NCBI GenBank assembly: GCA_048938105.1
Contig: JBHLMN010000012.1
Coordinates: 132,876-196,875, forward strand
DNA length: 64,000 nucleotides
Source of the DNA: Promethearchaeota archaeon
GTDB taxonomy: Archaea > Asgardarchaeota > Heimdallarchaeia > Hodarchaeales > Hodarchaeaceae
Direction: 5' to 3'
A program made the translations under genes and the position numbers. The notes beneath the pieces were generated by a model. The model was given only the letters and a program-made list of their open reading frames with translations, was not told the DNA's origin and did not search any database. Every line of letters starts with the position of its first letter. The first letter of the stretch is position 1. Of the stretch, positions 1 to 64,000 are shown piece by piece.

Positions 1-823
1 GCTCTAAAGTTTTGATCAGAGGAGTTTCTTTTCGCCTTTGGTAACTACAGGGATATCCTTCTTCTTCTAAAAATTGTTTTAAAGATTGGCCTATTGATTC
101 ATCATTCATAGACTGTTTAACACGAAAAACAATTTCATTTATTGAGTCATCTAACCCAGACCATGCTTGAAGGTCTTGTATCAAAGTATAACCTATTCCA
201 AATTGAACACTTGCTGAAAAAGCAGTACTTTCTGGATCAAAGATTACGACCCACTCAGGTGATATAACCGTTCCTTCAAGTTTTACTTTTTGAATCAAAC
301 TTGAAAATCTAATGTTTAGATTATCAAGATTTTGAAGAGAGTAAGTTTGACAAAAAGTGCTTTCTAGTAAAACATATGATTTATTAATATCATTTACAGT
401 AAGAAATCTGCCTTCATCCAACGCTAATCGATCTACATCACTTGTACTGAAAAAGTCTGCCTGAAGTCCGTACAAATATCCTCTAATTACAATAAGACCC
501 TCCGAACTGTTGAATTCATATGCTATTGAACATTTTAACCTTACATCCCAAGCTTTAATCTCATTTAACCTGGGAAAACGGGCCATGGTATCAATAATAT
601 CAGAATAATTGACTTCATATTCTTGAGGAAAAGCTATAATCCCATCATCAAGGGAATAGTCATCCATAAATTGATTAACACTATCAATTCGCCATTGTAC
701 ACCTGAGAATAACCCCCAAAAAGCCCCTGTTCCTATCCCCAATATTATTGTAACAATGCATACCTGTATCCATCTTTTTCGTAGATCACGGGTAATTCTT
801 GTCCATAATAATCTATTAACCAT
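1..823 (-). CDS. ABC transporter permease, FtsX/MacB-like (N-terminal part; 3' end runs off the window start)
   Basis: Not in the ORF track. My own minus-strand translation from the ATG at 823-821 gives MVNRLLWTRITRDLRKRWIQVCIVTIILGIGTGAFWG..., a basic N-terminus plus TM1 followed by a long non-hydrophobic segment, open to position 1. It starts 3 nt after the stop of the upstream ABC ATPase. Confidence 0.6.
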   Translation of the reverse strand, partial: MVNRLLWTRITRDLRKRWIQVCIVTIILGIGTGAFWGLFSGVQWRIDSVNQFMDDYSLDDGIIAFPQEYEVNYSDIIDTMARFPRLNEIKAWDVRLKCSIAYEFNSSEGLIVIRGYLYGLQADFFSTSDVDRLALDEGRFLTVNDINKSYVLLESTFCQTYSLQNLDNLNIRFSSLIQKVKLEGTVISPEWVVIFDPESTAFSASVQFGIGYTLIQDLQAWSGLDDSINEIVFRVKQSMNDESIGQSLKQFLEEEGYPCSYQRRKETPLIKTLE

Positions 824-826
824 ATT

Positions 827-1564
827 CTACCACCGTAACTCTTCTGGATCGATTGGTGATGGGTTTTTGCTGTCAGATATTACTTTTCCACTTCGTAAGC
901 GAATTACTCGATCCGCAATTTTCGCAATATCAGCATTATGTGTAACAATCAGAATTGTTCTCTTTTTATTACCATTTATTGCAGCTGATACCAACAATTT
1001 CAGTATTTGGATACCAGTTTCATAATCTAGTTCTCCTGTGGGCTCATCGGCCAAAATTAAGTCTGTTTGCTTCGCTAAAGCGCGTGCAATAGCCACACGT
1101 TGTTGTTCTCCTCCTGATAGCTCGCTGGGAAAATGATTGACTCGTTCTTCTAATCCTACCTCTTTTAAAACTTCACGAGCTCTGTGTTGGGCGTTTTTCT
1201 TCTTCTGAAGAAGAATAGCATATTCGACATTTTCTAATGCTGTTAATGTAGGTAAAAGATTGAAAAATTGAAATATAAATCCTACATGCTGCCGACGAAA
1301 TGCCGCAAGGGCATGACGATTAGCTTTTGTTAAATTATAGCCAAGAACATTTACCTGACCTTTAGAAGGGACATCAATAGCACCAATCATATTTAAAAGA
1401 GTTGTTTTTCCAGAGCCCGAAGGCCCCAGAATAACAATTAGTTCACCTTGATGGATTGTTAATGTTACATCAATCAACGCATTAACGTCAATTTCTCCAA
1501 CCTTATAATTCTTTGATATCCCTTTTAAGTTGATAACAGAATGATTATGAATAATTTCCGACAT
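827..1564 (-). CDS. ABC transporter ATP-binding protein (MacB/LolD-like)
   Basis: Walker [10 protein letters not shown], signature [15 protein letters not shown], Walker [14 protein letters not shown]-loop VTHN. Confidence 0.9.
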
Positions 1565-1659
1565 TGCTTGTCAACACAGTTTATTTTGAAATAATAATGT
1601 TGTTTGAGACTTATTAAGTAATATACTTCAGCACAAGACGTTTGACTTATAAATTTCAG

Positions 1660-1702
1660 TGTACAGCAGATTTAAAAGAGGATAATGCGTACATTGTACA
1701 CG
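1660..1702. promoter_or_regulatory. Three GTACA/TGTACA boxes in the divergent ABC / RHH-like intergenic region (candidate operator)
   Basis: TGTACA at 1660-1665 and GTACATTGTACA within 1689-1700, directly upstream of the small ORF at 1722. Confidence 0.25.
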
Positions 1703-1721
1703 ATGTTTTATTTTATGGAGA

Positions 1722-1916
1722 GTGAACCTCATAACAAGGACTCAATCTTTAACAATTCGTCTACCATATGAAACTGTAAAGGAAATAAAAAAATATTCGG
1801 AATTCTTGCGATTAAAACCAACTAGGTTGTGTTCTATGGTACTCCAAGACTCATTAAAAGATTGGGTAAAGAATTATGCTAAAGAGATATATGAAGGAGT
1901 TGATGAGATAGTATGA
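1722..1916 (+). CDS. Small protein, possibly ribbon-helix-helix (CopG-like) DNA-binding
   Basis: 64 aa with a GTG start. LTIRLPYETVKEIKKY resembles an RHH beta-strand plus helix. It overlaps the next ORF by 4 nt (ATGA). Confidence 0.35.
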   Translation: MNLITRTQSLTIRLPYETVKEIKKYSEFLRLKPTRLCSMVLQDSLKDWVKNYAKEIYEGVDEIV

Positions 1917-2659
1917 CTTCAATATTAGGCATAATAATGATTCTTGTATTTTATTTTTGGGCGATTATTCTTCTAATATCAACTCGAAAATTCATTCAAT
2001 TTTGGTTTGAAACTCGTGAGGAATCTTTCTTACATCTTATGTTGATTACGGTTTACCCAGCATTTTTACTTGGTATAATGGCCAGTTATTATATAATATT
2101 AACTATAATTACTCCTGGGGAAGATATAAAAATCCCTACACTGCTAGGAAGTGCATTTACGTATGGATTTTTTTTAGAATTCTCCTTCTTTTATCTATCC
2201 TTATTTAACAATAGTAGACGCTATTTTGAAAAATATATCCCAGTTTTATTCGGATTTACCCTGTTGTTATCTATTTTAGAAATTATCATAAATGAAGAGC
2301 TTTATTCAATAGATTTATTAGACAATACACTATTTTTGGTATCGTTAATTATGATGGTTTATCTATGCGTCCGTATTTATGGTAATTTGCGACAGAATAA
2401 ACAGTTTTTTGATGATCAAGAAAAAGAATTCATAGATTTGTTAGAAAAAATCACGCTTATCTTTTTATTCATATCTATTTTTGACGGATTAGTGCATGCA
2501 ATTATGTCTCTTCAAATAAATTACTTTGATGAAGCCTACATGATTATTGCGATTATTTCATTGGGTTTATTAGGTTTAATCTTTTTATATTGTAAGAGAC
2601 TTGTTGAGGAACGCACCAAGAATATTGACTGGATAGCTTTCTTTAATAATATCTCCTAA
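1913..2659 (+). CDS. Multi-pass (about 7 TM) membrane protein, unknown function
   Basis: Long ORF with alternating hydrophobic helices, translationally coupled to the upstream small ORF. No family recognised. Confidence 0.5.
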   Translation: MTSILGIIMILVFYFWAIILLISTRKFIQFWFETREESFLHLMLITVYPAFLLGIMASYYIILTIITPGEDIKIPTLLGSAFTYGFFLEFSFFYLSLFNNSRRYFEKYIPVLFGFTLLLSILEIIINEELYSIDLLDNTLFLVSLIMMVYLCVRIYGNLRQNKQFFDDQEKEFIDLLEKITLIFLFISIFDGLVHAIMSLQINYFDEAYMIIAIISLGLLGLIFLYCKRLVEERTKNIDWIAFFNNIS

Positions 2660-2663
2660 GTAT

Positions 2664-3185
2664 GTGTTGAACTCTCATATATTCGAAGTGTGGAGAAAAA
2701 AAATGTCTTATACACAATCCCCTCATCTAACTGATGAAGAAATTGAACTATTTCTAAAGGAACCTCATGTTGCTCGGATTTGTACTTTCAATAAAGATGG
2801 TACAATTCATGCTGTTCCTGTTTGGTTTAAATATGAAAAAGGACTATTTACTATCGCTTCTCCCGAGAAAAGTCGTAAAACGAGAAATATGTTAAGAAAT
2901 AATAATCTAACGTTATTAATCGATGTTGCAGGGCCACCGACAAGAGGGGTGATAGTATATGGTAAAGCAGAAGTTGATTTTACTGAATGGGATTCAGAGG
3001 CTCTCTCTTTACTTGAAAAGTATCTGCCAAAGGAGGATGCTAAAAAATCTCTTAATGGGTTGAATAAACTTACGAAATGGGTAAAAATCTCCATTTCGCC
3101 TACTCATATGGCGTCTTTCGATTATGGAAAAGATGAAAAATATTGGAACGCAGTAAGTTATAGTGCAGGAGCTGGTCAACAGTAA
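2664..3185 (+). CDS. Pyridoxamine 5'-phosphate oxidase (PPOX)/FMN-binding split-barrel family protein
   Basis: HVARICTFNKDGTIHAVPVWF and RGVIVYGKAEV look like the PPOX-like family. The track start is a GTG; the ATG at 2703 (MSYTQSPH) is more likely. Confidence 0.5.
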   Translation: MLNSHIFEVWRKKMSYTQSPHLTDEEIELFLKEPHVARICTFNKDGTIHAVPVWFKYEKGLFTIASPEKSRKTRNMLRNNNLTLLIDVAGPPTRGVIVYGKAEVDFTEWDSEALSLLEKYLPKEDAKKSLNGLNKLTKWVKISISPTHMASFDYGKDEKYWNAVSYSAGAGQQ

Positions 3186-3444
3186 TTTAGGATTTAATCG
3201 AATAAAGTATGATATTTACATTAAAATTCTTGCACGAATACTATTTCCAACGGTTATCAATCACGACAGATTCCCAAGATAATAAAATATCTGTGTTGTA
3301 TTACAGGGAATTGAAACAATAGAAGATAAATTAAGATAAATGCTATTTGAAGAAATATTAAATCGAAAATTATAATCTGAATCAACAACTTAATCCTTAC
3401 TATTAAGTAAAACAGCAAAAAGCAGATAGAGGAGCAAACTGCCA

Positions 3445-4125
3445 TTGTGGAAACAAAATGTCGTGAAAAGGAAATTTATAGGAATTCCAGTCCTGTTAAT
3501 TTACATAAATTTAATTTTAATTCTTTGGCCACAGTCATACGATAAAGCCACTGTGCTGAATTTGCTAGCAATCTTGTTATTCAGCGTATTTATTGGTGGA
3601 GATGTATTATTTCGACCGCTTTGGGTTGGTAAAGAAAAAGACCAGTTTAGAAAAAGTACCCTCTTTATTTTTCTATTATTCTTTATAGTCCCATTTCTCC
3701 TATATTTTCCCTATATTGAGTACCAAGCATTCCTTCAGCAATTCATTCCATCCCCGATCGTTTTAGTGATGGGAATAATTGGTAATCTCGTGTTGATTTT
3801 TGGAGGGATTCTAATGATTTGGAGTAGGCTTCTCCTTGGACCATATGGGACACCCAAGATCGTAATTAAAGACCATCATCAATTAATTACTCATGGAGTT
3901 TATCGATATATCCGTCATCCTCTCTATTTAGGTTATATTCTATTGTTATTTGGGTATACTTTTGCTTTTGGAAGTCTTTTCTCTTCCTGCCTCATCATTG
4001 GTTTCATGCTTCCTTTAACTAAAAGTAGAATGGATTTAGAAGAAAAATTACTCCTAGCTAATTTAGGAGAGAAATATAACAACTACATGAGACAGACAAA
4101 ACGGTTAATTCCTAAGATTTATTAA
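3445..4125 (+). CDS. ICMT/PEMT-family membrane methyltransferase-like protein
   Basis: Multi-TM protein with HGVYRYIRHPLYLGYILLLFG followed by EEKLL..LGEKYNNY. TTG start in the track, so the true start is uncertain. Confidence 0.65.
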   Translation: MWKQNVVKRKFIGIPVLLIYINLILILWPQSYDKATVLNLLAILLFSVFIGGDVLFRPLWVGKEKDQFRKSTLFIFLLFFIVPFLLYFPYIEYQAFLQQFIPSPIVLVMGIIGNLVLIFGGILMIWSRLLLGPYGTPKIVIKDHHQLITHGVYRYIRHPLYLGYILLLFGYTFAFGSLFSSCLIIGFMLPLTKSRMDLEEKLLLANLGEKYNNYMRQTKRLIPKIY

Positions 4126-4130
4126 AAATG

Positions 4131-4138
4131 TTTTTTTT
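4131..4138 (+). terminator. Oligo-T tract after the ICMT-like gene (between convergent genes)
   Basis: T8 run immediately after the stop at 4125. Archaeal termination commonly uses oligo-T. Confidence 0.3.
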
Positions 4139-4165
4139 AATGCTAACCAGAGAATCTGAATATAT

Positions 4166-4993
4166 TTATTCAAATCTAAAATGAACAATGCGTGACATTT
4201 TTCTGATAAATGGAATAAACCTTAATATTTTGAATATTCCCACACGTGCTTCTTTATCATTAAAAAAAGACCACTCACTAACCAGTCGGAGATTCGGAGC
4301 CCATTTCTCAATGTCGTGAAGATTATTTACCCCCCATTTAAATTCTGCTTGAAATTCTTTAAGACCAACATTTTTATTTGCTTCTTTAACCATGAAATTA
4401 GTGTACACATCAAAAATAATTTCTGCATTTGGAAATGAAATAGATAGTTTTTGGAAAAGAGATTGGACATCAGTTTTTGGTAAGTACATTAGAACTGCTT
4501 CAGCAATAAAAAGAACTGGACATTCAACTTTTGATGCCAGGGCTAGTATTTGCGGAATCCATGAATAATCAAGAATTGAACAACCAACAAATGGATTTCT
4601 TAGTGTTTCAGATAGGAGTTTTCTTCTAACAATAATAACTTCTGGAAGATCAATATCAATAAAGGTAAGAAGACCATTATCGAGCCGATCAAAACGTGTG
4701 TCTAATCCTGATCCCAAACTAATAACAATACCATTTGGATATTTTTCAAGATAACTACGAATTCGATTATCAAAATAACGCCCTCGAAGGGCATGACCGA
4801 TAATCGCGGGTTTTTCTAAAGATTTTTGGAGAGTAAGAAAGTCGAAATCCAACTTTTCTAGGAGTTCTATGGCTTTTTTATCGTTTAAAATAGGCTTTGG
4901 TGACTTTGCATCTAATGTTCGAGAGAGCAATGGGAAGAATAATGTATTTTCAACTCTTGTAAGTTTTTCTACTTTAATTGCCTCATTTCGCAT
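4166..4993 (-). CDS. SAM-dependent methyltransferase, leucine carboxyl methyltransferase/TcmP-like family
   Basis: The VISLGSGLDTRFDRL motif and the following DIDLPEV strand are typical of LCM-family O-methyltransferases. Confidence 0.6.
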   Translation of the reverse strand: MRNEAIKVEKLTRVENTLFFPLLSRTLDAKSPKPILNDKKAIELLEKLDFDFLTLQKSLEKPAIIGHALRGRYFDNRIRSYLEKYPNGIVISLGSGLDTRFDRLDNGLLTFIDIDLPEVIIVRRKLLSETLRNPFVGCSILDYSWIPQILALASKVECPVLFIAEAVLMYLPKTDVQSLFQKLSISFPNAEIIFDVYTNFMVKEANKNVGLKEFQAEFKWGVNNLHDIEKWAPNLRLVSEWSFFNDKEARVGIFKILRFIPFIRKMSRIVHFRFE

Positions 4994-5317
4994 AATTTTT
5001 AAAGTAAAATAATGAAATAAATAGTTTTTGTTTGAGTTATAAGTTTTACATTGTGAATATTATTAGTAATACAATAAAAAAGATCCAGGGATAGTTAAAA
5101 ATCACTCTAAATATCGTGGATGTATCCCCTTAAATTAGTCTCCGATTTAAGAAAATAAAAAGCTCTTTGACTTTTACTAATCAATATTGATTGCCTCTGA
5201 AAATTCTTAAAATAGTCTTGATTAGGTTAGACATTGCATAAACCTAAATCCAAATAAAGCGAACAAAAAAGAAAAAAGTAGTTCCAACTTTCATAAAAAG
5301 ATAAGGAACGAGGGGTT

Positions 5318-5770
5318 ATGATAACGCTAATAGATTCAATAGACGTGAAAACAACGCCCGGAAAATTGTTTGATGGCTTGATTAAAGTTTTTTCTTCCAA
5401 AGAGAATTATATACAATGGCATAAAGACCATGTTAAATGTAGTTGGATTAAAGGTCAGCCATTCGAGTTGGGATCAATACTCTATTGTGAGGAATATTTG
5501 CATGGCGAATTACATAAGATGAAATTTTTAACCACAAAAAAAGAGCCAAATAGAATAATAGAATATAAACTTCTGTTTCCAATGTCAATTATTTGTCCTA
5601 AAGGTTCTTTTATCATAGAACCAAAGGACGGGAGTTCAATCTTTACGGCGACACTTTCTTTTCGGTTCGGTTGGTTCTTCCAAAAATTTGCTAAGAGGAG
5701 AGTCGAGGCTATTACAATGCATATGAAGGAAGAAGGAGAAAATCTTAGAAAAATCTTAGAAAATCAATAA
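5318..5770 (+). CDS. SRPBCC (START/polyketide-cyclase-like) family protein
   Basis: 150 aa. The size and beta-rich pattern ending in a long C-terminal helix (RRVEAITMHMKEEGENLRKILE) fit SRPBCC. Confidence 0.45.
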   Translation: MITLIDSIDVKTTPGKLFDGLIKVFSSKENYIQWHKDHVKCSWIKGQPFELGSILYCEEYLHGELHKMKFLTTKKEPNRIIEYKLLFPMSIICPKGSFIIEPKDGSSIFTATLSFRFGWFFQKFAKRRVEAITMHMKEEGENLRKILENQ

Positions 5771-5801
5771 GCTTATAATTCAGAGAATTTAAATTGACTT
5801 T

Positions 5802-6482
5802 GTGAGAGATCTTTCAAAAATAACAATAGTCATTCAAATGATCCTTGCTGTTCCATTCATCATCATTTTTGCAGGAGTAATGCTCTTCATTCCAGCTGGA
5901 ACAATTGATTGGATCGAGGGGTGGATTTATATCCTTTTATTAATTGTTTACTACCTTACTATGACTATATATTTAATTATCAAGGATCCATCAACACTGA
6001 GAAAACGTAAAAAACTGTCTACTAGTAAGATTGAAAATTTTTTCCTTGTTATTCTGGGTTTGTTGTTCTTTCCATTGATAATTATGCCAGGCTTTGATTA
6101 TAAATTCCAATGGACACAATTACCAAGTTTAGTTAGGATAATTGGGTTTTTTGGGCTTGTATTCTCATATATCATTAACTTCTGGGTCATGAAAGTAAAT
6201 TCTTACGCTTCAAAAGCTCTAATAATACATGAAAATCATATAGCAATAACGATTGGACCCTATGGAATCGTACGACATCCAATGTATGTGAGTTTTATAC
6301 TTCTAGCTTTTAGTACGCCAATTGCACTCGGTTCATTAGTATCCATACTCTTGGCGATACCAATACCCTTTTTACTTGTCTTTCGGATCCGTAAAGAAGA
6401 AGAAATGTTAAAGAAGAACCTTTCAAGCTATATTGAATATACCGAAAAAGTTCGTTATCGTTTAATTCCCAAAATATGGTGA
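5802..6482 (+). CDS. ICMT/PEMT-family membrane methyltransferase-like protein
   Basis: GPYGIVRHPMYVSFILLAF followed by RKEEEMLKKNL..YIEYTEKV. Multi-TM. GTG start in the track. Confidence 0.65.
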   Translation: MRDLSKITIVIQMILAVPFIIIFAGVMLFIPAGTIDWIEGWIYILLLIVYYLTMTIYLIIKDPSTLRKRKKLSTSKIENFFLVILGLLFFPLIIMPGFDYKFQWTQLPSLVRIIGFFGLVFSYIINFWVMKVNSYASKALIIHENHIAITIGPYGIVRHPMYVSFILLAFSTPIALGSLVSILLAIPIPFLLVFRIRKEEEMLKKNLSSYIEYTEKVRYRLIPKIW

Positions 6483-6573
6483 TTAGTAATGAAAAAGAGT
6501 TCGGATTGAGAAATATCTATTTTTCAACTCTAATACTAATAAATTAAGCCTTATTCCAAATGAAAAAAAGAAA

Positions 6574-7209
6574 TCATAAAAATTGGCCCATCTCTCTAAT
6601 ATATGGAAGAAAAGAAGGTGTCCTATTAACACATTGCTGATATACTTCTCCAACTCTCTTAATTAAATCTTTATCTTCCATCTTTGCTCCAATAATGAAA
6701 GGAATGAAAGAAATCAATGCAATAAAGATTGCTAATAGATTATTCTTCAATAGAGCTAAACCTATAGCGAGAAAAAAATCTCCAGGATACATAGGGTGAT
6801 GAATATAGGAATAGATATCAGAAGTGACAGCCACTCCTTCTTCGGGAAATAACATATGGATCCCTAATCCATGTGCAATTTCATCAAATCCTGTTTTGCG
6901 TAGATGCTTCTCTAATAAAAACCGCATTAGAATGAAAAATATCCCTCCAATAAGAGCAGCTCAAAAAGGTATTAAAATTAGGCCGTTTATTAAAAGAGTA
7001 TGGAATATACAGGTATTGCCAGTAATAAGAACTGGAATTACATAATGAAAAAAGAAGTATCGATACGCTAAATCCCCATGTTTCTCTCGATAAGCCTTGC
7101 CTTTTGTAGCGAAACCAATAAAAAAGGACAAAGTGATGAGTACGAAAATCAATTGACAAATAATAGCCCCATACCAAGCTAAACCATCAAACCACCAGAA
7201 AATCCCCAT
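6574..7209 (-). pseudogene. ICMT/PEMT-family gene interrupted by an in-frame TGA (6961-6963)
   Basis: ORFs 6961..7209 and 6574..6927 are in the same frame (both upper ends divisible by 3), and my reading joins them as ...LILIPF-TGA-AALIGGIFFILMRFLL.... The distal part carries YIHHPMYPGDFFLAIG and MEDKDLIKRVGEVYQQ. The same frame continues upstream to the ATG at 7320 through a second in-frame stop (TAA at 7267-7269). Confidence 0.55.
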
Positions 7210-7355
7210 AATTAGTAAAAGTGCTGTTATTGAGATTATGACAATAACTCCTGCTTTTAAAGGGTCTTAAAATTCTGGAACCTTCTCTTTTAATAGGTTA
7301 AAACCTTTTGTTTGAGACATCGACACAAACTTTAGATAAGTTCATTTTTTAGAGG

Positions 7356-8486
7356 CTATAGATCTAAGTTTGACGGTTTATGTTGTGGTAAAAATTCCTG
7401 TAAGATAGTGGTACAAGCATTGGTATAATCTTCAAATAACTCAAAGAAACGGATATTTTCTTCTAAAAATCTTAAAAACTTTTCTTTTTCTCCATTTTCT
7501 TCAATTTTTTCGAGATTTGATTGAAATTGAACTTGAATAATTTCTTTAGCGTGAGAAAATATATATCGAAACTGTTTAACAGTGTTGAACAAATTTTCTG
7601 TTAAAGTATATTTTATTTGGTAGTATTTTCTTCTATCTTTCCGTTTTTTAATTACCTGAAGGATATTGAGTCGGATGAGCGTTTTTAGCGCAACTGAAAC
7701 GGTTGAACGGCTATAACCAGTGATTTTTATTATGTAATCTTGTGTAAGTGGTTTTTCTTCTACAAAAAATAATAAACCTATCATTACAAGTTCTTTCTTC
7801 TTACCGACAGCTGCGGATTGATTAGCAGCTTGATCTTCAAGAAAATCCTTCTTGATTTTTTCAAGACTATCTCCTCTAATTAAATCATATTTAGGACTAG
7901 GAAAGTTAAAGTTTTTAGCATCATTCGATGAAATATTGCTAATTAATTGGGAAATTGAATCAGGATCCTTAACAAATCTTTCCACATGATTTTGGAAATA
8001 TGTTACAGTGAAATGAAAATAGTTTGAGACTTCCCAATATTCGCTGAGAAATCTCCTCACACGTAAAATTTCGGGATTTTGAGAGGGTAGCGCGTCTAAC
8101 CTATGGATCAATAGCGGGACTTGTTCCAAACTGAATTTAGTTACTTCTAAACCTTCTACTAAAAGAGTACGAAAATATATAGCTAGCTTTTGAGGACACT
8201 GATACTTTTTATGTTCCCCTTTTTTTCGAATTTGAAGGACTAAAAATTTACTAGTTGTATCTGTGAGTCTTGAAAGAGTCTCTGAAACAGTTGCTCTGTT
8301 TAATTGTGTTAATTTAATTATTTGATTTTGATCAAGTGCGTCCCCTTCCATTAGTAAAGCGAATAGAATCCTTACTAGATTTGAATCAAACCAAGTTAAT
8401 GTCTGCTCCATAAAGATAAGGTAATTTCTCTTCATATCTAAGAAAGGTGATTGACTAACAACTGTTTTCATTAAATTCATGTCCAA
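7356..8486 (-). CDS. Large transcription-regulator-like protein with two winged-helix (MarR/TrmB-like) modules
   Basis: Two wHTH-like segments: LDQNQIIKLTQLNRATVSETLSRL and LTQDYIIKITGYSRSTVSVALKTLIRLNIL. Divergent from the ABC-2 transporter operon. Confidence 0.5.
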   Translation of the reverse strand: MDMNLMKTVVSQSPFLDMKRNYLIFMEQTLTWFDSNLVRILFALLMEGDALDQNQIIKLTQLNRATVSETLSRLTDTTSKFLVLQIRKKGEHKKYQCPQKLAIYFRTLLVEGLEVTKFSLEQVPLLIHRLDALPSQNPEILRVRRFLSEYWEVSNYFHFTVTYFQNHVERFVKDPDSISQLISNISSNDAKNFNFPSPKYDLIRGDSLEKIKKDFLEDQAANQSAAVGKKKELVMIGLLFFVEEKPLTQDYIIKITGYSRSTVSVALKTLIRLNILQVIKKRKDRRKYYQIKYTLTENLFNTVKQFRYIFSHAKEIIQVQFQSNLEKIEENGEKEKFLRFLEENIRFFELFEDYTNACTTILQEFLPQHKPSNLDL

Positions 8487-8629
8487 AGAGAAGATAAGTA
8501 GATAATTTTAAATGTTTTATTTTTTCTAGCATTTATGAAATTTCTGGCATTTTCGAAAAATATAAAAACACTTGCTTAAGTTCTGTCAATTGCGATAGTC
8601 ATGCAAAAAAAATTGATTAGGTCTTAAAA

Positions 8630-9517
8630 ATGAATGAACCAAAAATAAAAATCCAAGATCTAACAAAATATTATGGTAAATCTCGTGGGATTGAAAACTT
8701 ATCCCTTGAAATCAAGGAAGGTGAAATATTTGGCTTCCTTGGTCCGAATGGGGCCGGTAAAACAACAACGATTCGCTGTATGATGAGTATTCTCCTACCT
8801 ACATCAGGAAATATTTGGATCAATGGTAACAAGGTTACTAGAAAGAACCCTGAAATACGGGAGAATATCGGATATATTCCTGGAGAATTTATCCTTCCAG
8901 AAAATTATACTGTAAATGAATTTCTCTCCTACATTCAAAACATGCGTAAAAATCCGAGTAAACGACGAAATGAGCTTGTTGAACGATTCGCATTACCTCC
9001 GAAGAAAAAGATAGGAGAGCTCTCTAAAGGAAATAAACAAAAAGTAGGCATTGTGGCTGCGCTTATGCATGATCCAGATGTCTTAATACTAGATGAGCCA
9101 ACCTCAGGCCTCGATCCACTTCTTCAACAGGAACTTTATGAGCTCCTTTTAGAATCGAAAAAACAAGGAAAAACCATTTTTATTAGCAGTCACAATCTTT
9201 CCGAGGTACAAAGAATTTGTGATAGAGTTGCAATCATCAAAGAAGGTGCTTTAATTAAGGTTGAAGAGATTCACACTCTTAATAAAAACGTATCAAGGAT
9301 ATTGGAAGCACAACTTAACAACCCTGATGAAGAACAGCTGAAATCTCTCGGTGCCAATCTTCTTGAAATACAAAAAGATAGAGTCCGCATATTAATTCCA
9401 CAATCAGCTTCGATCAAACCTTTTCTTGAGAAACTTCTCTTAATGGAACCTGAAGAACTATCTTACCCTCCTGCAAGTCTTGAAGACTATTTTATGCAAT
9501 TTTATAAGACTCAATAA
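8630..9517 (+). CDS. ABC transporter ATP-binding protein (ABC-2 type)
   Basis: Walker A GPNGAGKTTT, signature LSKGNKQKVGIVAAL, Walker B VLILDEPTSGLD. Confidence 0.9.
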   Translation: MNEPKIKIQDLTKYYGKSRGIENLSLEIKEGEIFGFLGPNGAGKTTTIRCMMSILLPTSGNIWINGNKVTRKNPEIRENIGYIPGEFILPENYTVNEFLSYIQNMRKNPSKRRNELVERFALPPKKKIGELSKGNKQKVGIVAALMHDPDVLILDEPTSGLDPLLQQELYELLLESKKQGKTIFISSHNLSEVQRICDRVAIIKEGALIKVEEIHTLNKNVSRILEAQLNNPDEEQLKSLGANLLEIQKDRVRILIPQSASIKPFLEKLLLMEPEELSYPPASLEDYFMQFYKTQ

Positions 9518-9531
9518 TAGGAGGCAGTAGA

Positions 9532-11232
9532 ATGTACGTTCCTAAATTCGTTGAACTCTATTATCTTCGTTTTTTACGGCATAAAACTGTTTTTGGGCTT
9601 TCTATTATACTTTTTTCTGCTATCACTCTATTTTTCCCGTTAATTTATCCTGGCGAAGAGTCAATGCAGAATATTGTAATTTATTATGAGAGATTTGTCG
9701 GAGAACTTGAATATGATAATCCTGGATTTCATATATGGACAATTATTGCAGCAGGTATGGTAATTAGTATTTATTTACCACTGACAGCCATCCTTCTTGG
9801 AGTCAATATTTTGCCAATTGCTGAGAAGGATGGGAAAGAACTCTTATTTTCGACACCTAAATCACTTACAAAGGATTTTCTAGAGAATTCAATTCTATTA
9901 ATTAGCTTAATTTGGCTTATTTGCATTCCAAGTTACCTATTATCATTATTTTTTCTTCTCATTAATAATAATGTTGATTCAATTGTAAATTTAACAATTA
10001 GCTTTGTTATTGGAGGATTTCTTGCCAGTTTTATTGCTTTTCTAACTGCTTTTGGTTGTTCATTTTCCTTCTCTAAAAGAATAGGTTATCTTTTTGGTGG
10101 AGGTTATACTGTAATGGGATTTTTTTCAGATATGGCTTTAAGAAATAATGAAGATTTTGAGGCCCTGTTGGAATTAAACCTATTTTCCAGAGCTAAAAGT
10201 ACCCAAAATGCGATCATGGGAACTTGGAATGAGGAATTCCTTCTTTTTACACTCCTCCTAATAATCATTTTGATTATTCTGTCCATTTTATTGATCTATC
10301 GAAAGGATTTCATTGAAGGTGGTTATAGAAAATCAATAATTGATGAACCTGGGATAGAAGGTCAAAAGATCACTGAAAAATTTTCAATAATCAAGCTTCC
10401 TCTTGATAAGCTAATTGGAAGTCTCGGATGGAGATTTCCTGCTTTACGTGATCAATTACATTCAATGGTTGGAATAATGACTGTCTTTTTAATAGTTACA
10501 ATTGGTCTTACAATTATGCAAGGAGCTACATACGAAGGAGAGGTAAAAACAGCTGCTACTTTTGCTAGCATTGATATCCCCTTTATTGATGCAGCCTTAT
10601 TCAATTATAAACTAAAACCAACCCTAGAAGGTTGGTTTACCCTTGAGTTTCTGGCCTGGGCTTGGATGATACCTTTTGGCCCTTTTATACTAATTGTTAT
10701 AAACAATATTATTTTCAGAGACAAAAAAGAGCGAATCGCAGAAATCACATGGGTACTCCCACAAAGTGAAACAAAAATAATGTTCAATAGAACTATTGCT
10801 GCATTAATCGGTCTTATAACCTTGTTCATTTTTAGTTTTCTAGCTTTTACTCTTGTGGATTTTGGGCTTGAAAATAATGGTGATCTCGTTAATGCAGCTG
10901 CAAGCTATTTGATCTTTATGTGGGGGTACTGTGTGTTTTTCATTGCTTTTCTATCCTTAGCACTTCTGGTTCCTTATAGACATGCTCAAAAAACGTTATT
11001 ACTCGGATTTACTATCAGTATTCTTCTTCTTTTAGCTGGATTTATAACTGATAACTTCTTACTGCTGGCTTTAACTCCATTAAGCTATTTTGACTATATG
11101 GGGATATTTTTAGGCGAAAAAACTTTGATAGATGTTCTACCTAATGCTTTGATTTGTTCATCTATTGTTATCGTATTCTATGTTGTTGTACTAAAGAAAA
11201 TTGTATCCACGAGAGATAGATTAGTTCAATAG
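9532..11232 (+). CDS. Large ABC-2-type transporter permease
   Basis: 566-aa polytopic membrane protein 14 nt downstream of the ABC ATPase. It appears to have two hydrophobic bundles. Confidence 0.6.
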   Translation: MYVPKFVELYYLRFLRHKTVFGLSIILFSAITLFFPLIYPGEESMQNIVIYYERFVGELEYDNPGFHIWTIIAAGMVISIYLPLTAILLGVNILPIAEKDGKELLFSTPKSLTKDFLENSILLISLIWLICIPSYLLSLFFLLINNNVDSIVNLTISFVIGGFLASFIAFLTAFGCSFSFSKRIGYLFGGGYTVMGFFSDMALRNNEDFEALLELNLFSRAKSTQNAIMGTWNEEFLLFTLLLIIILIILSILLIYRKDFIEGGYRKSIIDEPGIEGQKITEKFSIIKLPLDKLIGSLGWRFPALRDQLHSMVGIMTVFLIVTIGLTIMQGATYEGEVKTAATFASIDIPFIDAALFNYKLKPTLEGWFTLEFLAWAWMIPFGPFILIVINNIIFRDKKERIAEITWVLPQSETKIMFNRTIAALIGLITLFIFSFLAFTLVDFGLENNGDLVNAAASYLIFMWGYCVFFIAFLSLALLVPYRHAQKTLLLGFTISILLLLAGFITDNFLLLALTPLSYFDYMGIFLGEKTLIDVLPNALICSSIVIVFYVVVLKKIVSTRDRLVQ

Positions 11233-11257
11233 TCTTCTTTCTCTTTTTTTCTTTTAT
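11233..11257 (+). terminator. T-rich tract between convergent genes
   Basis: tcttctttctctttttttcttttat directly after the stop at 11232. Confidence 0.3.
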
Positions 11258-11272
11258 ACTAAGAGATAAATA

Positions 11273-11914
11273 TCATATCAAAGAGAATTGAATCACTACA
11301 AAGAGCATGATACTAAATGTAATTACTGAAATCACTGTGTCGAATTTTCCTGTCTTTAGAAATGGGATAAATAATGGAGTTTTGCTTTTATAACTAGTAT
11401 AATCAGCGCCAAATTTCTTCAATAGGTACTGATCTTCTATAAGTGCAAGAATAATATAAGCCAGTAGTTGTAAATACCATAGTATTATTGTTTCTTCCGC
11501 TGACAGCCAACTCATACCAAAAAAGAAAGTAATATAAAAATAACTCCACCCTGTCAAGCCAATTGTCAAAAGTAGAAGACCAGTATACTGGGGATGTCTT
11601 ATAAATCGATAAGGGCCAGAGGTGACTAATCCCCTTCTCTTTTTTACGCCGAGATAAACAATTGAATAAATTATCAATACAACGCTTATCATAATCAAAA
11701 TTTTCCCAAAGAATACCTCATTAAAATTGAGAAGGCTGGCATAGCCTTCAATGATACTGCTAGAAAGATTGGGAACCAAGGCACCCAATAACAGAATTAC
11801 AGGAGCAGCCATGAGTGGTATCCATACCCAGATTCCTGGAAGTTGCTGAACTAAAAGAAATAAATATCCAGCCGTGCCAAAAACAATAGCTTGAGCTCTC
11901 TCTAGTTTTTTCAT
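11273..11914 (-). CDS. ICMT/PEMT-family membrane methyltransferase-like protein
   Basis: GPYRFIRHPQYTGLLLLTIG followed by EDQYLLKKFGADYTSYKSKTP. Multi-TM. Confidence 0.65.
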   Translation of the reverse strand: MKKLERAQAIVFGTAGYLFLLVQQLPGIWVWIPLMAAPVILLLGALVPNLSSSIIEGYASLLNFNEVFFGKILIMISVVLIIYSIVYLGVKKRRGLVTSGPYRFIRHPQYTGLLLLTIGLTGWSYFYITFFFGMSWLSAEETIILWYLQLLAYIILALIEDQYLLKKFGADYTSYKSKTPLFIPFLKTGKFDTVISVITFSIMLFVVIQFSLI

Positions 11915-12238
11915 TGAACATCATCTCTATCTTATGCAAATTTTCTAGTCTAACCTCATTTCCTACGTTTAAAACCATAAAAACTACCTCTTATAAGCCT
12001 ATAGTTTTCTGCAAGTTGGGAGATAAAAGAGATGAATTAGTACACTTGTCCTAATGGATAGAACAAAGCATTTCACATTGTGGTTCCTCTGTTCGACTTT
12101 TGATACATTTTCATTACATGTATGTTTACGGAATGAAATAAGATCTAACTAAGACATTTGTAATAGAATCTAGTTTTTATTACCTAACAGCAATGTTTTT
12201 CAGGAGATCTTTACTAGATTTTCTCTTGAGGTAGAAAA

Positions 12239-12823
12239 TTGGATAAAATGCTCTTAGAAATTCCATCAATGATAGAGACCAAACAATTAATCATCAGAAA
12301 GTACAAAAAAGGTGATGGGATGCCACTTCTTGAATTATTTGAAAGAAACGATAATCGTGAGCATCTAAAAGATCATGTGTATGAAGCATCCACTATAATG
12401 ACCCAAGAAGAGGCAGAAATTAGAGTTAGGCGTTTTATTGCCTCTTGGGTCGCACGAAAGAGATTTGTTTTGGGTGTATGGTTAAAAGCTTCGAACCTAT
12501 ATATTGGCCAAATCTGGATCGAACCCAAAAAATGGGAAGTTCCCTCATTCGAGCTGGGATGGTTTTTAGACCGATCTTATCAGGGACAAGGATTAGCAAC
12601 AGAAGCAGCGAGAAGAGCAATTGAATTTCTTTTTAATGATTTGAAAGCTCATAAAATCATCATTTTAACTCGTGATGACAATGTGAGAAGCTATAAACTA
12701 GCTGAAAGATGTGGATTTACCAAAGAAGGGTATCTTAAGGATCATGGTATTAAAAATGGTAAAAGATATGGGTTATTTTGCTACAGGTTGTTAAAACCCG
12801 ACTATAAAATCAAAAATGACTGA
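12239..12823 (+). CDS. GNAT family N-acetyltransferase (RimJ/RimL-like)
   Basis: WFLDRSYQGQGLATEAARRAIEFLF is the acetyl-CoA-binding Q/RxxGxG/A-like motif. TTG start in the track; ATG at 12248. Confidence 0.7.
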   Translation: MDKMLLEIPSMIETKQLIIRKYKKGDGMPLLELFERNDNREHLKDHVYEASTIMTQEEAEIRVRRFIASWVARKRFVLGVWLKASNLYIGQIWIEPKKWEVPSFELGWFLDRSYQGQGLATEAARRAIEFLFNDLKAHKIIILTRDDNVRSYKLAERCGFTKEGYLKDHGIKNGKRYGLFCYRLLKPDYKIKND

Positions 12824-12886
12824 TTATGGTTTTTCTGCAGTATAAGAGTTAGTATTTAGATTTCAATTCCTTATTCAATCATCTTT

Positions 12887-13828
12887 TTAGCTTAATATTT
12901 CAATTAATTTGACCAAATCCTCTTTATTGATGGCAACAACATCTGCTTCAGGAAATATATTGCGGTTGTTTTCTGAAATTCCCTGTCCTCCGATTGCAAT
13001 ACGAATTTGGTTTTTGAAAACATTATGTAAATACTCTAAATTTCGTTTAAGAGTACCAAGATATAACGGAAGGGTAATGGAGATAAATATCCAATCAGGT
13101 AATTCAGGAAGATCTTTGATATATTTGATTAAGGATTGGATGGGTAAAGCTCGCCCCAGATTAATAATCTTGTAATTTAAATCCCGAAGAATATATTCTA
13201 AGGCAAATAAACTGAGAACATGTCTTTCACCTTCTACAGGTACTAAAATGATAATTCCTTTTTCCTCTATATTTTCATTTACTGGTATTCTTGCAACGAT
13301 TAGCTCTTCAACGCGATTAGAAATAATGTGTTCTTCCGCAGTTGAAAGATTCGCTTGAGCCCATTGTACACCGACCTCATGCATTAGTGGTGTGATAAAA
13401 TCAACAATAAAGGGTGTACTATTAGGAAACATTGATTCTATGTTTACTGAGAACTCCTCAACATCATAATTTGATGATTTCAGATATCTGATCATTTCTT
13501 GTATGGAGGCTAATTTTAAAACAGAGGGTTTTTCTATTCTTCCTTTCTCCTCAGGCTTCTTCTTTTCTTTTAATATCTCATTCTCATGTATATATAGTTC
13601 TTTGATTAGATCATCAGTTAAATATACAACAGTATACCGCCCCCGTTTAAGTGGGCGTCGTTCGATTTCGATATAACCTTGTAAATTTAGTTCTTTTATG
13701 GCATTAGAAATTGTTGAACGTTTAAGATCTAAATTGGATGCAAGTTCAGAAACAGGGACTTCCCTTCCGCGATTTTGCCTTAAGTATCGAAAAATACGAT
13801 CTCTGGCTGGTAATTGGACATTTTCCAT
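12887..13828 (-). CDS. CarH/LitR-like cobalamin-binding (putative light-sensing) regulator with an N-terminal winged-helix domain
   Basis: N-terminal wHTH (VPVSELASNLDLKRSTISNAIKELNLQGYIE). W156-x9-E166-H167 lies in VQWAQANLSTAEEHII. The B12-binding Rossmann part has GIIILVPVEGERH203VLS, ISITL and IAIGGQG. The gene sits immediately downstream of crtB. Confidence 0.7.
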   Translation of the reverse strand: MENVQLPARDRIFRYLRQNRGREVPVSELASNLDLKRSTISNAIKELNLQGYIEIERRPLKRGRYTVVYLTDDLIKELYIHENEILKEKKKPEEKGRIEKPSVLKLASIQEMIRYLKSSNYDVEEFSVNIESMFPNSTPFIVDFITPLMHEVGVQWAQANLSTAEEHIISNRVEELIVARIPVNENIEEKGIIILVPVEGERHVLSLFALEYILRDLNYKIINLGRALPIQSLIKYIKDLPELPDWIFISITLPLYLGTLKRNLEYLHNVFKNQIRIAIGGQGISENNRNIFPEADVVAINKEDLVKLIEILS

Positions 13829-13897
13829 AAGGCATTGTTACCTTCTTATTGATATTCTTATGATTTCTTCATGACTTACTCTTATTTTATGAACCAG

Positions 13898-14842
13898 CTA
13901 AAGTTTACGAAGGTACTCTAAACGTACTTTAGTTGCCAAAATAATCTTTCTTAGTTTAGAAACAACTGCCCGTTGATTTAATATTTGATAATCAATTCTT
14001 TTTATCTCATTTAGAATTTCCCCATAGACTCTTGAGGCCACTTTTACAGTATAAGCTCCTGCAGGTGGTAATTCCTCAATACCAAGATCAGCTATCTTAT
14101 AAAGAGCTTTCGCTCGCTCTGATTCGTAACGAATGAGTGATTTGAGGTTCTCATTCACTTTATCACCCCTTAGATCCTCAATCGTAACCTGATAATCATT
14201 CCGAGTTTCTTCTGGTAGATATATTCGCCCCTTGAGGAAATCCTCTTTGATATCTCTTAATATATTGGTTAATTGCATTGCTCTACCTAGATCTGCAGCT
14301 CGTGCTAGAGTTCGTTTTTCTGGATTTTTGATGAAGATGTGAGTCATCATTAAACCAACAGTACTTGCAACCCGATACATGTATAAGTCAAGTTCTTCTT
14401 CTGAATAGTACTCGGTTTTTATAAGATCCATTCTCACACCTTCTATAAGCTCATGCATGTAATTAACTGGAATTTGATGTTTACGTAACGTATCTCCAAA
14501 GGCATGAAGGATAGGATTTGTAGAGCTATATCCATTGGCCAATTTTGTTATAGTACTTTTCAATCGATCAAGTTCAAAATTAATCTTATCAATCGTAATC
14601 CCCTTAGGGGCTTCATCAACTATATCATCACTTAAACGACATATAGCATAGAGAGCAGCAACGCTTTTACGCTGATCTTCAGGTAAAAATCGACTAGCGA
14701 AATAGAATGACTTGCTATGCTCTATCATCCAGTCTAGACAGATTTGATAGCTTTCTTCAAGTGTTTCATCCATCAAACTATGTTTAGGTGTCGTACTTTT
14801 GGGAAGAAGTTCCCAATCAATTGTTTTGTGAGTTGAATACAT
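13898..14842 (-). CDS. crtB: Phytoene synthase
   Basis: Squalene/phytoene synthase motifs FYFASRFLP, YAICRLSDDIVDE (first Asp-rich) and NILRDIKEDFLKGRIYLP (second Asp-rich). Confidence 0.85.
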   Translation of the reverse strand: MYSTHKTIDWELLPKSTTPKHSLMDETLEESYQICLDWMIEHSKSFYFASRFLPEDQRKSVAALYAICRLSDDIVDEAPKGITIDKINFELDRLKSTITKLANGYSSTNPILHAFGDTLRKHQIPVNYMHELIEGVRMDLIKTEYYSEEELDLYMYRVASTVGLMMTHIFIKNPEKRTLARAADLGRAMQLTNILRDIKEDFLKGRIYLPEETRNDYQVTIEDLRGDKVNENLKSLIRYESERAKALYKIADLGIEELPPAGAYTVKVASRVYGEILNEIKRIDYQILNQRAVVSKLRKIILATKVRLEYLRKL

Positions 14843-14864
14843 TTTCTAATTCACTTATTAATAT

Positions 14865-14891
14865 TTCATGAATTAGTTCAACTTCATGAAT
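14865..14891. promoter_or_regulatory. Two copies of the 8-bp palindrome TTCATGAA in the divergent crtB / crtI promoter region (candidate operator)
   Basis: TTCATGAA at 14865-14872 and 14883-14890, 18 bp apart, both followed by T. They lie inside the 135-bp crtB-crtI intergenic region. Confidence 0.35.
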
Positions 14892-14977
14892 AAACATTTA
14901 AATATTTTTCGAATGTAGGTAATCAATCAAAAAAGTGTCATTTGTCAAGTAGACATTACTTTTTTGGATAAATAAAA

Positions 14978-16561
14978 GTGAGAAAAATGAGTAATGGACA
15001 TAATAAACGTAATATAGCCTTTGATAATAAAAACCCTGAAACGTTTCTCGAATCAGTGGTAATTATAGGCTCTGGGATTGGTGGACTGGCGGCGGGAATA
15101 CGCCTTCAGACAACAGGAAAATTTAATGTTACTATTATAGAAAAACTAGACCAAGTTGGTGGTCGGGCCAGAGTCTTTAAAGATCAAGGGTTTACTTTTG
15201 ATGGAGGTCCTACGGTAATAACTGTACCTGACATTTTTAAGGATTTATTTACTTTACCTGGTCGAAAAATGGAGGATTATGTCGAATTAATACCAGTGGA
15301 GCCGTTTTATCGAATCCATTTTAACGATGGGACATTTTTTGATTATTCTACTCCGGAAAAAAATATACCTCAAATTGAAAAAGTAAATCCTGAAGATGTA
15401 GAAGGATATAAACGCATGCTTAAAGCAGTTCGACCGATCTACGAGAAGGGGTTCAAAGAATTATCATTTAAACCTTTTAACAAGTTTACTTCAATGCTTA
15501 AAGTAGCTCCCTCCCTCATCAAGTTACAATCATACCGTTCAAATTATAAATTTGTCTCTAAATATATAAAAAATGAGAATCTCCGAATGGTATTTAGTTT
15601 TCACCCTTTACTTATTGGGGGGAATCCTTTCTCGGTTCCATCAATTTATAGTCTTATTCAATACCTGGAAAAAGAATTTGGAGTTTGGTTTGTGCGTGGT
15701 GGTACAAATGCTTTAGTTCAGGCGTTAGCAAACTTATTTGAGGAGCTTGGGGGTAAAATCATTTTGAATAGTGAGGTTAAAAAAATTGAAGTTAAAGATA
15801 ATCAAGTAGAGGGCGTTTTAACTGTTTCGAATGATTTTTATCCAAGTAAAATCGTAATAAGTAATGCTGACCCCGCTTTTACATACACAAAAATGATTGA
15901 TGCAGAGTGGCGCAGGAAAAACAGTGATAAGCGTTATAAAAAAGCGAAATATTCTATGGGATTAGTTGTAATTTATTTTGGAACGAAAAGACAATATCCA
16001 AATATGAAACATCACACTATTATTTTGGGTCCCCGGTATAAAGGACTAATAGAAGATATTTTCAAGAAAAAGATTTTAGCAGAAGATTTTTCGAGCTATT
16101 TACATCTCCCCACTCGGACTGATCCAAGTTTAGCTCCTGAAGGACATGAAGCCTTTTATATCCTGATTCCCGTCCCTCATCAAGATTCTGGTATTAATTG
16201 GGAAGAAATGGCTGAACCATTTAAACAACGAATCTTTGATTTTCTGAATGAAAATTATCTCCCTGAACTAAAAGAGAACTTAGTGACAGAGCGAATTTTT
16301 ACTCCTCTAGATTTTGAACGAGACTATAATAGCTTTAAAGGATCTGGTTTTTCTGTTGAACCAATTTTTACTCAATCAGCGTGGTTCCGTCCACATAACA
16401 AATCTGAAGATATTGATGGTCTTTATTTAGTGGGTGCTGGAACCCATCCAGGAGCAGGATTGCCTGGAGTTGTCTCCAGTGCAAAAGTAACCACAGATTT
16501 GATCATCAATGGGAAAAATGGATTTTCAAAAAAACCCTCTGGAATAAGTAATGCTAATTAG
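14978..16561 (+). CDS. crtI: Phytoene desaturase
   Basis: N-terminal FAD fold VVIIGSGIGGLAAGIRLQ, C-terminal LYLVGAGTHPGAGLPGV, and the length and order typical of CrtI. The track start is a GTG; the ATG at 14987 is likely. Confidence 0.85.
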   Translation: MRKMSNGHNKRNIAFDNKNPETFLESVVIIGSGIGGLAAGIRLQTTGKFNVTIIEKLDQVGGRARVFKDQGFTFDGGPTVITVPDIFKDLFTLPGRKMEDYVELIPVEPFYRIHFNDGTFFDYSTPEKNIPQIEKVNPEDVEGYKRMLKAVRPIYEKGFKELSFKPFNKFTSMLKVAPSLIKLQSYRSNYKFVSKYIKNENLRMVFSFHPLLIGGNPFSVPSIYSLIQYLEKEFGVWFVRGGTNALVQALANLFEELGGKIILNSEVKKIEVKDNQVEGVLTVSNDFYPSKIVISNADPAFTYTKMIDAEWRRKNSDKRYKKAKYSMGLVVIYFGTKRQYPNMKHHTIILGPRYKGLIEDIFKKKILAEDFSSYLHLPTRTDPSLAPEGHEAFYILIPVPHQDSGINWEEMAEPFKQRIFDFLNENYLPELKENLVTERIFTPLDFERDYNSFKGSGFSVEPIFTQSAWFRPHNKSEDIDGLYLVGAGTHPGAGLPGVVSSAKVTTDLIINGKNGFSKKPSGISNAN

Positions 16562-17385
16562 TGGAAGAAATTGTAATGTTAACATATTTCATCTTCCTCC
16601 TTTTCTTTATTGTTATACCTTTGATGGTAATCAGTTTTTTTTATTATAAGAAATATCGTGGAGGGGAAGAATATCAAAAAACGATGATAAAAAAAATCTT
16701 AATTGTGTTAGCGATATTAATAATTGTAGCTATTACTTATACTACTCCATGGGATAATTTTCTCGTCGAAAATGGCATTTGGTATTATGAGACATCGAAA
16801 GTTATGGGTATTTTAATTGGTTTTGTACCCATTGAAGAATATGGCTTTTTCGTATTGCAGACTCTCTTTATTGGATTGCTATTCGGATGGATTCTGCTTC
16901 ATAGAAAGAAAATCAGTCATAATCAGAATAATTTTAGAGTTAATTTACGCCTGATTTCAGCGATTGGGCTACTTATTGTTTGGATTGTAGGATTTCTTGC
17001 ATTTATTAACAGAATAGAAACTTTAACTTATCTGAATTTAATCCTTTTATGGGGAATACCTCCAATAATGATTCAACTGATCTATGGCGCTGATATTCTC
17101 TGGTTGTACAATCGAGACCTTATCTCAGTCATCTCTCTCTCAACTATTTACTTAGCTATTGCAGATACTATTGCGATTGCAGATGGAATCTGGACAATTA
17201 GTATAAATACATCAACAGGGATTCTTTTGGCTGGAGTTTTACCTATTGAAGAGTTTGTCTTTTTCTTGGTCACTAATATATTAATTACTTTTGGATTAAC
17301 CTTAATGATTGATTCTAGGAGTATTGATAGATTTCATCAATACTTTTCTAGATTAAAAGAACACAAGTGGAGAAATAAGTTATGA
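16561..17385 (+). CDS. crtY: Lycopene cyclase, fused CrtYc/CrtYd (heterodimer-type) domains
   Basis: Polytopic protein with two repeats of the lycopene-cyclase-domain pattern (TPWDNFLVENGIWYY ... PIEEYGFF; second half PIEEFVFF). Likely ATG at 16576. Follows crtI directly. Confidence 0.75.
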   Translation: MEEIVMLTYFIFLLFFIVIPLMVISFFYYKKYRGGEEYQKTMIKKILIVLAILIIVAITYTTPWDNFLVENGIWYYETSKVMGILIGFVPIEEYGFFVLQTLFIGLLFGWILLHRKKISHNQNNFRVNLRLISAIGLLIVWIVGFLAFINRIETLTYLNLILLWGIPPIMIQLIYGADILWLYNRDLISVISLSTIYLAIADTIAIADGIWTISINTSTGILLAGVLPIEEFVFFLVTNILITFGLTLMIDSRSIDRFHQYFSRLKEHKWRNKL

Positions 17386-17502
17386 CCAGTAGAATTTTTG
17401 TACAGGAATTGTATACATGCTTCAAAAATTTAGAAAACTGCAATATGAAGATATATTGGGAATACCTCCCTTTCTTTAACTCACACAATTTGAGGTAATT
17501 TC

Positions 17503-17955
17503 ATGTTAAATAACGTAATAGAATATCTTAATGAGTCTGTAATACCTTTGCGGCTTTCTGGTACCACTAAATCAGGCTGGCCATTTGTAATGAGCCTTTG
17601 GTATGTTTATTTAAATGAAAAAATTTACTTAGCAACTATAAAATCAGCTAAAGTCGTTGATTATCTTTCTAATAACCCCAAATGTGCTTTTGAAATTGCC
17701 AGTGATACTCCACCTTATTGTGGGATTCGAGGACAAGCAATGGCAAAAATTATTGAATCTAAGGGGGATGAAATTCTAAAAATCCTTCTAAATCGTTATC
17801 TAGGAGGAGAAAATAGTCCTTTAGCCCGAAGACTGTTGAATCAACGTATACCAGAGGTTGCGATTGAGCTTACTCCTGTTAAAGTGTATCAATGGGATTA
17901 TAGTAAGCGAATGATTGACTCGATTGAATTTTCTTCAGTTAAAAAGTGTCCATAA
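17503..17955 (+). CDS. PPOX/FMN-binding split-barrel family protein
   Basis: About 150 aa. GWPFVMSLWYVYLNEKIYLAT and IRGQAMAKI resemble PPOX-like proteins. Confidence 0.45.
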   Translation: MLNNVIEYLNESVIPLRLSGTTKSGWPFVMSLWYVYLNEKIYLATIKSAKVVDYLSNNPKCAFEIASDTPPYCGIRGQAMAKIIESKGDEILKILLNRYLGGENSPLARRLLNQRIPEVAIELTPVKVYQWDYSKRMIDSIEFSSVKKCP

Positions 17956-17992
17956 ATAAGAACGATAAAAAAACCAGTAAAAAGGTGATATT

Positions 17993-18412
17993 ATGTCAGA
18001 TATCAAATATTCTGCTGGAGTATGCAATATCGGTGACGCTGAAATAAAACAAAGACGTCGATTAGGATATATAGGCATTGGTCTTACTGTGATAGCAATT
18101 ATTGTATATTTAGGATTGATTTATTCTATAAAATTAGATCCATTCTTTGGAGTGATTATTTTCATACCTGCTGAAATGTCAGCTATTGGGTTAATTCAAG
18201 CTAGGAACAAATTTTGCGCTGCTTATGGATTGATTCACCAACAGAACGTTTCCTCAAGCTTAGGCTTAACTGTGAAAATAGGCAATAAAAATTCCCAGAG
18301 AAAGGATAGGAACAAAGCTCTTAAAATTATTTTTCAATCCCTAGTAATTGCGATTATCATTACTGTTTTTACAGTTATTGGAGGGATTTTGATAGCTCAA
18401 AGTATTATTTAG
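17993..18412 (+). CDS. Small membrane protein (3 TM), unknown function
   Basis: Hydrophobic helices. The N-terminal CNIGDAEIKQRRRLG resembles YgaP-like/DUF2892 small membrane proteins (weak recollection). Confidence 0.35.
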   Translation: MSDIKYSAGVCNIGDAEIKQRRRLGYIGIGLTVIAIIVYLGLIYSIKLDPFFGVIIFIPAEMSAIGLIQARNKFCAAYGLIHQQNVSSSLGLTVKIGNKNSQRKDRNKALKIIFQSLVIAIIITVFTVIGGILIAQSII

Positions 18413-18501
18413 GTTTGAATATAGGTTGAAAAAAAGCATAAGAGATAAATATGAATCAAATCAATATACTCAATCTTAGGGAGAGGATTTTTCCTACTCC
18501 A

Positions 18502-19239
18502 TTAAAAAATTCGTCCTAGTGACGCGTCTAAGATTTTTCCAGTCATTAGAGGAGTAGTTGCAGCAAATTCTATCATTTCATTCAAATCCTTAGGTAATAA
18601 TGGGTAATTAAGAAGCTGTTTTGATATTAATTTCGATGATAGAACCTCAATTGTTGTACCATTATCCATAGATTTCTTTTCCAATTCTCTATTATGTCGA
18701 TCCGTAAAAACATATGTAGGAGAAACTCCGTTAATTCGAATTTTGGGAGCCAAAACTCTAGCCATTGTACGAATTAAATAGACTAATCCAGCTTTCGCAA
18801 CTCCATAAGGCATTTTATCCAATGAAGGTTCATAAGCAGCAGAACTAACGATATGTACTATAGCTCCGCCTTCTATCATAAGTTCAGCTGCCATTCTTGT
18901 TAATAAGAAAGCAGATGTTAGATTCACATTTATTACACGATTGAAAAATGAAGCATCCACTTCTAATGGATTTTTTGAAGCCAAGGATCCCCCTATATTA
19001 TTTATCAGAATGTCTATTGATCCAATTTTAGTCTGTACCCATTTCTTTACCTTTCTAATTCCTTCCTCGGTTGTGCAATCAGCTGCAATATTATTAATTC
19101 CTGGAAAACGATCATTTATCATATTTAGACTGGATATGAGAACCTCATTATTCTGATTAGAAAGTTTTCTCATAATTGCCTCTCCAATCCCTCCAACAGC
19201 AACACCAGTAACTAGAATTTTCTTATTTTCGATGATCAT
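18502..19239 (-). CDS. Classical short-chain dehydrogenase/reductase (SDR)
   Basis: TGxxxGxG (ILVTGVAVGGIGEAI), NNxG-like LINNIGG, catalytic S...YGVAK (YxxxK). Confidence 0.8.
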   Translation of the reverse strand: MIIENKKILVTGVAVGGIGEAIMRKLSNQNNEVLISSLNMINDRFPGINNIAADCTTEEGIRKVKKWVQTKIGSIDILINNIGGSLASKNPLEVDASFFNRVINVNLTSAFLLTRMAAELMIEGGAIVHIVSSAAYEPSLDKMPYGVAKAGLVYLIRTMARVLAPKIRINGVSPTYVFTDRHNRELEKKSMDNGTTIEVLSSKLISKQLLNYPLLPKDLNEMIEFAATTPLMTGKILDASLGRIF

Positions 19240-19284
19240 GATTAATTTCCTCAGTTATGTTGTTAATGGTTTAATTTATTACAT

Positions 19285-19773
19285 CTAGTCATCTATTTTC
19301 AGAGTTTGAGTTTTAAGTAATTTATAATTTTTAGGAAATCCCCAATCTTCAATCTTATTGTAACTTGTTTTTTTTGATCGAAAATGTACCCATATTGTTG
19401 TACTATCAAGAAGTGGATTAGCATGGTAATGCTTTTGATCACCATATCGAAAAGCTTCTAGTACTAGGGGTAATTCCTGACGAAAAATTCTATCACGAAA
19501 CTTTAAAGGGCCAATTCCCCCACTTACTTGACAATAGACATGGAGTGAATATACATTTTCGGTTTTCAACCATTCAGCTAACACTTCATCCCGCATTATC
19601 CGTGTTTGCCATCCTTTTAGTTGTTTTTTGTTAAACTCATGGGCAATGGTGAGAAATAAATCTCCTGTCCGATCTGAATGGGTTAATGTATAGCAACGAG
19701 GTACTAGAGGAGAATCAATGGTTGTTGGGGGTATAAATGTAACATTTAGTTTATTTGGGTTTAAGCGATTCAA
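19285..19773 (-). CDS. Staygreen (SGR) family protein, Mg-dechelatase homolog
   Basis: PRCYTLTHSDRTGDLFLTI, QLKGWQTRIMRDEVLAEW, SLHVYCQVSGG, ELPLVLEAFRYGD and IWVHFRS...KIEDWG are collinear with the plant SGR core as I remember it (PRRYTLTHSD..., LQGW...RDEVVAEW, LHVHCHISGG, ELPVVLKAF.HGD, VWVYFHS...ECWG). Confidence 0.75.
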   Translation of the reverse strand: MNRLNPNKLNVTFIPPTTIDSPLVPRCYTLTHSDRTGDLFLTIAHEFNKKQLKGWQTRIMRDEVLAEWLKTENVYSLHVYCQVSGGIGPLKFRDRIFRQELPLVLEAFRYGDQKHYHANPLLDSTTIWVHFRSKKTSYNKIEDWGFPKNYKLLKTQTLKIDD

Positions 19774-19799
19774 GGTAGAAATCCTTCTATTTGAAAGAA

Positions 19800-21302
19800 C
19801 TAAGTTGTAGATAAATAATAGGGCTTAGGAGTAGAGCTTATTTTAGTATATGTAAGACTATCTCCAGGAATATCCCTACAAATTTCCTCTAACAGCTTTT
19901 TTGACAGCATGTCGAAAAATGGTTGGATCATAAACCAATAGGCTATCCCAATAAGCCCTTTTGGGACTATTCGAAAAATCTGATGAAGTTCAATTTTTTT
20001 GTGATTAATACGCCTTAAACGATATCTTAGGATGGTATAACCAGGTAAGATGAAATCTGTATGTAATGTTAATTCTTTCTTTGGAATTTTATTCTGAATT
20101 GAAAGAGGAGTCTTTTTCATCTCTCCCTTGTCCTTAAAACCTTTGAAAAAACCGTTTAGAAAAGCACCAAATTTCCATAAGTATAAATTGATCTGAAAAT
20201 TTCTATATTTCTCAATCTGAAGTAATTTGTTCCACAAATTCTCAGGATTACTAGTTAAAATAGCCTTACGATGATCTTGGAAGACAAATCCTCCAGACCA
20301 GGATGGATCCCCTGGAATGTGCCATTCAACGGGTAAATCATAATAGCTAGAATAACTTCCGTACCTAAGATACTGTTGGGGGTTTAATGCTAATCGAATT
20401 GCTTGTTTATGGTTTAGTAACTTCTGTGGAATCAATTCTCGTATCCTAAAATCATGACAAACAACCTCATTCTTCATTCCATCTATTAATGGACGAGCTA
20501 AAGATGATTGAATGCCTGTAATCAATCTTATCCAATAGGAGCTTAGGCTAGGAGTGAAGAAAGGGATAGGGAGAATTAAACGCTTTGGTAGTGCCATAAT
20601 TTCCACATAACTCTCCATAAACTGTTTATAAGTGATAATATCTGAACCACCAATATCAAAGGTCTCACCGATTGTTTCTGGTACATCTAAACAGTCAGTT
20701 AGATATTTCAGAACATTTCGAATAGCTATTGGTTGATTTCTTGTTCTAAGCCACTTGGGTGTAATCATAATTGGCAATCTATTGACTAGATACCTCATCA
20801 TCTCAAAAGCTGCGCTTCCACTCCCAATAATAATTGCTGCACGTAACGTTGTAACTGGTACTGAACATGAATTCAGTATTCTGGAAACTTCGATTCGAGA
20901 CTGTAGATGCTTACTTAATTTTTCTTTTTCGTCCCCTAATCCCCCAAGATAAATAATTCTTTCAATTGCTGCCTTTTCAGCTGCAATTATTGTGTTTTGG
21001 GCTGCAATTCTATCAGATCTAATAAAATCTTTTATTTTTCCTTCCATAGAATGGATTAAATAGTAAACCGAGGAGACTTCTTCCATTGCGTCTTCTAAGG
21101 TTTTAATATCGAAAACATTAAGATTTACCGTTTTCAAATTCCTATGATGACTCCATAATCTCATATTTAGCTTGTCTTTTGACCTAAACCCCACTCGTAC
21201 AATATATCCTTTCTTTAAGAGTTTTGGTACAAGTCTGGAACCTATGTAACCTGTGGCCCCAAGTACAAGAACTTCTTTTTGTTTCAAGGGAAATCTACTC
21301 AT
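19800..21302 (-). CDS. NAD(P)-binding Rossmann protein (atypical/extended SDR, NmrA/epimerase-like) with a long C-terminal extension (DUF2867-like?)
   Basis: N-terminal VLVLGATGYIGSRLVPKLLKKGY (GxxGxxG). The roughly 200-aa C-terminal part has no motif I can name; the DUF2867-like assignment is from memory of similar architectures. Confidence 0.55.
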   Translation of the reverse strand: MSRFPLKQKEVLVLGATGYIGSRLVPKLLKKGYIVRVGFRSKDKLNMRLWSHHRNLKTVNLNVFDIKTLEDAMEEVSSVYYLIHSMEGKIKDFIRSDRIAAQNTIIAAEKAAIERIIYLGGLGDEKEKLSKHLQSRIEVSRILNSCSVPVTTLRAAIIIGSGSAAFEMMRYLVNRLPIMITPKWLRTRNQPIAIRNVLKYLTDCLDVPETIGETFDIGGSDIITYKQFMESYVEIMALPKRLILPIPFFTPSLSSYWIRLITGIQSSLARPLIDGMKNEVVCHDFRIRELIPQKLLNHKQAIRLALNPQQYLRYGSYSSYYDLPVEWHIPGDPSWSGGFVFQDHRKAILTSNPENLWNKLLQIEKYRNFQINLYLWKFGAFLNGFFKGFKDKGEMKKTPLSIQNKIPKKELTLHTDFILPGYTILRYRLRRINHKKIELHQIFRIVPKGLIGIAYWFMIQPFFDMLSKKLLEEICRDIPGDSLTYTKISSTPKPYYLSTT

Positions 21303-21314
21303 TCTAAGAGGACA

Positions 21315-22085
21315 TCAATAATCTTGACGAGCTTTCCAGAAATCACCATAAAAGAAAAATCCAATCAGTTGAGAAAATACGAATATTATTGATATAACTA
21401 TTCCTAAATACTGTAATATAAGAATTTGATTACTATGGAAGATATACAGAGGGATAAAGTTCAATAAGAACCAAATCCACGAAAGAATTGGAGCAGATAT
21501 GAACATAAGAGATCTTTTCCATTTTGAAACAGATAAGAAGGAACTCAAATCATATTTTATTCCAAAAATAGGAAGTTTCGTTATAGGTGTCCAAGCTAGC
21601 AAGTTTGATTTACGAAATGTGGATTTGAAAATAAAATAATTTCTAAAGTTTAATCCTAAAAGAAAACCAAATATGCAATGGATTACGGTATGAGAGAGCA
21701 TAAAGTTTACAAAACTGATTAGAAAGAACAAAATAACACTAAACCAAAAATCTACAGAAAAATAAAAGGCTAAAAAATAAAGAATTTCTGAGATGAGAAC
21801 ACCAACTGAGAATAGTAAAGTTCCGACTTTAATTGAAAATTTTGGAACGTTCCAACTATCGAAGAAGAATTCATCAATTCTCCCTAAAATATCTATTTCT
21901 TCCTCTGTTATTTTTACTTTTCGTGCATATTTTACAGCAGTTTGATATTTTCTCCAATGACTCTTCCGATTTAATGTTCCTGTTTCATATGAATCCTCTA
22001 AATCCTTGATATTCCTACTAAAATTAGTGTTATCCATTTGAGAACCTTCCCTAGAACTGTAGTTCTTATTAGTTATACTTAACAT
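21315..22085 (-). CDS. Membrane protein (about 5 TM) with an intramembrane HxxxH motif, unknown function
   Basis: Soluble charged N-terminus of about 75 aa, then TM helices. LSHTVIHCIFGFLLG sits in a helix. The gene lies 59 nt downstream of heliorhodopsin. Confidence 0.5.
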   Translation of the reverse strand: MLSITNKNYSSREGSQMDNTNFSRNIKDLEDSYETGTLNRKSHWRKYQTAVKYARKVKITEEEIDILGRIDEFFFDSWNVPKFSIKVGTLLFSVGVLISEILYFLAFYFSVDFWFSVILFFLISFVNFMLSHTVIHCIFGFLLGLNFRNYFIFKSTFRKSNLLAWTPITKLPIFGIKYDLSSFLSVSKWKRSLMFISAPILSWIWFLLNFIPLYIFHSNQILILQYLGIVISIIFVFSQLIGFFFYGDFWKARQDY

Positions 22086-22144
22086 TATAATTCTAGTGAT
22101 CGAGGTTTGAAAATAAAAAGAGGGGAAGGATCATAATGACCCAA

Positions 22145-22957
22145 TTAAGCAAATATTAACCCCATAAATACAATCCAAGCTAATGCTGATTTTGCAAAGA
22201 GGCTTAATAATTGATAACCTCGTTCTCCATATAGATAATCTTTCCATGGGCCTATTTTCTTATACTGAAGAAACATATTCAAGGCAAAGCTGTTAAAGAA
22301 GACGAAATAAACTACTAAGGCAATATAGACAAAAGTAGGAACTTCTCGTCCAACTGTGTTAATACTCAAGAATGTATCAAGGATGACGATCCAGGGCATT
22401 ATTCCAGCTATCCATCCTAGGATATAAGGAGCCCAGCTTGTTTTTTCAGTATATTGGTTATAAGTCTCCATTAACAACCCAAACATGTTCATTAATCCAT
22501 TAAGCACGAATATCAGAGCAAGAATCCAAAATTCTAGTATTCCAAAAGCTAAAGCAATGAATATGATCATCACTGAACTGGAAAAAGCATACTCATACCA
22601 ACGTACTGGATTCATTTCTTTCTTTAAATTGGTAACATATTTGTTATATAATGGAAAAGCAATCAGTAAATGAGCAATAGCTGACATTAGAAGAAAACTA
22701 GCAAGCAGGATACCTGCAATGTTTTCAAAAGTGAAAAAAACTTCGGGGATAGGCTCAAGAACTGGACGAGTACCAGTTAATTCTTTTATTCCTAAATACG
22801 ACCTATAAATGTCGATTTTGAAGTTTTTTATTTCATCAATTACTAAACTCAGAGCAAATATAACTGTTGCTTGCACTAAGTGCAAGATACCCATGGCTAT
22901 ATTGAATTTCCGGAGATAGGAAAATGATATTTTTGACTTTTCAATGTTAGTTGACAT
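22145..22957 (-). CDS. Heliorhodopsin
   Basis: Seven-TM protein collinear with heliorhodopsin 48C12 as I recall it. LRKFNIAMGILHLVQ matches LQNFNRIAGVFHLLQ. NPVRWYEYAFSSSVMIIFIA matches NIFRWVEYSLSSSVMIVLIA (counterion Glu = E122, codon 22592-22594). FFNSFALNMFLQYKKIGPWKDYLYGERGYQLLSLFAKSALAW matches FFNSFALVQYLQYKGKGKWSNYLRGERAYIVLSLVAKSALAW (Schiff-base Lys = K256, codon 22190-22192). Confidence 0.85.
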   Translation of the reverse strand: MSTNIEKSKISFSYLRKFNIAMGILHLVQATVIFALSLVIDEIKNFKIDIYRSYLGIKELTGTRPVLEPIPEVFFTFENIAGILLASFLLMSAIAHLLIAFPLYNKYVTNLKKEMNPVRWYEYAFSSSVMIIFIALAFGILEFWILALIFVLNGLMNMFGLLMETYNQYTEKTSWAPYILGWIAGIMPWIVILDTFLSINTVGREVPTFVYIALVVYFVFFNSFALNMFLQYKKIGPWKDYLYGERGYQLLSLFAKSALAWIVFMGLIFA

Positions 22958-23176
22958 TAAGCAACCTCCTATGGATTTAGACAGAAGAGTCCTTCTTTAT
23001 ATATTCATTATGATAATTAAAACGTAAATCACCAATAAATCTAGATCTAGAATTAATGACTTGAATCAGGATGAAGTTCTATTACTGAAAAAATAAAGAA
23101 TCTATTATAATGTGAACCTAAAACTTGCTGATTGATGAACTAGTACTTCTAAAATCACAAAGAATGGTGAAGGCTG

Positions 23177-23953
23177 ATGTCTCTTACAAAACAAAAACAA
23201 TTTTTGATTTATGGTAACATCTTGAGCTTTTTATTAACTATCGTGATGAATTCTTTAGCCAACATCCTTCCTTTGAATGGAAAAACAACTGCAGAACTCA
23301 GTGACTCTTTCCCTAACTTATTTGTCCCCGCTGGGTATGTTTTTAGTATCTGGGGATTGATCTACATTTTATTAGCAATTTTCACGGTTTCCCAAGCCCT
23401 TCCCAAGTATAGAGAGGAGGATGTTATTGAAAAAATCTCCTATTTCTTTATTATAAGCAATCTGGCTAATTCATCATGGATTGTATTTTGGCACTTTGAA
23501 ATAATAATCGCATCCTTATTGGTTATGTTGATACTCCTTGTATCTTTAATACTAATCTATACCCGATTAGAAATTGGAAAGAAGCCCGTGAGTGAAAAAA
23601 TTAAGATCACTTCTCATATCCCATTTAGTGTTTACCTGGGATGGATTACTGTTGCAACTGTTGCAAATGTTACAGCTTTACTTGTATCAATAAACTGGGA
23701 TGGTTTTGGCATAAGTGAAGTCATCTGGACTGCAGTTGTAATAAGTGTTGCAACAATAATTGCACTAGTTATCGTATTCACCCGGAAAGACTATGCCTAC
23801 GTTCTTGTCCCCGTCTGGGCTTTTATAGGAATAGCAGTAAAGCAATTAAATACTCAAAACGATGTTGTTATAATTTCTGTTATAGCAGCAGTTATTTTAG
23901 TCATAACATTGCTTGTTAGACTTTCATTGGATTTAGTTCAGAATCGAAAATGA
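23177..23953 (+). CDS. TspO/MBR-related (tryptophan-rich sensory protein-like) membrane protein
   Basis: LFVPAGYVFSIWGLIYILLAIF, NSSWIVFWHFE and PFSVYLGWITVATVANV resemble the roughly 260-aa TspO-like family found in bacteria. Confidence 0.5.
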   Translation: MSLTKQKQFLIYGNILSFLLTIVMNSLANILPLNGKTTAELSDSFPNLFVPAGYVFSIWGLIYILLAIFTVSQALPKYREEDVIEKISYFFIISNLANSSWIVFWHFEIIIASLLVMLILLVSLILIYTRLEIGKKPVSEKIKITSHIPFSVYLGWITVATVANVTALLVSINWDGFGISEVIWTAVVISVATIIALVIVFTRKDYAYVLVPVWAFIGIAVKQLNTQNDVVIISVIAAVILVITLLVRLSLDLVQNRK

Positions 23954-24834
23954 ATGATAATAATTTTAGATCACTAATTACTTCACTCATAATAATATGC
24001 ATTGCTGCATGTCTTGCACTCATTGGTAGCCACAGGGGTATAACTGTTTTTGGTGGAATACCAGTATTTGCACTTGGAGTAGCTATTGCCTTTATAATTC
24101 AATGGATTGCGTTTATACCTGCTTATATCAAAAGAACAGAGAAATTTTTCGATTTGACTGGCTCTTTGACTTACAGTATTGTGATTATTTTTTCAGTTGT
24201 TTTGAGTTCTGAAATCAATATACGATCTATTTTACTGATGTTTTTGGTCTTGATCTGGGCGATTCGCCTTGGTATGTTCTTGTTTAGGAGAATACTGAAA
24301 GAGGGTGAGGATAAACGCTTCAAGGAAATCAAAGAATCAGGTTCGCGTTTTCTATTAACTTGGACTCTTCAAGGTTTGTGGGTTAGCTTTACATTAGCAG
24401 CTGCATTGGCTGCGATCACAGTAAAACAGAGGGTAGAATTTGGCGTCTTTGGTTTAATTGGTCTTCTGGTTTGGATCATAGGCTTTGGATTTGAAGCTGT
24501 TGCAGACTATCAGAAGAGTAAATTCAGATCTATTCCTGAAAACAAAGGAAAATTTATTACTACTGGATTATGGTCGATATCACGACATCCCAATTACTTT
24601 GGAGAGATCCTCCTATGGATCGGTATTGCAATCATTGCACTTCCAACACTTCAAGGTTGGAGATGGCTAACACTAATTTCTCCTATTTTTGTCACATTAT
24701 TATTGACCAAGGTTAGTGGTATTCCATTACTTGAGAAACATGCAGATGAAAAGTGGGGTGGTCAGGAGGAATATGAGCAATACAAAAGTAAGACTCCAGT
24801 ATTAATCCCAAGGCCATTCTTCAAATCAAATTAA
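23950..24834 (+). CDS. DUF1295 / steroid 5-alpha-reductase-ICMT superfamily membrane protein
   Basis: GLWSISRHPNYFGEILLWIG and EEYEQYKSKTPVLIP. Overlaps the TspO-like gene by 4 nt (ATGA). Confidence 0.65.
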   Translation: MNDNNFRSLITSLIIICIAACLALIGSHRGITVFGGIPVFALGVAIAFIIQWIAFIPAYIKRTEKFFDLTGSLTYSIVIIFSVVLSSEINIRSILLMFLVLIWAIRLGMFLFRRILKEGEDKRFKEIKESGSRFLLTWTLQGLWVSFTLAAALAAITVKQRVEFGVFGLIGLLVWIIGFGFEAVADYQKSKFRSIPENKGKFITTGLWSISRHPNYFGEILLWIGIAIIALPTLQGWRWLTLISPIFVTLLLTKVSGIPLLEKHADEKWGGQEEYEQYKSKTPVLIPRPFFKSN

Positions 24835-24966
24835 GGAATGCTAGTTACCCATGCTGAATAACTCTTCTAACGATTAAACTCTATAACATATAAAAGATCA
24901 GAGGAAAATATTGATAAAGCTGAATTTCGCAGTTCTTTCCTGATATATGGCTAAAATATTATTTAA

Positions 24967-25305
24967 TCAAACCAATGCATCTGATGGCCACTCTATATGA
25001 ATAATAAAGGATTTTGCTGTTGCACGGTAATATTTAAGAAAAAATCCATATTCATTTTGAACCTTTCGAGTAAGAAACGCTAAATCCTTTGAAACTAGGT
25101 CATCAAGATATCTTTTAATGGTACCAGGGTTTAGTTCGGTTTTTTGTTTCAATTCCATTATATTTAACTCCTTCTCGAGTAATAAATTGAGTATAATCTG
25201 CTTTTTTTGGTGGAATAATACTGGAACTACAGAGGGATCATTGATTACCTTTACTTTAGGAATATCAGAATTCTCATCTGAATCTTCAGGTTTATCATAG
25301 AACAT
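24967..25305 (-). CDS. ArsR-like winged-helix transcriptional regulator
   Basis: KKQIILNLLLEKELNIMELKQKTELNPGTIKRYLDDLVSKDL is a typical ArsR/HTH_20-like arrangement. Confidence 0.6.
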   Translation of the reverse strand: MFYDKPEDSDENSDIPKVKVINDPSVVPVLFHQKKQIILNLLLEKELNIMELKQKTELNPGTIKRYLDDLVSKDLAFLTRKVQNEYGFFLKYYRATAKSFIIHIEWPSDALV

Positions 25306-25325
25306 TCTAATGTGATCCTAGTAGA

Positions 25326-26168
25326 TCATTCTTTTCCTTCGGTTTTTGTAGTTAATATAGTTGTGTTATAAATTCGTGTTGAGATCAAGCTAAGAATAGG
25401 TATGCCAATGAGGACATTTATAAAAGTAACAATCAAAAAAATCAGATTAAAAAATAAAAATGTCTCCACGCTGGTAACTATTAGAAGTCGAGTGATATCA
25501 ACAATAAACATTGTGCCTCGAAAGAGTAGATGATATGTACCAATTGAAAAAAACAGCCGTGAGAAATGATGATTTAATATTAAAAAATTCTCAGTGAAAC
25601 TTTTTTTTATTTCTTTAACTACTATAATACTCGGGAATATTTCAATGAAAGTAATATTCAGCATAAAATCGACAAAATAAACAATAACCTTGATCAAAAC
25701 TAAAAAAGTACGATCTCCTCCATTTGACTGAATTAATTCTAACAATGAGAACATACTGAAGAGTTGTTCCAGAACGATAATTAACGCATAAGGCAATGTC
25801 AACAGTGCGAAATACAGCCAAAATTTCTTAAAATAGGAAATAGATCTTCTAAACTCTGTAAATAATTCCCCAGATGTCATAATATCAAATGTTAAACCAA
25901 AAACAGTCCTTGCGTATGATAGGAGTAAGAAGAATATTAAACAAAAAATTAATAGGATAATTGGCATGAGTATTAATCTAATGATCTCATTAAATTGAAA
26001 ATAGTTCTCTAGTAATACAAATCGTATAATAGAAATACCAGTAAAAACTAATATGATAATTCCAGTTAAGAATAATATAAATGTCTTGATATATTCTTTT
26101 TTATATTCTAAGTATACTCTAAACGCGATTCTTATATCAGTTATTGACTCCTCAAGCATTCTTATCAT
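25326..26168 (-). CDS. Polytopic membrane protein, unknown function
   Basis: 280 aa, about 6-7 hydrophobic helices, 20 nt upstream of the ArsR-like gene on the same strand. Confidence 0.5.
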   Translation of the reverse strand: MIRMLEESITDIRIAFRVYLEYKKEYIKTFILFLTGIIILVFTGISIIRFVLLENYFQFNEIIRLILMPIILLIFCLIFFLLLSYARTVFGLTFDIMTSGELFTEFRRSISYFKKFWLYFALLTLPYALIIVLEQLFSMFSLLELIQSNGGDRTFLVLIKVIVYFVDFMLNITFIEIFPSIIVVKEIKKSFTENFLILNHHFSRLFFSIGTYHLLFRGTMFIVDITRLLIVTSVETFLFFNLIFLIVTFINVLIGIPILSLISTRIYNTTILTTKTEGKE

Positions 26169-26422
26169 CGTTTCCTTGTCAAGGTAAAAATTGGTTTGTA
26201 AACTCGGGGTTTGTTTTTAATAAAAAGTTTTTTTCTAATTAAGTTTAGAGCACATTTTGGTTTTACAATTTAGATAAGTCGATTCATCAGTTGTTCAATA
26301 CTTCGTATTTAACAAAAATATCTAGACTTTAATAGATTTCCTTTGGTTTTGTTAAAATTGCAAAAAGCAGTAAATTTATAAGTTCGTTTTGCAGAAAATA
26401 CAAAACGGGTAAGAATGGATTA

Positions 26423-26451
26423 CCCGACAAATAATCTCTGTTCTACAAAAG
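26423..26451 (+). promoter_or_regulatory. CCGACAA-ATCT box (recurrent upstream motif) in front of the CPBP protease gene
   Basis: cccgacaaataatctctgttctacaaaag ends 18 nt before the ATG at 26469. It closely matches the block upstream of GTPase gene 46388. Confidence 0.4.
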
Positions 26452-26468
26452 TTTAAGGAAAAAGCGCG

Positions 26469-27239
26469 ATGTATATCGAAAAAGATGAAAATAAAACTCT
26501 AGGGGAGGAAATTAGAAGTGAAAACTCCATCAATTTAGTAGTGACAACTTTTCTATTAGGTGTGAGCATTTATGTAGTGGCCCAGCTTATCGGAATATTT
26601 CTTACTACTGAATCATTTGGTCCAATTATCGAAGGAGGAAATGTGTCAAAACTGTTATTAACTCAGTCAATGTTTCTGTTTCTCTCTCTTGTCACTATAT
26701 TTTTTCTGACTAAAGGAAAATTAACTCACTATGGATTAAATAAACCTATCGGAGCAGTAAAATGGGGATATATTATTGGATTAGGATTATTGATTGGTTC
26801 AATTGCTACCATCCTCATTATTGTAACAGGAGCAAATGGAAATCCTGCTTTAACAGGTCTAGGTATTAGAGAAAAAATAGTCTTACTTTGGTTTTTAGCT
26901 AGTATAGCAGAAGAAGTTTTCGTTAGAGGTTTATTACAGGGGTATCTGAATCCTCTAGAGGGTATGAAAATTAGTATTGGTAAGCAAAATTTCTCATATC
27001 CAGTTGTTTTCAGTGCTATATTTTTTGGTACCATCCATCTACCGCTAGTATTTTTTGGGGCAGACCTTATCACAATTTGTATTATCTTTTCAATGACAAT
27101 AACTCTGGGTTTCTTTACAGCCTCTTTACGAGAGAAATATCAAAGTATATTACCTTCAATTGGCATTCATATTACAACAAATATTGGAGGAACAATGCTA
27201 GGTCCAATAATATATGCAATCTTGGTAGGATCAATTTAA
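26469..27239 (+). CDS. CPBP family (CAAX-protease/Abi-like) intramembrane metalloprotease
   Basis: EEVFVRGLLQ (EExxxR), FGTIH and a late conserved His (IGIHITTN) in a polytopic protein. Confidence 0.65.
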   Translation: MYIEKDENKTLGEEIRSENSINLVVTTFLLGVSIYVVAQLIGIFLTTESFGPIIEGGNVSKLLLTQSMFLFLSLVTIFFLTKGKLTHYGLNKPIGAVKWGYIIGLGLLIGSIATILIIVTGANGNPALTGLGIREKIVLLWFLASIAEEVFVRGLLQGYLNPLEGMKISIGKQNFSYPVVFSAIFFGTIHLPLVFFGADLITICIIFSMTITLGFFTASLREKYQSILPSIGIHITTNIGGTMLGPIIYAILVGSI

Positions 27240-27309
27240 TTGGGATCCCCATCAATAGGTGAATAATTCGTTCTCTTAAGTTGTTTCAAGGTCAATATGT
27301 AGTTTCTGA

Positions 27310-27435
27310 TCCCAAAGGTTAAGCTAGCTCCCAAATTCAATGACATTTATTCCAGTAATCATCCCAATCTCACTGGAATAGATCATATTTTTTTTCATTC
27401 TATTTCGATAATATAATTTCATATAGGACTCCCAA
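27310..27435 (+). repeat. Array of four TCCCAA boxes upstream of the second CPBP-like gene
   Basis: TCCCAA at 27310, 27329, 27362 and 27430, all on the same strand, in an otherwise very AT-rich 318-bp intergenic region. Confidence 0.35.
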
Positions 27436-27557
27436 GGAAACCCATGAATTCATTCAGGGAAGGAATTGGGGATGGAAAAAAGATTATTTGCATTATTATT
27501 AACAAAACATTATAAATAAAAAAAAACATTAAATGATATTTGTTTGTGCAGTAGGAT

Positions 27558-28742
27558 ATGGAAAATCAAAATAAAGGAAGTAGTTGGTTTATTTTCTCTA
27601 CACCAGCTATTCTTGCTGCGGGTTATCTTTCATTGCAATTTTTAATCGAATTCCTTGTAGCATTGCTGCTTTTTATCGTTCAATTAACCGATGATATTGT
27701 GATAAGTAAGTTTATTGTCTTAATTATTAGTCAGATGCTTCTTACCGTGATAATTATCTTTGTGATAACCCCTTTCCTGAAAATTAAAGATGTTGAGTTT
27801 ACTACTGTTAGCTATACTAGTTTTCTAAAATTTATTGCAGTTTTTTGTCTATTCTGGGCGATTACGATACCTATTACCCTAATTTTTTCAGTTTTTTCCA
27901 CTAATTTCAGTATAGGGGAAGCAATCTATGAAAAAACATTACCACTGTCGATCGGTCATCGTGGAAATCTATTCTCAGTCATCATGTGGTTACTAGCTGG
28001 TACTCTAAGCTTTGCCATATTTATGGAATATTTATTTCGAAGAACATTGATACCATTATTCGAAAAGCGTGGTTTATCTCCTTTTGCTGCAGTTATCACT
28101 TCAAGTATTGCTTTTGCTTTAGTTAGCATACCAAATTATCTCGGAATCCAACTAACAATTCTTACAGAATCCAACTTATTAATTCTATATTTTAGTAGAT
28201 ATGGATTATTAAATTCACTTTTCTGTTCCTTAAACCTTTTTATGACAACATTTATCCTTGGAATGGCTTGTGGAATTGTATATATCCTAACAAGAAATGT
28301 CATATTTTCAATTATGGTACATTGTCTTGGTATACTTCCCTACTACTTGATAGATTTATTTCATGATAATATTATGTTCGATTTATTGTTAGGTATTTTA
28401 ATTATTGTGATTAACATTTCAGGCCTTCTTGTTGCCTTATTCACGAGTCATACTATTTTTAAAGCTTCATCCCAGACTGACTGGATTACTATCCTTAAGA
28501 AAAAGTCGGAAGTAAACATCAATCGCGGAATAACTGGATTCTTTATTACTTTTTGGGGAATAATTATTAATATTGTGATATTCATTGGTTTACTTGCCGA
28601 ACATGCTCCTATTATAGTTGCTCTATTGTTTAATATTATATTTCTTGGATTTTGCACTAAATATTTACGAGAAGATTCAATAGAGGATAAATCACCCACT
28701 GATCATAATGAAATGAAAGAATATGGTGAAATAAGTGAATAG
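27558..28742 (+). CDS. CPBP family-like intramembrane protease (divergent)
   Basis: MEYLFRRTLIP (E-x-x-x-R with the first Glu pair degenerate) and SIMVHCLG in a 394-aa polytopic protein. Confidence 0.45.
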   Translation: MENQNKGSSWFIFSTPAILAAGYLSLQFLIEFLVALLLFIVQLTDDIVISKFIVLIISQMLLTVIIIFVITPFLKIKDVEFTTVSYTSFLKFIAVFCLFWAITIPITLIFSVFSTNFSIGEAIYEKTLPLSIGHRGNLFSVIMWLLAGTLSFAIFMEYLFRRTLIPLFEKRGLSPFAAVITSSIAFALVSIPNYLGIQLTILTESNLLILYFSRYGLLNSLFCSLNLFMTTFILGMACGIVYILTRNVIFSIMVHCLGILPYYLIDLFHDNIMFDLLLGILIIVINISGLLVALFTSHTIFKASSQTDWITILKKKSEVNINRGITGFFITFWGIIINIVIFIGLLAEHAPIIVALLFNIIFLGFCTKYLREDSIEDKSPTDHNEMKEYGEISE

Positions 28743-29820
28743 GAACATCAATTTACCTGTTAGTATCTTATTCATCATCATTGTTATATGGGGAATTAAT
28801 AGTGGGATCCTTTGGTTAAATCTGTACAACCAACAGATTCAAGATAAAACATGGTTAAGCTCAACACCAGAGGCTCAGGGGATGGATGCAGAAATACTTG
28901 AACAAGTAATTGGAGATATTAAACAGGAAAAGATAGGCATTGACTCATTGCTAATAATCCGTCATGGGTATATAGTATTTGAAAACTACCCGAATTTAGA
29001 GGAGTATCTTAGTCATATTATGTCCAATCAGGATAATATGCACTCTTTATATTCAGTTACAAAAAGCTTTACTTCTACCCTCATAGGTATAGCAATAAAA
29101 GAAGGATACATTGAAAATACCAGTTTAAAAGTGGTTGACTTTTTTCCTGACAAAATGATTGAAAACTTGGACTCCCGAAAGAAGAACATGACCCTTGACC
29201 ACCTTTTAACTATGACTTCGGGTTTTGAATGGGATGAGTGGACTGGTGACAGCGCAATTAAGATGTTGGGAAGTGCTAATCCTATTGAACATATGCTTAA
29301 TCTACCTATGAAATATGATCCAGGAACTGTATTGGTCTATTGTACTGGAGCATCTCATCTGTTGTCTGCAATCATCCAGAAAGCAACAGGACACACAACT
29401 CTTGAATTCGCTCGTAAATACCTCTTTAAACCACTGGGAGTATCTGAAGTACAATGGACTTATGATCAACAAAATGTTTATCATGGGGGTCATGGTTTAT
29501 CTTTAAGATCCCGAGATATAGCCAAACTTGGTTATTTGTACCTGAATCATGGTATATGGAATGGAAAGCAAATTATATCAAAAGACTGGGTAAACAAATC
29601 AACCCAAACCTATAATTTCTTCCATGAAGATAACGGTTATGGATATCATTGGTGGACATGGCCTCAAAGTAATGTATATTATGCAAGTGGTCTATATGGT
29701 CAGAGAATTTATGTGGCTCCAGATTATGATCTGGTGGTTGTTTTCACAGCGAATATTTCAAATGAATTGGTGTTAGATGATTTATTCAATTCCATACTAA
29801 TTTCTATAACCTCTAAATAA
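28735..29820 (+). CDS. Serine hydrolase, beta-lactamase/PBP (class C-like) family, membrane anchored
   Basis: SxxK motif in YSVTKSFTSTLIG. N-terminal signal anchor. GTG start overlapping the previous stop. Confidence 0.65.
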   Translation: MNRNINLPVSILFIIIVIWGINSGILWLNLYNQQIQDKTWLSSTPEAQGMDAEILEQVIGDIKQEKIGIDSLLIIRHGYIVFENYPNLEEYLSHIMSNQDNMHSLYSVTKSFTSTLIGIAIKEGYIENTSLKVVDFFPDKMIENLDSRKKNMTLDHLLTMTSGFEWDEWTGDSAIKMLGSANPIEHMLNLPMKYDPGTVLVYCTGASHLLSAIIQKATGHTTLEFARKYLFKPLGVSEVQWTYDQQNVYHGGHGLSLRSRDIAKLGYLYLNHGIWNGKQIISKDWVNKSTQTYNFFHEDNGYGYHWWTWPQSNVYYASGLYGQRIYVAPDYDLVVVFTANISNELVLDDLFNSILISITSK

Positions 29821-29961
29821 GTGAATTTAATCCTTCAGTTCTTACTTTTTCTATTGATTTTTAAATTTACTATAATCCTAAATGGATCTAAGAAAAGGTA
29901 TTGATAGATCTTTCAGATTCTAAGAAGCTGGGATTAATACTTAAGTAAAAAAAAGAAGATT

Positions 29962-30576
29962 GTGAATGCCATGAATAGTATTCCTAAATCAGTTCTTGCT
30001 TCCCTTGAATACTCCACTGATGGCAAAACATGGTTACAAGGGAAAGGAGAGCGTTTTATTAGAAAATTAGGGATTAAGGAAGACCAATCAATACTTGACT
30101 TTGGCTGTCGTATTGGTCATTATGTAATACCTAGTGCTGTCGTTGTTGGGCCAACTGGGCGAGTTTATGCTCTTGACAAAGACCATGATTCTCTAGATTT
30201 TTTAATAGAAAATGCAAAGAAACTCGATTTAATTAATCGCATCATTCCGATTAAGACTACAGGAGAGCTGAATATATCCCTAGAGAATGATTGTATTGAT
30301 ACCGTCCTTTTATATGATATTATTCATATAATCATTGGTATTGATGGCACTCTTAAACCTCTTCAGTTGTTATTAACCGAACTATCTCGGATTCTTAAAT
30401 CTGGAGGGTTATTATCCGTATTTATATCAGCAAATCACTTAAGCAAAATAAATTACACAAAACAAGATATTATTGATGAAATTAACAAAATTTTTACTTA
30501 TAGGAACATGTTCAAGGAAGAAATGATGCACTGGGATTGGTTAATGGAAGGACAAGTTGAGAATTTTAATCTTTGA
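29962..30576 (+). CDS. Class I SAM-dependent methyltransferase
   Basis: Motif I ILDFGCRIGHY, acidic strand end YALDKD, motif post-II VLLYDIIH. Confidence 0.6.
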   Translation: MNAMNSIPKSVLASLEYSTDGKTWLQGKGERFIRKLGIKEDQSILDFGCRIGHYVIPSAVVVGPTGRVYALDKDHDSLDFLIENAKKLDLINRIIPIKTTGELNISLENDCIDTVLLYDIIHIIIGIDGTLKPLQLLLTELSRILKSGGLLSVFISANHLSKINYTKQDIIDEINKIFTYRNMFKEEMMHWDWLMEGQVENFNL

Positions 30577-30604
30577 GTAAGCATACCTTAAATAATAGTT
30601 TCTT

Positions 30605-32071
30605 CTATTGATTCATAAAACAACCTAGCACTTGAGTTTGAAATGCTTTTTTGTCTTCAAGCGCCAGAAACCATTCAACTAGCTTAACTGCCTCAAAAAA
30701 CACATTGTGCTGTTCAAATTCAAAATTCGCGGTCACTTCGATGGGAGGATTAGTAATTGATTTTACATAGTCGTCTGTAAACAGAGTTGCCTTGAATCTT
30801 TCCAGATCAGTTAATATTGTAAGCAATTTTGTATAATCATAACCCCTTTTAGCATTTGCGTGAACTAACAGAGCTCCAACAATTTCGACAATTTCCTCCC
30901 ATTTATCTGATTTAAAATCCTTTACTAACATTTCTTTAGAGACATAAAGAGCTTTTCTAACGTATAGTATCTCTGTAAGAGCTTTTCCTTCTCTTATTCG
31001 ACGACCAGCTTCAACGATGAGTCCCGCGTTTTTCATAATCTGTAAATAATTGTAAACAGTACTTTTTTTCTTTTTACGAGGAGTATAGTTTATTTTTTTC
31101 CCAACTTTTCTATCCTCTTCAATCCTTGCCAAAACTGCGTTATGATGTTGCTCGTGGATCTCGTTAAGAGTCATGGGTTTTCTTAATAATAACAAAATAG
31201 CCCTGTGATTATAATTCCAAACGACTGTATCCCAAGTTTCTACGTCAAGAGTGTGTACCAACATTGGAGTGTATTCGATATAATCAATAGTAGAGGAACC
31301 TGAATCTGAAATATTGTTCTGGTTTTCCCTTTTTGAATCACGGATGTTACCAGTTGGTTTACTCTCATTATAACACGAGCTTAATCTTTCACTAATACAA
31401 TTGAGATCTTTCTTTTGCATTATCCAATGAAAAAGAGAAAAAAGGTCAAATGACTGAGTGATAGTATCGGGATCTGACATGTTAAGTTTCTTGATGAATT
31501 CATTCTTTTCCTTGTCGGATTTAGAGTCTTCTACTAAATCTTTTAGTGCATTTTTTAAGCCACAATATCGTTCAGTCTCGAATTGGTGAAAAAGGTCTTT
31601 CAATAGTTGGACTGAAGGTGGTTTATGGTTGAAATGCTTATCAATAACGGTTCCTATACAAAGGGCTATATTCTCCCCAATTTTATCAGAGGACCATATT
31701 TTGATTTCTGGACGTTCAGGGATTATTATTTCTGCTACCAGATCGTAAAGCACTTTTGAGGATGTGTGAGGAGATTGAAATAATCGACCAGCCTTAATCA
31801 AAATGTCATTATCTAATAAGTCATTCAAGTATCGATAAATTGAACTGACAGATTTCTGAGTATTTTCTCTGTTATTGTACTCCTTGTGGATTTCATCTAT
31901 CGATAATGGCTTATCTGATAAAATCTCAATAATGGGGTGGTAATCTGGATTGTGTACGTATTTATGCCAAATATCTCTATCAATCCCAATGATAAATTGT
32001 CGTTTTTTATTGATAAATGTCTTGACCATAATTTTTCCACAAAAATTGAATCTTGGAATAGATTTTCTCAA
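30605..32071 (-). CDS. Large regulator-like protein with two winged-helix modules
   Basis: IEILSDKPLSIDEIHKEY...YRYLNDLLDNDIL and LLLLRKPMTLNEIHEQH...YNYLQIMKNAGLI. Divergent from the MFS transporter gene. Confidence 0.5.
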   Translation of the reverse strand: MRKSIPRFNFCGKIMVKTFINKKRQFIIGIDRDIWHKYVHNPDYHPIIEILSDKPLSIDEIHKEYNNRENTQKSVSSIYRYLNDLLDNDILIKAGRLFQSPHTSSKVLYDLVAEIIIPERPEIKIWSSDKIGENIALCIGTVIDKHFNHKPPSVQLLKDLFHQFETERYCGLKNALKDLVEDSKSDKEKNEFIKKLNMSDPDTITQSFDLFSLFHWIMQKKDLNCISERLSSCYNESKPTGNIRDSKRENQNNISDSGSSTIDYIEYTPMLVHTLDVETWDTVVWNYNHRAILLLLRKPMTLNEIHEQHHNAVLARIEEDRKVGKKINYTPRKKKKSTVYNYLQIMKNAGLIVEAGRRIREGKALTEILYVRKALYVSKEMLVKDFKSDKWEEIVEIVGALLVHANAKRGYDYTKLLTILTDLERFKATLFTDDYVKSITNPPIEVTANFEFEQHNVFFEAVKLVEWFLALEDKKAFQTQVLGCFMNQ

Positions 32072-32290
32072 ATTGGATAATAAAATTTTTGCATGTTTTC
32101 AAATTATTTTTAGCCAATATCATAAGATTTAAAAAAAGCTGAGGAACATCTGGTTTTTCATAGAATATATTTGAAAAAAGATGAAAAATATAATAGAATT
32201 CGTATTTCTAGAGAAATATCGATTTTCAATAGTTTAATCTCTAAAAATAATATTCTTAATGCATTTAAATTCTCTTAGGTGTAGGAATGA

Positions 32291-33637
32291 ATGGTAATTC
32301 GTCGCTATTTAGGTATTGAGAGTTTACCAGAGGAAGCAAAATCAATGGTTAAGAATTTTTTAACAATCGAATTGTTAAATTCGTTTTTATTTAGCTTATC
32401 TAGCACATTCTATATTCTCAATGCCATTGACAAAATTGGATTTACTTTGGCTGCAGTCATCACTTCAGTGATGTTAATGATTCAGCTCATGTGTGATTTT
32501 CCCTCTGGATCATTAGGCGATTATATTGGCCAGAAGTGGGTGATGACACTTGCTTATATCTGTTATAGTATGGCCTTCTTTTTATTATCAATAGCTCAGA
32601 CATTTCCAATTTTTCTATTGATAGCATTATTCAATGGCTTAGGAAATGCTCAATCTTCTGGAACAATTGAATCTTGGTTCGACTCAAACTATAAAAGAAC
32701 ATCAAAACAGTTTGACCCTGAAAGGAAGGTTTATGGTTTTGTAAGAGATCGTGTAGGTCTTGCCACCAATATTTCTCTTGCCATTTCATTCATGATAGGT
32801 GGGACTCTAGCTACCGTTTTTTCACGTCAACTTGTTTTTTTTCTCCAGGTTTTTTTGACCATTTTTCTGATTGTGTATACTTTGAAAAATCTTAATGATA
32901 TAGATTTCGATGGTGATCTCTCTGGTGAGAGCGAATCCCAAAAACGGTCTTACGTCCAATATCTTAAAGGAGGAATCAAGTTTATGTTTCTAAGTAAAGC
33001 CACGTTTTTCCTCATACTTGGTCTAGCAATCTATCAAGTAACTTGGTTGATTTGGGGCAATTTAATTCTTTTTCCTCTCTATTTTGGTTATACAGGCTCA
33101 GATTTCGGAACAAGTGTTATTAGGACAATTATCTTTCTCTTAGAAATCCCTGCAAGGTTGTATGTCGCTAAATGGAGTACCCGCTTTAAAAATGCCCAGT
33201 TCCCCTTCTTCCTTTTTCTTCATCTGTCTATCTTCTTTCCTGCTTATCTCATATTGTTCTTGTTATTACCTCCCCAAAATAGTTTCAATTTGATTGGATT
33301 TCTAGCCACTATAATTATAATGAATGTATCCAACAGTTTCATTGTAAGGATAGCATACATTCTGCGAGATCGAATTATTATTGATTTAGTTCCTTCAGAG
33401 GTTAGAAATTCGGTTTATTCACTAATCCCAACAATAATCTCTGTTTTTGGAATTCCACTGCTTGTTATTGTTGGTCAATTGGTGGAATATTTTGGATTGA
33501 TCGCTGGGGTTGTATTTGCTTTTGGGATTTGCATCACTGGTTCTTCAATTCTGCTTATTTCCTTGAAACTAGGCCCTATTACTAAATTAGCTGAAGATAT
33601 CCAGCTTACGAGTTCAAAGACTATTATAGGGGGATGA
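32291..33637 (+). CDS. MFS-type transporter
   Basis: 448 aa and about 12 TM helices in two bundles separated by a charged loop. GSLGDYIGQKW resembles the MFS loop 2-3 motif. Confidence 0.5.
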   Translation: MVIRRYLGIESLPEEAKSMVKNFLTIELLNSFLFSLSSTFYILNAIDKIGFTLAAVITSVMLMIQLMCDFPSGSLGDYIGQKWVMTLAYICYSMAFFLLSIAQTFPIFLLIALFNGLGNAQSSGTIESWFDSNYKRTSKQFDPERKVYGFVRDRVGLATNISLAISFMIGGTLATVFSRQLVFFLQVFLTIFLIVYTLKNLNDIDFDGDLSGESESQKRSYVQYLKGGIKFMFLSKATFFLILGLAIYQVTWLIWGNLILFPLYFGYTGSDFGTSVIRTIIFLLEIPARLYVAKWSTRFKNAQFPFFLFLHLSIFFPAYLILFLLLPPQNSFNLIGFLATIIIMNVSNSFIVRIAYILRDRIIIDLVPSEVRNSVYSLIPTIISVFGIPLLVIVGQLVEYFGLIAGVVFAFGICITGSSILLISLKLGPITKLAEDIQLTSSKTIIGG

Positions 33638-33737
33638 ATAAGGAGTCTTTAAGTGGTTCTCAGAAATGGACCTAGGATGATAGGCTTGATTACGACTTAA
33701 TCCTTGATGTGGTTTAAATACGATCCAAATTATGCCT

Positions 33738-34088
33738 TTATATGTTAGTCTTTCCTTCATCAGTCAACATATTTTGTAGGACTGAAGAAAGGTTGGATGC
33801 ATATTCAACAATGGATTTCCTTCCCTCTATACTTAGATATAAAACAGTTGTGGGCTTTAGGTCTATAAACTTTTTTTTAACCTCAATAAATCCTTTATTC
33901 TGGAGTTTTTTTATGTGAGACGATAAATTTCCACTTGTCAAACCTAAAGCCTTTTGTATAATAGTAAAAGGGGCCCTACCTCGCGGTAGGAGGAACATTA
34001 GAATAGAAAGCCGTGTTGGATTATGGAGATCTACATCTAATTCCAAGACAGTTTGAATATCATCCTTCTGAGAATCTGCAGCATTCAA
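33738..34088 (-). CDS. Winged-helix transcriptional regulator (ArsR/MarR-like)
   Basis: NPTRLSILMFLLPRGRAPFTIIQKALGLTSGNLSSHIKKLQNKGFIEVKKKF. Confidence 0.65.
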   Translation of the reverse strand: MNAADSQKDDIQTVLELDVDLHNPTRLSILMFLLPRGRAPFTIIQKALGLTSGNLSSHIKKLQNKGFIEVKKKFIDLKPTTVLYLSIEGRKSIVEYASNLSSVLQNMLTDEGKTNI

Positions 34089-34208
34089 CTGGATCGTGAG
34101 GTATAGAAAACAATAATTTTTATGTTTTTGGAATGTCTAGGCAACACGCTTCTCCTTCCCCATAATCTTTATTCCAGTAAAAAATAAACTTATTTTTGCG
34201 ATCGTGGT

Positions 34209-34880
34209 TCATTCAGGAATATCTATCTTCTCTATATAAGTATCTATATATCTTCGATTCCAAAAAGCACCGAAGCAGAAACTAGTTCCAAAAGTGAAGC
34301 CAAAAATTAAGCCTCCATAGAGGAAAAATTCGGGATCAATAAAATTCCCAAGTAACATGATTATTGCAGCAGAAAATGATACTATTGGAACCATGAGATA
34401 ACCCTGTTTAGGTAAAATCTCTTCATATTTCAAATAATATTTTTTATCTTGTACTAATGCTGTAAATCCACTTATAAGGGCAATCGTTGGAAAAGTTAGA
34501 TATTGTAATTTAGCAAAGCTGAAAAAGATTACAGCTACTCCCATTATAAAGAAACTTCCAATTAGAAATAGGTTATTACTATTAATTCCTTTTTCTTGAG
34601 TTTTTCGACTGTATATGTTCGTGAGATGACGATCAGAAAAACTTTGGATAATTAAACCTGAAACCATCGCTAGTATCCATGGTGTAATACTTGCAAGTCC
34701 AAAGAATTGCAAACTTGAAAACACGCCATCTAAGATCCCTGCACCTACCAAAAGTAATCCCCAGATAAGACGAGCCATACTATCCTTTTGAATCATAAAT
34801 GTTTTCTCAAAAGCCTTTACTCGGTTCATATAATAGAGTAATTGTTTAATATCTGCAGGTGAAATTATGCTATTTTCCAT
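34209..34880 (-). CDS. Polytopic membrane protein, unknown function
   Basis: 223 aa and about 6 TM helices, upstream of the wHTH gene on the same strand. Confidence 0.5.
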   Translation of the reverse strand: MENSIISPADIKQLLYYMNRVKAFEKTFMIQKDSMARLIWGLLLVGAGILDGVFSSLQFFGLASITPWILAMVSGLIIQSFSDRHLTNIYSRKTQEKGINSNNLFLIGSFFIMGVAVIFFSFAKLQYLTFPTIALISGFTALVQDKKYYLKYEEILPKQGYLMVPIVSFSAAIIMLLGNFIDPEFFLYGGLIFGFTFGTSFCFGAFWNRRYIDTYIEKIDIPE

Positions 34881-35043
34881 AGGAACATATATTCATTCTA
34901 AGTTTATATATGACCTACTAACTTTGAACCACAAAGTGGCTTGTTATTCAAACTTCTTGGCGTTACGGCTATTATTGCTATTATTTAAGGAGGGAAAAAT
35001 TAGTACCAATCAGATTAAACAATTAGAAAAAACAAAATGAAAA

Positions 35044-36003
35044 ATGGGAATGAAACAGATGTCAATAATTATCGAAACAAATGGGCTTAGTAAAACCTTC
35101 AATGGTGTCCAAGCCCTAAAACCATTAAATCTAAAGGTACGAAAAAACTCAATTTTTGGATTTCTTGGTCCAAACGGTGCTGGTAAGACCACCACGATGA
35201 AATTATTACTTGGACTTATCAAACCTACAAATGGTGGTGGTACTATCTTTGGTCATGATATTGTACAAGATAATATCAACATTCGAGCTCGTATTGGTTA
35301 CTTACCACAAGATCTTAACATTAAAACCCTTGAACATTTGAGTGCACGTGAATTACTCCGTTTTGCAGCCAAATTCTATTTTAAGGGTCCTAAAAAGATG
35401 ATTGAAGATCGAGTACAAGAAATGCTTGATCTGGTAGGTCTAGCGGAGAAAGCTGATAGGCCAATTGCAGGTTTTTCTGGTGGAGAAGTTCAGCGTTTGG
35501 GGATCGCTCAAGCCCAAATCAATTACCCTGATTTACTAATATTAGATGAACCAGCTGCTTCCCTTGACCCGATTGGTCGTCGTGATGTGCTTGAGGTTAT
35601 GGAAAGGCTTCGTAAGTATACAACTATTTTCTATAGCACTCATATTCTCGACGATGTGCAGAAAGTTAGTGATAGTGTTGCTATTCTTAACAAAGGGGAA
35701 CTGATTGCTCAAGGATCTATTGAGGAGTTATTAGCTGGAAGTGAGGGGTTAATCTATAACATTAAAATCAGAGGTGACACTACTAAAGCTTACAATTACA
35801 TTTCTGGCGAGCCTTGGATAAAAGATATCAATATTCTTGAGAAGAATGGCTATACAACTTGGCAGATAGGAGTAACCGATGCTTCTCTTGCTGAACAAAA
35901 TTTACTCAGACTCTTGCTCAAAGATGAGCAATTAAGAGTCGTTGAATTTCAACAAAAGAGCTTTGAACTAGAAGATGTTTTCCTGAACTTAGTAGAAGGT
36001 TAA
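35044..36003 (+). CDS. ABC transporter ATP-binding protein (ABC-2 type)
   Basis: Walker A GPNGAGKTTT, signature FSGGEVQRLGIAQA, Walker B LLILDEPAASLD. Confidence 0.9.
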   Translation: MGMKQMSIIIETNGLSKTFNGVQALKPLNLKVRKNSIFGFLGPNGAGKTTTMKLLLGLIKPTNGGGTIFGHDIVQDNINIRARIGYLPQDLNIKTLEHLSARELLRFAAKFYFKGPKKMIEDRVQEMLDLVGLAEKADRPIAGFSGGEVQRLGIAQAQINYPDLLILDEPAASLDPIGRRDVLEVMERLRKYTTIFYSTHILDDVQKVSDSVAILNKGELIAQGSIEELLAGSEGLIYNIKIRGDTTKAYNYISGEPWIKDINILEKNGYTTWQIGVTDASLAEQNLLRLLLKDEQLRVVEFQQKSFELEDVFLNLVEG

Positions 36004-36007
36004 GAAA

Positions 36008-36787
36008 ATGGTAACAAACTCAGAATTTAATTTAAGAACAGTAAAAGGGTGGAGAACTGGTTTAAATAACCTATTATCTGCGGAATTTGGTCGTTGGGGA
36101 ACCAAAGATTGGTATATTGCGATGGCCCTTTGGGTGGGGATTATTAACCTATCCCTTCTTGGGATGCTTTCTGGAATAGAAGATGTACCAGCTGCATTAA
36201 TGGTACTAGGATTACTTGCTGGAATGTTTCCAGTAATAAATGTCGTCATCTTATTGCAAGATGTTATTATTGGAGAAAAAGAAACTGGAACTGCTGGATG
36301 GATCCTTTCTAAGCCCGTTTCGCGTTCTGCATATATTCTTTCTAAACTAATAGGTAATGTTATCGGAATCGTTGTGAGCTTAGCCATAGTCCCTGGAATT
36401 GTAGCATATGCAATTTTCTATCTAGTTGGAGGAGTGTTACTACCTGTTGGTTCCTTCATTTTGGCAATTGCACTTCTCGCTCTCAGTTTGGTCTTCTTTT
36501 TAACCATGACCCTAATGTTAGGTACTTTATTGGATAATAGAGGAGGAGTCATTGGGATTCCAATGTTACTTGGTCCTGGGTACATGTTATATTATAGTCT
36601 GCCTTTCTTATCAGTGATTCATCCGTTAGCCATGTTTTTTCCTTCAGGGAATGTCGATATTACTTTTTTTGGTGCTGTTGCATTAGGAAAGCCAGTAGGA
36701 TCTTTGCTTCCGTTGTTTACGACCATTCTAGGTATCGTTGTATTTACAATTGTAGCTCTGTGGCGTTTTAATCGTGAAGAGTTGTAA
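36008..36787 (+). CDS. ABC-2 type transporter permease
   Basis: 259-aa polytopic protein 4 nt after the ATPase gene. Confidence 0.6.
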   Translation: MVTNSEFNLRTVKGWRTGLNNLLSAEFGRWGTKDWYIAMALWVGIINLSLLGMLSGIEDVPAALMVLGLLAGMFPVINVVILLQDVIIGEKETGTAGWILSKPVSRSAYILSKLIGNVIGIVVSLAIVPGIVAYAIFYLVGGVLLPVGSFILAIALLALSLVFFLTMTLMLGTLLDNRGGVIGIPMLLGPGYMLYYSLPFLSVIHPLAMFFPSGNVDITFFGAVALGKPVGSLLPLFTTILGIVVFTIVALWRFNREEL

Positions 36788-36837
36788 TTACCTTTACCAC
36801 CTCCTTCCTTTTTTATTAAAATCTTGGTGAAAGAAAA

Positions 36838-37128
36838 TTGATACAATCAATCAAAATCCTTCGACCTAATCAAAAAATAAAACTAGTGCTTCTTTTCTGT
36901 TCATTAGGGTTTTCATCATTATTATTTGCGATTTTTCTAAACGTCTTCAAGATTGGATTTATTTTTTCTGTGTTGTGTTGGATGATCACTGGTGTTATAG
37001 AATCGTCCTACAATCAAAAGGAGCTAGAGAATCCAGTATTATCTTTCTCCCCACAGAATTTTATTGTCATGAGTTCAGTTGGAATTGTGATTATTAGTCT
37101 TTTTACTATTCTTCTCTTTCTTCATTAG
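36838..37128 (+). CDS. Small membrane protein (3 TM), hypothetical
   Basis: 96 aa, TTG start in the track, hydrophobic helices. Weak support. Confidence 0.3.
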   Translation: MIQSIKILRPNQKIKLVLLFCSLGFSSLLFAIFLNVFKIGFIFSVLCWMITGVIESSYNQKELENPVLSFSPQNFIVMSSVGIVIISLFTILLFLH

Positions 37129-37189
37129 CTGGTATATTTTTTACCTGTTATTGGCTCTTTTTATGGCAGATAGAAAGAGATATATTGCG

Positions 37190-37897
37190 CTAAATTGAAA
37201 ATTTTGTTGTTTTGAATCTTTCTGGAACAATGACTTCTATTTCAGGTAACACTTTTTCCATAAGAACTTTGAACTGTTTAATATCTTGTTTGTTACCATG
37301 AATAGGTACTGTTATTTTTGGCTGCAAGTTCATGACCATTGCTAGTGCTACTGCTGGAGAGCATGTCGTGGCTGTACCAGTTGGAACAAATGTTATGTCA
37401 GCTGAGACGTCTTTATGTCGCCAATAACCCGAATCACCCCCATGGAAGACTTTTATTCCCCCGAGATTCACAAGGTATTGGGTTATAGGACCTACATGAA
37501 TTCCTCGAAGAGCTACTATTTCAAGATTTGCCACTCGATATGTCTTTGCAGATGATCCTGAATCAGCCACAGTAATCATATTTGGAGGAACACTTGCTTT
37601 GAGTTCTTCTGAAGTAAGAATATCTGCCACAACATGAGTTCCAGTCTGTTTGATTATTTCTAAGGCTTCTTTATTTAGATAATGGTCCCAATGATTGTGA
37701 GTGAAAAAAAGAAGATCAAGCTGTTTAAGTACTGACACCTCTGGTTTTCCTAGACTCCTACTTGGGTCAAATGCGATTGTAATGTCTTTTGATCTTAAGA
37801 TAACTCCGCTATATCCTAAAAAAATGAATACAAATTCGTTTACATCTAATCCAAGCGAATATAATGTTTTTATTGCTTCAACTTTGCTCTGTACCAC
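37190..37897 (-). CDS. MBL-fold metallo-hydrolase
   Basis: HxHxDH motif in FFTHNHWDHY, with later His/Asp ligands (FHGGDSGY, VPIHG). Confidence 0.7.
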   Translation of the reverse strand: MVQSKVEAIKTLYSLGLDVNEFVFIFLGYSGVILRSKDITIAFDPSRSLGKPEVSVLKQLDLLFFTHNHWDHYLNKEALEIIKQTGTHVVADILTSEELKASVPPNMITVADSGSSAKTYRVANLEIVALRGIHVGPITQYLVNLGGIKVFHGGDSGYWRHKDVSADITFVPTGTATTCSPAVALAMVMNLQPKITVPIHGNKQDIKQFKVLMEKVLPEIEVIVPERFKTTKFSI

Positions 37898-38060
37898 TAC
37901 TAATCCCTTGTTATTCTATAATCAATATGGCTGTAAATTTTTGTTTGACTTTATTCATAAATACCTCTATTTCTTTATGATATTTCATTTACTGAGAAAG
38001 TGGAATAATTTCAAGAAAGTAAACTTAATATCTTTAGTATTTTTCTTAGAAAACTCCCAG

Positions 38061-38903
38061 TTATTGCTTTTGGCAACTAGGACACAAATAAATTTGTCCC
38101 CCACCAAAGCTCATTTTCTCAATTCCTGTTCCGCATTCAGGGCAATTTTTTCCTTTCATGTTTGGCCCCATTGCTGGAATATATTTTCCTTTCTTGGCAT
38201 ATATATCAATAAATTGGTTTTTACCTCCAAGTTTCATTCTCTCATGAATTAAGGCCTTAATAGCTTCATATAATGCTTTTGTCTCGTCCATATTTAGCTC
38301 TGATCCTTTCCTTTTTGGAAATAGTTTTGCTCTATAGATAATGTCCTGAAATGCACTGTTTGATATACCAACCAGGATAGCATCCTTTCCAACTAGAATT
38401 CCCTTTAAATTCCTATTTAGAGCGCTTAATTCTTTAGAAAAACGTTCAAATGTGAATTCATTTTCAATTGGTGATATACCTCGTAAAAAGTCTCTTTTAT
38501 ACATGTAAGAGTTAACCAGTTCATCATTCTTAAGCGCAAGAATACATCCCATGCTTTTTATTCGCACTGTCAATGATGTATCATCACTGAATTGAATTTT
38601 CAGGTGATAATTCTTTGATATTCCTTTTTCATCCTTATGGTATAGAATTTCTCCTCCGTATTCAGGAGCAATTAGTAAATTTATGTTATTTTCTAATTCA
38701 ACATGAATCACATTCCCCCTCGCTTTGATTGATGTGATTTTTCCCTTTAATAACTGATCAAAATCTTTAATATTCTTATTCAGAAAACCGACCTTTTGCA
38801 TTCGTTCATAATTCTGTAAGTGGTAAGATTCTATTTGTTTTCCGATTAAAAGCTCTTTCATCTGGTCAGCAAGAATTAAAGCCTCTACTAGTTCAATACT
38901 CAT
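38061..38903 (-). CDS. Fpg/Nei-family DNA glycosylase-like protein with a non-canonical N-terminus
   Basis: H2TH region VGISNSAFQDIIYRAKLFPKRKGSEL and C-terminal zinc finger CPECG-x16-CPSCQK match Fpg/Nei. The N-terminus is MSIELVEA instead of MPELPEVE. Confidence 0.6.
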   Translation of the reverse strand: MSIELVEALILADQMKELLIGKQIESYHLQNYERMQKVGFLNKNIKDFDQLLKGKITSIKARGNVIHVELENNINLLIAPEYGGEILYHKDEKGISKNYHLKIQFSDDTSLTVRIKSMGCILALKNDELVNSYMYKRDFLRGISPIENEFTFERFSKELSALNRNLKGILVGKDAILVGISNSAFQDIIYRAKLFPKRKGSELNMDETKALYEAIKALIHERMKLGGKNQFIDIYAKKGKYIPAMGPNMKGKNCPECGTGIEKMSFGGGQIYLCPSCQKQ

Positions 38904-39051
38904 AATTAAATTGACCCTCTGTTAATTGAAGCTGTTCATCTTTTGCTATTGCAGCTGGACCTGCTAATTTAAATGATAAATATGTCTTTTGAAGGTATAG
39001 AATGAGAGATAATTGACTTGAAAAATATTTCTTTTAGGATGTTTTTAGGAG

Positions 39052-39708
39052 ATGCAAGTACACATAACACCTGATTTAAAAAGAGTATATCCAGAATCGT
39101 CATTCGGGAGTCTAATCGTAAGAAATATACCGAATAGGAAGATTCATGAAGCATTGGAAGAGATTAAGCGAGACTTAGAGAGAAGTATAAGAGAAGAATA
39201 TGAAGAAGTGGACAATGACAGCATGATACAGAATTACAATTCTTATTTCAAGAAGTGGAACAAAATATATCCCATAGAGTACCAGATTAAAACAATAAGA
39301 AGTGGGGGAAAGTTTCCTCAAGTTTCTGTGCTAGTTGATAGCATGTTTGTTGCAGAGCTGTTTAATAGAATTTTAACCTCAGGACATGATCTTGAAGAAA
39401 TCCACGGGGATTTAACATTCGATATCTCAAGAGAAGGGGAACGTTATCTTAAGTTAAATGGTCAGGAACAGAAATTGAAGAAGAATGATGTGGTTCTTAG
39501 AGATAACGAGGGACTACTTGCATGTATTCTGTATGGACCAGCAAGAAGAACATCTATAACGCTCAAGACCAAGGATGCTCTTTATTTCGCTTGGTGCCCC
39601 TATATGACCGATGAAGAGCTTATCATGTCTCATTTGAAGAAAATCTACGAAAATTTGAGTAGTGTGTTTGAATCTGTATTCTCTGAAAGTCAATTGATTC
39701 GATCCTAA
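39052..39708 (+). CDS. B3/B4 (PheT-like tRNA-binding) domain protein
   Basis: Stand-alone B3/4-domain pattern: FPQVSVLVDSMFVAELFNRILTSGHDLEEIHGDLTFDI and VVLRDNEGLLACILYGPARRTSIT. Confidence 0.5.
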   Translation: MQVHITPDLKRVYPESSFGSLIVRNIPNRKIHEALEEIKRDLERSIREEYEEVDNDSMIQNYNSYFKKWNKIYPIEYQIKTIRSGGKFPQVSVLVDSMFVAELFNRILTSGHDLEEIHGDLTFDISREGERYLKLNGQEQKLKKNDVVLRDNEGLLACILYGPARRTSITLKTKDALYFAWCPYMTDEELIMSHLKKIYENLSSVFESVFSESQLIRS

Positions 39709-39866
39709 TTGAACTCTTTCTGCTATGTGATTGAACGATCTTTACTGGCACTATTTCAAGTTATAATATTCCAATATAGGGCAGAAGTAACTGTCATCTA
39801 AAGCTATATAATCGAGATATTCTGTTATGACATAATAGTTACCAAAATTTTCCCAGACGGATTGAG

Positions 39867-40685
39867 ATGGAATCCTATATTGTCTGTAAATTGTGTGGGG
39901 AAAAAAATAGTACAAATTTTTCTTTTTGTAAAAAATGTGGTTCAGAACTTCCCATAACGGAAATTTTCCGCCCTTTTCCTGATCAAGAACTTCCAGATGT
40001 GCTCGATCGTGAGGAGAGAGAGTTTACTGAAATTTCTTTTAATATTGAGAAGTCAGGTTCTATTGAGGAGATCTATAGAATCACCTATCCTGATGATCGT
40101 GTTTTCATCATTGCACGAAGATCTGCTCGTAATCGAATTGGAATTTATGCTTTCTTTGGAATTACTTTTGTAGTAATTGCATTATGGGGGATATTCTATA
40201 GCTTCGTTGACTCTCCTGACTTTGGTGAAGCTTTTGTTAATTACTTGATCTCAGGTGTAATTCAAATTTTTCTCATTCTCAGTTTAATGGTAATAATTAA
40301 TTTTTATAGAGGTTTACGTCGTATTACTGTTTATAACGAAAACGAAATGGTGATTGGAAGAATTAGAGGCAATCTTTTTTTCACTCGATGGCGGGTCTCA
40401 GAATTATCGAGAATAAACAATGCAACATTTCGATTTGGTCTCTTTCGTTCAACAGGGGAAATGAAAACATCTTTTGGATCTTTCTCCGTGGATGTAACTA
40501 GAGAAACCACTTCTGTGAATGATATGAATGGTGAGCTTTGTTTTTCTGTCCGTTCTCTAGATTCTATCTATGTACGGAGGAGATTTCAGATTGATTCAAA
40601 AGCCAAATTAGATCCTTTATTGATCTGTTTAGCGTCAATCTGTATTATTGAACGGATGTTTCGACCAAAAGCTGAACCTGACTGA
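39867..40685 (+). CDS. Zinc-ribbon membrane protein, unknown function
   Basis: N-terminal CKLCG-x13-CKKCG ribbon, two central TM helices and a C-terminal beta-rich domain. Confidence 0.45.
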   Translation: MESYIVCKLCGEKNSTNFSFCKKCGSELPITEIFRPFPDQELPDVLDREEREFTEISFNIEKSGSIEEIYRITYPDDRVFIIARRSARNRIGIYAFFGITFVVIALWGIFYSFVDSPDFGEAFVNYLISGVIQIFLILSLMVIINFYRGLRRITVYNENEMVIGRIRGNLFFTRWRVSELSRINNATFRFGLFRSTGEMKTSFGSFSVDVTRETTSVNDMNGELCFSVRSLDSIYVRRRFQIDSKAKLDPLLICLASICIIERMFRPKAEPD

Positions 40686-40849
40686 TGATCTTATTTTCAA
40701 GTGGGAACTGGTAAAGGTAACAATACGAAAGTAGTTGCAGAGCAGGTTAAACCTGATGAAAAAGTTTTATCTTATCATATGAATTATAGAAAAGATTTGG
40801 AAATCTAATTTCCAGTCATCTAGAAAGTCTAAAGCACTACACTCATCTT

Positions 40850-41686
40850 TCATTCTATTAATGGAAAAATCTCGTATAATTCTTTTGCTCTTGCGATATT
40901 ATTTAATATATCAGTCTTATTGGGGGGTGTTGTTTCTTCTTTTGCTGCAATTCGTGTTAACCGCTTATGTAATTCGTCTGGGTCGCTTTTTGCTAGTTTC
41001 TCTACTCCCGTTATACCTGCTTCATGATATTTCATTGCTAATATTTTTCCAATATACATTAATCGCATTAAATCAGCATATTCTACTAGTGTTTGCAGAG
41101 TTTCTGAATCTATCCCTATTTTTTGAGTTAATGTCTCTCTTGCTTCTCTAGAAGCAGTTCTGTCCAATAAATTCCATGTATTTTTTATATTCACGTTTTT
41201 TAGTTTTTCTATCAAGTTATCATCAATTATATGGTCTGGTAATTTTTTGAATGAATGCTTCTGTGGATGAAGGGATCGTATTTTACGCATAAATCCTAAT
41301 AATTGCCTAGAAGAATCTTCATGGCGTTCTAGTATTGGTTGAACTTTCTTTCGAGTCCTTACAACTTGTAATATTTGAGTTGTATTGATTAATCCTTCCC
41401 TCTGCAAAATACGTAAGATTTCATTCAAATGAGGGGTAAAAAGTTGATATTCTTCTCTTCTCATTCGTTGAAACATCGCATTTAGGTCTTCAAGGGTGTA
41501 TTCTACTTCAGAATGGAATTTTTTACGCAATAGACAACACTCAGTGAAAAATTGGAATTCATTACCAAAAAATCTGTGAGATTGGAATACAGTCTCATTC
41601 CTCAATCTTAAGTTTTTTAAAGGGATGTTAGAAATATATAACATAATGTTAGAAATAATTAACAAATCATCCTGGTGAACATACAA
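40850..41686 (-). CDS. Hypothetical protein with a C-terminal helix-hairpin-helix (DUF4332-like) region
   Basis: LVEYADLMRLMYIGKILAMKYHEAGITGVEKLAKSDPDEL. The annotated start overlaps the divergent ABC gene start, so the true start is probably internal. Confidence 0.4.
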   Translation of the reverse strand: MYVHQDDLLIISNIMLYISNIPLKNLRLRNETVFQSHRFFGNEFQFFTECCLLRKKFHSEVEYTLEDLNAMFQRMRREEYQLFTPHLNEILRILQREGLINTTQILQVVRTRKKVQPILERHEDSSRQLLGFMRKIRSLHPQKHSFKKLPDHIIDDNLIEKLKNVNIKNTWNLLDRTASREARETLTQKIGIDSETLQTLVEYADLMRLMYIGKILAMKYHEAGITGVEKLAKSDPDELHKRLTRIAAKEETTPPNKTDILNNIARAKELYEIFPLIE

Positions 41687-42412
41687 TTGATTGAAGCCAT
41701 TGACCTCACTCGAAAATATAATGGTTTCACTGCTCTAAAAGATATCAACTTTCATGTTGGAGTCGGTGAAGTTTTTGCCTATCTAGGCCCTAATGGTGCT
41801 GGTAAAACTACTACTGTAAATATATTTGTTACATTGTTAACACCTACATATGGTAAGGCGACTGTTGCAGGCTATAATGTTGCGACAGAGGGAGAAAAGA
41901 TTAGGCCATTGATAGGTTATGTCCCCGAGGATTTCGGTCTTTATCCTAGTTTAACAATTAGTGAAAATCTCGATTTTACTGGACGTTTGTATAAAATCAC
42001 TAAAGCTAAAAGGAAAGGGACAATTGAGGAATTAATCGATTTTTTCGACCTTTGGGAAAAAAAAGACACTCCTATTTCAACTCTCTCAAAAGGTACGAAA
42101 CAAAAAGTAAATCTAGCTAGAGCCTTAATGCATAATCCAAAGATTCTCTTTTTAGATGAACCTACATCAGGCCTTGATCCTCTCATGGCAAAGGAAGTCC
42201 TAAATTTAATCCGTAAACTAAAAAAAGAGAATAGAACTATATTAATGACGACTCATCTTTTGAATCGGGCAGAAAAAGTCTGTGATTCGGTCGCGCTCAT
42301 TTCTAAAGGTGAGATTCTCTGTGAGGGGAAAATTCCCCAAGTCAAAAGTAAATTAAAAACCTCTTCACTAGAAGATGTATATTTCGCAATAGTAGGTGAG
42401 AATCATGATTGA
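41675..42412 (+). CDS. ABC transporter ATP-binding protein (ABC-2 type)
   Basis: Walker A GPNGAGKTTT, signature LSKGTKQKVNLARAL, Walker B ILFLDEPTSGLD. GTG start. Confidence 0.9.
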   Translation: MNIQLIEAIDLTRKYNGFTALKDINFHVGVGEVFAYLGPNGAGKTTTVNIFVTLLTPTYGKATVAGYNVATEGEKIRPLIGYVPEDFGLYPSLTISENLDFTGRLYKITKAKRKGTIEELIDFFDLWEKKDTPISTLSKGTKQKVNLARALMHNPKILFLDEPTSGLDPLMAKEVLNLIRKLKKENRTILMTTHLLNRAEKVCDSVALISKGEILCEGKIPQVKSKLKTSSLEDVYFAIVGENHD

Positions 42413-43088
42413 TATGGCAGTAACAATTTGTAAGAAGGAATTAAAAATCCGTTTCGGGTCAAAACGAGTTCTTCTACCAATGTTGTTCTCGATTGGACTA
42501 CCAATGTTAGTATTTCTCCCTAGATTACAAGAATCTTTTTCTCAAATTGGACCTGAGAGTGAATATTTCCGCTTTTTATTCTTCTTGATCCTTCCTGTTA
42601 TGGTGACGACTCTAGTTGGTATCAATACCTTCATCAATGAAATAAGGTGGAAAACAATTAAACCTCTGCTTGTGGCTCCAATCTCTGAGGAAGAGATTTT
42701 TTTAGGGAAAAGTATGGCTTGTATCGTTGTAGGATTAGTTACAGAAGCGTTATTGTCAGGGGTGATTCTTTTCTCTCTAAACTCGGTAGATGAATCAGTA
42801 ATCTTTTTGTTAATCGCAATTGGGCCTCTTTCAGTGATTTTTACTACTTTCATTTTCACAATCGGAACATCAAGGTTTCCTGCGATTGCAGAAGGAGGTG
42901 GAGCTATCTTGATGCCTATGGGCGGATTATTAATTATTTTTATAATATTTTTATTACTAGGGTTTTTTCATATAAGTACAATCTATGTTTATACCATTTT
43001 AACATTGATCCTAGCAACCTTTGTCGTCGTGGGCTATTTTTTAGCAAAGAGATGGTTTAGTCGGGAGCTATTAGTTCTTAGTGTATAA
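42396..43088 (+). CDS. ABC-2 type transporter permease
   Basis: 230-aa polytopic protein overlapping the ATPase gene end. Confidence 0.6.
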   Translation: MRIMIDMAVTICKKELKIRFGSKRVLLPMLFSIGLPMLVFLPRLQESFSQIGPESEYFRFLFFLILPVMVTTLVGINTFINEIRWKTIKPLLVAPISEEEIFLGKSMACIVVGLVTEALLSGVILFSLNSVDESVIFLLIAIGPLSVIFTTFIFTIGTSRFPAIAEGGGAILMPMGGLLIIFIIFLLLGFFHISTIYVYTILTLILATFVVVGYFLAKRWFSRELLVLSV

Positions 43089-43100
43089 GAGGTTGAAAAT

Positions 43101-43520
43101 ATGTCAATGAAAGCTCAAAAGCAAAAATCGTTTCGTTTAATAGTTCCTGCATTGATAGGGATCACTATTATTTCGATAGCTGTCTTAGGGATTTTTACAC
43201 AAGATGATATATTTTATCAGTTGTTGAGTGGTTTTCTTGTCATTCCTGGTGCGATAATCCTACTCTATTCGTTAAGGGAGTTCAAAAATCGACTACTAGG
43301 AAAAGCTATTATCAAACACGATGAGAGATCTGAACGAAACAGATTAAAAGCCGCTGATTTAGGATTTAGATTTCTTCTTGTCTCTCTACTGATCTTGATT
43401 CTTCTTGATGCTATGAATGTGATTAATGAAATTATCTTTATTGCTGTGACGGGGCCTATAATTGCTGTCGGAGTTACACTGTATTATATTGGTTATTATT
43501 GGTTCGAACAGAGAGGCTGA
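43101..43520 (+). CDS. Small 4-TM membrane protein (DUF2178-like)
   Basis: The size, topology and pairing with a downstream short XRE-type HTH gene are typical of DUF2178 modules. Confidence 0.4.
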
Positions 43521-43531
43521 GAGGAACTCTC

Positions 43532-43732
43532 ATGAAAACACGAATTAAAGAGTATAGAGCACGTGATGATTTAACTCAGAAGGAACTCGCTGACAAAGTA
43601 GGTGTGAGAAGAGAAACTATTGTGTTTCTAGAGAAAGGAAAATATAATCCTTCTCTTAAACTCGCATATAAAATTGCAAAGGTTTTTAATGCGTCAATTG
43701 AGACTTTATTTGTCTTTGAAAACGAAGAATGA
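43532..43732 (+). CDS. XRE/Cro-C1 type helix-turn-helix transcriptional regulator
   Basis: [53 protein letters not shown] prefer the ATG at 43532 to the TTG at 43499 used in the track. Confidence 0.8.
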
Positions 43733-43894
43733 GGTTTATATTCAGAAAGGAATTTAACAGTTTTCAGATCTTTCTTCTTTAGATTGAAACAAAATCCAAG
43801 AATCTTAAATATCTTTGGAAGGTTCTTGCATGCATCTAAAGGATTTTTATTGACACCCAACAGACATTTTCTAAAAGACTGAGATGATGTATCT

Positions 43895-44359
43895 TTGGTC
43901 GGAGATGTCGGTAATAAAAAGGAAAATGTAGATGCAGCTAGAACTAAATTTCAAACCTTTTTCATTTCAACTGGATTATCGTGTCTCATCATATGTATTC
44001 TTCTTTTAATTAGTACCGTTTTCATGCGGAATTTCAATGAATTCTTTATTACTACTTTAATGAGTGCAATTTTGTTTGGTTTTGCATTGTTTTTTGAATG
44101 GCATGGTTATTATCTTCTCCCCAAAGGTTCTGACGTGAAACGTGCCTTTTTTGGCAATCCTCTTTTATTTCAGGTTATAAGAATAATTTACTCTGTCCCC
44201 TATCTCCTATTATGCTATAATGGGTTGATTATCGCTGGTGGGTTCAATATCAATCTCTTTATCGTATTTTTTCTCTTATTTTTCCCCTATGTTATTAGTA
44301 GAGCTACTTGGAGATGGACACGGTTACAAAATTGGCTAAGAAGTCTTGATACGTTTTAA
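43895..44359 (+). CDS. Small membrane protein, hypothetical
   Basis: 154 aa, four hydrophobic helices, non-ATG start in the track. Confidence 0.35.
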   Translation: MVGDVGNKKENVDAARTKFQTFFISTGLSCLIICILLLISTVFMRNFNEFFITTLMSAILFGFALFFEWHGYYLLPKGSDVKRAFFGNPLLFQVIRIIYSVPYLLLCYNGLIIAGGFNINLFIVFFLLFFPYVISRATWRWTRLQNWLRSLDTF

Positions 44360-44464
44360 TTACAGATTTAATAAAGTTGATATGCTCTGATCCAATCTTC
44401 TAAATTACGAAACGAACATCAAAACATTAATGAACAATTGTTAACTAAATTAATTTGAAGAAAA

Positions 44465-45550
44465 ATGAAATACTCCTATAAAATTCTAAGTATAAATGGT
44501 ATAGACCTAGAATTGCACATTACATTCATTGGCCTATTTGTATTATTGTTTATATTTACTTTTCCCCAAATCTACGCCATTGTACTCTTTGGTTTACTCT
44601 TTTTATCAGTAACAATTCATGAATTAGCTCATTCACTTCTCGCTAAACGAAATTCCTTAACCGTCAATAGAATTGTCCTTTACCCAATCGGGGGAGCAGC
44701 ACAGATTGAGGATATTCCCGATGACCCCTCTGTTGAATGGAAAGTTGCAGCAATAGGTCCTCTTTCTAGTCTTGTTATTGGTGTCTTTTTTCTTTTGATT
44801 CACTTTTTATACCCAATTCAGTTGTCTGTAACGCCGTTTTTCATTGGAACTGGATTTATTTTTCTTGACATTGGATTTCTTAACATTATCTTAGCCATTT
44901 TTAATTTAATTCCCGCCTTTCCAATGGATGGTGGACGTGTACTTAGAGCTACTCTTACTATCTGGAAAAAAGATTTAATCGAGGCAACTCAAACCGCTGT
45001 TAGTATTGGGCGATTTTTTGCATTAATAATGTTACTCGTTGGATTGTTTAGCAACTTATGGCTTGTAATCATTGGATTTTTCATTTATTGGGGTGCTGCT
45101 CAAGAATTAGAAGCTACAAAACTATCAGCCCTCCTCAAACCTTTGCGTGTTGGAGATGTAATGCTTTCATTCGACAATAACATGACCGTGGCTCCTACAG
45201 TCCCATTAAATGAGGCGTTGGAAGTGATGTTCAATGCCAGAATCAGCGATCTTGTTGTTTGCAATGAAGGTGAACTTTTAGGGGTCATCACATGGGATGA
45301 TATTATTAAAATACCTCCTGAATCCAGATCAAATGCAATTGTTGCTGATTTCATGATTAAACCATTGTCCATCAGTCCTGATCGGTCAGTTTTTGATGCT
45401 TATAAGTTAATGGCAAAGAAAAAGGTACAATTAATCCCTGTTCTTGATAGTAACGCTCCTTGTAGTATTATGGGAGTGATTACTAATCAATCTATTGCCT
45501 ATGGAATTGCATTGGCCCAATCTTTTCAAAATCAGGCCCTAGGGTACTGA
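44465..45550 (+). CDS. Site-2 protease (peptidase M50) family protein with tandem CBS domains
   Basis: HELAHSLLA (HExxH), NLIPAFPMDGGRVL, and a C-terminal CBS pair (VGDVM...ISDLVVCNEGELLGVIT; VADFM...VQLIPVLD). Confidence 0.8.
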   Translation: MKYSYKILSINGIDLELHITFIGLFVLLFIFTFPQIYAIVLFGLLFLSVTIHELAHSLLAKRNSLTVNRIVLYPIGGAAQIEDIPDDPSVEWKVAAIGPLSSLVIGVFFLLIHFLYPIQLSVTPFFIGTGFIFLDIGFLNIILAIFNLIPAFPMDGGRVLRATLTIWKKDLIEATQTAVSIGRFFALIMLLVGLFSNLWLVIIGFFIYWGAAQELEATKLSALLKPLRVGDVMLSFDNNMTVAPTVPLNEALEVMFNARISDLVVCNEGELLGVITWDDIIKIPPESRSNAIVADFMIKPLSISPDRSVFDAYKLMAKKKVQLIPVLDSNAPCSIMGVITNQSIAYGIALAQSFQNQALGY

Positions 45551-45654
45551 TCATTCATTCTCTTCTTTTTTAATCCTCTATGCGGATAAGTAAGATTTTA
45601 AGTGAAAAAATACTCTAGTAAAAATTAACTAAAGAAAAATGGAAGTTAAATTAG

Positions 45655-46053
45655 ATGACAGATTACGAAATCAGCGTTGTTTTGAAAGAAAACTTTGACA
45701 CAGTAGTTATAAAAACTATTGAAGCCTTAAAAAAGGAAGGTTTTGGAGTTCTAACGGAAATTGACGTGAAAAAGACCCTTAAAGAAAAACTAAATGTTGA
45801 ATTCGAACGTTATGTGATTTTAGGGGCCTGCAATCCCCCATTTTCTAAAAGAGTTCTTGATATTGAACGAGAAATTGGGCTTCTCTTACCTTGTAACATC
45901 ATTGTTCAGGAATTGCAGAAGAAAAAAACAACAAAAGTTGCTGCAATAGATCCAGAACGAATGTTCAAGATGATTGGGAATCCTCAAATGGAACCTATTG
46001 CTAAAGAAGTGAAAACTAAACTTCAGCGGGTCATTAGCTCATTAATTGAATAA
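45655..46053 (+). CDS. DUF302 domain protein
   Basis: EGFGVLTEIDVKKTLKEKLNVEFERYVILGACNPPF...LLLPCNIIV is the characteristic DUF302 pattern. Confidence 0.55.
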   Translation: MTDYEISVVLKENFDTVVIKTIEALKKEGFGVLTEIDVKKTLKEKLNVEFERYVILGACNPPFSKRVLDIEREIGLLLPCNIIVQELQKKKTTKVAAIDPERMFKMIGNPQMEPIAKEVKTKLQRVISSLIE

Positions 46054-46101
46054 TTAACCTTTTGTTTATCTGATCTCTTTATTTTTTCTATTTTTTATTA
46101 T

Positions 46102-46114
46102 CCCGACAAGAATC
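46102..46114 (+). promoter_or_regulatory. CCGACAA-ATCT box, distal copy upstream of small GTPase A
   Basis: cccgacaagaatc, 247 bp upstream of the proximal copy. Confidence 0.3.
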
Positions 46115-46348
46115 TATTCGTTAAAAAAGGTTTAGCCTCGTTAATGTGGTTTTACTGGACTTATAGAAATAAATGACATTATTTCTCAACATTAGCTATT
46201 TCTATATCAAATCAATTATGTCACTTGTTGGTGGAATATGTCACATTTAAATATCATACTTCTTTATTAAATAGTGTGTTTGATGATTATTTGTTGGTAA
46301 TACCAATATAAACTGGGAAGAATTAAGAATTTCTTCTTCCTATTTTCT

Positions 46349-46376
46349 CCCGACAAAATCTAATGTTCTAAATAGA
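46349..46376 (+). promoter_or_regulatory. CCGACAA-ATCT box, proximal copy upstream of small GTPase A
   Basis: cccgacaaaatctaatgttctaaatag ends 12 nt before the ATG at 46388. It shares CCCGACAAA..ATCT..TGTTCTA with the block at 26423. Confidence 0.4.
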
Positions 46377-46387
46377 GAGATTAAAAA

Positions 46388-46969
46388 ATGACGGTATTTA
46401 AGATAGCATTAATTGGTGATGGTGGGGTTGGTAAAACATCGATCCGTGAGCGCTATTTAGGGAATGGATTTAAGACGCAATATCTTCTGACTGTTGGCGC
46501 TGATTTTGCCATGCGGGATGATCATATTAATGGATATCAAGTCCGATACCAAATATGGGACTTAGCTGGGCAACAACGCTTCGATGGTGTCAGAGAAGCC
46601 TATTACACTGGCTGTGTTGGAGCTTTATTAGTGTATGATGTCTCCCGTCCCGATTCGTTCTTCAACATGCCTAAATGGATTAATGAGCTATGGACAAATA
46701 ATGGTCGAGGCCGTGTCCCTATTGTTGTCGTGGCTAATAAGATCGATTTGTGTGATACTTTAGATAACACCGTCTCTCCTCTTCAGGGCCGAACTTTTAC
46801 AAAAAATCTTAGTAATCTCACTGAACCTGATGGTTTTATGTGCCATTTTATTGAGACTTCCGCTAAGACTGGGATAAATGTACCTCAAGCTTTTTCTGTT
46901 CTTGGTGTAAATATTCTGAAATTCATAGAAAATCACCGAATGACTCCATTATTGACATTGTATTCATAA
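46388..46969 (+). CDS. Ras-superfamily small GTPase, Rab/Ras-like (paralog A)
   Basis: G1 GDGGVGKT, switch I TVGADF, G3 WDLAGQQRF, G4 NKID, G5 ETSAK. No C-terminal Cys. Confidence 0.85.
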   Translation: MTVFKIALIGDGGVGKTSIRERYLGNGFKTQYLLTVGADFAMRDDHINGYQVRYQIWDLAGQQRFDGVREAYYTGCVGALLVYDVSRPDSFFNMPKWINELWTNNGRGRVPIVVVANKIDLCDTLDNTVSPLQGRTFTKNLSNLTEPDGFMCHFIETSAKTGINVPQAFSVLGVNILKFIENHRMTPLLTLYS

Positions 46970-47122
46970 AAGTCGGAATACATTTGTTAGAATAAAAATA
47001 TTAGGGCACAAAAACACATTTGCTTCATTCGTGACAGAGTAACATTCATTCTTGTGACTAGAAAAAACTCTTTATGAGTTTGAATTGAGTCTTTTCAAAT
47101 ATCATATCCCTTCAAAGGGAAG

Positions 47123-47737
47123 TTGAAAAAACTTCACCGAATAAAAAGAGGAAATTTGATATCAATGAAACACCAATGTATTTGTCCTCATTGTGGAAGG
47201 AGACATTCTTATCATGAGTCTATTCCTAAGAATCAGAAGAACAATCGGATTGCGTTATTCATTGATGGAGGGAATTTATATCACGCAGCTAAACTCCTCG
47301 GATTTAAAGTCGATTTTTTACGGTTAAAAACTTATTTTGTTTCTAAGGAAATGAATTTATTCCAGGCATTCTATTATTCTGCTTATGATCCCTCTGAAGG
47401 GTTTATTATGAAGATCCTCGATTGGTTGAGGTATAATGGATTCACAGTTGTAACCAAAGAAGTAAAAAAAATAACCCATTCTTATATAAAGGGGAATATG
47501 GATGTAGAACTTGTTGTTGATATGTTGCTTAATTTAGACAGATATGATATCGCTGTCCTGTTTTCTGGAGATGGTGATTTTACTCGATGTGTTTCAGAAC
47601 TCCAAAAAAATAGTAAACATATCTGGGTGGTAAGTACGGAAAAATCTGATCCTCCATTGTTAGCTCATGAATTGAGAGTCCAAGCTGACACTTTTATTGA
47701 ATTAGCTGATATAATTCCCCATATAAGTCAGAATTAA
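47123..47737 (+). CDS. NYN-domain (LabA/DUF88-like, PIN-fold) protein with an N-terminal zinc ribbon
   Basis: CICPHCG ribbon. IALFIDGGNLYHAAK, GNMDVELVVDML and AVLFSGDGDF are the acidic NYN motifs. Confidence 0.65.
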   Translation: MKKLHRIKRGNLISMKHQCICPHCGRRHSYHESIPKNQKNNRIALFIDGGNLYHAAKLLGFKVDFLRLKTYFVSKEMNLFQAFYYSAYDPSEGFIMKILDWLRYNGFTVVTKEVKKITHSYIKGNMDVELVVDMLLNLDRYDIAVLFSGDGDFTRCVSELQKNSKHIWVVSTEKSDPPLLAHELRVQADTFIELADIIPHISQN

Positions 47738-47900
47738 CTTGTTTTTCTGTTCTATGCACTAATTGGCCATTTTTCCCAATATAAATAAACGACAGATGAC
47801 TCTTATGTCTTAATCGTCTCTTGAAAATTGAATCAATCTAAGTACTAATAATGGAAATCATAAGCGAACTTTGATATTAACCGTTAGAAAGTGATTAGAA

Positions 47901-48473
47901 ATGAATTTAAAGACCTTTGCTATTGAAACTTTTGAGATTGCAGAATGGAATGTTTTAAAATCTATATTCCGATTGAAATCCAAAGATTTTGAGGTGCAAA
48001 TAAAACCATATTTTAATCCTATTAGGTGGATTATTGGGCACCTTACAATGCACATGGACACCATTTTCAACCACTTATGTCTTGGAGAAAGAAAGCTCAG
48101 TCAAGAATTCCGAGATTATTTCAATTTGGGTCCAGAAAGAGAGAAAGAGAAAGAGTTCCCTATTTCTTACAGGGAGTTAATTGATACATTTCTTGAATTT
48201 TCTCAAATAAGTTTGAACTATCTTTATAATTTGCCAGAAGAAAAATTCACCGATTTACCAGAAAAAAATGATGAAAAAAATACTGAAACTGTATGTGAGT
48301 TAATTCAAAGGATTTCTTTACATTTTTTAGGACATACTGGACAAATTTATATGATTAAAAGGGAACTAGGTAAGGGAGGGTATTTTGTTACAGGTGTAAA
48401 GAAGGACAATCGGGATACAAGTAGGATTAAGTGGATAAAGTGGTGGAATGCAAATAAAGATAATTATCAGTAG
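47901..48473 (+). CDS. DinB-like (four-helix bundle, His-triad) family protein
   Basis: IIGHLTMHMD near the N-terminus and ISLHFLGHTGQI near the C-terminus. Confidence 0.45.
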   Translation: MNLKTFAIETFEIAEWNVLKSIFRLKSKDFEVQIKPYFNPIRWIIGHLTMHMDTIFNHLCLGERKLSQEFRDYFNLGPEREKEKEFPISYRELIDTFLEFSQISLNYLYNLPEEKFTDLPEKNDEKNTETVCELIQRISLHFLGHTGQIYMIKRELGKGGYFVTGVKKDNRDTSRIKWIKWWNANKDNYQ

Positions 48474-48487
48474 TTTTCAGAAGGTTA

Positions 48488-49303
48488 CTAAAGTTTCTTT
48501 CCCACAAAGAGCCCATAACCCATATATTTCGGAAGTTCTTTTGGAGCAGATTTCACTTCCTTTACAAATTCACGATATCTTTTAGATCTAAGAGCCGAGA
48601 TTAGAGATCGAGTTATGTTTCTAAAAAAGTGTCGCCACCCATAGCGTTTGATATGTTCCCAAAATTCACTCCTAGTTTTGATGGAATGAGTCTGTTTGAT
48701 TAAAATTTCAAGATTAGCATTGTTTAGAAGGGTAATCCAATCATTGGTTATCATTATTTCACCCCTGAACCATTGACTTTTTACCAAAGTATCCATTATT
48801 TCCTTGGGGGGTGATTCGCCTAATAATAATGATTCGTTTAACCCTATATAGCCACCTGTTTTTGTAACACGCACAAATTCGTTTATAGCTTTTTGTTTAT
48901 TCTCAACGAAGGAAAGAACAGATTCAGTCATTACAATATCAAATAAATTGTCTTCAAAAGGCAGATCAACTGCATCAGCAACTTTTAATTTGACAAAATC
49001 CATTACTTTTTTTTGTGCTACTCGCTTCGTTGCCTGTTGAATCATTCGTTCTGATATGTCTATACCTGTTATCTGAACCTTGTATTTTTTAGCAATATGA
49101 CTAGCAGTTGCCCCAACACCACAACCCACATCGAGAATTTTTGAATTATCAGTTATGTGACACATTTCCAGCAGTTCATCAGTAGATTTGATACCTCCCA
49201 TGTGTTTGGAAACATCAAAAAAGGCCTGCATCTCAAATAGCGGAAATTCTAAGTTAAATATTTCATCTAACTCAGATTTCTTAATGCCTTTTTCTTCAAT
49301 CAT
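48488..49303 (-). CDS. Class I SAM-dependent methyltransferase (UbiE/CFA-synthase-like)
   Basis: Motif I ILDVGCGVGATASHIA, GIDISERM, FDIVMTESVLSF. Confidence 0.7.
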   Translation of the reverse strand: MIEEKGIKKSELDEIFNLEFPLFEMQAFFDVSKHMGGIKSTDELLEMCHITDNSKILDVGCGVGATASHIAKKYKVQITGIDISERMIQQATKRVAQKKVMDFVKLKVADAVDLPFEDNLFDIVMTESVLSFVENKQKAINEFVRVTKTGGYIGLNESLLLGESPPKEIMDTLVKSQWFRGEIMITNDWITLLNNANLEILIKQTHSIKTRSEFWEHIKRYGWRHFFRNITRSLISALRSKRYREFVKEVKSAPKELPKYMGYGLFVGKKL

Positions 49304-49461
49304 GGCTTTCTGGCTTCCTACATAAGTTTAGTCTTATTAATTCAAATAATGTTCACATATGAAACCAATGGGTTTTAACAGTATTTGAACCTTTCTCCCT
49401 CAAACTAAGCCAGAAGATTCTGAGAATCCTGATAAATAATCGGTTTTTTTAGATCCATATT

Positions 49462-49890
49462 TTAAATAAGTTCTTCTGCTCGAATTGTTGATCTTAAAAT
49501 ATCCAACAGAGTTTTATCATAGGTTCCTGTTAATAAAAATGCTTGGAATATTCCTAGTAGTAGATGGCCCAAGATATCACTCCAAGGCAGGAACGGGGTA
49601 ATGATTAATACCCATATAATTCCGAATAGTAATCCAATCTTTACAAAAAGCTCTTTACTAAGAATAAGCACAGCTACAATAAATTCAAATACGACAATCA
49701 GGAAGACAATTAATTTTTCATTTGGGATGACAATTTGTACAAGAAATTCCTTATAAATAGAAAGATGAACATTTTCAAGGCATACAGTCCATAAATATTG
49801 AGTATTGTGAATTGTATGGAAAAGATTGGCAAAACATGAAATTAAGTAAAATATTCCTAAACCTATTCTGCCTGTATTATGTGCGATCAT
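49462..49890 (-). CDS. Small 4-TM membrane protein (DoxX-like?)
   Basis: 142 aa with four hydrophobic helices. The family assignment is weak. Confidence 0.35.
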   Translation of the reverse strand: MIAHNTGRIGLGIFYLISCFANLFHTIHNTQYLWTVCLENVHLSIYKEFLVQIVIPNEKLIVFLIVVFEFIVAVLILSKELFVKIGLLFGIIWVLIITPFLPWSDILGHLLLGIFQAFLLTGTYDKTLLDILRSTIRAEELI

Positions 49891-50343
49891 TTCAGACTCA
49901 TTTATACAGTAATGGTTTTAAGGAAATTAGACTCTAGATATTCTGCATTCCAAATATTTATTAAACTCAACAAGTATAAATAATTACCGTCTACGTTGTA
50001 AACAATTTTAAAGATAAAATAATTAGTTTCTAGATCTGTAATATTCATTGATATCTTTAGGATCAAATTACTTAAATTTTTACCCTTCGTTTCCAGTTTT
50101 AATCGTATGCAATATTTTCTTTGTATACTTTGATTATTTGTTTTGAACGATTATTATGGTAACCGGATAATTTTGTATTGTCTCCTTAAGATGATGTCTC
50201 TATTCTTCTTAACTCAAGAAAACTGTTAAGAGCTTATGATCTACTGAAATAGGTGACCCTTATGATAAAAGATTATCTAGTAACATATTAAGGAATGGTT
50301 TACTGGCGGTCGTATTTTTAGATGTCTTTTAGTTTTTTGAGGT

Positions 50344-51033
50344 TTATTTTTGATAAATACAGTTTTCTGCATCGTGTAATGAAAATGTTATTTTATTTGC
50401 GATTTCTTTTATAATACCATATGATAAGGATTGATTGTGTCCTTCTACATTGAAACACCCTAATGATGCAACTTTACTCTCTTTTATTATGCAGGGAAGA
50501 TGTATGTGGCCAGTTATTAACCAATGTTGGACGGAGAACTTATAAATCTTCTTAAGACTTATAATAAAATCTGGAACCTCTGATTTATCAAGCCAATAAG
50601 GATTGTTCCCATCATGAGTAAACCAAACCTTCTCTTGGTTGGCTTCATATAGTAAGAAAGAATCAGAATAAATATGAAAATTATTTTTTGACCAGTCCTT
50701 GATTTGATTTTCAATTAATTCTTTATCATGATTTCCCCCAATCATAAAAATCTCTTTATCCAATTCACTAAAAAAGCTCATTATTTGAAAAACAAATTGG
50801 TTGTTCTGTTGGCCGTAATGAAATAAATCGCCTAATATCAAGATTTGGTCAGGTTTGACCTTTGTGATCAATCTTTGTAAACAAGCCATCGTTGGTGCTA
50901 TAGATTCGATACTAAAGTAGCTTTGATTACTATCTGAAAAATGCTGATCACTAATCAACAGGGCATTTAAGGGCTTTGATAGAATAATTTGTTCAATTGT
51001 TCCATCTGTGTTGATTAAATCCATACATTTCAA
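50344..51033 (-). CDS. Calcineurin-like metallophosphoesterase
   Basis: LLISDQHF (DxH), ILGDLFH (GD), MIGGNHD (GNHD), ITGHIH (GH). Confidence 0.7.
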   Translation of the reverse strand: MKCMDLINTDGTIEQIILSKPLNALLISDQHFSDSNQSYFSIESIAPTMACLQRLITKVKPDQILILGDLFHYGQQNNQFVFQIMSFFSELDKEIFMIGGNHDKELIENQIKDWSKNNFHIYSDSFLLYEANQEKVWFTHDGNNPYWLDKSEVPDFIISLKKIYKFSVQHWLITGHIHLPCIIKESKVASLGCFNVEGHNQSLSYGIIKEIANKITFSLHDAENCIYQK

Positions 51034-51735
51034 TTGTATTTATTATGTTATAATCCTTTTCTGATACCCGTGTTTAAATCCAGCTATCGTTATATTCCAC
51101 TAAAGGAGAATCTAAAGGCATAGAAGACTATAAAAAGGTCAGAGTAAGACGTCTGAAGCCTAAATTGGGGAAATTCAAGCCTGATTCAAGAATTGACTTT
51201 TCTGGAGTATAATTCTATATTGATTTTTGTTAATAGTGTAGATCTTAGGAAAAACCTTTAGTTATTGTAACACTTTTTCGGATAATCTATTCAGAGTTTC
51301 TTAAGAATGAAAATACCTAACATCTATTTGACAAGAGTATTACAGATGTTTTGGATAATAAAAGACGTGAATAATCATGGTACTAGAAGAAGAAGGTCAA
51401 GTGTCTCTTGAAAGAAGGAGAAAAGTTCGAGAAACACTAGAATTTTTAAAATATGATGGACAACTAGTACTAGAACCCCAGTGGTATTCAAAGACATCTA
51501 ATGATAAGAGTAAACGGTTCAAAGATAAGCTCTGAGAAATATCAACTAATAAAATCCTTTTCTCCATAAATAACTGAGACTGACTCTCTTTTGTATATTT
51601 CAAATGCGGGGTATCTATGCCTCTCAATTATTATAGTATCTGTTGGAAATTTATTCTAAGAAAAATACAGAATTAAATTCATGTTCATTCATAAATTTAT
51701 TAAGAAAAAGTCTTGATTTGAGAATAATCTCTTTA

Positions 51736-52458
51736 TTAGCTTATAGGAAAAGCTTCGAGCAGGATCGGTTTTACAACTGAACTTAAAATCATATAACCTT
51801 TCTCATTTAGGTGAATTCCATCCCATTTAAAGACATCAGTTCGGGGATTCTTGTTCTGATCTAATAGAGCTGGAACAACATCAATGTAGTCGAGTCTTTC
51901 ATCTTGTGTACAGAATTCCTGTATCAGTTCGTTAGCCTTCTGCATCTCTGGCCAGAACTTCTTTCGCCTCTTGGGAGGTTTGATGGAAATGAAGAAGATT
52001 GGAACATCAGGTTGAGATGTATGAATCTTCTCACAAAAAATTCGGAAAGAATTCAGTACTTCTTCTGGTGATTTTTTCTTGGAAAAAACTAACCCAGTGA
52101 TATCATTCTCACCAGCATAAAAGACTATACCTTGGGGTCTGTAATGTAATACGACACGATCAGCATAATGGATTACATCAGGAATTCTTGAACCTCCAAA
52201 ACCTCGGCCAATGACGGGAAGAGGCGCCATGTCTTCCTTGAGTGTCTTCCAGTAAACTATACTGGAACTACCAGTGAATACAATTGTTCTTTGGGTTGGT
52301 GGGCTTAAACGGTCTTGTTTTTCAAACTTACGAATACTTTTTTCCCAAATAGTTGGGTCTTCCTTGCTTATTCGTACGATATATCTCAAAACATAGATTA
52401 AGGCTGTAATTATACAAAATGTGAGAGCTATAATAAAAAAGATTAAGAAAACATCCAT
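51736..52458 (-). CDS. SGNH/GDSL-type hydrolase with an N-terminal membrane anchor
   Basis: Block I FTGSSSIVYW, block II GFGGSRI, block III YAGENDI, block V DGIHLN. Confidence 0.65.
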   Translation of the reverse strand: MDVFLIFFIIALTFCIITALIYVLRYIVRISKEDPTIWEKSIRKFEKQDRLSPPTQRTIVFTGSSSIVYWKTLKEDMAPLPVIGRGFGGSRIPDVIHYADRVVLHYRPQGIVFYAGENDITGLVFSKKKSPEEVLNSFRIFCEKIHTSQPDVPIFFISIKPPKRRKKFWPEMQKANELIQEFCTQDERLDYIDVVPALLDQNKNPRTDVFKWDGIHLNEKGYMILSSVVKPILLEAFPIS

Positions 52459-52813
52459 AGAAATTCAACCATATTTGGGAATAGGCTTGTATTATAAGTT
52501 TTTCTGCTTCTAAAAGCTTAGAATGAAAAGAATTTTATTATTTCTGCCAATAATTCATTAGAATTATCTGGAAAAGCGTGTTCTAAGCCAGAAATTTTAT
52601 AAAACTTTTAACTAACATTTCCTTGCTTTAAAAGGGTTGATAATTCCTTTATTTTGTCATAATCCAGATCCTCTATCCCTGCTAGTATGTAACATTTAAT
52701 CCTCTCCTTTATAGCTCTCTCAAAATTCTTAGAAATAACATCAGGTTGGATAAGAGGAGAATTAACAGCAATTTATCCGTTTAAGGGGAACTTGGGCTTT
52801 CAATGAAAAGCTA

Positions 52814-53437
52814 TTATTGCACCTGTTTAATCACTGATTGACTCGCTACAGCTTGGATCTTCTGACTTGTTTTCTGCGAGATCATATTCCGCTTTTCTGC
52901 ATATTTCATGATGGTCTCCCCGAGAAGTGAGAATGCATCATTAATTTTCACCCCTGTTTTAGCGGATGTTTCGATATAATGGCAGGCGAACCCTTCGCGT
53001 GAGGTCATCTTGGTGAGTTTTTCAGAGAATAGTCTCCCTTGTTCAGCACTTATTGTTTCTGTTTTAGACCCACGCATATCAATCTTGTTTGCTACTATGA
53101 CAATGGGCAATTTATCCCGACCATTATTCGCCCACAGTTCTTTAACCCATTTAGGGACGTTGAAATATGAGTCTGGTCTTGTTACATCAAAAACAAGAAG
53201 TGCTCCCAACGCTCCTCTATAATAAACCCCTCTTACCCCGTCAAAACGTTCCTGTCCAGCTAAGTCCCATATCTGATATCTAATAGGTGTACCATATATG
53301 ACATCATCCTTTGTGGCAAAATCTGCGCCAATTGTCAACACATATTGGGAATCAAAGCCTTTTCCGAGGTATCGTTCACGAATAGCCGTCTTTCCAACAC
53401 CGCCATCACCAATTAATACGACCTTAAGAACGATCAC
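52814..53437 (-). CDS. Ras-superfamily small GTPase, Rab/Ras-like (paralog B)
   Basis: GDGGVGKT, TIGADF, WDLAGQERF, NKID, ETSAK. GTG start. By my manual alignment about 70 percent identical to paralog A over the first 120 residues. No C-terminal Cys. Confidence 0.85.
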   Translation of the reverse strand: MIVLKVVLIGDGGVGKTAIRERYLGKGFDSQYVLTIGADFATKDDVIYGTPIRYQIWDLAGQERFDGVRGVYYRGALGALLVFDVTRPDSYFNVPKWVKELWANNGRDKLPIVIVANKIDMRGSKTETISAEQGRLFSEKLTKMTSREGFACHYIETSAKTGVKINDAFSLLGETIMKYAEKRNMISQKTSQKIQAVASQSVIKQVQ

Positions 53438-53625
53438 AATAAGTCTCTCTTTCTAGATTACTCTTATTTATTCACCCTCCTAAAATAAATGATAACTTTT
53501 TCTGAATAATTTATCCGGATATTTGCCCACTAATCAGATTTTTCCTTCGAAAATCAGAAAACTAAAAGTATTCATAATTATTATTCTCCTGCTTCCAGAT
53601 AAAGGGAGATAAAGGGTTTAATAAG

Positions 53626-53636
53626 AATTTGTCGGG
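53626..53636 (-). promoter_or_regulatory. CCGACAA box upstream of small GTPase B
   Basis: The minus strand reads aaacccgacaaattcttatt, about 190 nt upstream of the GTG start. Confidence 0.3.
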
Positions 53637-53755
53637 TTTATTTCTAAAAATAGAAGAATTATACTAAAAAACGCGACAAAAACTGTCACTACAACAACAT
53701 TGATTTGTGATTCTTAGGATTCTACTGAGAGAGAAAAGAAGAATGGGGAAAATGA

Positions 53756-53953
53756 TTATCTTAAGATATTAATGCCTCTTTTCTTTAATTCTTCAAGAAA
53801 TGGTATCATTGATTCAGAAAGCGGATTTCCCGTTAAATCTATATTTTTAAGATTGGGAATCTCTTTTAAATTGCGGGGGAGGGTCATCAATTGATTATTG
53901 CTTACATTTAAGTATACAAGATGAGATGCTTCAATAATCTCTTCTGGAGAACT
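53756..53953 (-). pseudogene. Leucine-rich-repeat (LRR) gene remnant (C-terminal fragment only)
   Basis: My own translation gives SSPEEIIEASHLVYLNVSNNQLMTLPRNLKEIPNLKNIDLTGNPLSESMIPFLEELKKRGINILR*. It is bounded upstream by a TGA, has no start codon, and contains two clear LxxLxLxxNxL-type repeats. Confidence 0.5.
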
Positions 53954-54051
53954 TCAAATTTAGAATTGGTAATTACGTTAAATAATCTCATTGCCTTCTT
54001 AATATCCCCTAAATGTTATTTTTTTTTGAAGACAATCAGTTCTTGTTTCAA

Positions 54052-54115
54052 TGAATTGATTTGAAGGATGTTCTAGATAGTGGGGAAGGAACCACTAAGT
54101 AAAATCTAGTATTTT
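54052..54115 (-). repeat. Copy A of a roughly 60-nt repeated segment lying just after a gene stop codon
   Basis: The minus strand reads ...gtggttccttccccactatctagaacatccttcaaatcaattca. The 30-nt core is 24/30 identical to copy B (56157-56216). Confidence 0.45.
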
Positions 54116-54182
54116 CCAATCATCTAATGACCAAAAATAGGATAATTGAAATAAATGTGGAAGACACTCTCTTACCTTAGTA

Positions 54183-54602
54183 TTACTTTAACCAAGAATA
54201 TAGCATCATTTTTTCTAGTAATGAATCATTTCCAATTCCCAATAAAGGAAGCAATTCAGGTTTGATTTGAAATAGTATATCTGTTAAAGGTGTCGTATCA
54301 GGGATGTTTAACATGTCTCTGACTGCTGTTATTTCAACCAATAGCTCATTTAATTGACCATAATCGCGTGTCGAAAGGTTAAACGCTATTCGAATTTCTT
54401 CTAGCTGTTTAAAAATCCGAATTAAGTCATCTATTGGAGTTTGATGAGATAATCCTAGCTCTACCTTCATCTGTTTTAAAGAACACCAAACTTCATCAAC
54501 TGCATGATCAAATAAGCGGTCATCAAGTTTTAGTACAATCCTAAGCTTTTTCAACTCTTCCAATTTTCTTAATTCGTTTGATAATAAATTATTTAGGAAC
54601 AT
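54183..54602 (-). CDS. Hypothetical alpha-helical protein
   Basis: 139 aa, Leu/Glu-rich and predicted helical. No family recognised. Confidence 0.4.
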   Translation of the reverse strand: MFLNNLLSNELRKLEELKKLRIVLKLDDRLFDHAVDEVWCSLKQMKVELGLSHQTPIDDLIRIFKQLEEIRIAFNLSTRDYGQLNELLVEITAVRDMLNIPDTTPLTDILFQIKPELLPLLGIGNDSLLEKMMLYSWLK

Positions 54603-54998
54603 TCTTATCCAACCATCTCTTTTTTATTCCTAACCAGACAATTATACATATTTTGATTTCATTATTCTTTTCAAGACAAATTATGTCTCTGATTAGGAAA
54701 GACTCAATCATAATAGATATAGTAATAACATATTCAGAAGTGACAGTTTTCAATAAACAATGTCAGAAATTACTAAAGCAATAACCTGGTAAGACTTCAG
54801 AAAAAGGAATTTAGCTTGTTTTTATAGATAAGAAAGGAGAAAAATAAATTATTTTGTTTCACTAATGAAACGAGTTCAAGAATTTTCATAATTCCGTATT
54901 TAGGGAATATAGAGGAGAGTATCAAATATAAAATGCTTGGAAAGAACCCTATAAGGAATTCTAGCGTATAATGAATCCTCAATCCTAAAGATTAAAGA

Positions 54999-55694
54999 TC
55001 ATAGCTTAACCTTTTTTAGATCTTTAAAGGTGTCCTTGTGAATTGATTCAAGCTTCTGATTAGTTTTTAATAGGATTTTCAAGCTTTTTTCAATTTTTTC
55101 AAGTTTTTTCCCAATTTCTTTGAAGTTATTTTCAAATTTTTTCGCTTGAGAGTCATATTGCTCTTGTTTAGACCTTATCTCTTTGAACTGAGAGTCAGAC
55201 TGGTTAAATTGTTTGCTAATATCATCAATAGAAATAGTTGCTTCCGATAGATCTTTAGAATCAGCTATAAATGATTCAGATGGAGTTGGAGGGGGAACTT
55301 GATTTATCTTCTGCTCGACGTTGAAAATAGGAGTTTGAGGTGATTTTTCAATAGGGGTAGGTGTGGGAGGTAATGATTCTGAAATTGTTGGAGGTGGTGT
55401 TTTTTGAGGAGGCGAAATTGGAGGAGAAGGAGGGGGAGGAGGAACATGAGAGGTAGGTACTGGAACAGTATTTGGTTCAGTCGTAGAAGACAGATAAGGT
55501 GGGATATTCGATGGTTCTGATATTGGTGTTGGTGGTGGAGGTTCTTCAAAAGATTCTTGAAGATCTAAAGGGATTATTGGTTTTATTTCATTTGGTTCTC
55601 GATCTGTAAGTGCTTTAGCAGCCCCACAATGAGGGCATGGGAAGTTCATCACATAATTCCTGCATTTTTTACAAACGGGACTCATATGAGTCAT
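54999..55694 (-). CDS. Zinc-ribbon / polyproline-rich / coiled-coil protein
   Basis: CKKCRNYVMNFPCPHCG ribbon, then a roughly 95-aa Pro-rich tract (EEPPPPTP, HVPPPPPSPPISPPQKTPPPT, VPPPTP), then a Lys/Glu-rich heptad-like C-terminus. Confidence 0.6.
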   Translation of the reverse strand: MTHMSPVCKKCRNYVMNFPCPHCGAAKALTDREPNEIKPIIPLDLQESFEEPPPPTPISEPSNIPPYLSSTTEPNTVPVPTSHVPPPPPSPPISPPQKTPPPTISESLPPTPTPIEKSPQTPIFNVEQKINQVPPPTPSESFIADSKDLSEATISIDDISKQFNQSDSQFKEIRSKQEQYDSQAKKFENNFKEIGKKLEKIEKSLKILLKTNQKLESIHKDTFKDLKKVKL

Positions 55695-55812
55695 TTCCTT
55701 TTCTAATATTTTTAATTCAATTCTAGTTACTTATCTTTTAATACTACATTCTTATTATTCAATTGTTTAACTGAAATAAAATGGAGGTATGGAGTCACAC
55801 TGAGTCGTTTAG

Positions 55813-55824
55813 AGATTTTGTCGG
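55813..55824 (-). promoter_or_regulatory. CCGACAA-ATCT box upstream of the polyproline protein gene
   Basis: The minus strand reads aaatccgacaaaatctctaaac, about 120 nt upstream of the ATG at 55694. Confidence 0.3.
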
Positions 55825-56156
55825 ATTTATCAGCATTAATCCTTTTGTTTTTATTTTAGCGACTCTTTTGATGTAAATTACTCTGTTTTAGTTATTTAAA
55901 TATTTCACATGTCTCTAGGATAATGAAAAACTAATTATTCTACCTGAGGAGGAAATGACTCATAACCTCTCGAATGGTAATAATATTCATCAACATGATT
56001 GTAAACTATACTTTGATAGATTTTGAAAGAATAATATTAAGAGATCAACGAAAGTGGAGTAGATGATGACCAAAACTTTGAAATAGCTTGATAACCATCA
56101 TTAAGATAGGAGTAATAGGGTTTTAACCTTTTGAACATGTAAACGATAGCCTTTAT

Positions 56157-56216
56157 TGAATTCATGGATGTTTTAGCTATTTGGGAAGGAACTATAAAGA
56201 TAATTCCAGCGTATTT
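56157..56216 (-). repeat. Copy B of the roughly 60-nt repeated segment lying just after a gene stop codon
   Basis: The minus strand reads ...atagttccttcccaaatagctaaaacatccatgaattca. It begins about 20 nt after the stop of gene 56238..57608. Confidence 0.45.
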
Positions 56217-56237
56217 GGTATTACTATTCTCCTCTAT

Positions 56238-57608
56238 TTACTCTCCGTCTTTTCTTCTATAGAAAAGTAATACAGCAATCAATAAAGTGGAAAATGTCAA
56301 CCCTGAAGATGTTCGTGGAGTTGATGATGTACTTGTTTGATCAGTTGAAGTTGACACTGAGGTGCTGCCGTCTTCTACCTCAAGATTAATAATGATTATC
56401 CTTAAATCATCATCCAATTGACCATAATCATTCCATCCAGTAATCATACCCAGTAATACGTATTTACCATCACTTGTTTGTATCATTGATGCAATCAAAG
56501 TCATATGTGAACCTCTAAATGTGACATTGAATTGTATATTACCAGATATATCAGTCTTTAGAAACCACATATCACATACTCCGCTTCCAGGATTAAAAGC
56601 ACCTACAACTGCAAATCCATTATCTGATGTTTGAAGGAGAGAAAGTGCCATATCAATACCAGACTTTCCATAAGTTTGATTCCACTGAATTAATCCTGCT
56701 TCATTAGTTTTCACGAGCCATATATCACTCGAGCCCGCACCAAAAGAAATTGTATAACCTGTAAGTGCATAACCCCCATCAGAAGTTTGAATTAGTTCAA
56801 AGGCCTCATCACCTTCTACCCCTCCATAGGTTTCATTCCATAAAACTCCTCCAGAAGTATTTATTTTTAGAAGCCACATATCTATATAACCTGCTCCAAA
56901 GGATTGTGTGGTTCCTGCTAAAGCAAAATCTCCACTAGATGTTTGTATTGCAGATGTTGCTCGATCATCTTTTTCCCCTCCATACGTTTTATTCCAGATA
57001 GCAACTCCTGAAGCATCGGTTTTCACAATCCACATATCATAATCAGCATTAGCTATAGATGGCCGGGTACTGCCAGTAAGTAGGAATCCTTTATCTGATG
57101 TATAAATTAGTGCACTAGCGTCTTGATATCCATTGTCTCCATATGTTTCATTCCACTCCATGTTTCCATCGCTATCCGTTTTCACAAGCCACATATCATC
57201 TTGACCCTCTCCAAAAGATTCTGTATAACCAACTAAAGCAAATCCTCCATCCGATGTTGAGACAATAGAATGAGCTACATCATCCTCCTCTCCTCCAAAA
57301 GTTTTGTTCCATAAGATTACCCCAGATGCGTCAGTTCTCACAAACCAGAAATCTTTTTTGTTAAAGCTATACGATTCACTATAACCAGCAATTGCAAATC
57401 CCCCACCAGCAGTTTGGATAATTGAAGTTCCACAATCCGACCGTGTCCCCCCATAAGTATGATTCCCCTCAATTATTAGAGTATATTCTTTATTATTGTT
57501 CCTCGAATTCTGTTCTCGACTAGGATGCGAAACAGCAATCATTAAACTAGTCAGTGATGAGAATAATAAGGAAAAAAAGATTATTAGGAATATTTCCTTT
57601 TTTATCAA
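56238..57608 (-). CDS. Secreted/surface protein with about seven roughly 50-aa beta-propeller-like repeats and a C-terminal Ser/Thr linker plus TM anchor
   Basis: N-terminal signal-like helix. Repeats of the type SxxQTSDGGFALxGYTxSFGxGxxDMWLVKTDxxGxxxWNxTYGG. The C-terminus is TSSTPRTSSGLTFSTLLIAVLLFYRRKDGE. Confidence 0.7.
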   Translation of the reverse strand: MIKKEIFLIIFFSLLFSSLTSLMIAVSHPSREQNSRNNNKEYTLIIEGNHTYGGTRSDCGTSIIQTAGGGFAIAGYSESYSFNKKDFWFVRTDASGVILWNKTFGGEEDDVAHSIVSTSDGGFALVGYTESFGEGQDDMWLVKTDSDGNMEWNETYGDNGYQDASALIYTSDKGFLLTGSTRPSIANADYDMWIVKTDASGVAIWNKTYGGEKDDRATSAIQTSSGDFALAGTTQSFGAGYIDMWLLKINTSGGVLWNETYGGVEGDEAFELIQTSDGGYALTGYTISFGAGSSDIWLVKTNEAGLIQWNQTYGKSGIDMALSLLQTSDNGFAVVGAFNPGSGVCDMWFLKTDISGNIQFNVTFRGSHMTLIASMIQTSDGKYVLLGMITGWNDYGQLDDDLRIIIINLEVEDGSTSVSTSTDQTSTSSTPRTSSGLTFSTLLIAVLLFYRRKDGE

Positions 57609-57759
57609 CTATTAATCCGACCAAAATTTTTGTTAATCCAAAATTTAAAGGTGTATTATAATGTAATGGGTTAACAGCTGGGATATTTCCTTAAAAGAAA
57701 CAGAAAAAAAATCATTGAACTTAATGATTTTAACTATACAATTCATACCAAAAAAAGGC

Positions 57760-58152
57760 TTAATTCATTAGTACTCTGTAAAATTTCTTTCTTAAATTCT
57801 TTTTCATTTGTTCTAATAAATATTCATTTCTTTGTGCTTCTTCTAAGTCTTGTTTCATTGTTTTTTCTCTTATCCTCTTTCTTATTTTCTTTCTTATTGA
57901 TTTTAAGCCTTCTTCCTCAAAAAGTCGTTGTAAATATTGTTCGTTTTTGGAGGGTTCCTTTCTCTTATAACCGGAGCATAAGAAATAATAATAAGGATGA
58001 CCTAGTGGAATCTCTTTCAATGTGGCTTTGTGATAATTCAAATATCTCCTTATTTGCTTTTGATTATTCCAGAAATCGGGATTGAATATATATAATCCGT
58101 TATGTAATCTTAACGTACTCTCGAATAGATCTTCAATCTCGTTACTCTTCAC
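57760..58152 (-). CDS. Hypothetical basic protein
   Basis: 130 aa with a Lys/Arg/Glu-rich C-terminal half. No family recognised. Confidence 0.35.
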   Translation of the reverse strand: MKSNEIEDLFESTLRLHNGLYIFNPDFWNNQKQIRRYLNYHKATLKEIPLGHPYYYFLCSGYKRKEPSKNEQYLQRLFEEEGLKSIRKKIRKRIREKTMKQDLEEAQRNEYLLEQMKKNLRKKFYRVLMN

Positions 58153-58278
58153 TCATCTTCACTTATTCTTCTAGGGGCCACTTCAGTAGTTTTCTAATTA
58201 GAACTAAAAAGATACAAGTTAATATTTTTTCTAGAGAAATTCTCCGGATTTAACAATGAAAATTAATTAGGAAAAATA

Positions 58279-59235
58279 TCATCCAAACAATTCGTTGTAT
58301 CTCTTTGTGATTTCTTCTTTGAAGGGCATCGAACTTTGAGCTCCCGTTCTTGTGACTGCAATAGAAGCTGATACATTTGCATAACTTGTAGCTGTTTTTA
58401 AAGTATCACCCTGACATAATCTACTTGCTAAAACACCGTTAAAACAATCACCCGCTCCAACTGTATCAACAGCAGTGACATTGATAGCTGGAACATGATA
58501 TTGGTTCCCACTTTTCTTTTCGGAGACAAAACATCCTCTATCCCCTAATGTAACAATCATTGTCTGTATTCCGATGTTATGGAGATCATTCGTTATTTCC
58601 AATAAGATATCATTTTTTCCCTCGTGTTTTCCTTGAAAACCAAGTGAGGAATATAATTGAAAAAGTTCATTTTCATTTGGTGTTATTATATTAACTTGTT
58701 CCAGAACCTCCATCGAGATTTCTTTAAATGGTGCTGGATTTAGGATTTTAATCGTGTTTTTCTTAGTAATGTGAAAGATTTCTCGAATAACTTTTGTTGA
58801 GATTTCCATTTGCACTACTATTACAGAAGCGTTTTGTATTATATCTGTGGCTTTTTTTAAATCACTCGATGTTAACTTCGCGTTTGCTCCAGGCGCTACA
58901 CTGATCATATTCTGACCATTTGAGTCTATTAAGATAAATGCGACACCACTTGCATTTTTTGGATCTATTATAACATGTGTTGTGTCTATACCTTCATGTG
59001 CCAGATTTTCAAGCATTTGAGTACCAAAAGCATCATGGCCTAATTTACCAATAAAGATTGTTTTGGCTCCTGATCGGATGGATGCAACCGCCTGATTGGC
59101 ACCCTTTCCTCCAAAAGATTGAGTAAAAGTTCCCTCAGTAACTGTTTCTCCAGGTTTGGGAAATCTTTTTGAATAAATATTAAGATCCATGTTACTAGAA
59201 CCAATGATAAGGACGTAATTTCCATTAGATGTCAT
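58279..59235 (-). CDS. rbsK: Ribokinase (PfkB family)
   Basis: GGKGANQAVA near the N-terminus and DTVGAGDCFNG plus AVTRTGAQ near the C-terminus. Confidence 0.8.
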   Translation of the reverse strand: MTSNGNYVLIIGSSNMDLNIYSKRFPKPGETVTEGTFTQSFGGKGANQAVASIRSGAKTIFIGKLGHDAFGTQMLENLAHEGIDTTHVIIDPKNASGVAFILIDSNGQNMISVAPGANAKLTSSDLKKATDIIQNASVIVVQMEISTKVIREIFHITKKNTIKILNPAPFKEISMEVLEQVNIITPNENELFQLYSSLGFQGKHEGKNDILLEITNDLHNIGIQTMIVTLGDRGCFVSEKKSGNQYHVPAINVTAVDTVGAGDCFNGVLASRLCQGDTLKTATSYANVSASIAVTRTGAQSSMPFKEEITKRYNELFG

Positions 59236-59462
59236 TCAAGAACCTCTAATTGTAATCTGACTAGTTTATCCCTTAAGTCAAAATTCCATGATAAAATGAT
59301 TGACTTAATGAAGGTTTTTATAATTTAGTTTTGTGATTTCTGTTCTATAAAGTAATTCTCAAACAGGCTGGAGGAATAGCTTTAATTTATTCTCAATCCA
59401 ATCATAGATTAAACATAATTACTGATCAATGGGTTCACTGCCATAATTTTGAGGCGGTTGTA

Positions 59463-60566
59463 ATGAATTATGAAGATTATTATGACAAAGTATTTGGTGG
59501 GTGGTTAGGTCGGGTTACTGGAAGCCATTTTGGAGCCCCTTTTGAATTTCGTCCGTATTGGTACATCAAAAGGAAGTACTGTGCTGGTGGAAAAAAGGAA
59601 ATAACAGGTTACACTAGAGTTGTCAATCCACAAAGTGTAAATGATGATGAAATCTATGAAATTTGTGGCTTATTGGCATTAGAAGAAAAAGGAGTTAAAA
59701 TTACTGCTTATGATATTGCAGATCAGTGGAACCGACGTCTTTATAAAAAGCAATATACCGCAGAAAAGATAGCTCTGAAAAACATCAAGAAAGGGATTAT
59801 GCCTCCTGATTCAGCTAGTGAATCAAATGGAAATTACTGGTTCGATGCTATTGGAGGACAGATGAAGGGAGATATTTGGGGATTAATTGCTCCAAATCAT
59901 CCCAGAATCGCTGCTCATTATGCACAGATAGACGGTTCAGTGGCTCACCAAGGTGTCGGTATTGATGGTGAAGTTTTTATTGCAGCCATGATTGCGAATG
60001 CTTTTGGAGAATCCAATATTCAAGAAATAATTCATAAATCACTTGATGTATTATCCACAGAGAGTGTTTATCGAGAATTTGTAGAAACAACTGAGAAAAT
60101 ATTTGAGAGACATGAAGAATGGAGACCTGCAAGGGAGGAAATGATGCATGAATGGCACCTCATCAGAAAAAGTCTACGAAAAACAGCATCATCCTTTAAG
60201 AGAGCCAGAATTTTCCTGAAGTACATGCATTGGCTCCACGTTTTACCAAACGCTGGAATCATTGTTTTGAGCTTGTTATATGGATCAGAAGATAAGATTG
60301 ATCCTTTTGGTAGACCCATTTGTATTGCTGGAATGATGGGTTTCGATACTGATTGCAATTGTGGTAATATTGGCACCATAATGGGTACCATATTCGGTGC
60401 TGAAAAAATCCCCTCATCATGGAAAGATCCGCTGGAAGATACTTTCAATACATTTGTTGAGAATTATAGTCAATGGAAAATTTCTGAACTGGCTAAGAGG
60501 ATTTGTGATCTTGGTGTAAAGGTCATTGCCTCTAAAGATTCTATTTTAGGGAAAGATATATCATGA
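59463..60566 (+). CDS. ADP-ribosylglycohydrolase (ARH/DraG) family protein
   Basis: N-terminal GGWLGRVTGSHFGAPFEF, VNDDEIYE, and the C-terminal metal-binding GFDTDCNCGNIGTIMG pattern. Confidence 0.6.
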   Translation: MNYEDYYDKVFGGWLGRVTGSHFGAPFEFRPYWYIKRKYCAGGKKEITGYTRVVNPQSVNDDEIYEICGLLALEEKGVKITAYDIADQWNRRLYKKQYTAEKIALKNIKKGIMPPDSASESNGNYWFDAIGGQMKGDIWGLIAPNHPRIAAHYAQIDGSVAHQGVGIDGEVFIAAMIANAFGESNIQEIIHKSLDVLSTESVYREFVETTEKIFERHEEWRPAREEMMHEWHLIRKSLRKTASSFKRARIFLKYMHWLHVLPNAGIIVLSLLYGSEDKIDPFGRPICIAGMMGFDTDCNCGNIGTIMGTIFGAEKIPSSWKDPLEDTFNTFVENYSQWKISELAKRICDLGVKVIASKDSILGKDIS

Positions 60567-60678
60567 ATCAAAAGCAAGAACAGATGAAATTATTAACAGA
60601 CATGTTATTAGGAGAAAGAAAAAGTCAGGATACTTCAATAGAATATCCTGGTTTCCTTTAAATTTAATATTTGCGTTG

Positions 60679-63600
60679 CTACTTACTTCTTCTCCTAATA
60701 AGAGTGATTACTCCTAGAATAACCAACAAGCTATAACCAGTCCATCCAGGGGTACTCCCATCTTGTGTTGTGGAAGAATCTGTACTTGTTTTGATTGTAG
60801 TTTCACTGGATGACTCTGTTGGAGGTGTTGTAGTAGGAGTCGTAGGTGTTGTAGTGGGAGTGGTTGGGTGTGTTGTTGTTTGGGGCTCTATATTTAGAAT
60901 AGTAAAGGACGAGTCGGAACTATCTTCATTAGTAAAGCCCAGTTCATCGGTTACAATAACCTTAATAACGTAATTCTCGCCGTCAGAGACTGTAGTTGTG
61001 TCCCACTCAATGTTAGTAACCTCTAGACCTTCTGCTATTGGAGTCCAAGATCCTCCTCCATCAGATGAATAATAAACTGAATAATTCAATGAATGACCTA
61101 GTGAATCGATAGACGCTGACCATTGAATATTGATTAGTCCGCCTATAACCTCTCCACCAGAAGGATAAAGCACGATAGGTTCTGAGAGGAGGTGATTTTG
61201 AATGATGAATACTTCAGAGATTGCTGTTCTTTCTAGACCTTCATTATTCCATGCTCTTACCATTATTTGATAAGTTAATCCATCAGTAACCTTACTTGTA
61301 TTCCATAAATATCCAGGGGAAGATAAAGTACCCAAAGATGTCCAAGATGTACCCAAATCATTAGAATAATACAGATCATATGATATTGGAAACTTATAAT
61401 TCCAGCTATCAGTTGAAGCAGCCCATTGAATGGAAATAACACCTGATACACTATCCCCTCCTATTGGTTTTGTTATCACAGGAACAGTAAGGTAATGTCC
61501 AACATTCTCAGTTGTAAAAAAGTCATCAGAGATGTCCTCAAGAATGATTCTGACCTCCTTATATGTTACTTCCTGATAGAATGCTGTTATTTTGAGTAAA
61601 TAGTTTGAACTGTTTGTTAAGGTCAATGTATTCCATAAATAAGAGGTTACGTCTAAATCCTTAGCAATCTCTATCCAAGATACTCCATTGTTAAGTGAAT
61701 AGTATAAATTATATGTGAATAGGTTATTTAGAGGATCACTAGCGGCAGTCCATTGAATGGTGACATTTCCAGATAAGGTCTCTTCCCCATTTGGGAATAA
61801 TATCGTCGGAAATGTGGGTAAATAGTGATTTGCTAGGAGTAATGGATCAAAATTCGCACCGCCATCAAGAGAATAGGTTTTTCCATCAAGATACCCGTCT
61901 TCATCTGCATCTATTCCAAGTTCATCATTCCAATAATTCTTTTTAAAAACGTTATAAGATCCTGAATCATAAGCCTGTGGATTGCCCATGCTATTATTTA
62001 AAAAATTGTTAAACATAACAACATTCCAATTGGAGTTAAAAATGTAAACTCCATATTGTGTATTATTAGTGAACTCATTAGTAAATACTGAATTGTTACT
62101 TCCGTAAACTATTTGGATTCCTTTTTCGCTACAATTTGATATAGAGTTCCAATAAACTGTCGTATTAACTTGATATTGTAATAATATTCCAGAGCCGCTA
62201 GATTGATTATGAATAATATTTGATTTAAGGGTGTTTTCGAATCCATTAAAAATGGCGATAGCAAATCTCATATTGTCATAAAATTCATTTTCAGATATCT
62301 TTGAATTATTTATTTCATGAAGATCAATGATTCCATTCGTTGATCCACTGTTCCGTAAAAAGAAGTTACCTGAAATAGTAAGATTCTCCATGACGGTTCC
62401 ACAAATAACTTGGCCAGTGTCAGAGAAGATGTTATTGGTTATTCTCGAATTATTGGTAGAATAAATATCCAAAGCAGTATAAGTACAGGAACTAATTGTA
62501 TTGTCGTGAATACTCACATTATTGCTAGAATGAATTATAATTCCGCTATAAACGTCTGATAAATGTAAACCTGTTATCTCGATGTTTGTACAATTAAAAA
62601 TAAATACTTGTTCTGTGTATGAAGGGACAGTTAATGGACCAGTCAAATCTTTCCAAAAAATCAGCGGGTTGCCGTTTAATAGATTATTTGAAACCTCAGC
62701 TTGAGCAAATTGAGCATAGATAGACCCATCAATCAATATATCATTGTTATTTAATATATTGTCTTTAATAGTTGTTCTCTGTGTATAGTATATTCTAATG
62801 CCATTGCTGCCACTATTTTCTATAGTGTTATGGACTAATGTAGTGTCAAACGCCGAATAAAGTTCAATTCCATATGTTGTGCTATTATAAATTTTATTAT
62901 GTGACAAGGAATTATGCGTATCCTCAATATATATCCCACGACTATTATTGAACAAAGTATTATTATTGGCGGTGTTCCAAGAATTTAGATAAATACCATA
63001 ATCTATACTATTATTAATGGTGTTATTAATAATAACATGCCAATCATTCGCTTGTATGCCATAATTATTATCATAAAGGACGTTATTGGTTATAGTACTG
63101 TTATAAGCAGTATCCCAGTGTAAAATCCCAGATGATCCAGAGTTCTTGGTATGGTTATAAATTTCATTATCATCAATAGTAGTATTATAAGTATTCGTAG
63201 TGACAATAATTCCACTCCCTACATTACCATGAACAGTATTCTTAGATATAGATGTATTTACGGAATTAACTATGCGCATTCCATTGCCATAAGTCCCTGA
63301 TTGATAATACCAAGAAGAATTGATAGTATTATCCGAAATTGTATTGTAGTATGCAAAATTAGTATATATGCCATTATTCCTATTCTTTTGAATAGTATTA
63401 CCTTCTACACGCGTATGATTTGAACTAGAAAGAACAACACCATCACCATTTGAAGATATTGTATTTCCTGAAATTAATACATGAGACGAGGCACTAACAC
63501 TTACACCACGATTAGTTAAGGTACTGGTAATAGTATTCCCGGTAACATTGATGTTTGATGATCCACCTGAGATTCGAATTCCGTAAGTGGCTGAATCTTC

Positions 63601-64000
63601 AATAAAACTATCTCGAATAAGGATATTTTTAACATTATCAAGGTAAATACCGTAATCGTCCCCCGACAGAGTACAAAAATATATATCAATATATAAATTA
63701 GTGTTCAGGATGGAAATTAATCTCCCTGATATCCCAGTTGTTATATTTTGCGCCCAAATACCAAATGGTTTTTCAGCACTACCGTCTCGACCGTCAAAAG
63801 CCCAGCCATTAGGACCTGCCTGAGAAACTAAATCTGCATCTCCATCTACTGATATAGCCGAGTCAGCCTGTATGGAGCTAATTGATTGTGATACAGAAAA
63901 TAAATCAATTTGCTTATTCTTCGTCTGTTGAAGAAGTGTATATTGACCCCATCCCCACACTACTGATAATGTGATCAAAATAATGACAATAACTATTTTT
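60679..64000 (-). CDS. Very large surface protein (5' end beyond window): parallel beta-helix (PbH1/NosD-like) repeats, three Ig-like/Asp-box modules, Thr/Pro linker and a PGF-CTERM-like anchor
   Basis: Dozens of roughly 22-aa repeats (xxNTIxxNxxxGIxxxxSxxN). Three roughly 100-aa modules carry IQWxASxD and YYSxDGGxSW. The linker is TTTHPTTPTTTPTTPTTTPP and the terminal sequence is STPGWTGYSLLVILGVITLIRRRSK. The frame stays open upstream of the track start (…KIVIVIILITLSVV), so the real start is past 64000. Confidence 0.75.
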   Translation of the reverse strand, partial: KIVIVIILITLSVVWGWGQYTLLQQTKNKQIDLFSVSQSISSIQADSAISVDGDADLVSQAGPNGWAFDGRDGSAEKPFGIWAQNITTGISGRLISILNTNLYIDIYFCTLSGDDYGIYLDNVKNILIRDSFIEDSATYGIRISGGSSNINVTGNTITSTLTNRGVSVSASSHVLISGNTISSNGDGVVLSSSNHTRVEGNTIQKNRNNGIYTNFAYYNTISDNTINSSWYYQSGTYGNGMRIVNSVNTSISKNTVHGNVGSGIIVTTNTYNTTIDDNEIYNHTKNSGSSGILHWDTAYNSTITNNVLYDNNYGIQANDWHVIINNTINNSIDYGIYLNSWNTANNNTLFNNSRGIYIEDTHNSLSHNKIYNSTTYGIELYSAFDTTLVHNTIENSGSNGIRIYYTQRTTIKDNILNNNDILIDGSIYAQFAQAEVSNNLLNGNPLIFWKDLTGPLTVPSYTEQVFIFNCTNIEITGLHLSDVYSGIIIHSSNNVSIHDNTISSCTYTALDIYSTNNSRITNNIFSDTGQVICGTVMENLTISGNFFLRNSGSTNGIIDLHEINNSKISENEFYDNMRFAIAIFNGFENTLKSNIIHNQSSGSGILLQYQVNTTVYWNSISNCSEKGIQIVYGSNNSVFTNEFTNNTQYGVYIFNSNWNVVMFNNFLNNSMGNPQAYDSGSYNVFKKNYWNDELGIDADEDGYLDGKTYSLDGGANFDPLLLANHYLPTFPTILFPNGEETLSGNVTIQWTAASDPLNNLFTYNLYYSLNNGVSWIEIAKDLDVTSYLWNTLTLTNSSNYLLKITAFYQEVTYKEVRIILEDISDDFFTTENVGHYLTVPVITKPIGGDSVSGVISIQWAASTDSWNYKFPISYDLYYSNDLGTSWTSLGTLSSPGYLWNTSKVTDGLTYQIMVRAWNNEGLERTAISEVFIIQNHLLSEPIVLYPSGGEVIGGLINIQWSASIDSLGHSLNYSVYYSSDGGGSWTPIAEGLEVTNIEWDTTTVSDGENYVIKVIVTDELGFTNEDSSDSSFTILNIEPQTTTHPTTPTTTPTTPTTTPPTESSSETTIKTSTDSSTTQDGSTPGWTGYSLLVILGVITLIRRRSK

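Follow-up and report, generated by a model that had tools for sequence, protein, structure and literature searches.

A Staygreen homologue in a light-gene island of an Asgard archaeon and the recurrent linkage of such genes to heliorhodopsin and other light genes in bacteria and archaea

Introduction

What does a homologue of a chlorophyll-degrading enzyme do in an archaeon, and why does its gene lie downstream of a photoreceptor? Two questions meet at the locus described here, namely the role of Staygreen (SGR) homologues in chlorophyll-free organisms and the role of heliorhodopsins (HeR). To our knowledge, no archaeon is chlorophototrophic. Plant SGR1 and SGR2 carry an N-terminal chloroplast transit peptide and a C-terminal cysteine-rich motif, and the plant enzymes are substrate-specific, whereas the bacterial homologues are broad. 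Mg-dechelating activity was shown for AbSGR-h, the Mg-dechelatase homologue of Anaerolineae bacterium SM23_63 (PDB 7y5y; PMC8531759, PMC11006732), and for some other homologues. The activity of AbSGR-h on chlorophylls is high (PMC8531759). Obata et al. are reported to describe chlorophyll dechelation by bacterial homologues as a promiscuous activity of variable strength and very broad specificity.

We analysed a 64-kb stretch of archaeal DNA (hereafter the window), in which a preliminary description had pointed out an SGR gene. Archaeal SGR as such is already known: relatives of the window protein are annotated as 'staygreen family protein' and archaeal homologues appear in the literature. The gene is an ordinary annotated family member; it is its context, the linkage to heliorhodopsin and other light genes, that we did not find in the searchable literature.

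Results

The window encodes an intact Staygreen homologue

The gene and its key codons are located as follows.

19285..19773, minus strand: Staygreen-family protein (predicted Mg-dechelatase), 162 aa, TTG start; based on Pfam, PDB, AF2/Foldseek and dN/dS
19672..19680, minus strand: codons of His32-Ser33-Asp34 (THSD block; catalytic Asp34, assisting His32), read from the sequence, roles via AbSGR-h
19588..19590, minus strand: codon of Asp62 (second essential Asp), from a residue check, role via AbSGR-h

The ORF exists and reads intact, as had been described. A Pfam profile search, which had been proposed as a check, gave a significant, full-length match to PF12638 (Staygreen; E=5.5e-49, 166 bits, cutoff 27). 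Residues 4-150 of the protein align with positions 2-147 of the profile, so that 146 of its 147 positions are covered, and the THSD and RDE blocks are present, in agreement with the reported match to the plant SGR core. The structure of the Anaerolineae SGR (7y5y) matched the ORF with E=1e-45, and the TTG start is supported because this alignment begins at residue 1. Over the full length, the identity to AbSGR-h is 49-53%. The AF2 model of the window SGR (pLDDT 82.6, pTM 0.79) found 7y5y_A in a Foldseek search with E=2.7e-20, TM scores of 0.87/0.92 and an rmsd of 1.7 Å over 152 columns, while the runner-up had a TM of 0.36.

Direct reading of the minus strand confirmed the codons given earlier for His32 (CAT, 19680-19678) and Asp34 (GAT, 19674-19672), with TCA for Ser33 between them, within PRCYTLTHSDRTG. 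Asp34 is also the residue that had been singled out as the essential Asp of bacterial homologues: in AbSGR-h, the D34N and D62N mutants stay soluble but lose activity, and H32A keeps a weak activity (PMC8531759). H32, D34 and D62 are all present in the window SGR and are invariant across an 18-sequence alignment of diverse homologues. In the mutagenesis of AbSGR-h, R26, Y28, T29 and D114 were found to maintain the structure, and T31, R61, E63 and R95 belong to the oligomer interface (PMC8531759). The window SGR keeps R26, Y28, T29, T31, H32, D34, T36, R61, D62, E63, R93 and D112, where R93 and D112 correspond to R95 and D114 of AbSGR-h. At the level of sequence, every residue that this mutagenesis found necessary is present.

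The window SGR and AbSGR-h thus have the Pfam family, the predicted fold, the catalytic residues and the structural and interface residues in common, and both are without a transit peptide and a Cys-rich tail. They differ in that the host of the window SGR is archaeal (Asgard) and in that the window protein lacks two residues in the loop that follows the GG motif and is extended by 11 residues at the C-terminus. The Staygreen domain and the THSD/RDE catalytic blocks are also common to plant SGR1, SGR2 and SGRL, and the chemistry is predicted to be alike. However, the window SGR has neither the chloroplast transit peptide nor the C-terminal Cys-rich motif of SGR1/SGR2. Its domain begins at residue 4 and its tail (...LLKTQTLKIDD) is free of Cys, and we therefore class it as a prokaryotic 'SGR homolog' and not with the plant-type proteins. 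No further part of the PAO/phyllobilin pathway of plants is present in the window.

Compared with seven Asgard orthologues, the window SGR has a dN/dS of 0.11-0.21 and is under purifying selection. These values, together with the retention of all key residues, rule out a pseudogene or a decaying copy. The GC content of the gene is 0.35, compared with 0.336 for the whole window, and both GC and GC3 are like those of the neighbouring genes, which rules out a recent horizontal acquisition. The ORF is a genuine member of the Staygreen family and is predicted to be functional.

The archaeal host named in the preliminary description is supported as well, and it belongs to the Hod/Hermod/Heimdall group of the Asgard archaea. 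The closest homologues of the window SGR are proteins of Asgard MAGs (72-86% identity), 5.5 kb of the locus is syntenic with a Hermodarchaeota MAG at 83% nucleotide identity, and two Ras-family GTPases are encoded within the 64 kb. The window sequence was found in DNA runs of sediment and mangrove metagenomes; no RNA run matched it.

The SGR gene is part of a same-strand run headed by a heliorhodopsin

The SGR gene is the fourth of five genes on the same strand; the other four are listed in the order of the run.

22145..22957, minus strand: heliorhodopsin, first gene of the run; PF18761 E=2.4e-85, NCBIfam HeR equivalog E=1.6e-90
21315..22085, minus strand: multi-pass membrane protein encoded between the HeR and reductase genes, present in a single relative, the closest one (L005, 75% identity)
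19800..21302, minus strand: NmrA-like NAD(P)-binding reductase with a C-terminal DUF2867 (Pfam), 26 bp upstream of SGR
18502..19239, minus strand: classical SDR with TGxxxGxG and YGVAK, closing the run 45 bp downstream of SGR; adh_short E=1.8e-31

From HeR to the SDR, the intergenic gaps are 59, 12, 26 and 45 bp, and the five genes are probably co-transcribed. The preliminary description had placed SGR between two reductases and downstream of a photoreceptor. Both statements hold: the SDR lies downstream and the NmrA/DUF2867 reductase upstream, and the photoreceptor is the heliorhodopsin, two genes further upstream. Its match to PDB 6is6 has an E value of 3e-61, the retinal Schiff-base Lys is kept in LSLFAKSALAW, and GGAGGT stands 7 nt ahead of its ATG. 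The membrane protein that follows had no match in Pfam and NCBIfam scans. In the reductase, Pfam found NAD_binding_10 (E=3.9e-14), NmrA (E=2.1e-11) and, weakly, DUF2867 (E=5e-4); in its homologue of locus L071, DUF2867 is matched with E=3.6e-32. The NCBIfam matches of the SDR are only generic and each under its cutoff. The SDR is lineage-specific, being found in three loci of the window clade only; NmrA/DUF2867 is a recurrent neighbour of SGR. Scans for tRNAs and Rfam families across the window gave no matches.

The run is embedded in a light island of about 12 kb

Around the run, we found a CarH-like B12 regulator, carotenoid genes, a TspO-like gene and DUF1295.

12887..13828, minus strand: winged-HTH and B12-binding protein, candidate CarH-like light-responsive regulator; Pfam, NCBIfam, motifs and tblastn
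13898..14842, minus strand: phytoene/squalene synthase (PSY); PF00494 E=1.7e-73
14978..16561, plus strand: phytoene desaturase CrtI; TIGR02734 E=1.7e-181
16561..17385, plus strand: lycopene cyclase (CarR-domain type); TIGR03462 E=2.1e-32
17503..17955, plus strand: PNPOx-like small flavin/F420-type protein (weak); PF01243 E=5e-4, under cutoff
17993..18412, plus strand: 139-aa membrane protein, conserved in five Asgard SGR/HeR loci (the window, L004, L005, L006 and L008)
23177..23953, plus strand: TspO/MBR-like membrane protein (tetrapyrrole-binding family), divergent from HeR; PF03073 E=2.3e-6, 27.9 bits, cutoff 24
23950..24834, plus strand: DUF1295 (steroid-reductase-like membrane protein); PF06966 E=2.1e-70

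The 139-aa membrane protein had no match in a Pfam scan. The arrangement recalls the AdoB12-dependent, light-induced CarH/LitR regulons for carotenoids and photolyase in non-phototrophic bacteria: the B12-binding regulator of the window adjoins PSY and CrtI. Its translation carries WAQANLSTAEEH and VEGERHVL, in which we recognised W-x9-EH and GERH/ExH; we take the former to be the cap motif and ExH the His lower-ligand motif of the CarH B12-binding module. The matches to the curated profiles are under the cutoffs, both for the B12-binding domain in Pfam (E=1.1e-5, 25.7 bits, cutoff 32.1) and for CarH in NCBIfam (E=2.3e-6), and tblastn matched the protein to bacterial CarH/LitR with E=1.8e-7. 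In contrast to those regulators, the N-terminus is a winged HTH (HTH_11, MarR_2, ArsR-type) and MerR is absent, so that the resemblance to CarH is confined to the sensor module.

When the 64-kb window was searched with tblastn, no photolyase, UvdE, recurrent-type MFS, AhpC, DegV or hydrolases were found. Chlorophyll-biosynthesis families (Mg-chelatase, chlorophyll synthase, bch/chl) were likewise not found among about 60 scanned ORFs of the window.

Light genes recur next to SGR in bacteria and archaea

Furthermore, we surveyed the neighbourhoods of 82 SGR loci of two domains, including the window, by unbiased clustering of the ORFs within 10 kb on either side of SGR, and named the cluster representatives via Pfam. 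The comparison loci are the best 80 of at least 515 by similarity to the query SGR, so that the linkage described below may fail in distant SGR clades, e.g. in Bacillota. Clusters 1, 13, 17, 18 and 19 were set aside, since they consist of antisense ORFs that overlap genuine genes of high-GC genomes; the clusters 'unk163' and 'unk352' had no match in Pfam or NCBIfam.

Heliorhodopsin lies at most 10 kb from SGR in 21 of the 82 loci (10 in Chloroflexota, 7 in Asgard archaea with the window among them, 2 in Actinomycetes and 1 each in Hadarchaeota and Thermoproteota). The median gap is 234 bp, 18 of these 21 loci have both genes in the same direction, and the distance is below 100 bp in 10. Of the 38 loci that extend 5 kb or more to each side of SGR, 11 have HeR, compared with about 1.3% expected (binomial 1.6e-12), where the baseline is an assumed value and the binomial ignores phylogeny and uses the best-matching loci. 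Light-gene linkage was seen in both domains and in 8 or more distinct SGR clades, and half of the long loci (19/38) have no light gene. With the assumed 1.3% baseline, the linkage of SGR to HeR recurs in unrelated lineages above chance. The emphasis of the preliminary description is corrected in this respect: the context of the locus matters more than a reading of the single window could show.

Several other families were found repeatedly. MFS transporters of the Tet/DHA1-like efflux type are present in 17 loci (median 40 bp, same strand 17/17) and the NmrA/DUF2867 cluster in 15 (median gap 171 bp, same strand 14/16). DUF1295 was counted in 16 loci, AhpC (peroxiredoxin) in about 15, photolyase and alpha/beta-hydrolases in 14 each, CrtI in 12, CarH/LitR in 11, TspO-like genes in 10, UvdE in 6 and the PNPOx family in 5. 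The hydrolases adjacent to SGR gave generic matches in Pfam, NCBIfam and PDB, among which a pheophytinase or chlorophyllase identity was not recognisable; the best named match was BchO-like (113.7 bits, cutoff 172.55). SGR and TspO, two tetrapyrrole-related families, co-localise, and in L046, L066 and L081 a TspO-like gene immediately precedes SGR.

In Chloroflexota, we found a repeated co-directional operon (L036, L051, L052, L053 and L058) that is headed by a CarH/LitR regulator of the MerR plus B12-binding type, followed by a YfcH-like gene, an unknown gene, CrtI, photolyase, in part AhpC, then SGR, NmrA/DUF2867 and MFS. The linkage extends to the enzyme that has been crystallised and assayed: the SGR of locus L071 is 100% identical to AbSGR-h. 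The order of this locus is photolyase, SDR, NmrA/DUF2867, DUF1475, DegV, TspO-like, DUF4345, DUF3159 and SGR. Like the window, it holds a light-gene cluster with an SDR, NmrA/DUF2867 and a TspO-like gene, whereas its head is a photolyase and that of the window a heliorhodopsin.

The SGR loci resemble the published HeR neighbourhoods (Chazan et al., bioRxiv 10.1101/2021.02.16.431466; Bulzu et al., PMC8612252), with which the window and its related loci share photolyase, UvdE, carotenoid genes, PNPOx, AhpC/TSA, tocopherol cyclase, MFS/ABC, DUF1295, DegV and DUF2867. An association of DUF1295 with HeR has been reported, and in the dataset of Chazan et al. DUF2867 is strongly HeR-associated (bioRxiv 10.1101/2021.02.16.431466). 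Staygreen is not named in the main texts of Chazan et al. and Bulzu et al. (PMC8612252), nor in the examined portion of the Chazan et al. supplementary dataset, a partial one in which absence is no proof. We found no link between heliorhodopsin and Staygreen in the searchable literature.

Discussion

The family of the window SGR, its intact active site, its predicted fold, the purifying selection and the conserved linkage to light genes are established. The explanation that we prefer, with belief and doubt in about equal parts, is that it is a light-linked enzyme that detoxifies Mg-tetrapyrroles, presumably environmental chlorophyll, as one arm of the defence against photo-oxidative stress. 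Heterotrophs in lit, chlorophyll-rich sediments or mats would take up lipophilic chlorophyll(ide)s, which would lead to photosensitised singlet oxygen. By likeness to the approximately 50%-identical AbSGR-h, the window SGR would bind the Mg-tetrapyrrole on a hydrophobic surface patch, and Asp34, assisted by His32, and Asp62 would extract the central Mg2+ to leave a metal-free pheo-pigment. SGR would thus be the committed demetalation step. Pheophytin and pheophorbide are still photosensitisers, and demetalation alone is therefore no detoxification. In many relatives, the adjoining alpha/beta-hydrolase may dephytylate the product and the efflux-type MFS may export it, while carotenoids, peroxiredoxin and photolyase would handle the damage. 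The window has neither an adjoining hydrolase nor a recurrent-type MFS, so that only part of the proposed three-step route is seen here. On this explanation the SGR run would be light-induced and chlorophyll would be the physiological substrate.

The same enzyme could also act on something else. SGR may be a true Staygreen-fold enzyme for which chlorophyll dechelation is a side activity, and the native substrate another hydrophobic ligand of a HeR-associated module (NmrA/DUF2867, DUF1295, DegV, DUF1475, tocopherol-cyclase-like), such as an oxidised lipid, a quinone, an isoprenoid or a metallo-tetrapyrrole, e.g. adventitious Zn/Mg-porphyrins. The promiscuity that Obata et al. are reported to propose fits this, as do the recurrent neighbours, which belong to families that Chazan et al. 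tied to HeR, among them DUF2867, and which were read as lipid remodelling or oxidative stress. Moreover, both reductases adjoining the window SGR are without a role in known chlorophyll catabolism. However, the residues needed for Mg removal do not vary among the 18 homologues, AbSGR-h is highly active on chlorophylls and comes from the same type of locus, the tetrapyrrole-binding TspO family co-localises with SGR, and an alternative substrate has so far been neither proposed nor demonstrated. We consider a non-chlorophyll substrate possible but doubtful. An endogenous substrate, on the other hand, is scarcely credible. In this case, the archaeon would make or modify its own (bacterio)chlorophyll-like Mg-tetrapyrrole, and SGR would turn over this pigment. 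Bathyarchaeia likewise carry SGR homologues, and Meng et al. are said to have described, in 2009, a functional bacteriochlorophyll synthase homologue from a Bathyarchaeota fosmid. The window itself offers nothing for such a pathway, as its approximately 60 scanned ORFs gave no match to the biosynthetic families named above.

The linkage to light genes can also be read in more than one way. If HeR and SGR were a functional pair, light-activated HeR would bind or regulate the dechelatase, and SGR would be its effector and not merely co-regulated. This is consistent with the 10 loci, from Chloroflexota, a Hodarchaeote and a Hadarchaeote, in which fewer than 100 bp separate the two co-directional genes, and there is a precedent of HeR helping a soluble enzyme, a photolyase (PMC9769723). 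In contrast, 61 of the 82 SGR loci are without HeR within 10 kb, many of them being linked to CarH/LitR and photolyase instead, and in the window two genes stand between HeR and SGR, which makes a direct pairing improbable. Even less probable is genomic hitch-hiking, in which SGR would sit in a variable accessory island that gathers light genes, with no functional tie to light. The gene order around SGR is indeed heavily rearranged among relatives (L004 and L005 compared with the window), and the long loci lacking any light gene fit this reading. Nevertheless, the linkage extends over both domains with tight same-strand spacing, the binomial value was obtained against a generous assumed baseline, and several independent light-related families co-occur with SGR rather than one.

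A more far-reaching view, which we regard as speculative and rather unlikely, is that SGR homologues are a core, overlooked part of a light-defence module of non-phototrophs across domains. In some lineages, including this Asgard clade, HeR would sense light and directly gate or partner the dechelatase, and SGR would be one of the long-sought HeR effectors. Detoxification of environmental chlorophyll would then be the ancestral role of an enzyme taken over later by plants for leaf senescence.

The conserved placement of SGR in bacteria and archaea leads to a concrete hypothesis, the light-induced handling of environmental, photosensitising Mg-tetrapyrroles. If true, it would explain in ecological terms why the chlorophyll-degrading enzyme of plants has a prokaryotic origin and would add a pigment-detoxification arm to microbial photoprotection. 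It would also mean that these Asgard archaea inhabit places where light and phytodetritus matter.

A Staygreen homologue with an intact active site

The SGR gene was read from the minus strand, and its coordinates as well as the His32 and Asp34 codons were the same as in the preliminary description:

19285-19773, minus strand: SGR, 162 codons, TTG start

On this strand, CAT (19680-19678), TCA and GAT (19674-19672) encode His32-Ser33-Asp34 within PRCYTLTHSDRTG. Searching with the Pfam Staygreen profile (PF12638) gave a significant, nearly full-length match (protein residues 4-150 on profile positions 2-147 of 147; E = 5.5e-49; 166 bits, cutoff 27); NCBIfam holds no model for the family. The sole solved Staygreen-family structure, PDB 7y5y of the chlorophyll-active Anaerolineae homologue AbSGR-h, matched with E = 1e-45; the alignment begins at residue 1 and so supports the TTG start. 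The AlphaFold2 model (18-sequence alignment, pLDDT 82.6) superposed on 7y5y_A with TM-scores of 0.87/0.92 and an rmsd of 1.7 Å, the next best PDB matches being unrelated ADF/cofilin folds (TM ~0.36).

In AbSGR-h, the D34N and D62N mutants are soluble and inactive and H32A has weak activity, while folding depends on R26, Y28, T29 and D114, and hexamer formation on T31, R61, E63 and R95 (PMC8531759). The window protein retains R26, Y28, T29, T31, H32, D34, T36, R61, D62, E63, R93 (=R95) and D112 (=D114), most of which are invariant among 18 homologues from Asgard archaea and Chloroflexota. The active-site block had thus rightly been described as intact, and from its sequence the protein is predicted, almost with certainty, to be both a Staygreen-family member and catalytically competent. 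A relic is ruled out by dN/dS values of 0.11-0.21 against seven Asgard orthologues, and a fresh import by the GC content (0.35; window 0.336), which like GC3 is in line with the adjoining genes. SGR is therefore maintained and resident.

An archaeal Staygreen gene by itself is no discovery. Close relatives are named 'staygreen family protein' at NCBI, three archaeal sequences are aligned in earlier published work, and a 2026 preprint about chlorophyll degradation in prokaryotes, which contains no neighbourhood analysis, reports SGR in an Asgard (Sigynarchaeales) genome. In a scan with one genome per GTDB species, at least 515 species carried a homologue, including Asgard lineages, Bathyarchaeia, Hadarchaeota, Nitrososphaeria, Chloroflexota, Actinomycetes and Alicyclobacillus.

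SGR lies in an island of light-related genes

SGR is the fourth gene in a same-strand run of five (gaps of 59, 12, 26 and 45 bp), in the order heliorhodopsin (HeR), membrane protein, NmrA-like reductase with a DUF2867 tail, SGR and classical SDR. The two flanking reductases and the upstream photoreceptor that had been proposed are therefore all present, the latter being the HeR that heads the run.

22145-22957, strand of SGR: heliorhodopsin (HeR equivalog, E = 1.6e-90), Schiff-base Lys kept, GGAGGT before the ATG
21315-22085, minus strand: multi-pass membrane protein of 256 aa, between HeR and the NmrA/DUF2867 reductase
13898-17385: phytoene synthase, CrtI and CarR-type lycopene cyclase, near HeR
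12887-13828, minus strand: winged-HTH and B12-binding protein of 313 aa, beyond phytoene synthase

The membrane protein has no Pfam or NCBIfam match and was otherwise found, among the compared loci, only in the closest relative, L005 (75% identity). A TspO/MBR-like protein and DUF1295 are divergent from HeR, and the far side of the run holds a small membrane protein that is conserved across Asgard SGR/HeR loci, followed by a PNPOx-like protein and the genes for lycopene cyclase, CrtI and phytoene synthase. The scanned window ORFs gave no Blh/BCD-type carotenoid-cleaving enzyme, in keeping with the frequent and puzzling absence of blh from HeR genomes noted in the literature.

The protein at 12887-13828, which adjoins phytoene synthase and is divergent from crtI, combines an N-terminal winged HTH (HTH_11/MarR_2/ArsR-like) with a C-terminal B12-binding module, scoring below curated cutoffs. 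The module contains WAQANLSTAEEH (W-x9-EH) and VEGERHVL (ExH; GERH), which we take to be motifs of CarH-type photoreceptors. It looks like a candidate archaeal analogue of the CarH/LitR AdoB12 photoreceptor-repressors, although its DNA-binding domain differs from theirs. Given this gene content, the ~12 kb at 12887-24834 make up an island of light-related genes, two of which encode candidate light sensors.

A tblastn search of the 64-kb window found neither photolyase nor UvdE; in L005, both directly follow the SDR. An Fpg/Nei-type formamidopyrimidine-DNA glycosylase (38061-38903, minus strand; oxidative base-damage repair) is located ~15 kb from the island.

The host is archaeal, as proposed: the nearest SGR proteins (72-86% identity) belong to MAGs that carry Hermod-, Hod-, Heimdall- or Promethearchaeota labels, and the 5.5 kb from DUF1295 to SGR are collinear with a Hermodarchaeota MAG at 83% nucleotide identity. 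The assignment is also supported by two Ras/Roc-family small GTPases, a family that is an Asgard genome hallmark:

46388-46969, plus strand: small GTPase, Pfam Ras E = 7e-41
52814-53437, minus strand: small GTPase, Pfam Ras E = 3e-43

The former ends in ...LLTLYS, without a CAAX box. Alongside them, eukaryote-flavoured membrane enzymes are unusually concentrated: three ICMT/PEMT-like methyltransferases, one leucine carboxyl methyltransferase-like protein and two Rce1-like CAAX prenyl-protease family proteins (3445-4125, 5802-6482, 11273-11914, 4166-4993, 26469-27239, 27558-28742). Unrelated to SGR, 60679-63978 (minus strand) encodes a probably surface or secreted protein of 1099 aa with right-handed beta-helix/NosD repeats and a BNR-like repeat. 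The window sequence occurs in sediment and mangrove metagenomes.

Staygreen genes are linked to heliorhodopsin across domains

We compared the regions flanking SGR, up to 10 kb per side, in 80 genomes and one closed Heimdallarchaeota genome (82 loci with the window). The 80 were the closest to the query of at least 515 species with a homologue, and distant SGR clades may therefore not show the same pattern. ORFs were called mechanically, clustered by all-against-all BLASTP and ranked by number of loci; top clusters were named via Pfam or NCBIfam from one representative each.

The commonest true neighbour was HeR, present in 21 loci: ten from Chloroflexota, seven from Asgard archaea (window included), two from Actinomycetes and one each from Hadarchaeota and Thermoproteota. 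The median gap was 234 bp, and in ten loci it was below 100 bp; HeR was on the same strand in 18 of the 21. Of the 38 loci that extend at least 5 kb either way from SGR, 11 contained HeR (binomial 1.6e-12 at a generous assumed chance rate of 1.3%, kinship ignored). In the window's own SGR clade, HeR was nearby in five of nine loci, and two of the remaining four are short contigs.

Other families near SGR (number of loci)
Efflux-type MFS: 17, median 40 bp, always same strand
DUF1295: 16
NmrA/DUF2867: 15
AhpC-type peroxiredoxins: ~15
DNA photolyase: 14
Alpha/beta-hydrolases, two kinds: 14, mostly adjoining and co-directional
CrtI: 12
MerR+B12 CarH/LitR regulators: 11
TspO-like: 10
DegV: 10
UvdE: 6
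Tocopherol-cyclase-like: 6
Phytoene synthase: 5
PNPOx: 5

Five Chloroflexota loci share the co-directional array CarH/LitR, YfcH-like, unknown, CrtI, photolyase, (AhpC), SGR, NmrA/DUF2867 and MFS. The window's SDR family occurs in three loci only.

In the closed Heimdallarchaeota genome, the tocopherol-cyclase-like gene (PF14249) is immediately upstream of SGR (L004 9000-9950, CP070695.1), and it is within 6 kb of SGR in five Chloroflexota loci (L011, L041, L054, L068, L082). Plant tocopherol synthesis uses phytol freed by chlorophyll breakdown.

In the neighbour-joining tree, Asgard SGRs fall into at least three clades. Those of L083 and L084 (Odinarchaeota/Promethearchaeota MAGs), divergently paired with HeR, cluster with Chloroflexota and not with other Asgard clades in this distance tree without support values. 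Their placement suggests that the HeR-SGR pair may have moved between domains.

The Anaerolineae MAG locus L071 encodes the CHARACTERISED enzyme AbSGR-h/7y5y itself (100% identity over 153 residues), on one strand after photolyase, SDR, NmrA/DUF2867 (DUF2867 E = 3.6e-32), DUF1475, DegV, TspO-like, DUF4345 and DUF3159. This ties proven Mg-dechelatase chemistry to a light-gene neighbourhood, and the SDR and NmrA/DUF2867 pairing is thus not peculiar to the window.

Possible roles of SGR

In the main texts of Chazan et al. (bioRxiv 10.1101/2021.02.16.431466) and Bulzu et al. (PMC8612252) and part of the former's supplement, the families around HeR are interpreted as genes of oxidative stress, photoprotection or lipid remodelling; the SGR neighbour set overlaps theirs almost completely, and Staygreen is not mentioned there. 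We infer that the window protein would be an active Mg-dechelatase expressed within a light-stress programme.

Lit sediments and mats are rich in free chlorophylls, which act as potent photosensitisers, and in plants demetalation is the committed step enabling dephytylation and further disposal. SGR would first demetalate the pigment, the frequently adjacent alpha/beta-hydrolase would then de-esterify it, and the drug-efflux-type MFS would export the product, a route suggested by how often these two genes adjoin SGR. With the TspO-like neighbour, a second family that binds tetrapyrroles is present. A light-linked role is probable; chlorophyll-type pigments as the physiological substrate are proposed more tentatively. 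Against chlorophyll detoxification under light stress, pheo-pigments stay phototoxic, the adjacent hydrolase and the recurrent efflux-type MFS are absent from the 64-kb window (tblastn), SGR-adjacent hydrolases were not recognisable as pheophytinases in family/profile and structure-database comparison, and half of the 38 long loci carry no light gene.

It is also conceivable, though rather unlikely, that SGR natively acts on some other compound with which the HeR-associated module deals; this would fit the broad specificity and variable activity of bacterial homologues, for which Obata et al. term the chlorophyll activity promiscuous. HeR could be a direct partner of SGR, as it is of photolyase in Trichococcus (PMC9769723); we consider this improbable, and it overlaps with the light-stress reading. 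Hitch-hiking in an island without functional meaning is very improbable; HeR linkage occurs in at least eight separate clades of the SGR tree. Turnover of an endogenous archaeal Mg-tetrapyrrole is hardly credible; chlorophyll-biosynthesis families had no match among about 60 scanned ORFs of the 64-kb window, the part of the genome covered.

In the searched literature, neither heliorhodopsin nor rhodopsin was meaningfully paired with Staygreen or with dechelatase, and no prior description was found of the cross-domain linkage of Staygreen with heliorhodopsin, CarH and photolyase. Overall, both the observation and the interpretation in the preliminary description hold, given the profile match, active site and flanking genes. 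With this linkage, the function of prokaryotic SGR homologues becomes directly testable, as may that of some heliorhodopsins.
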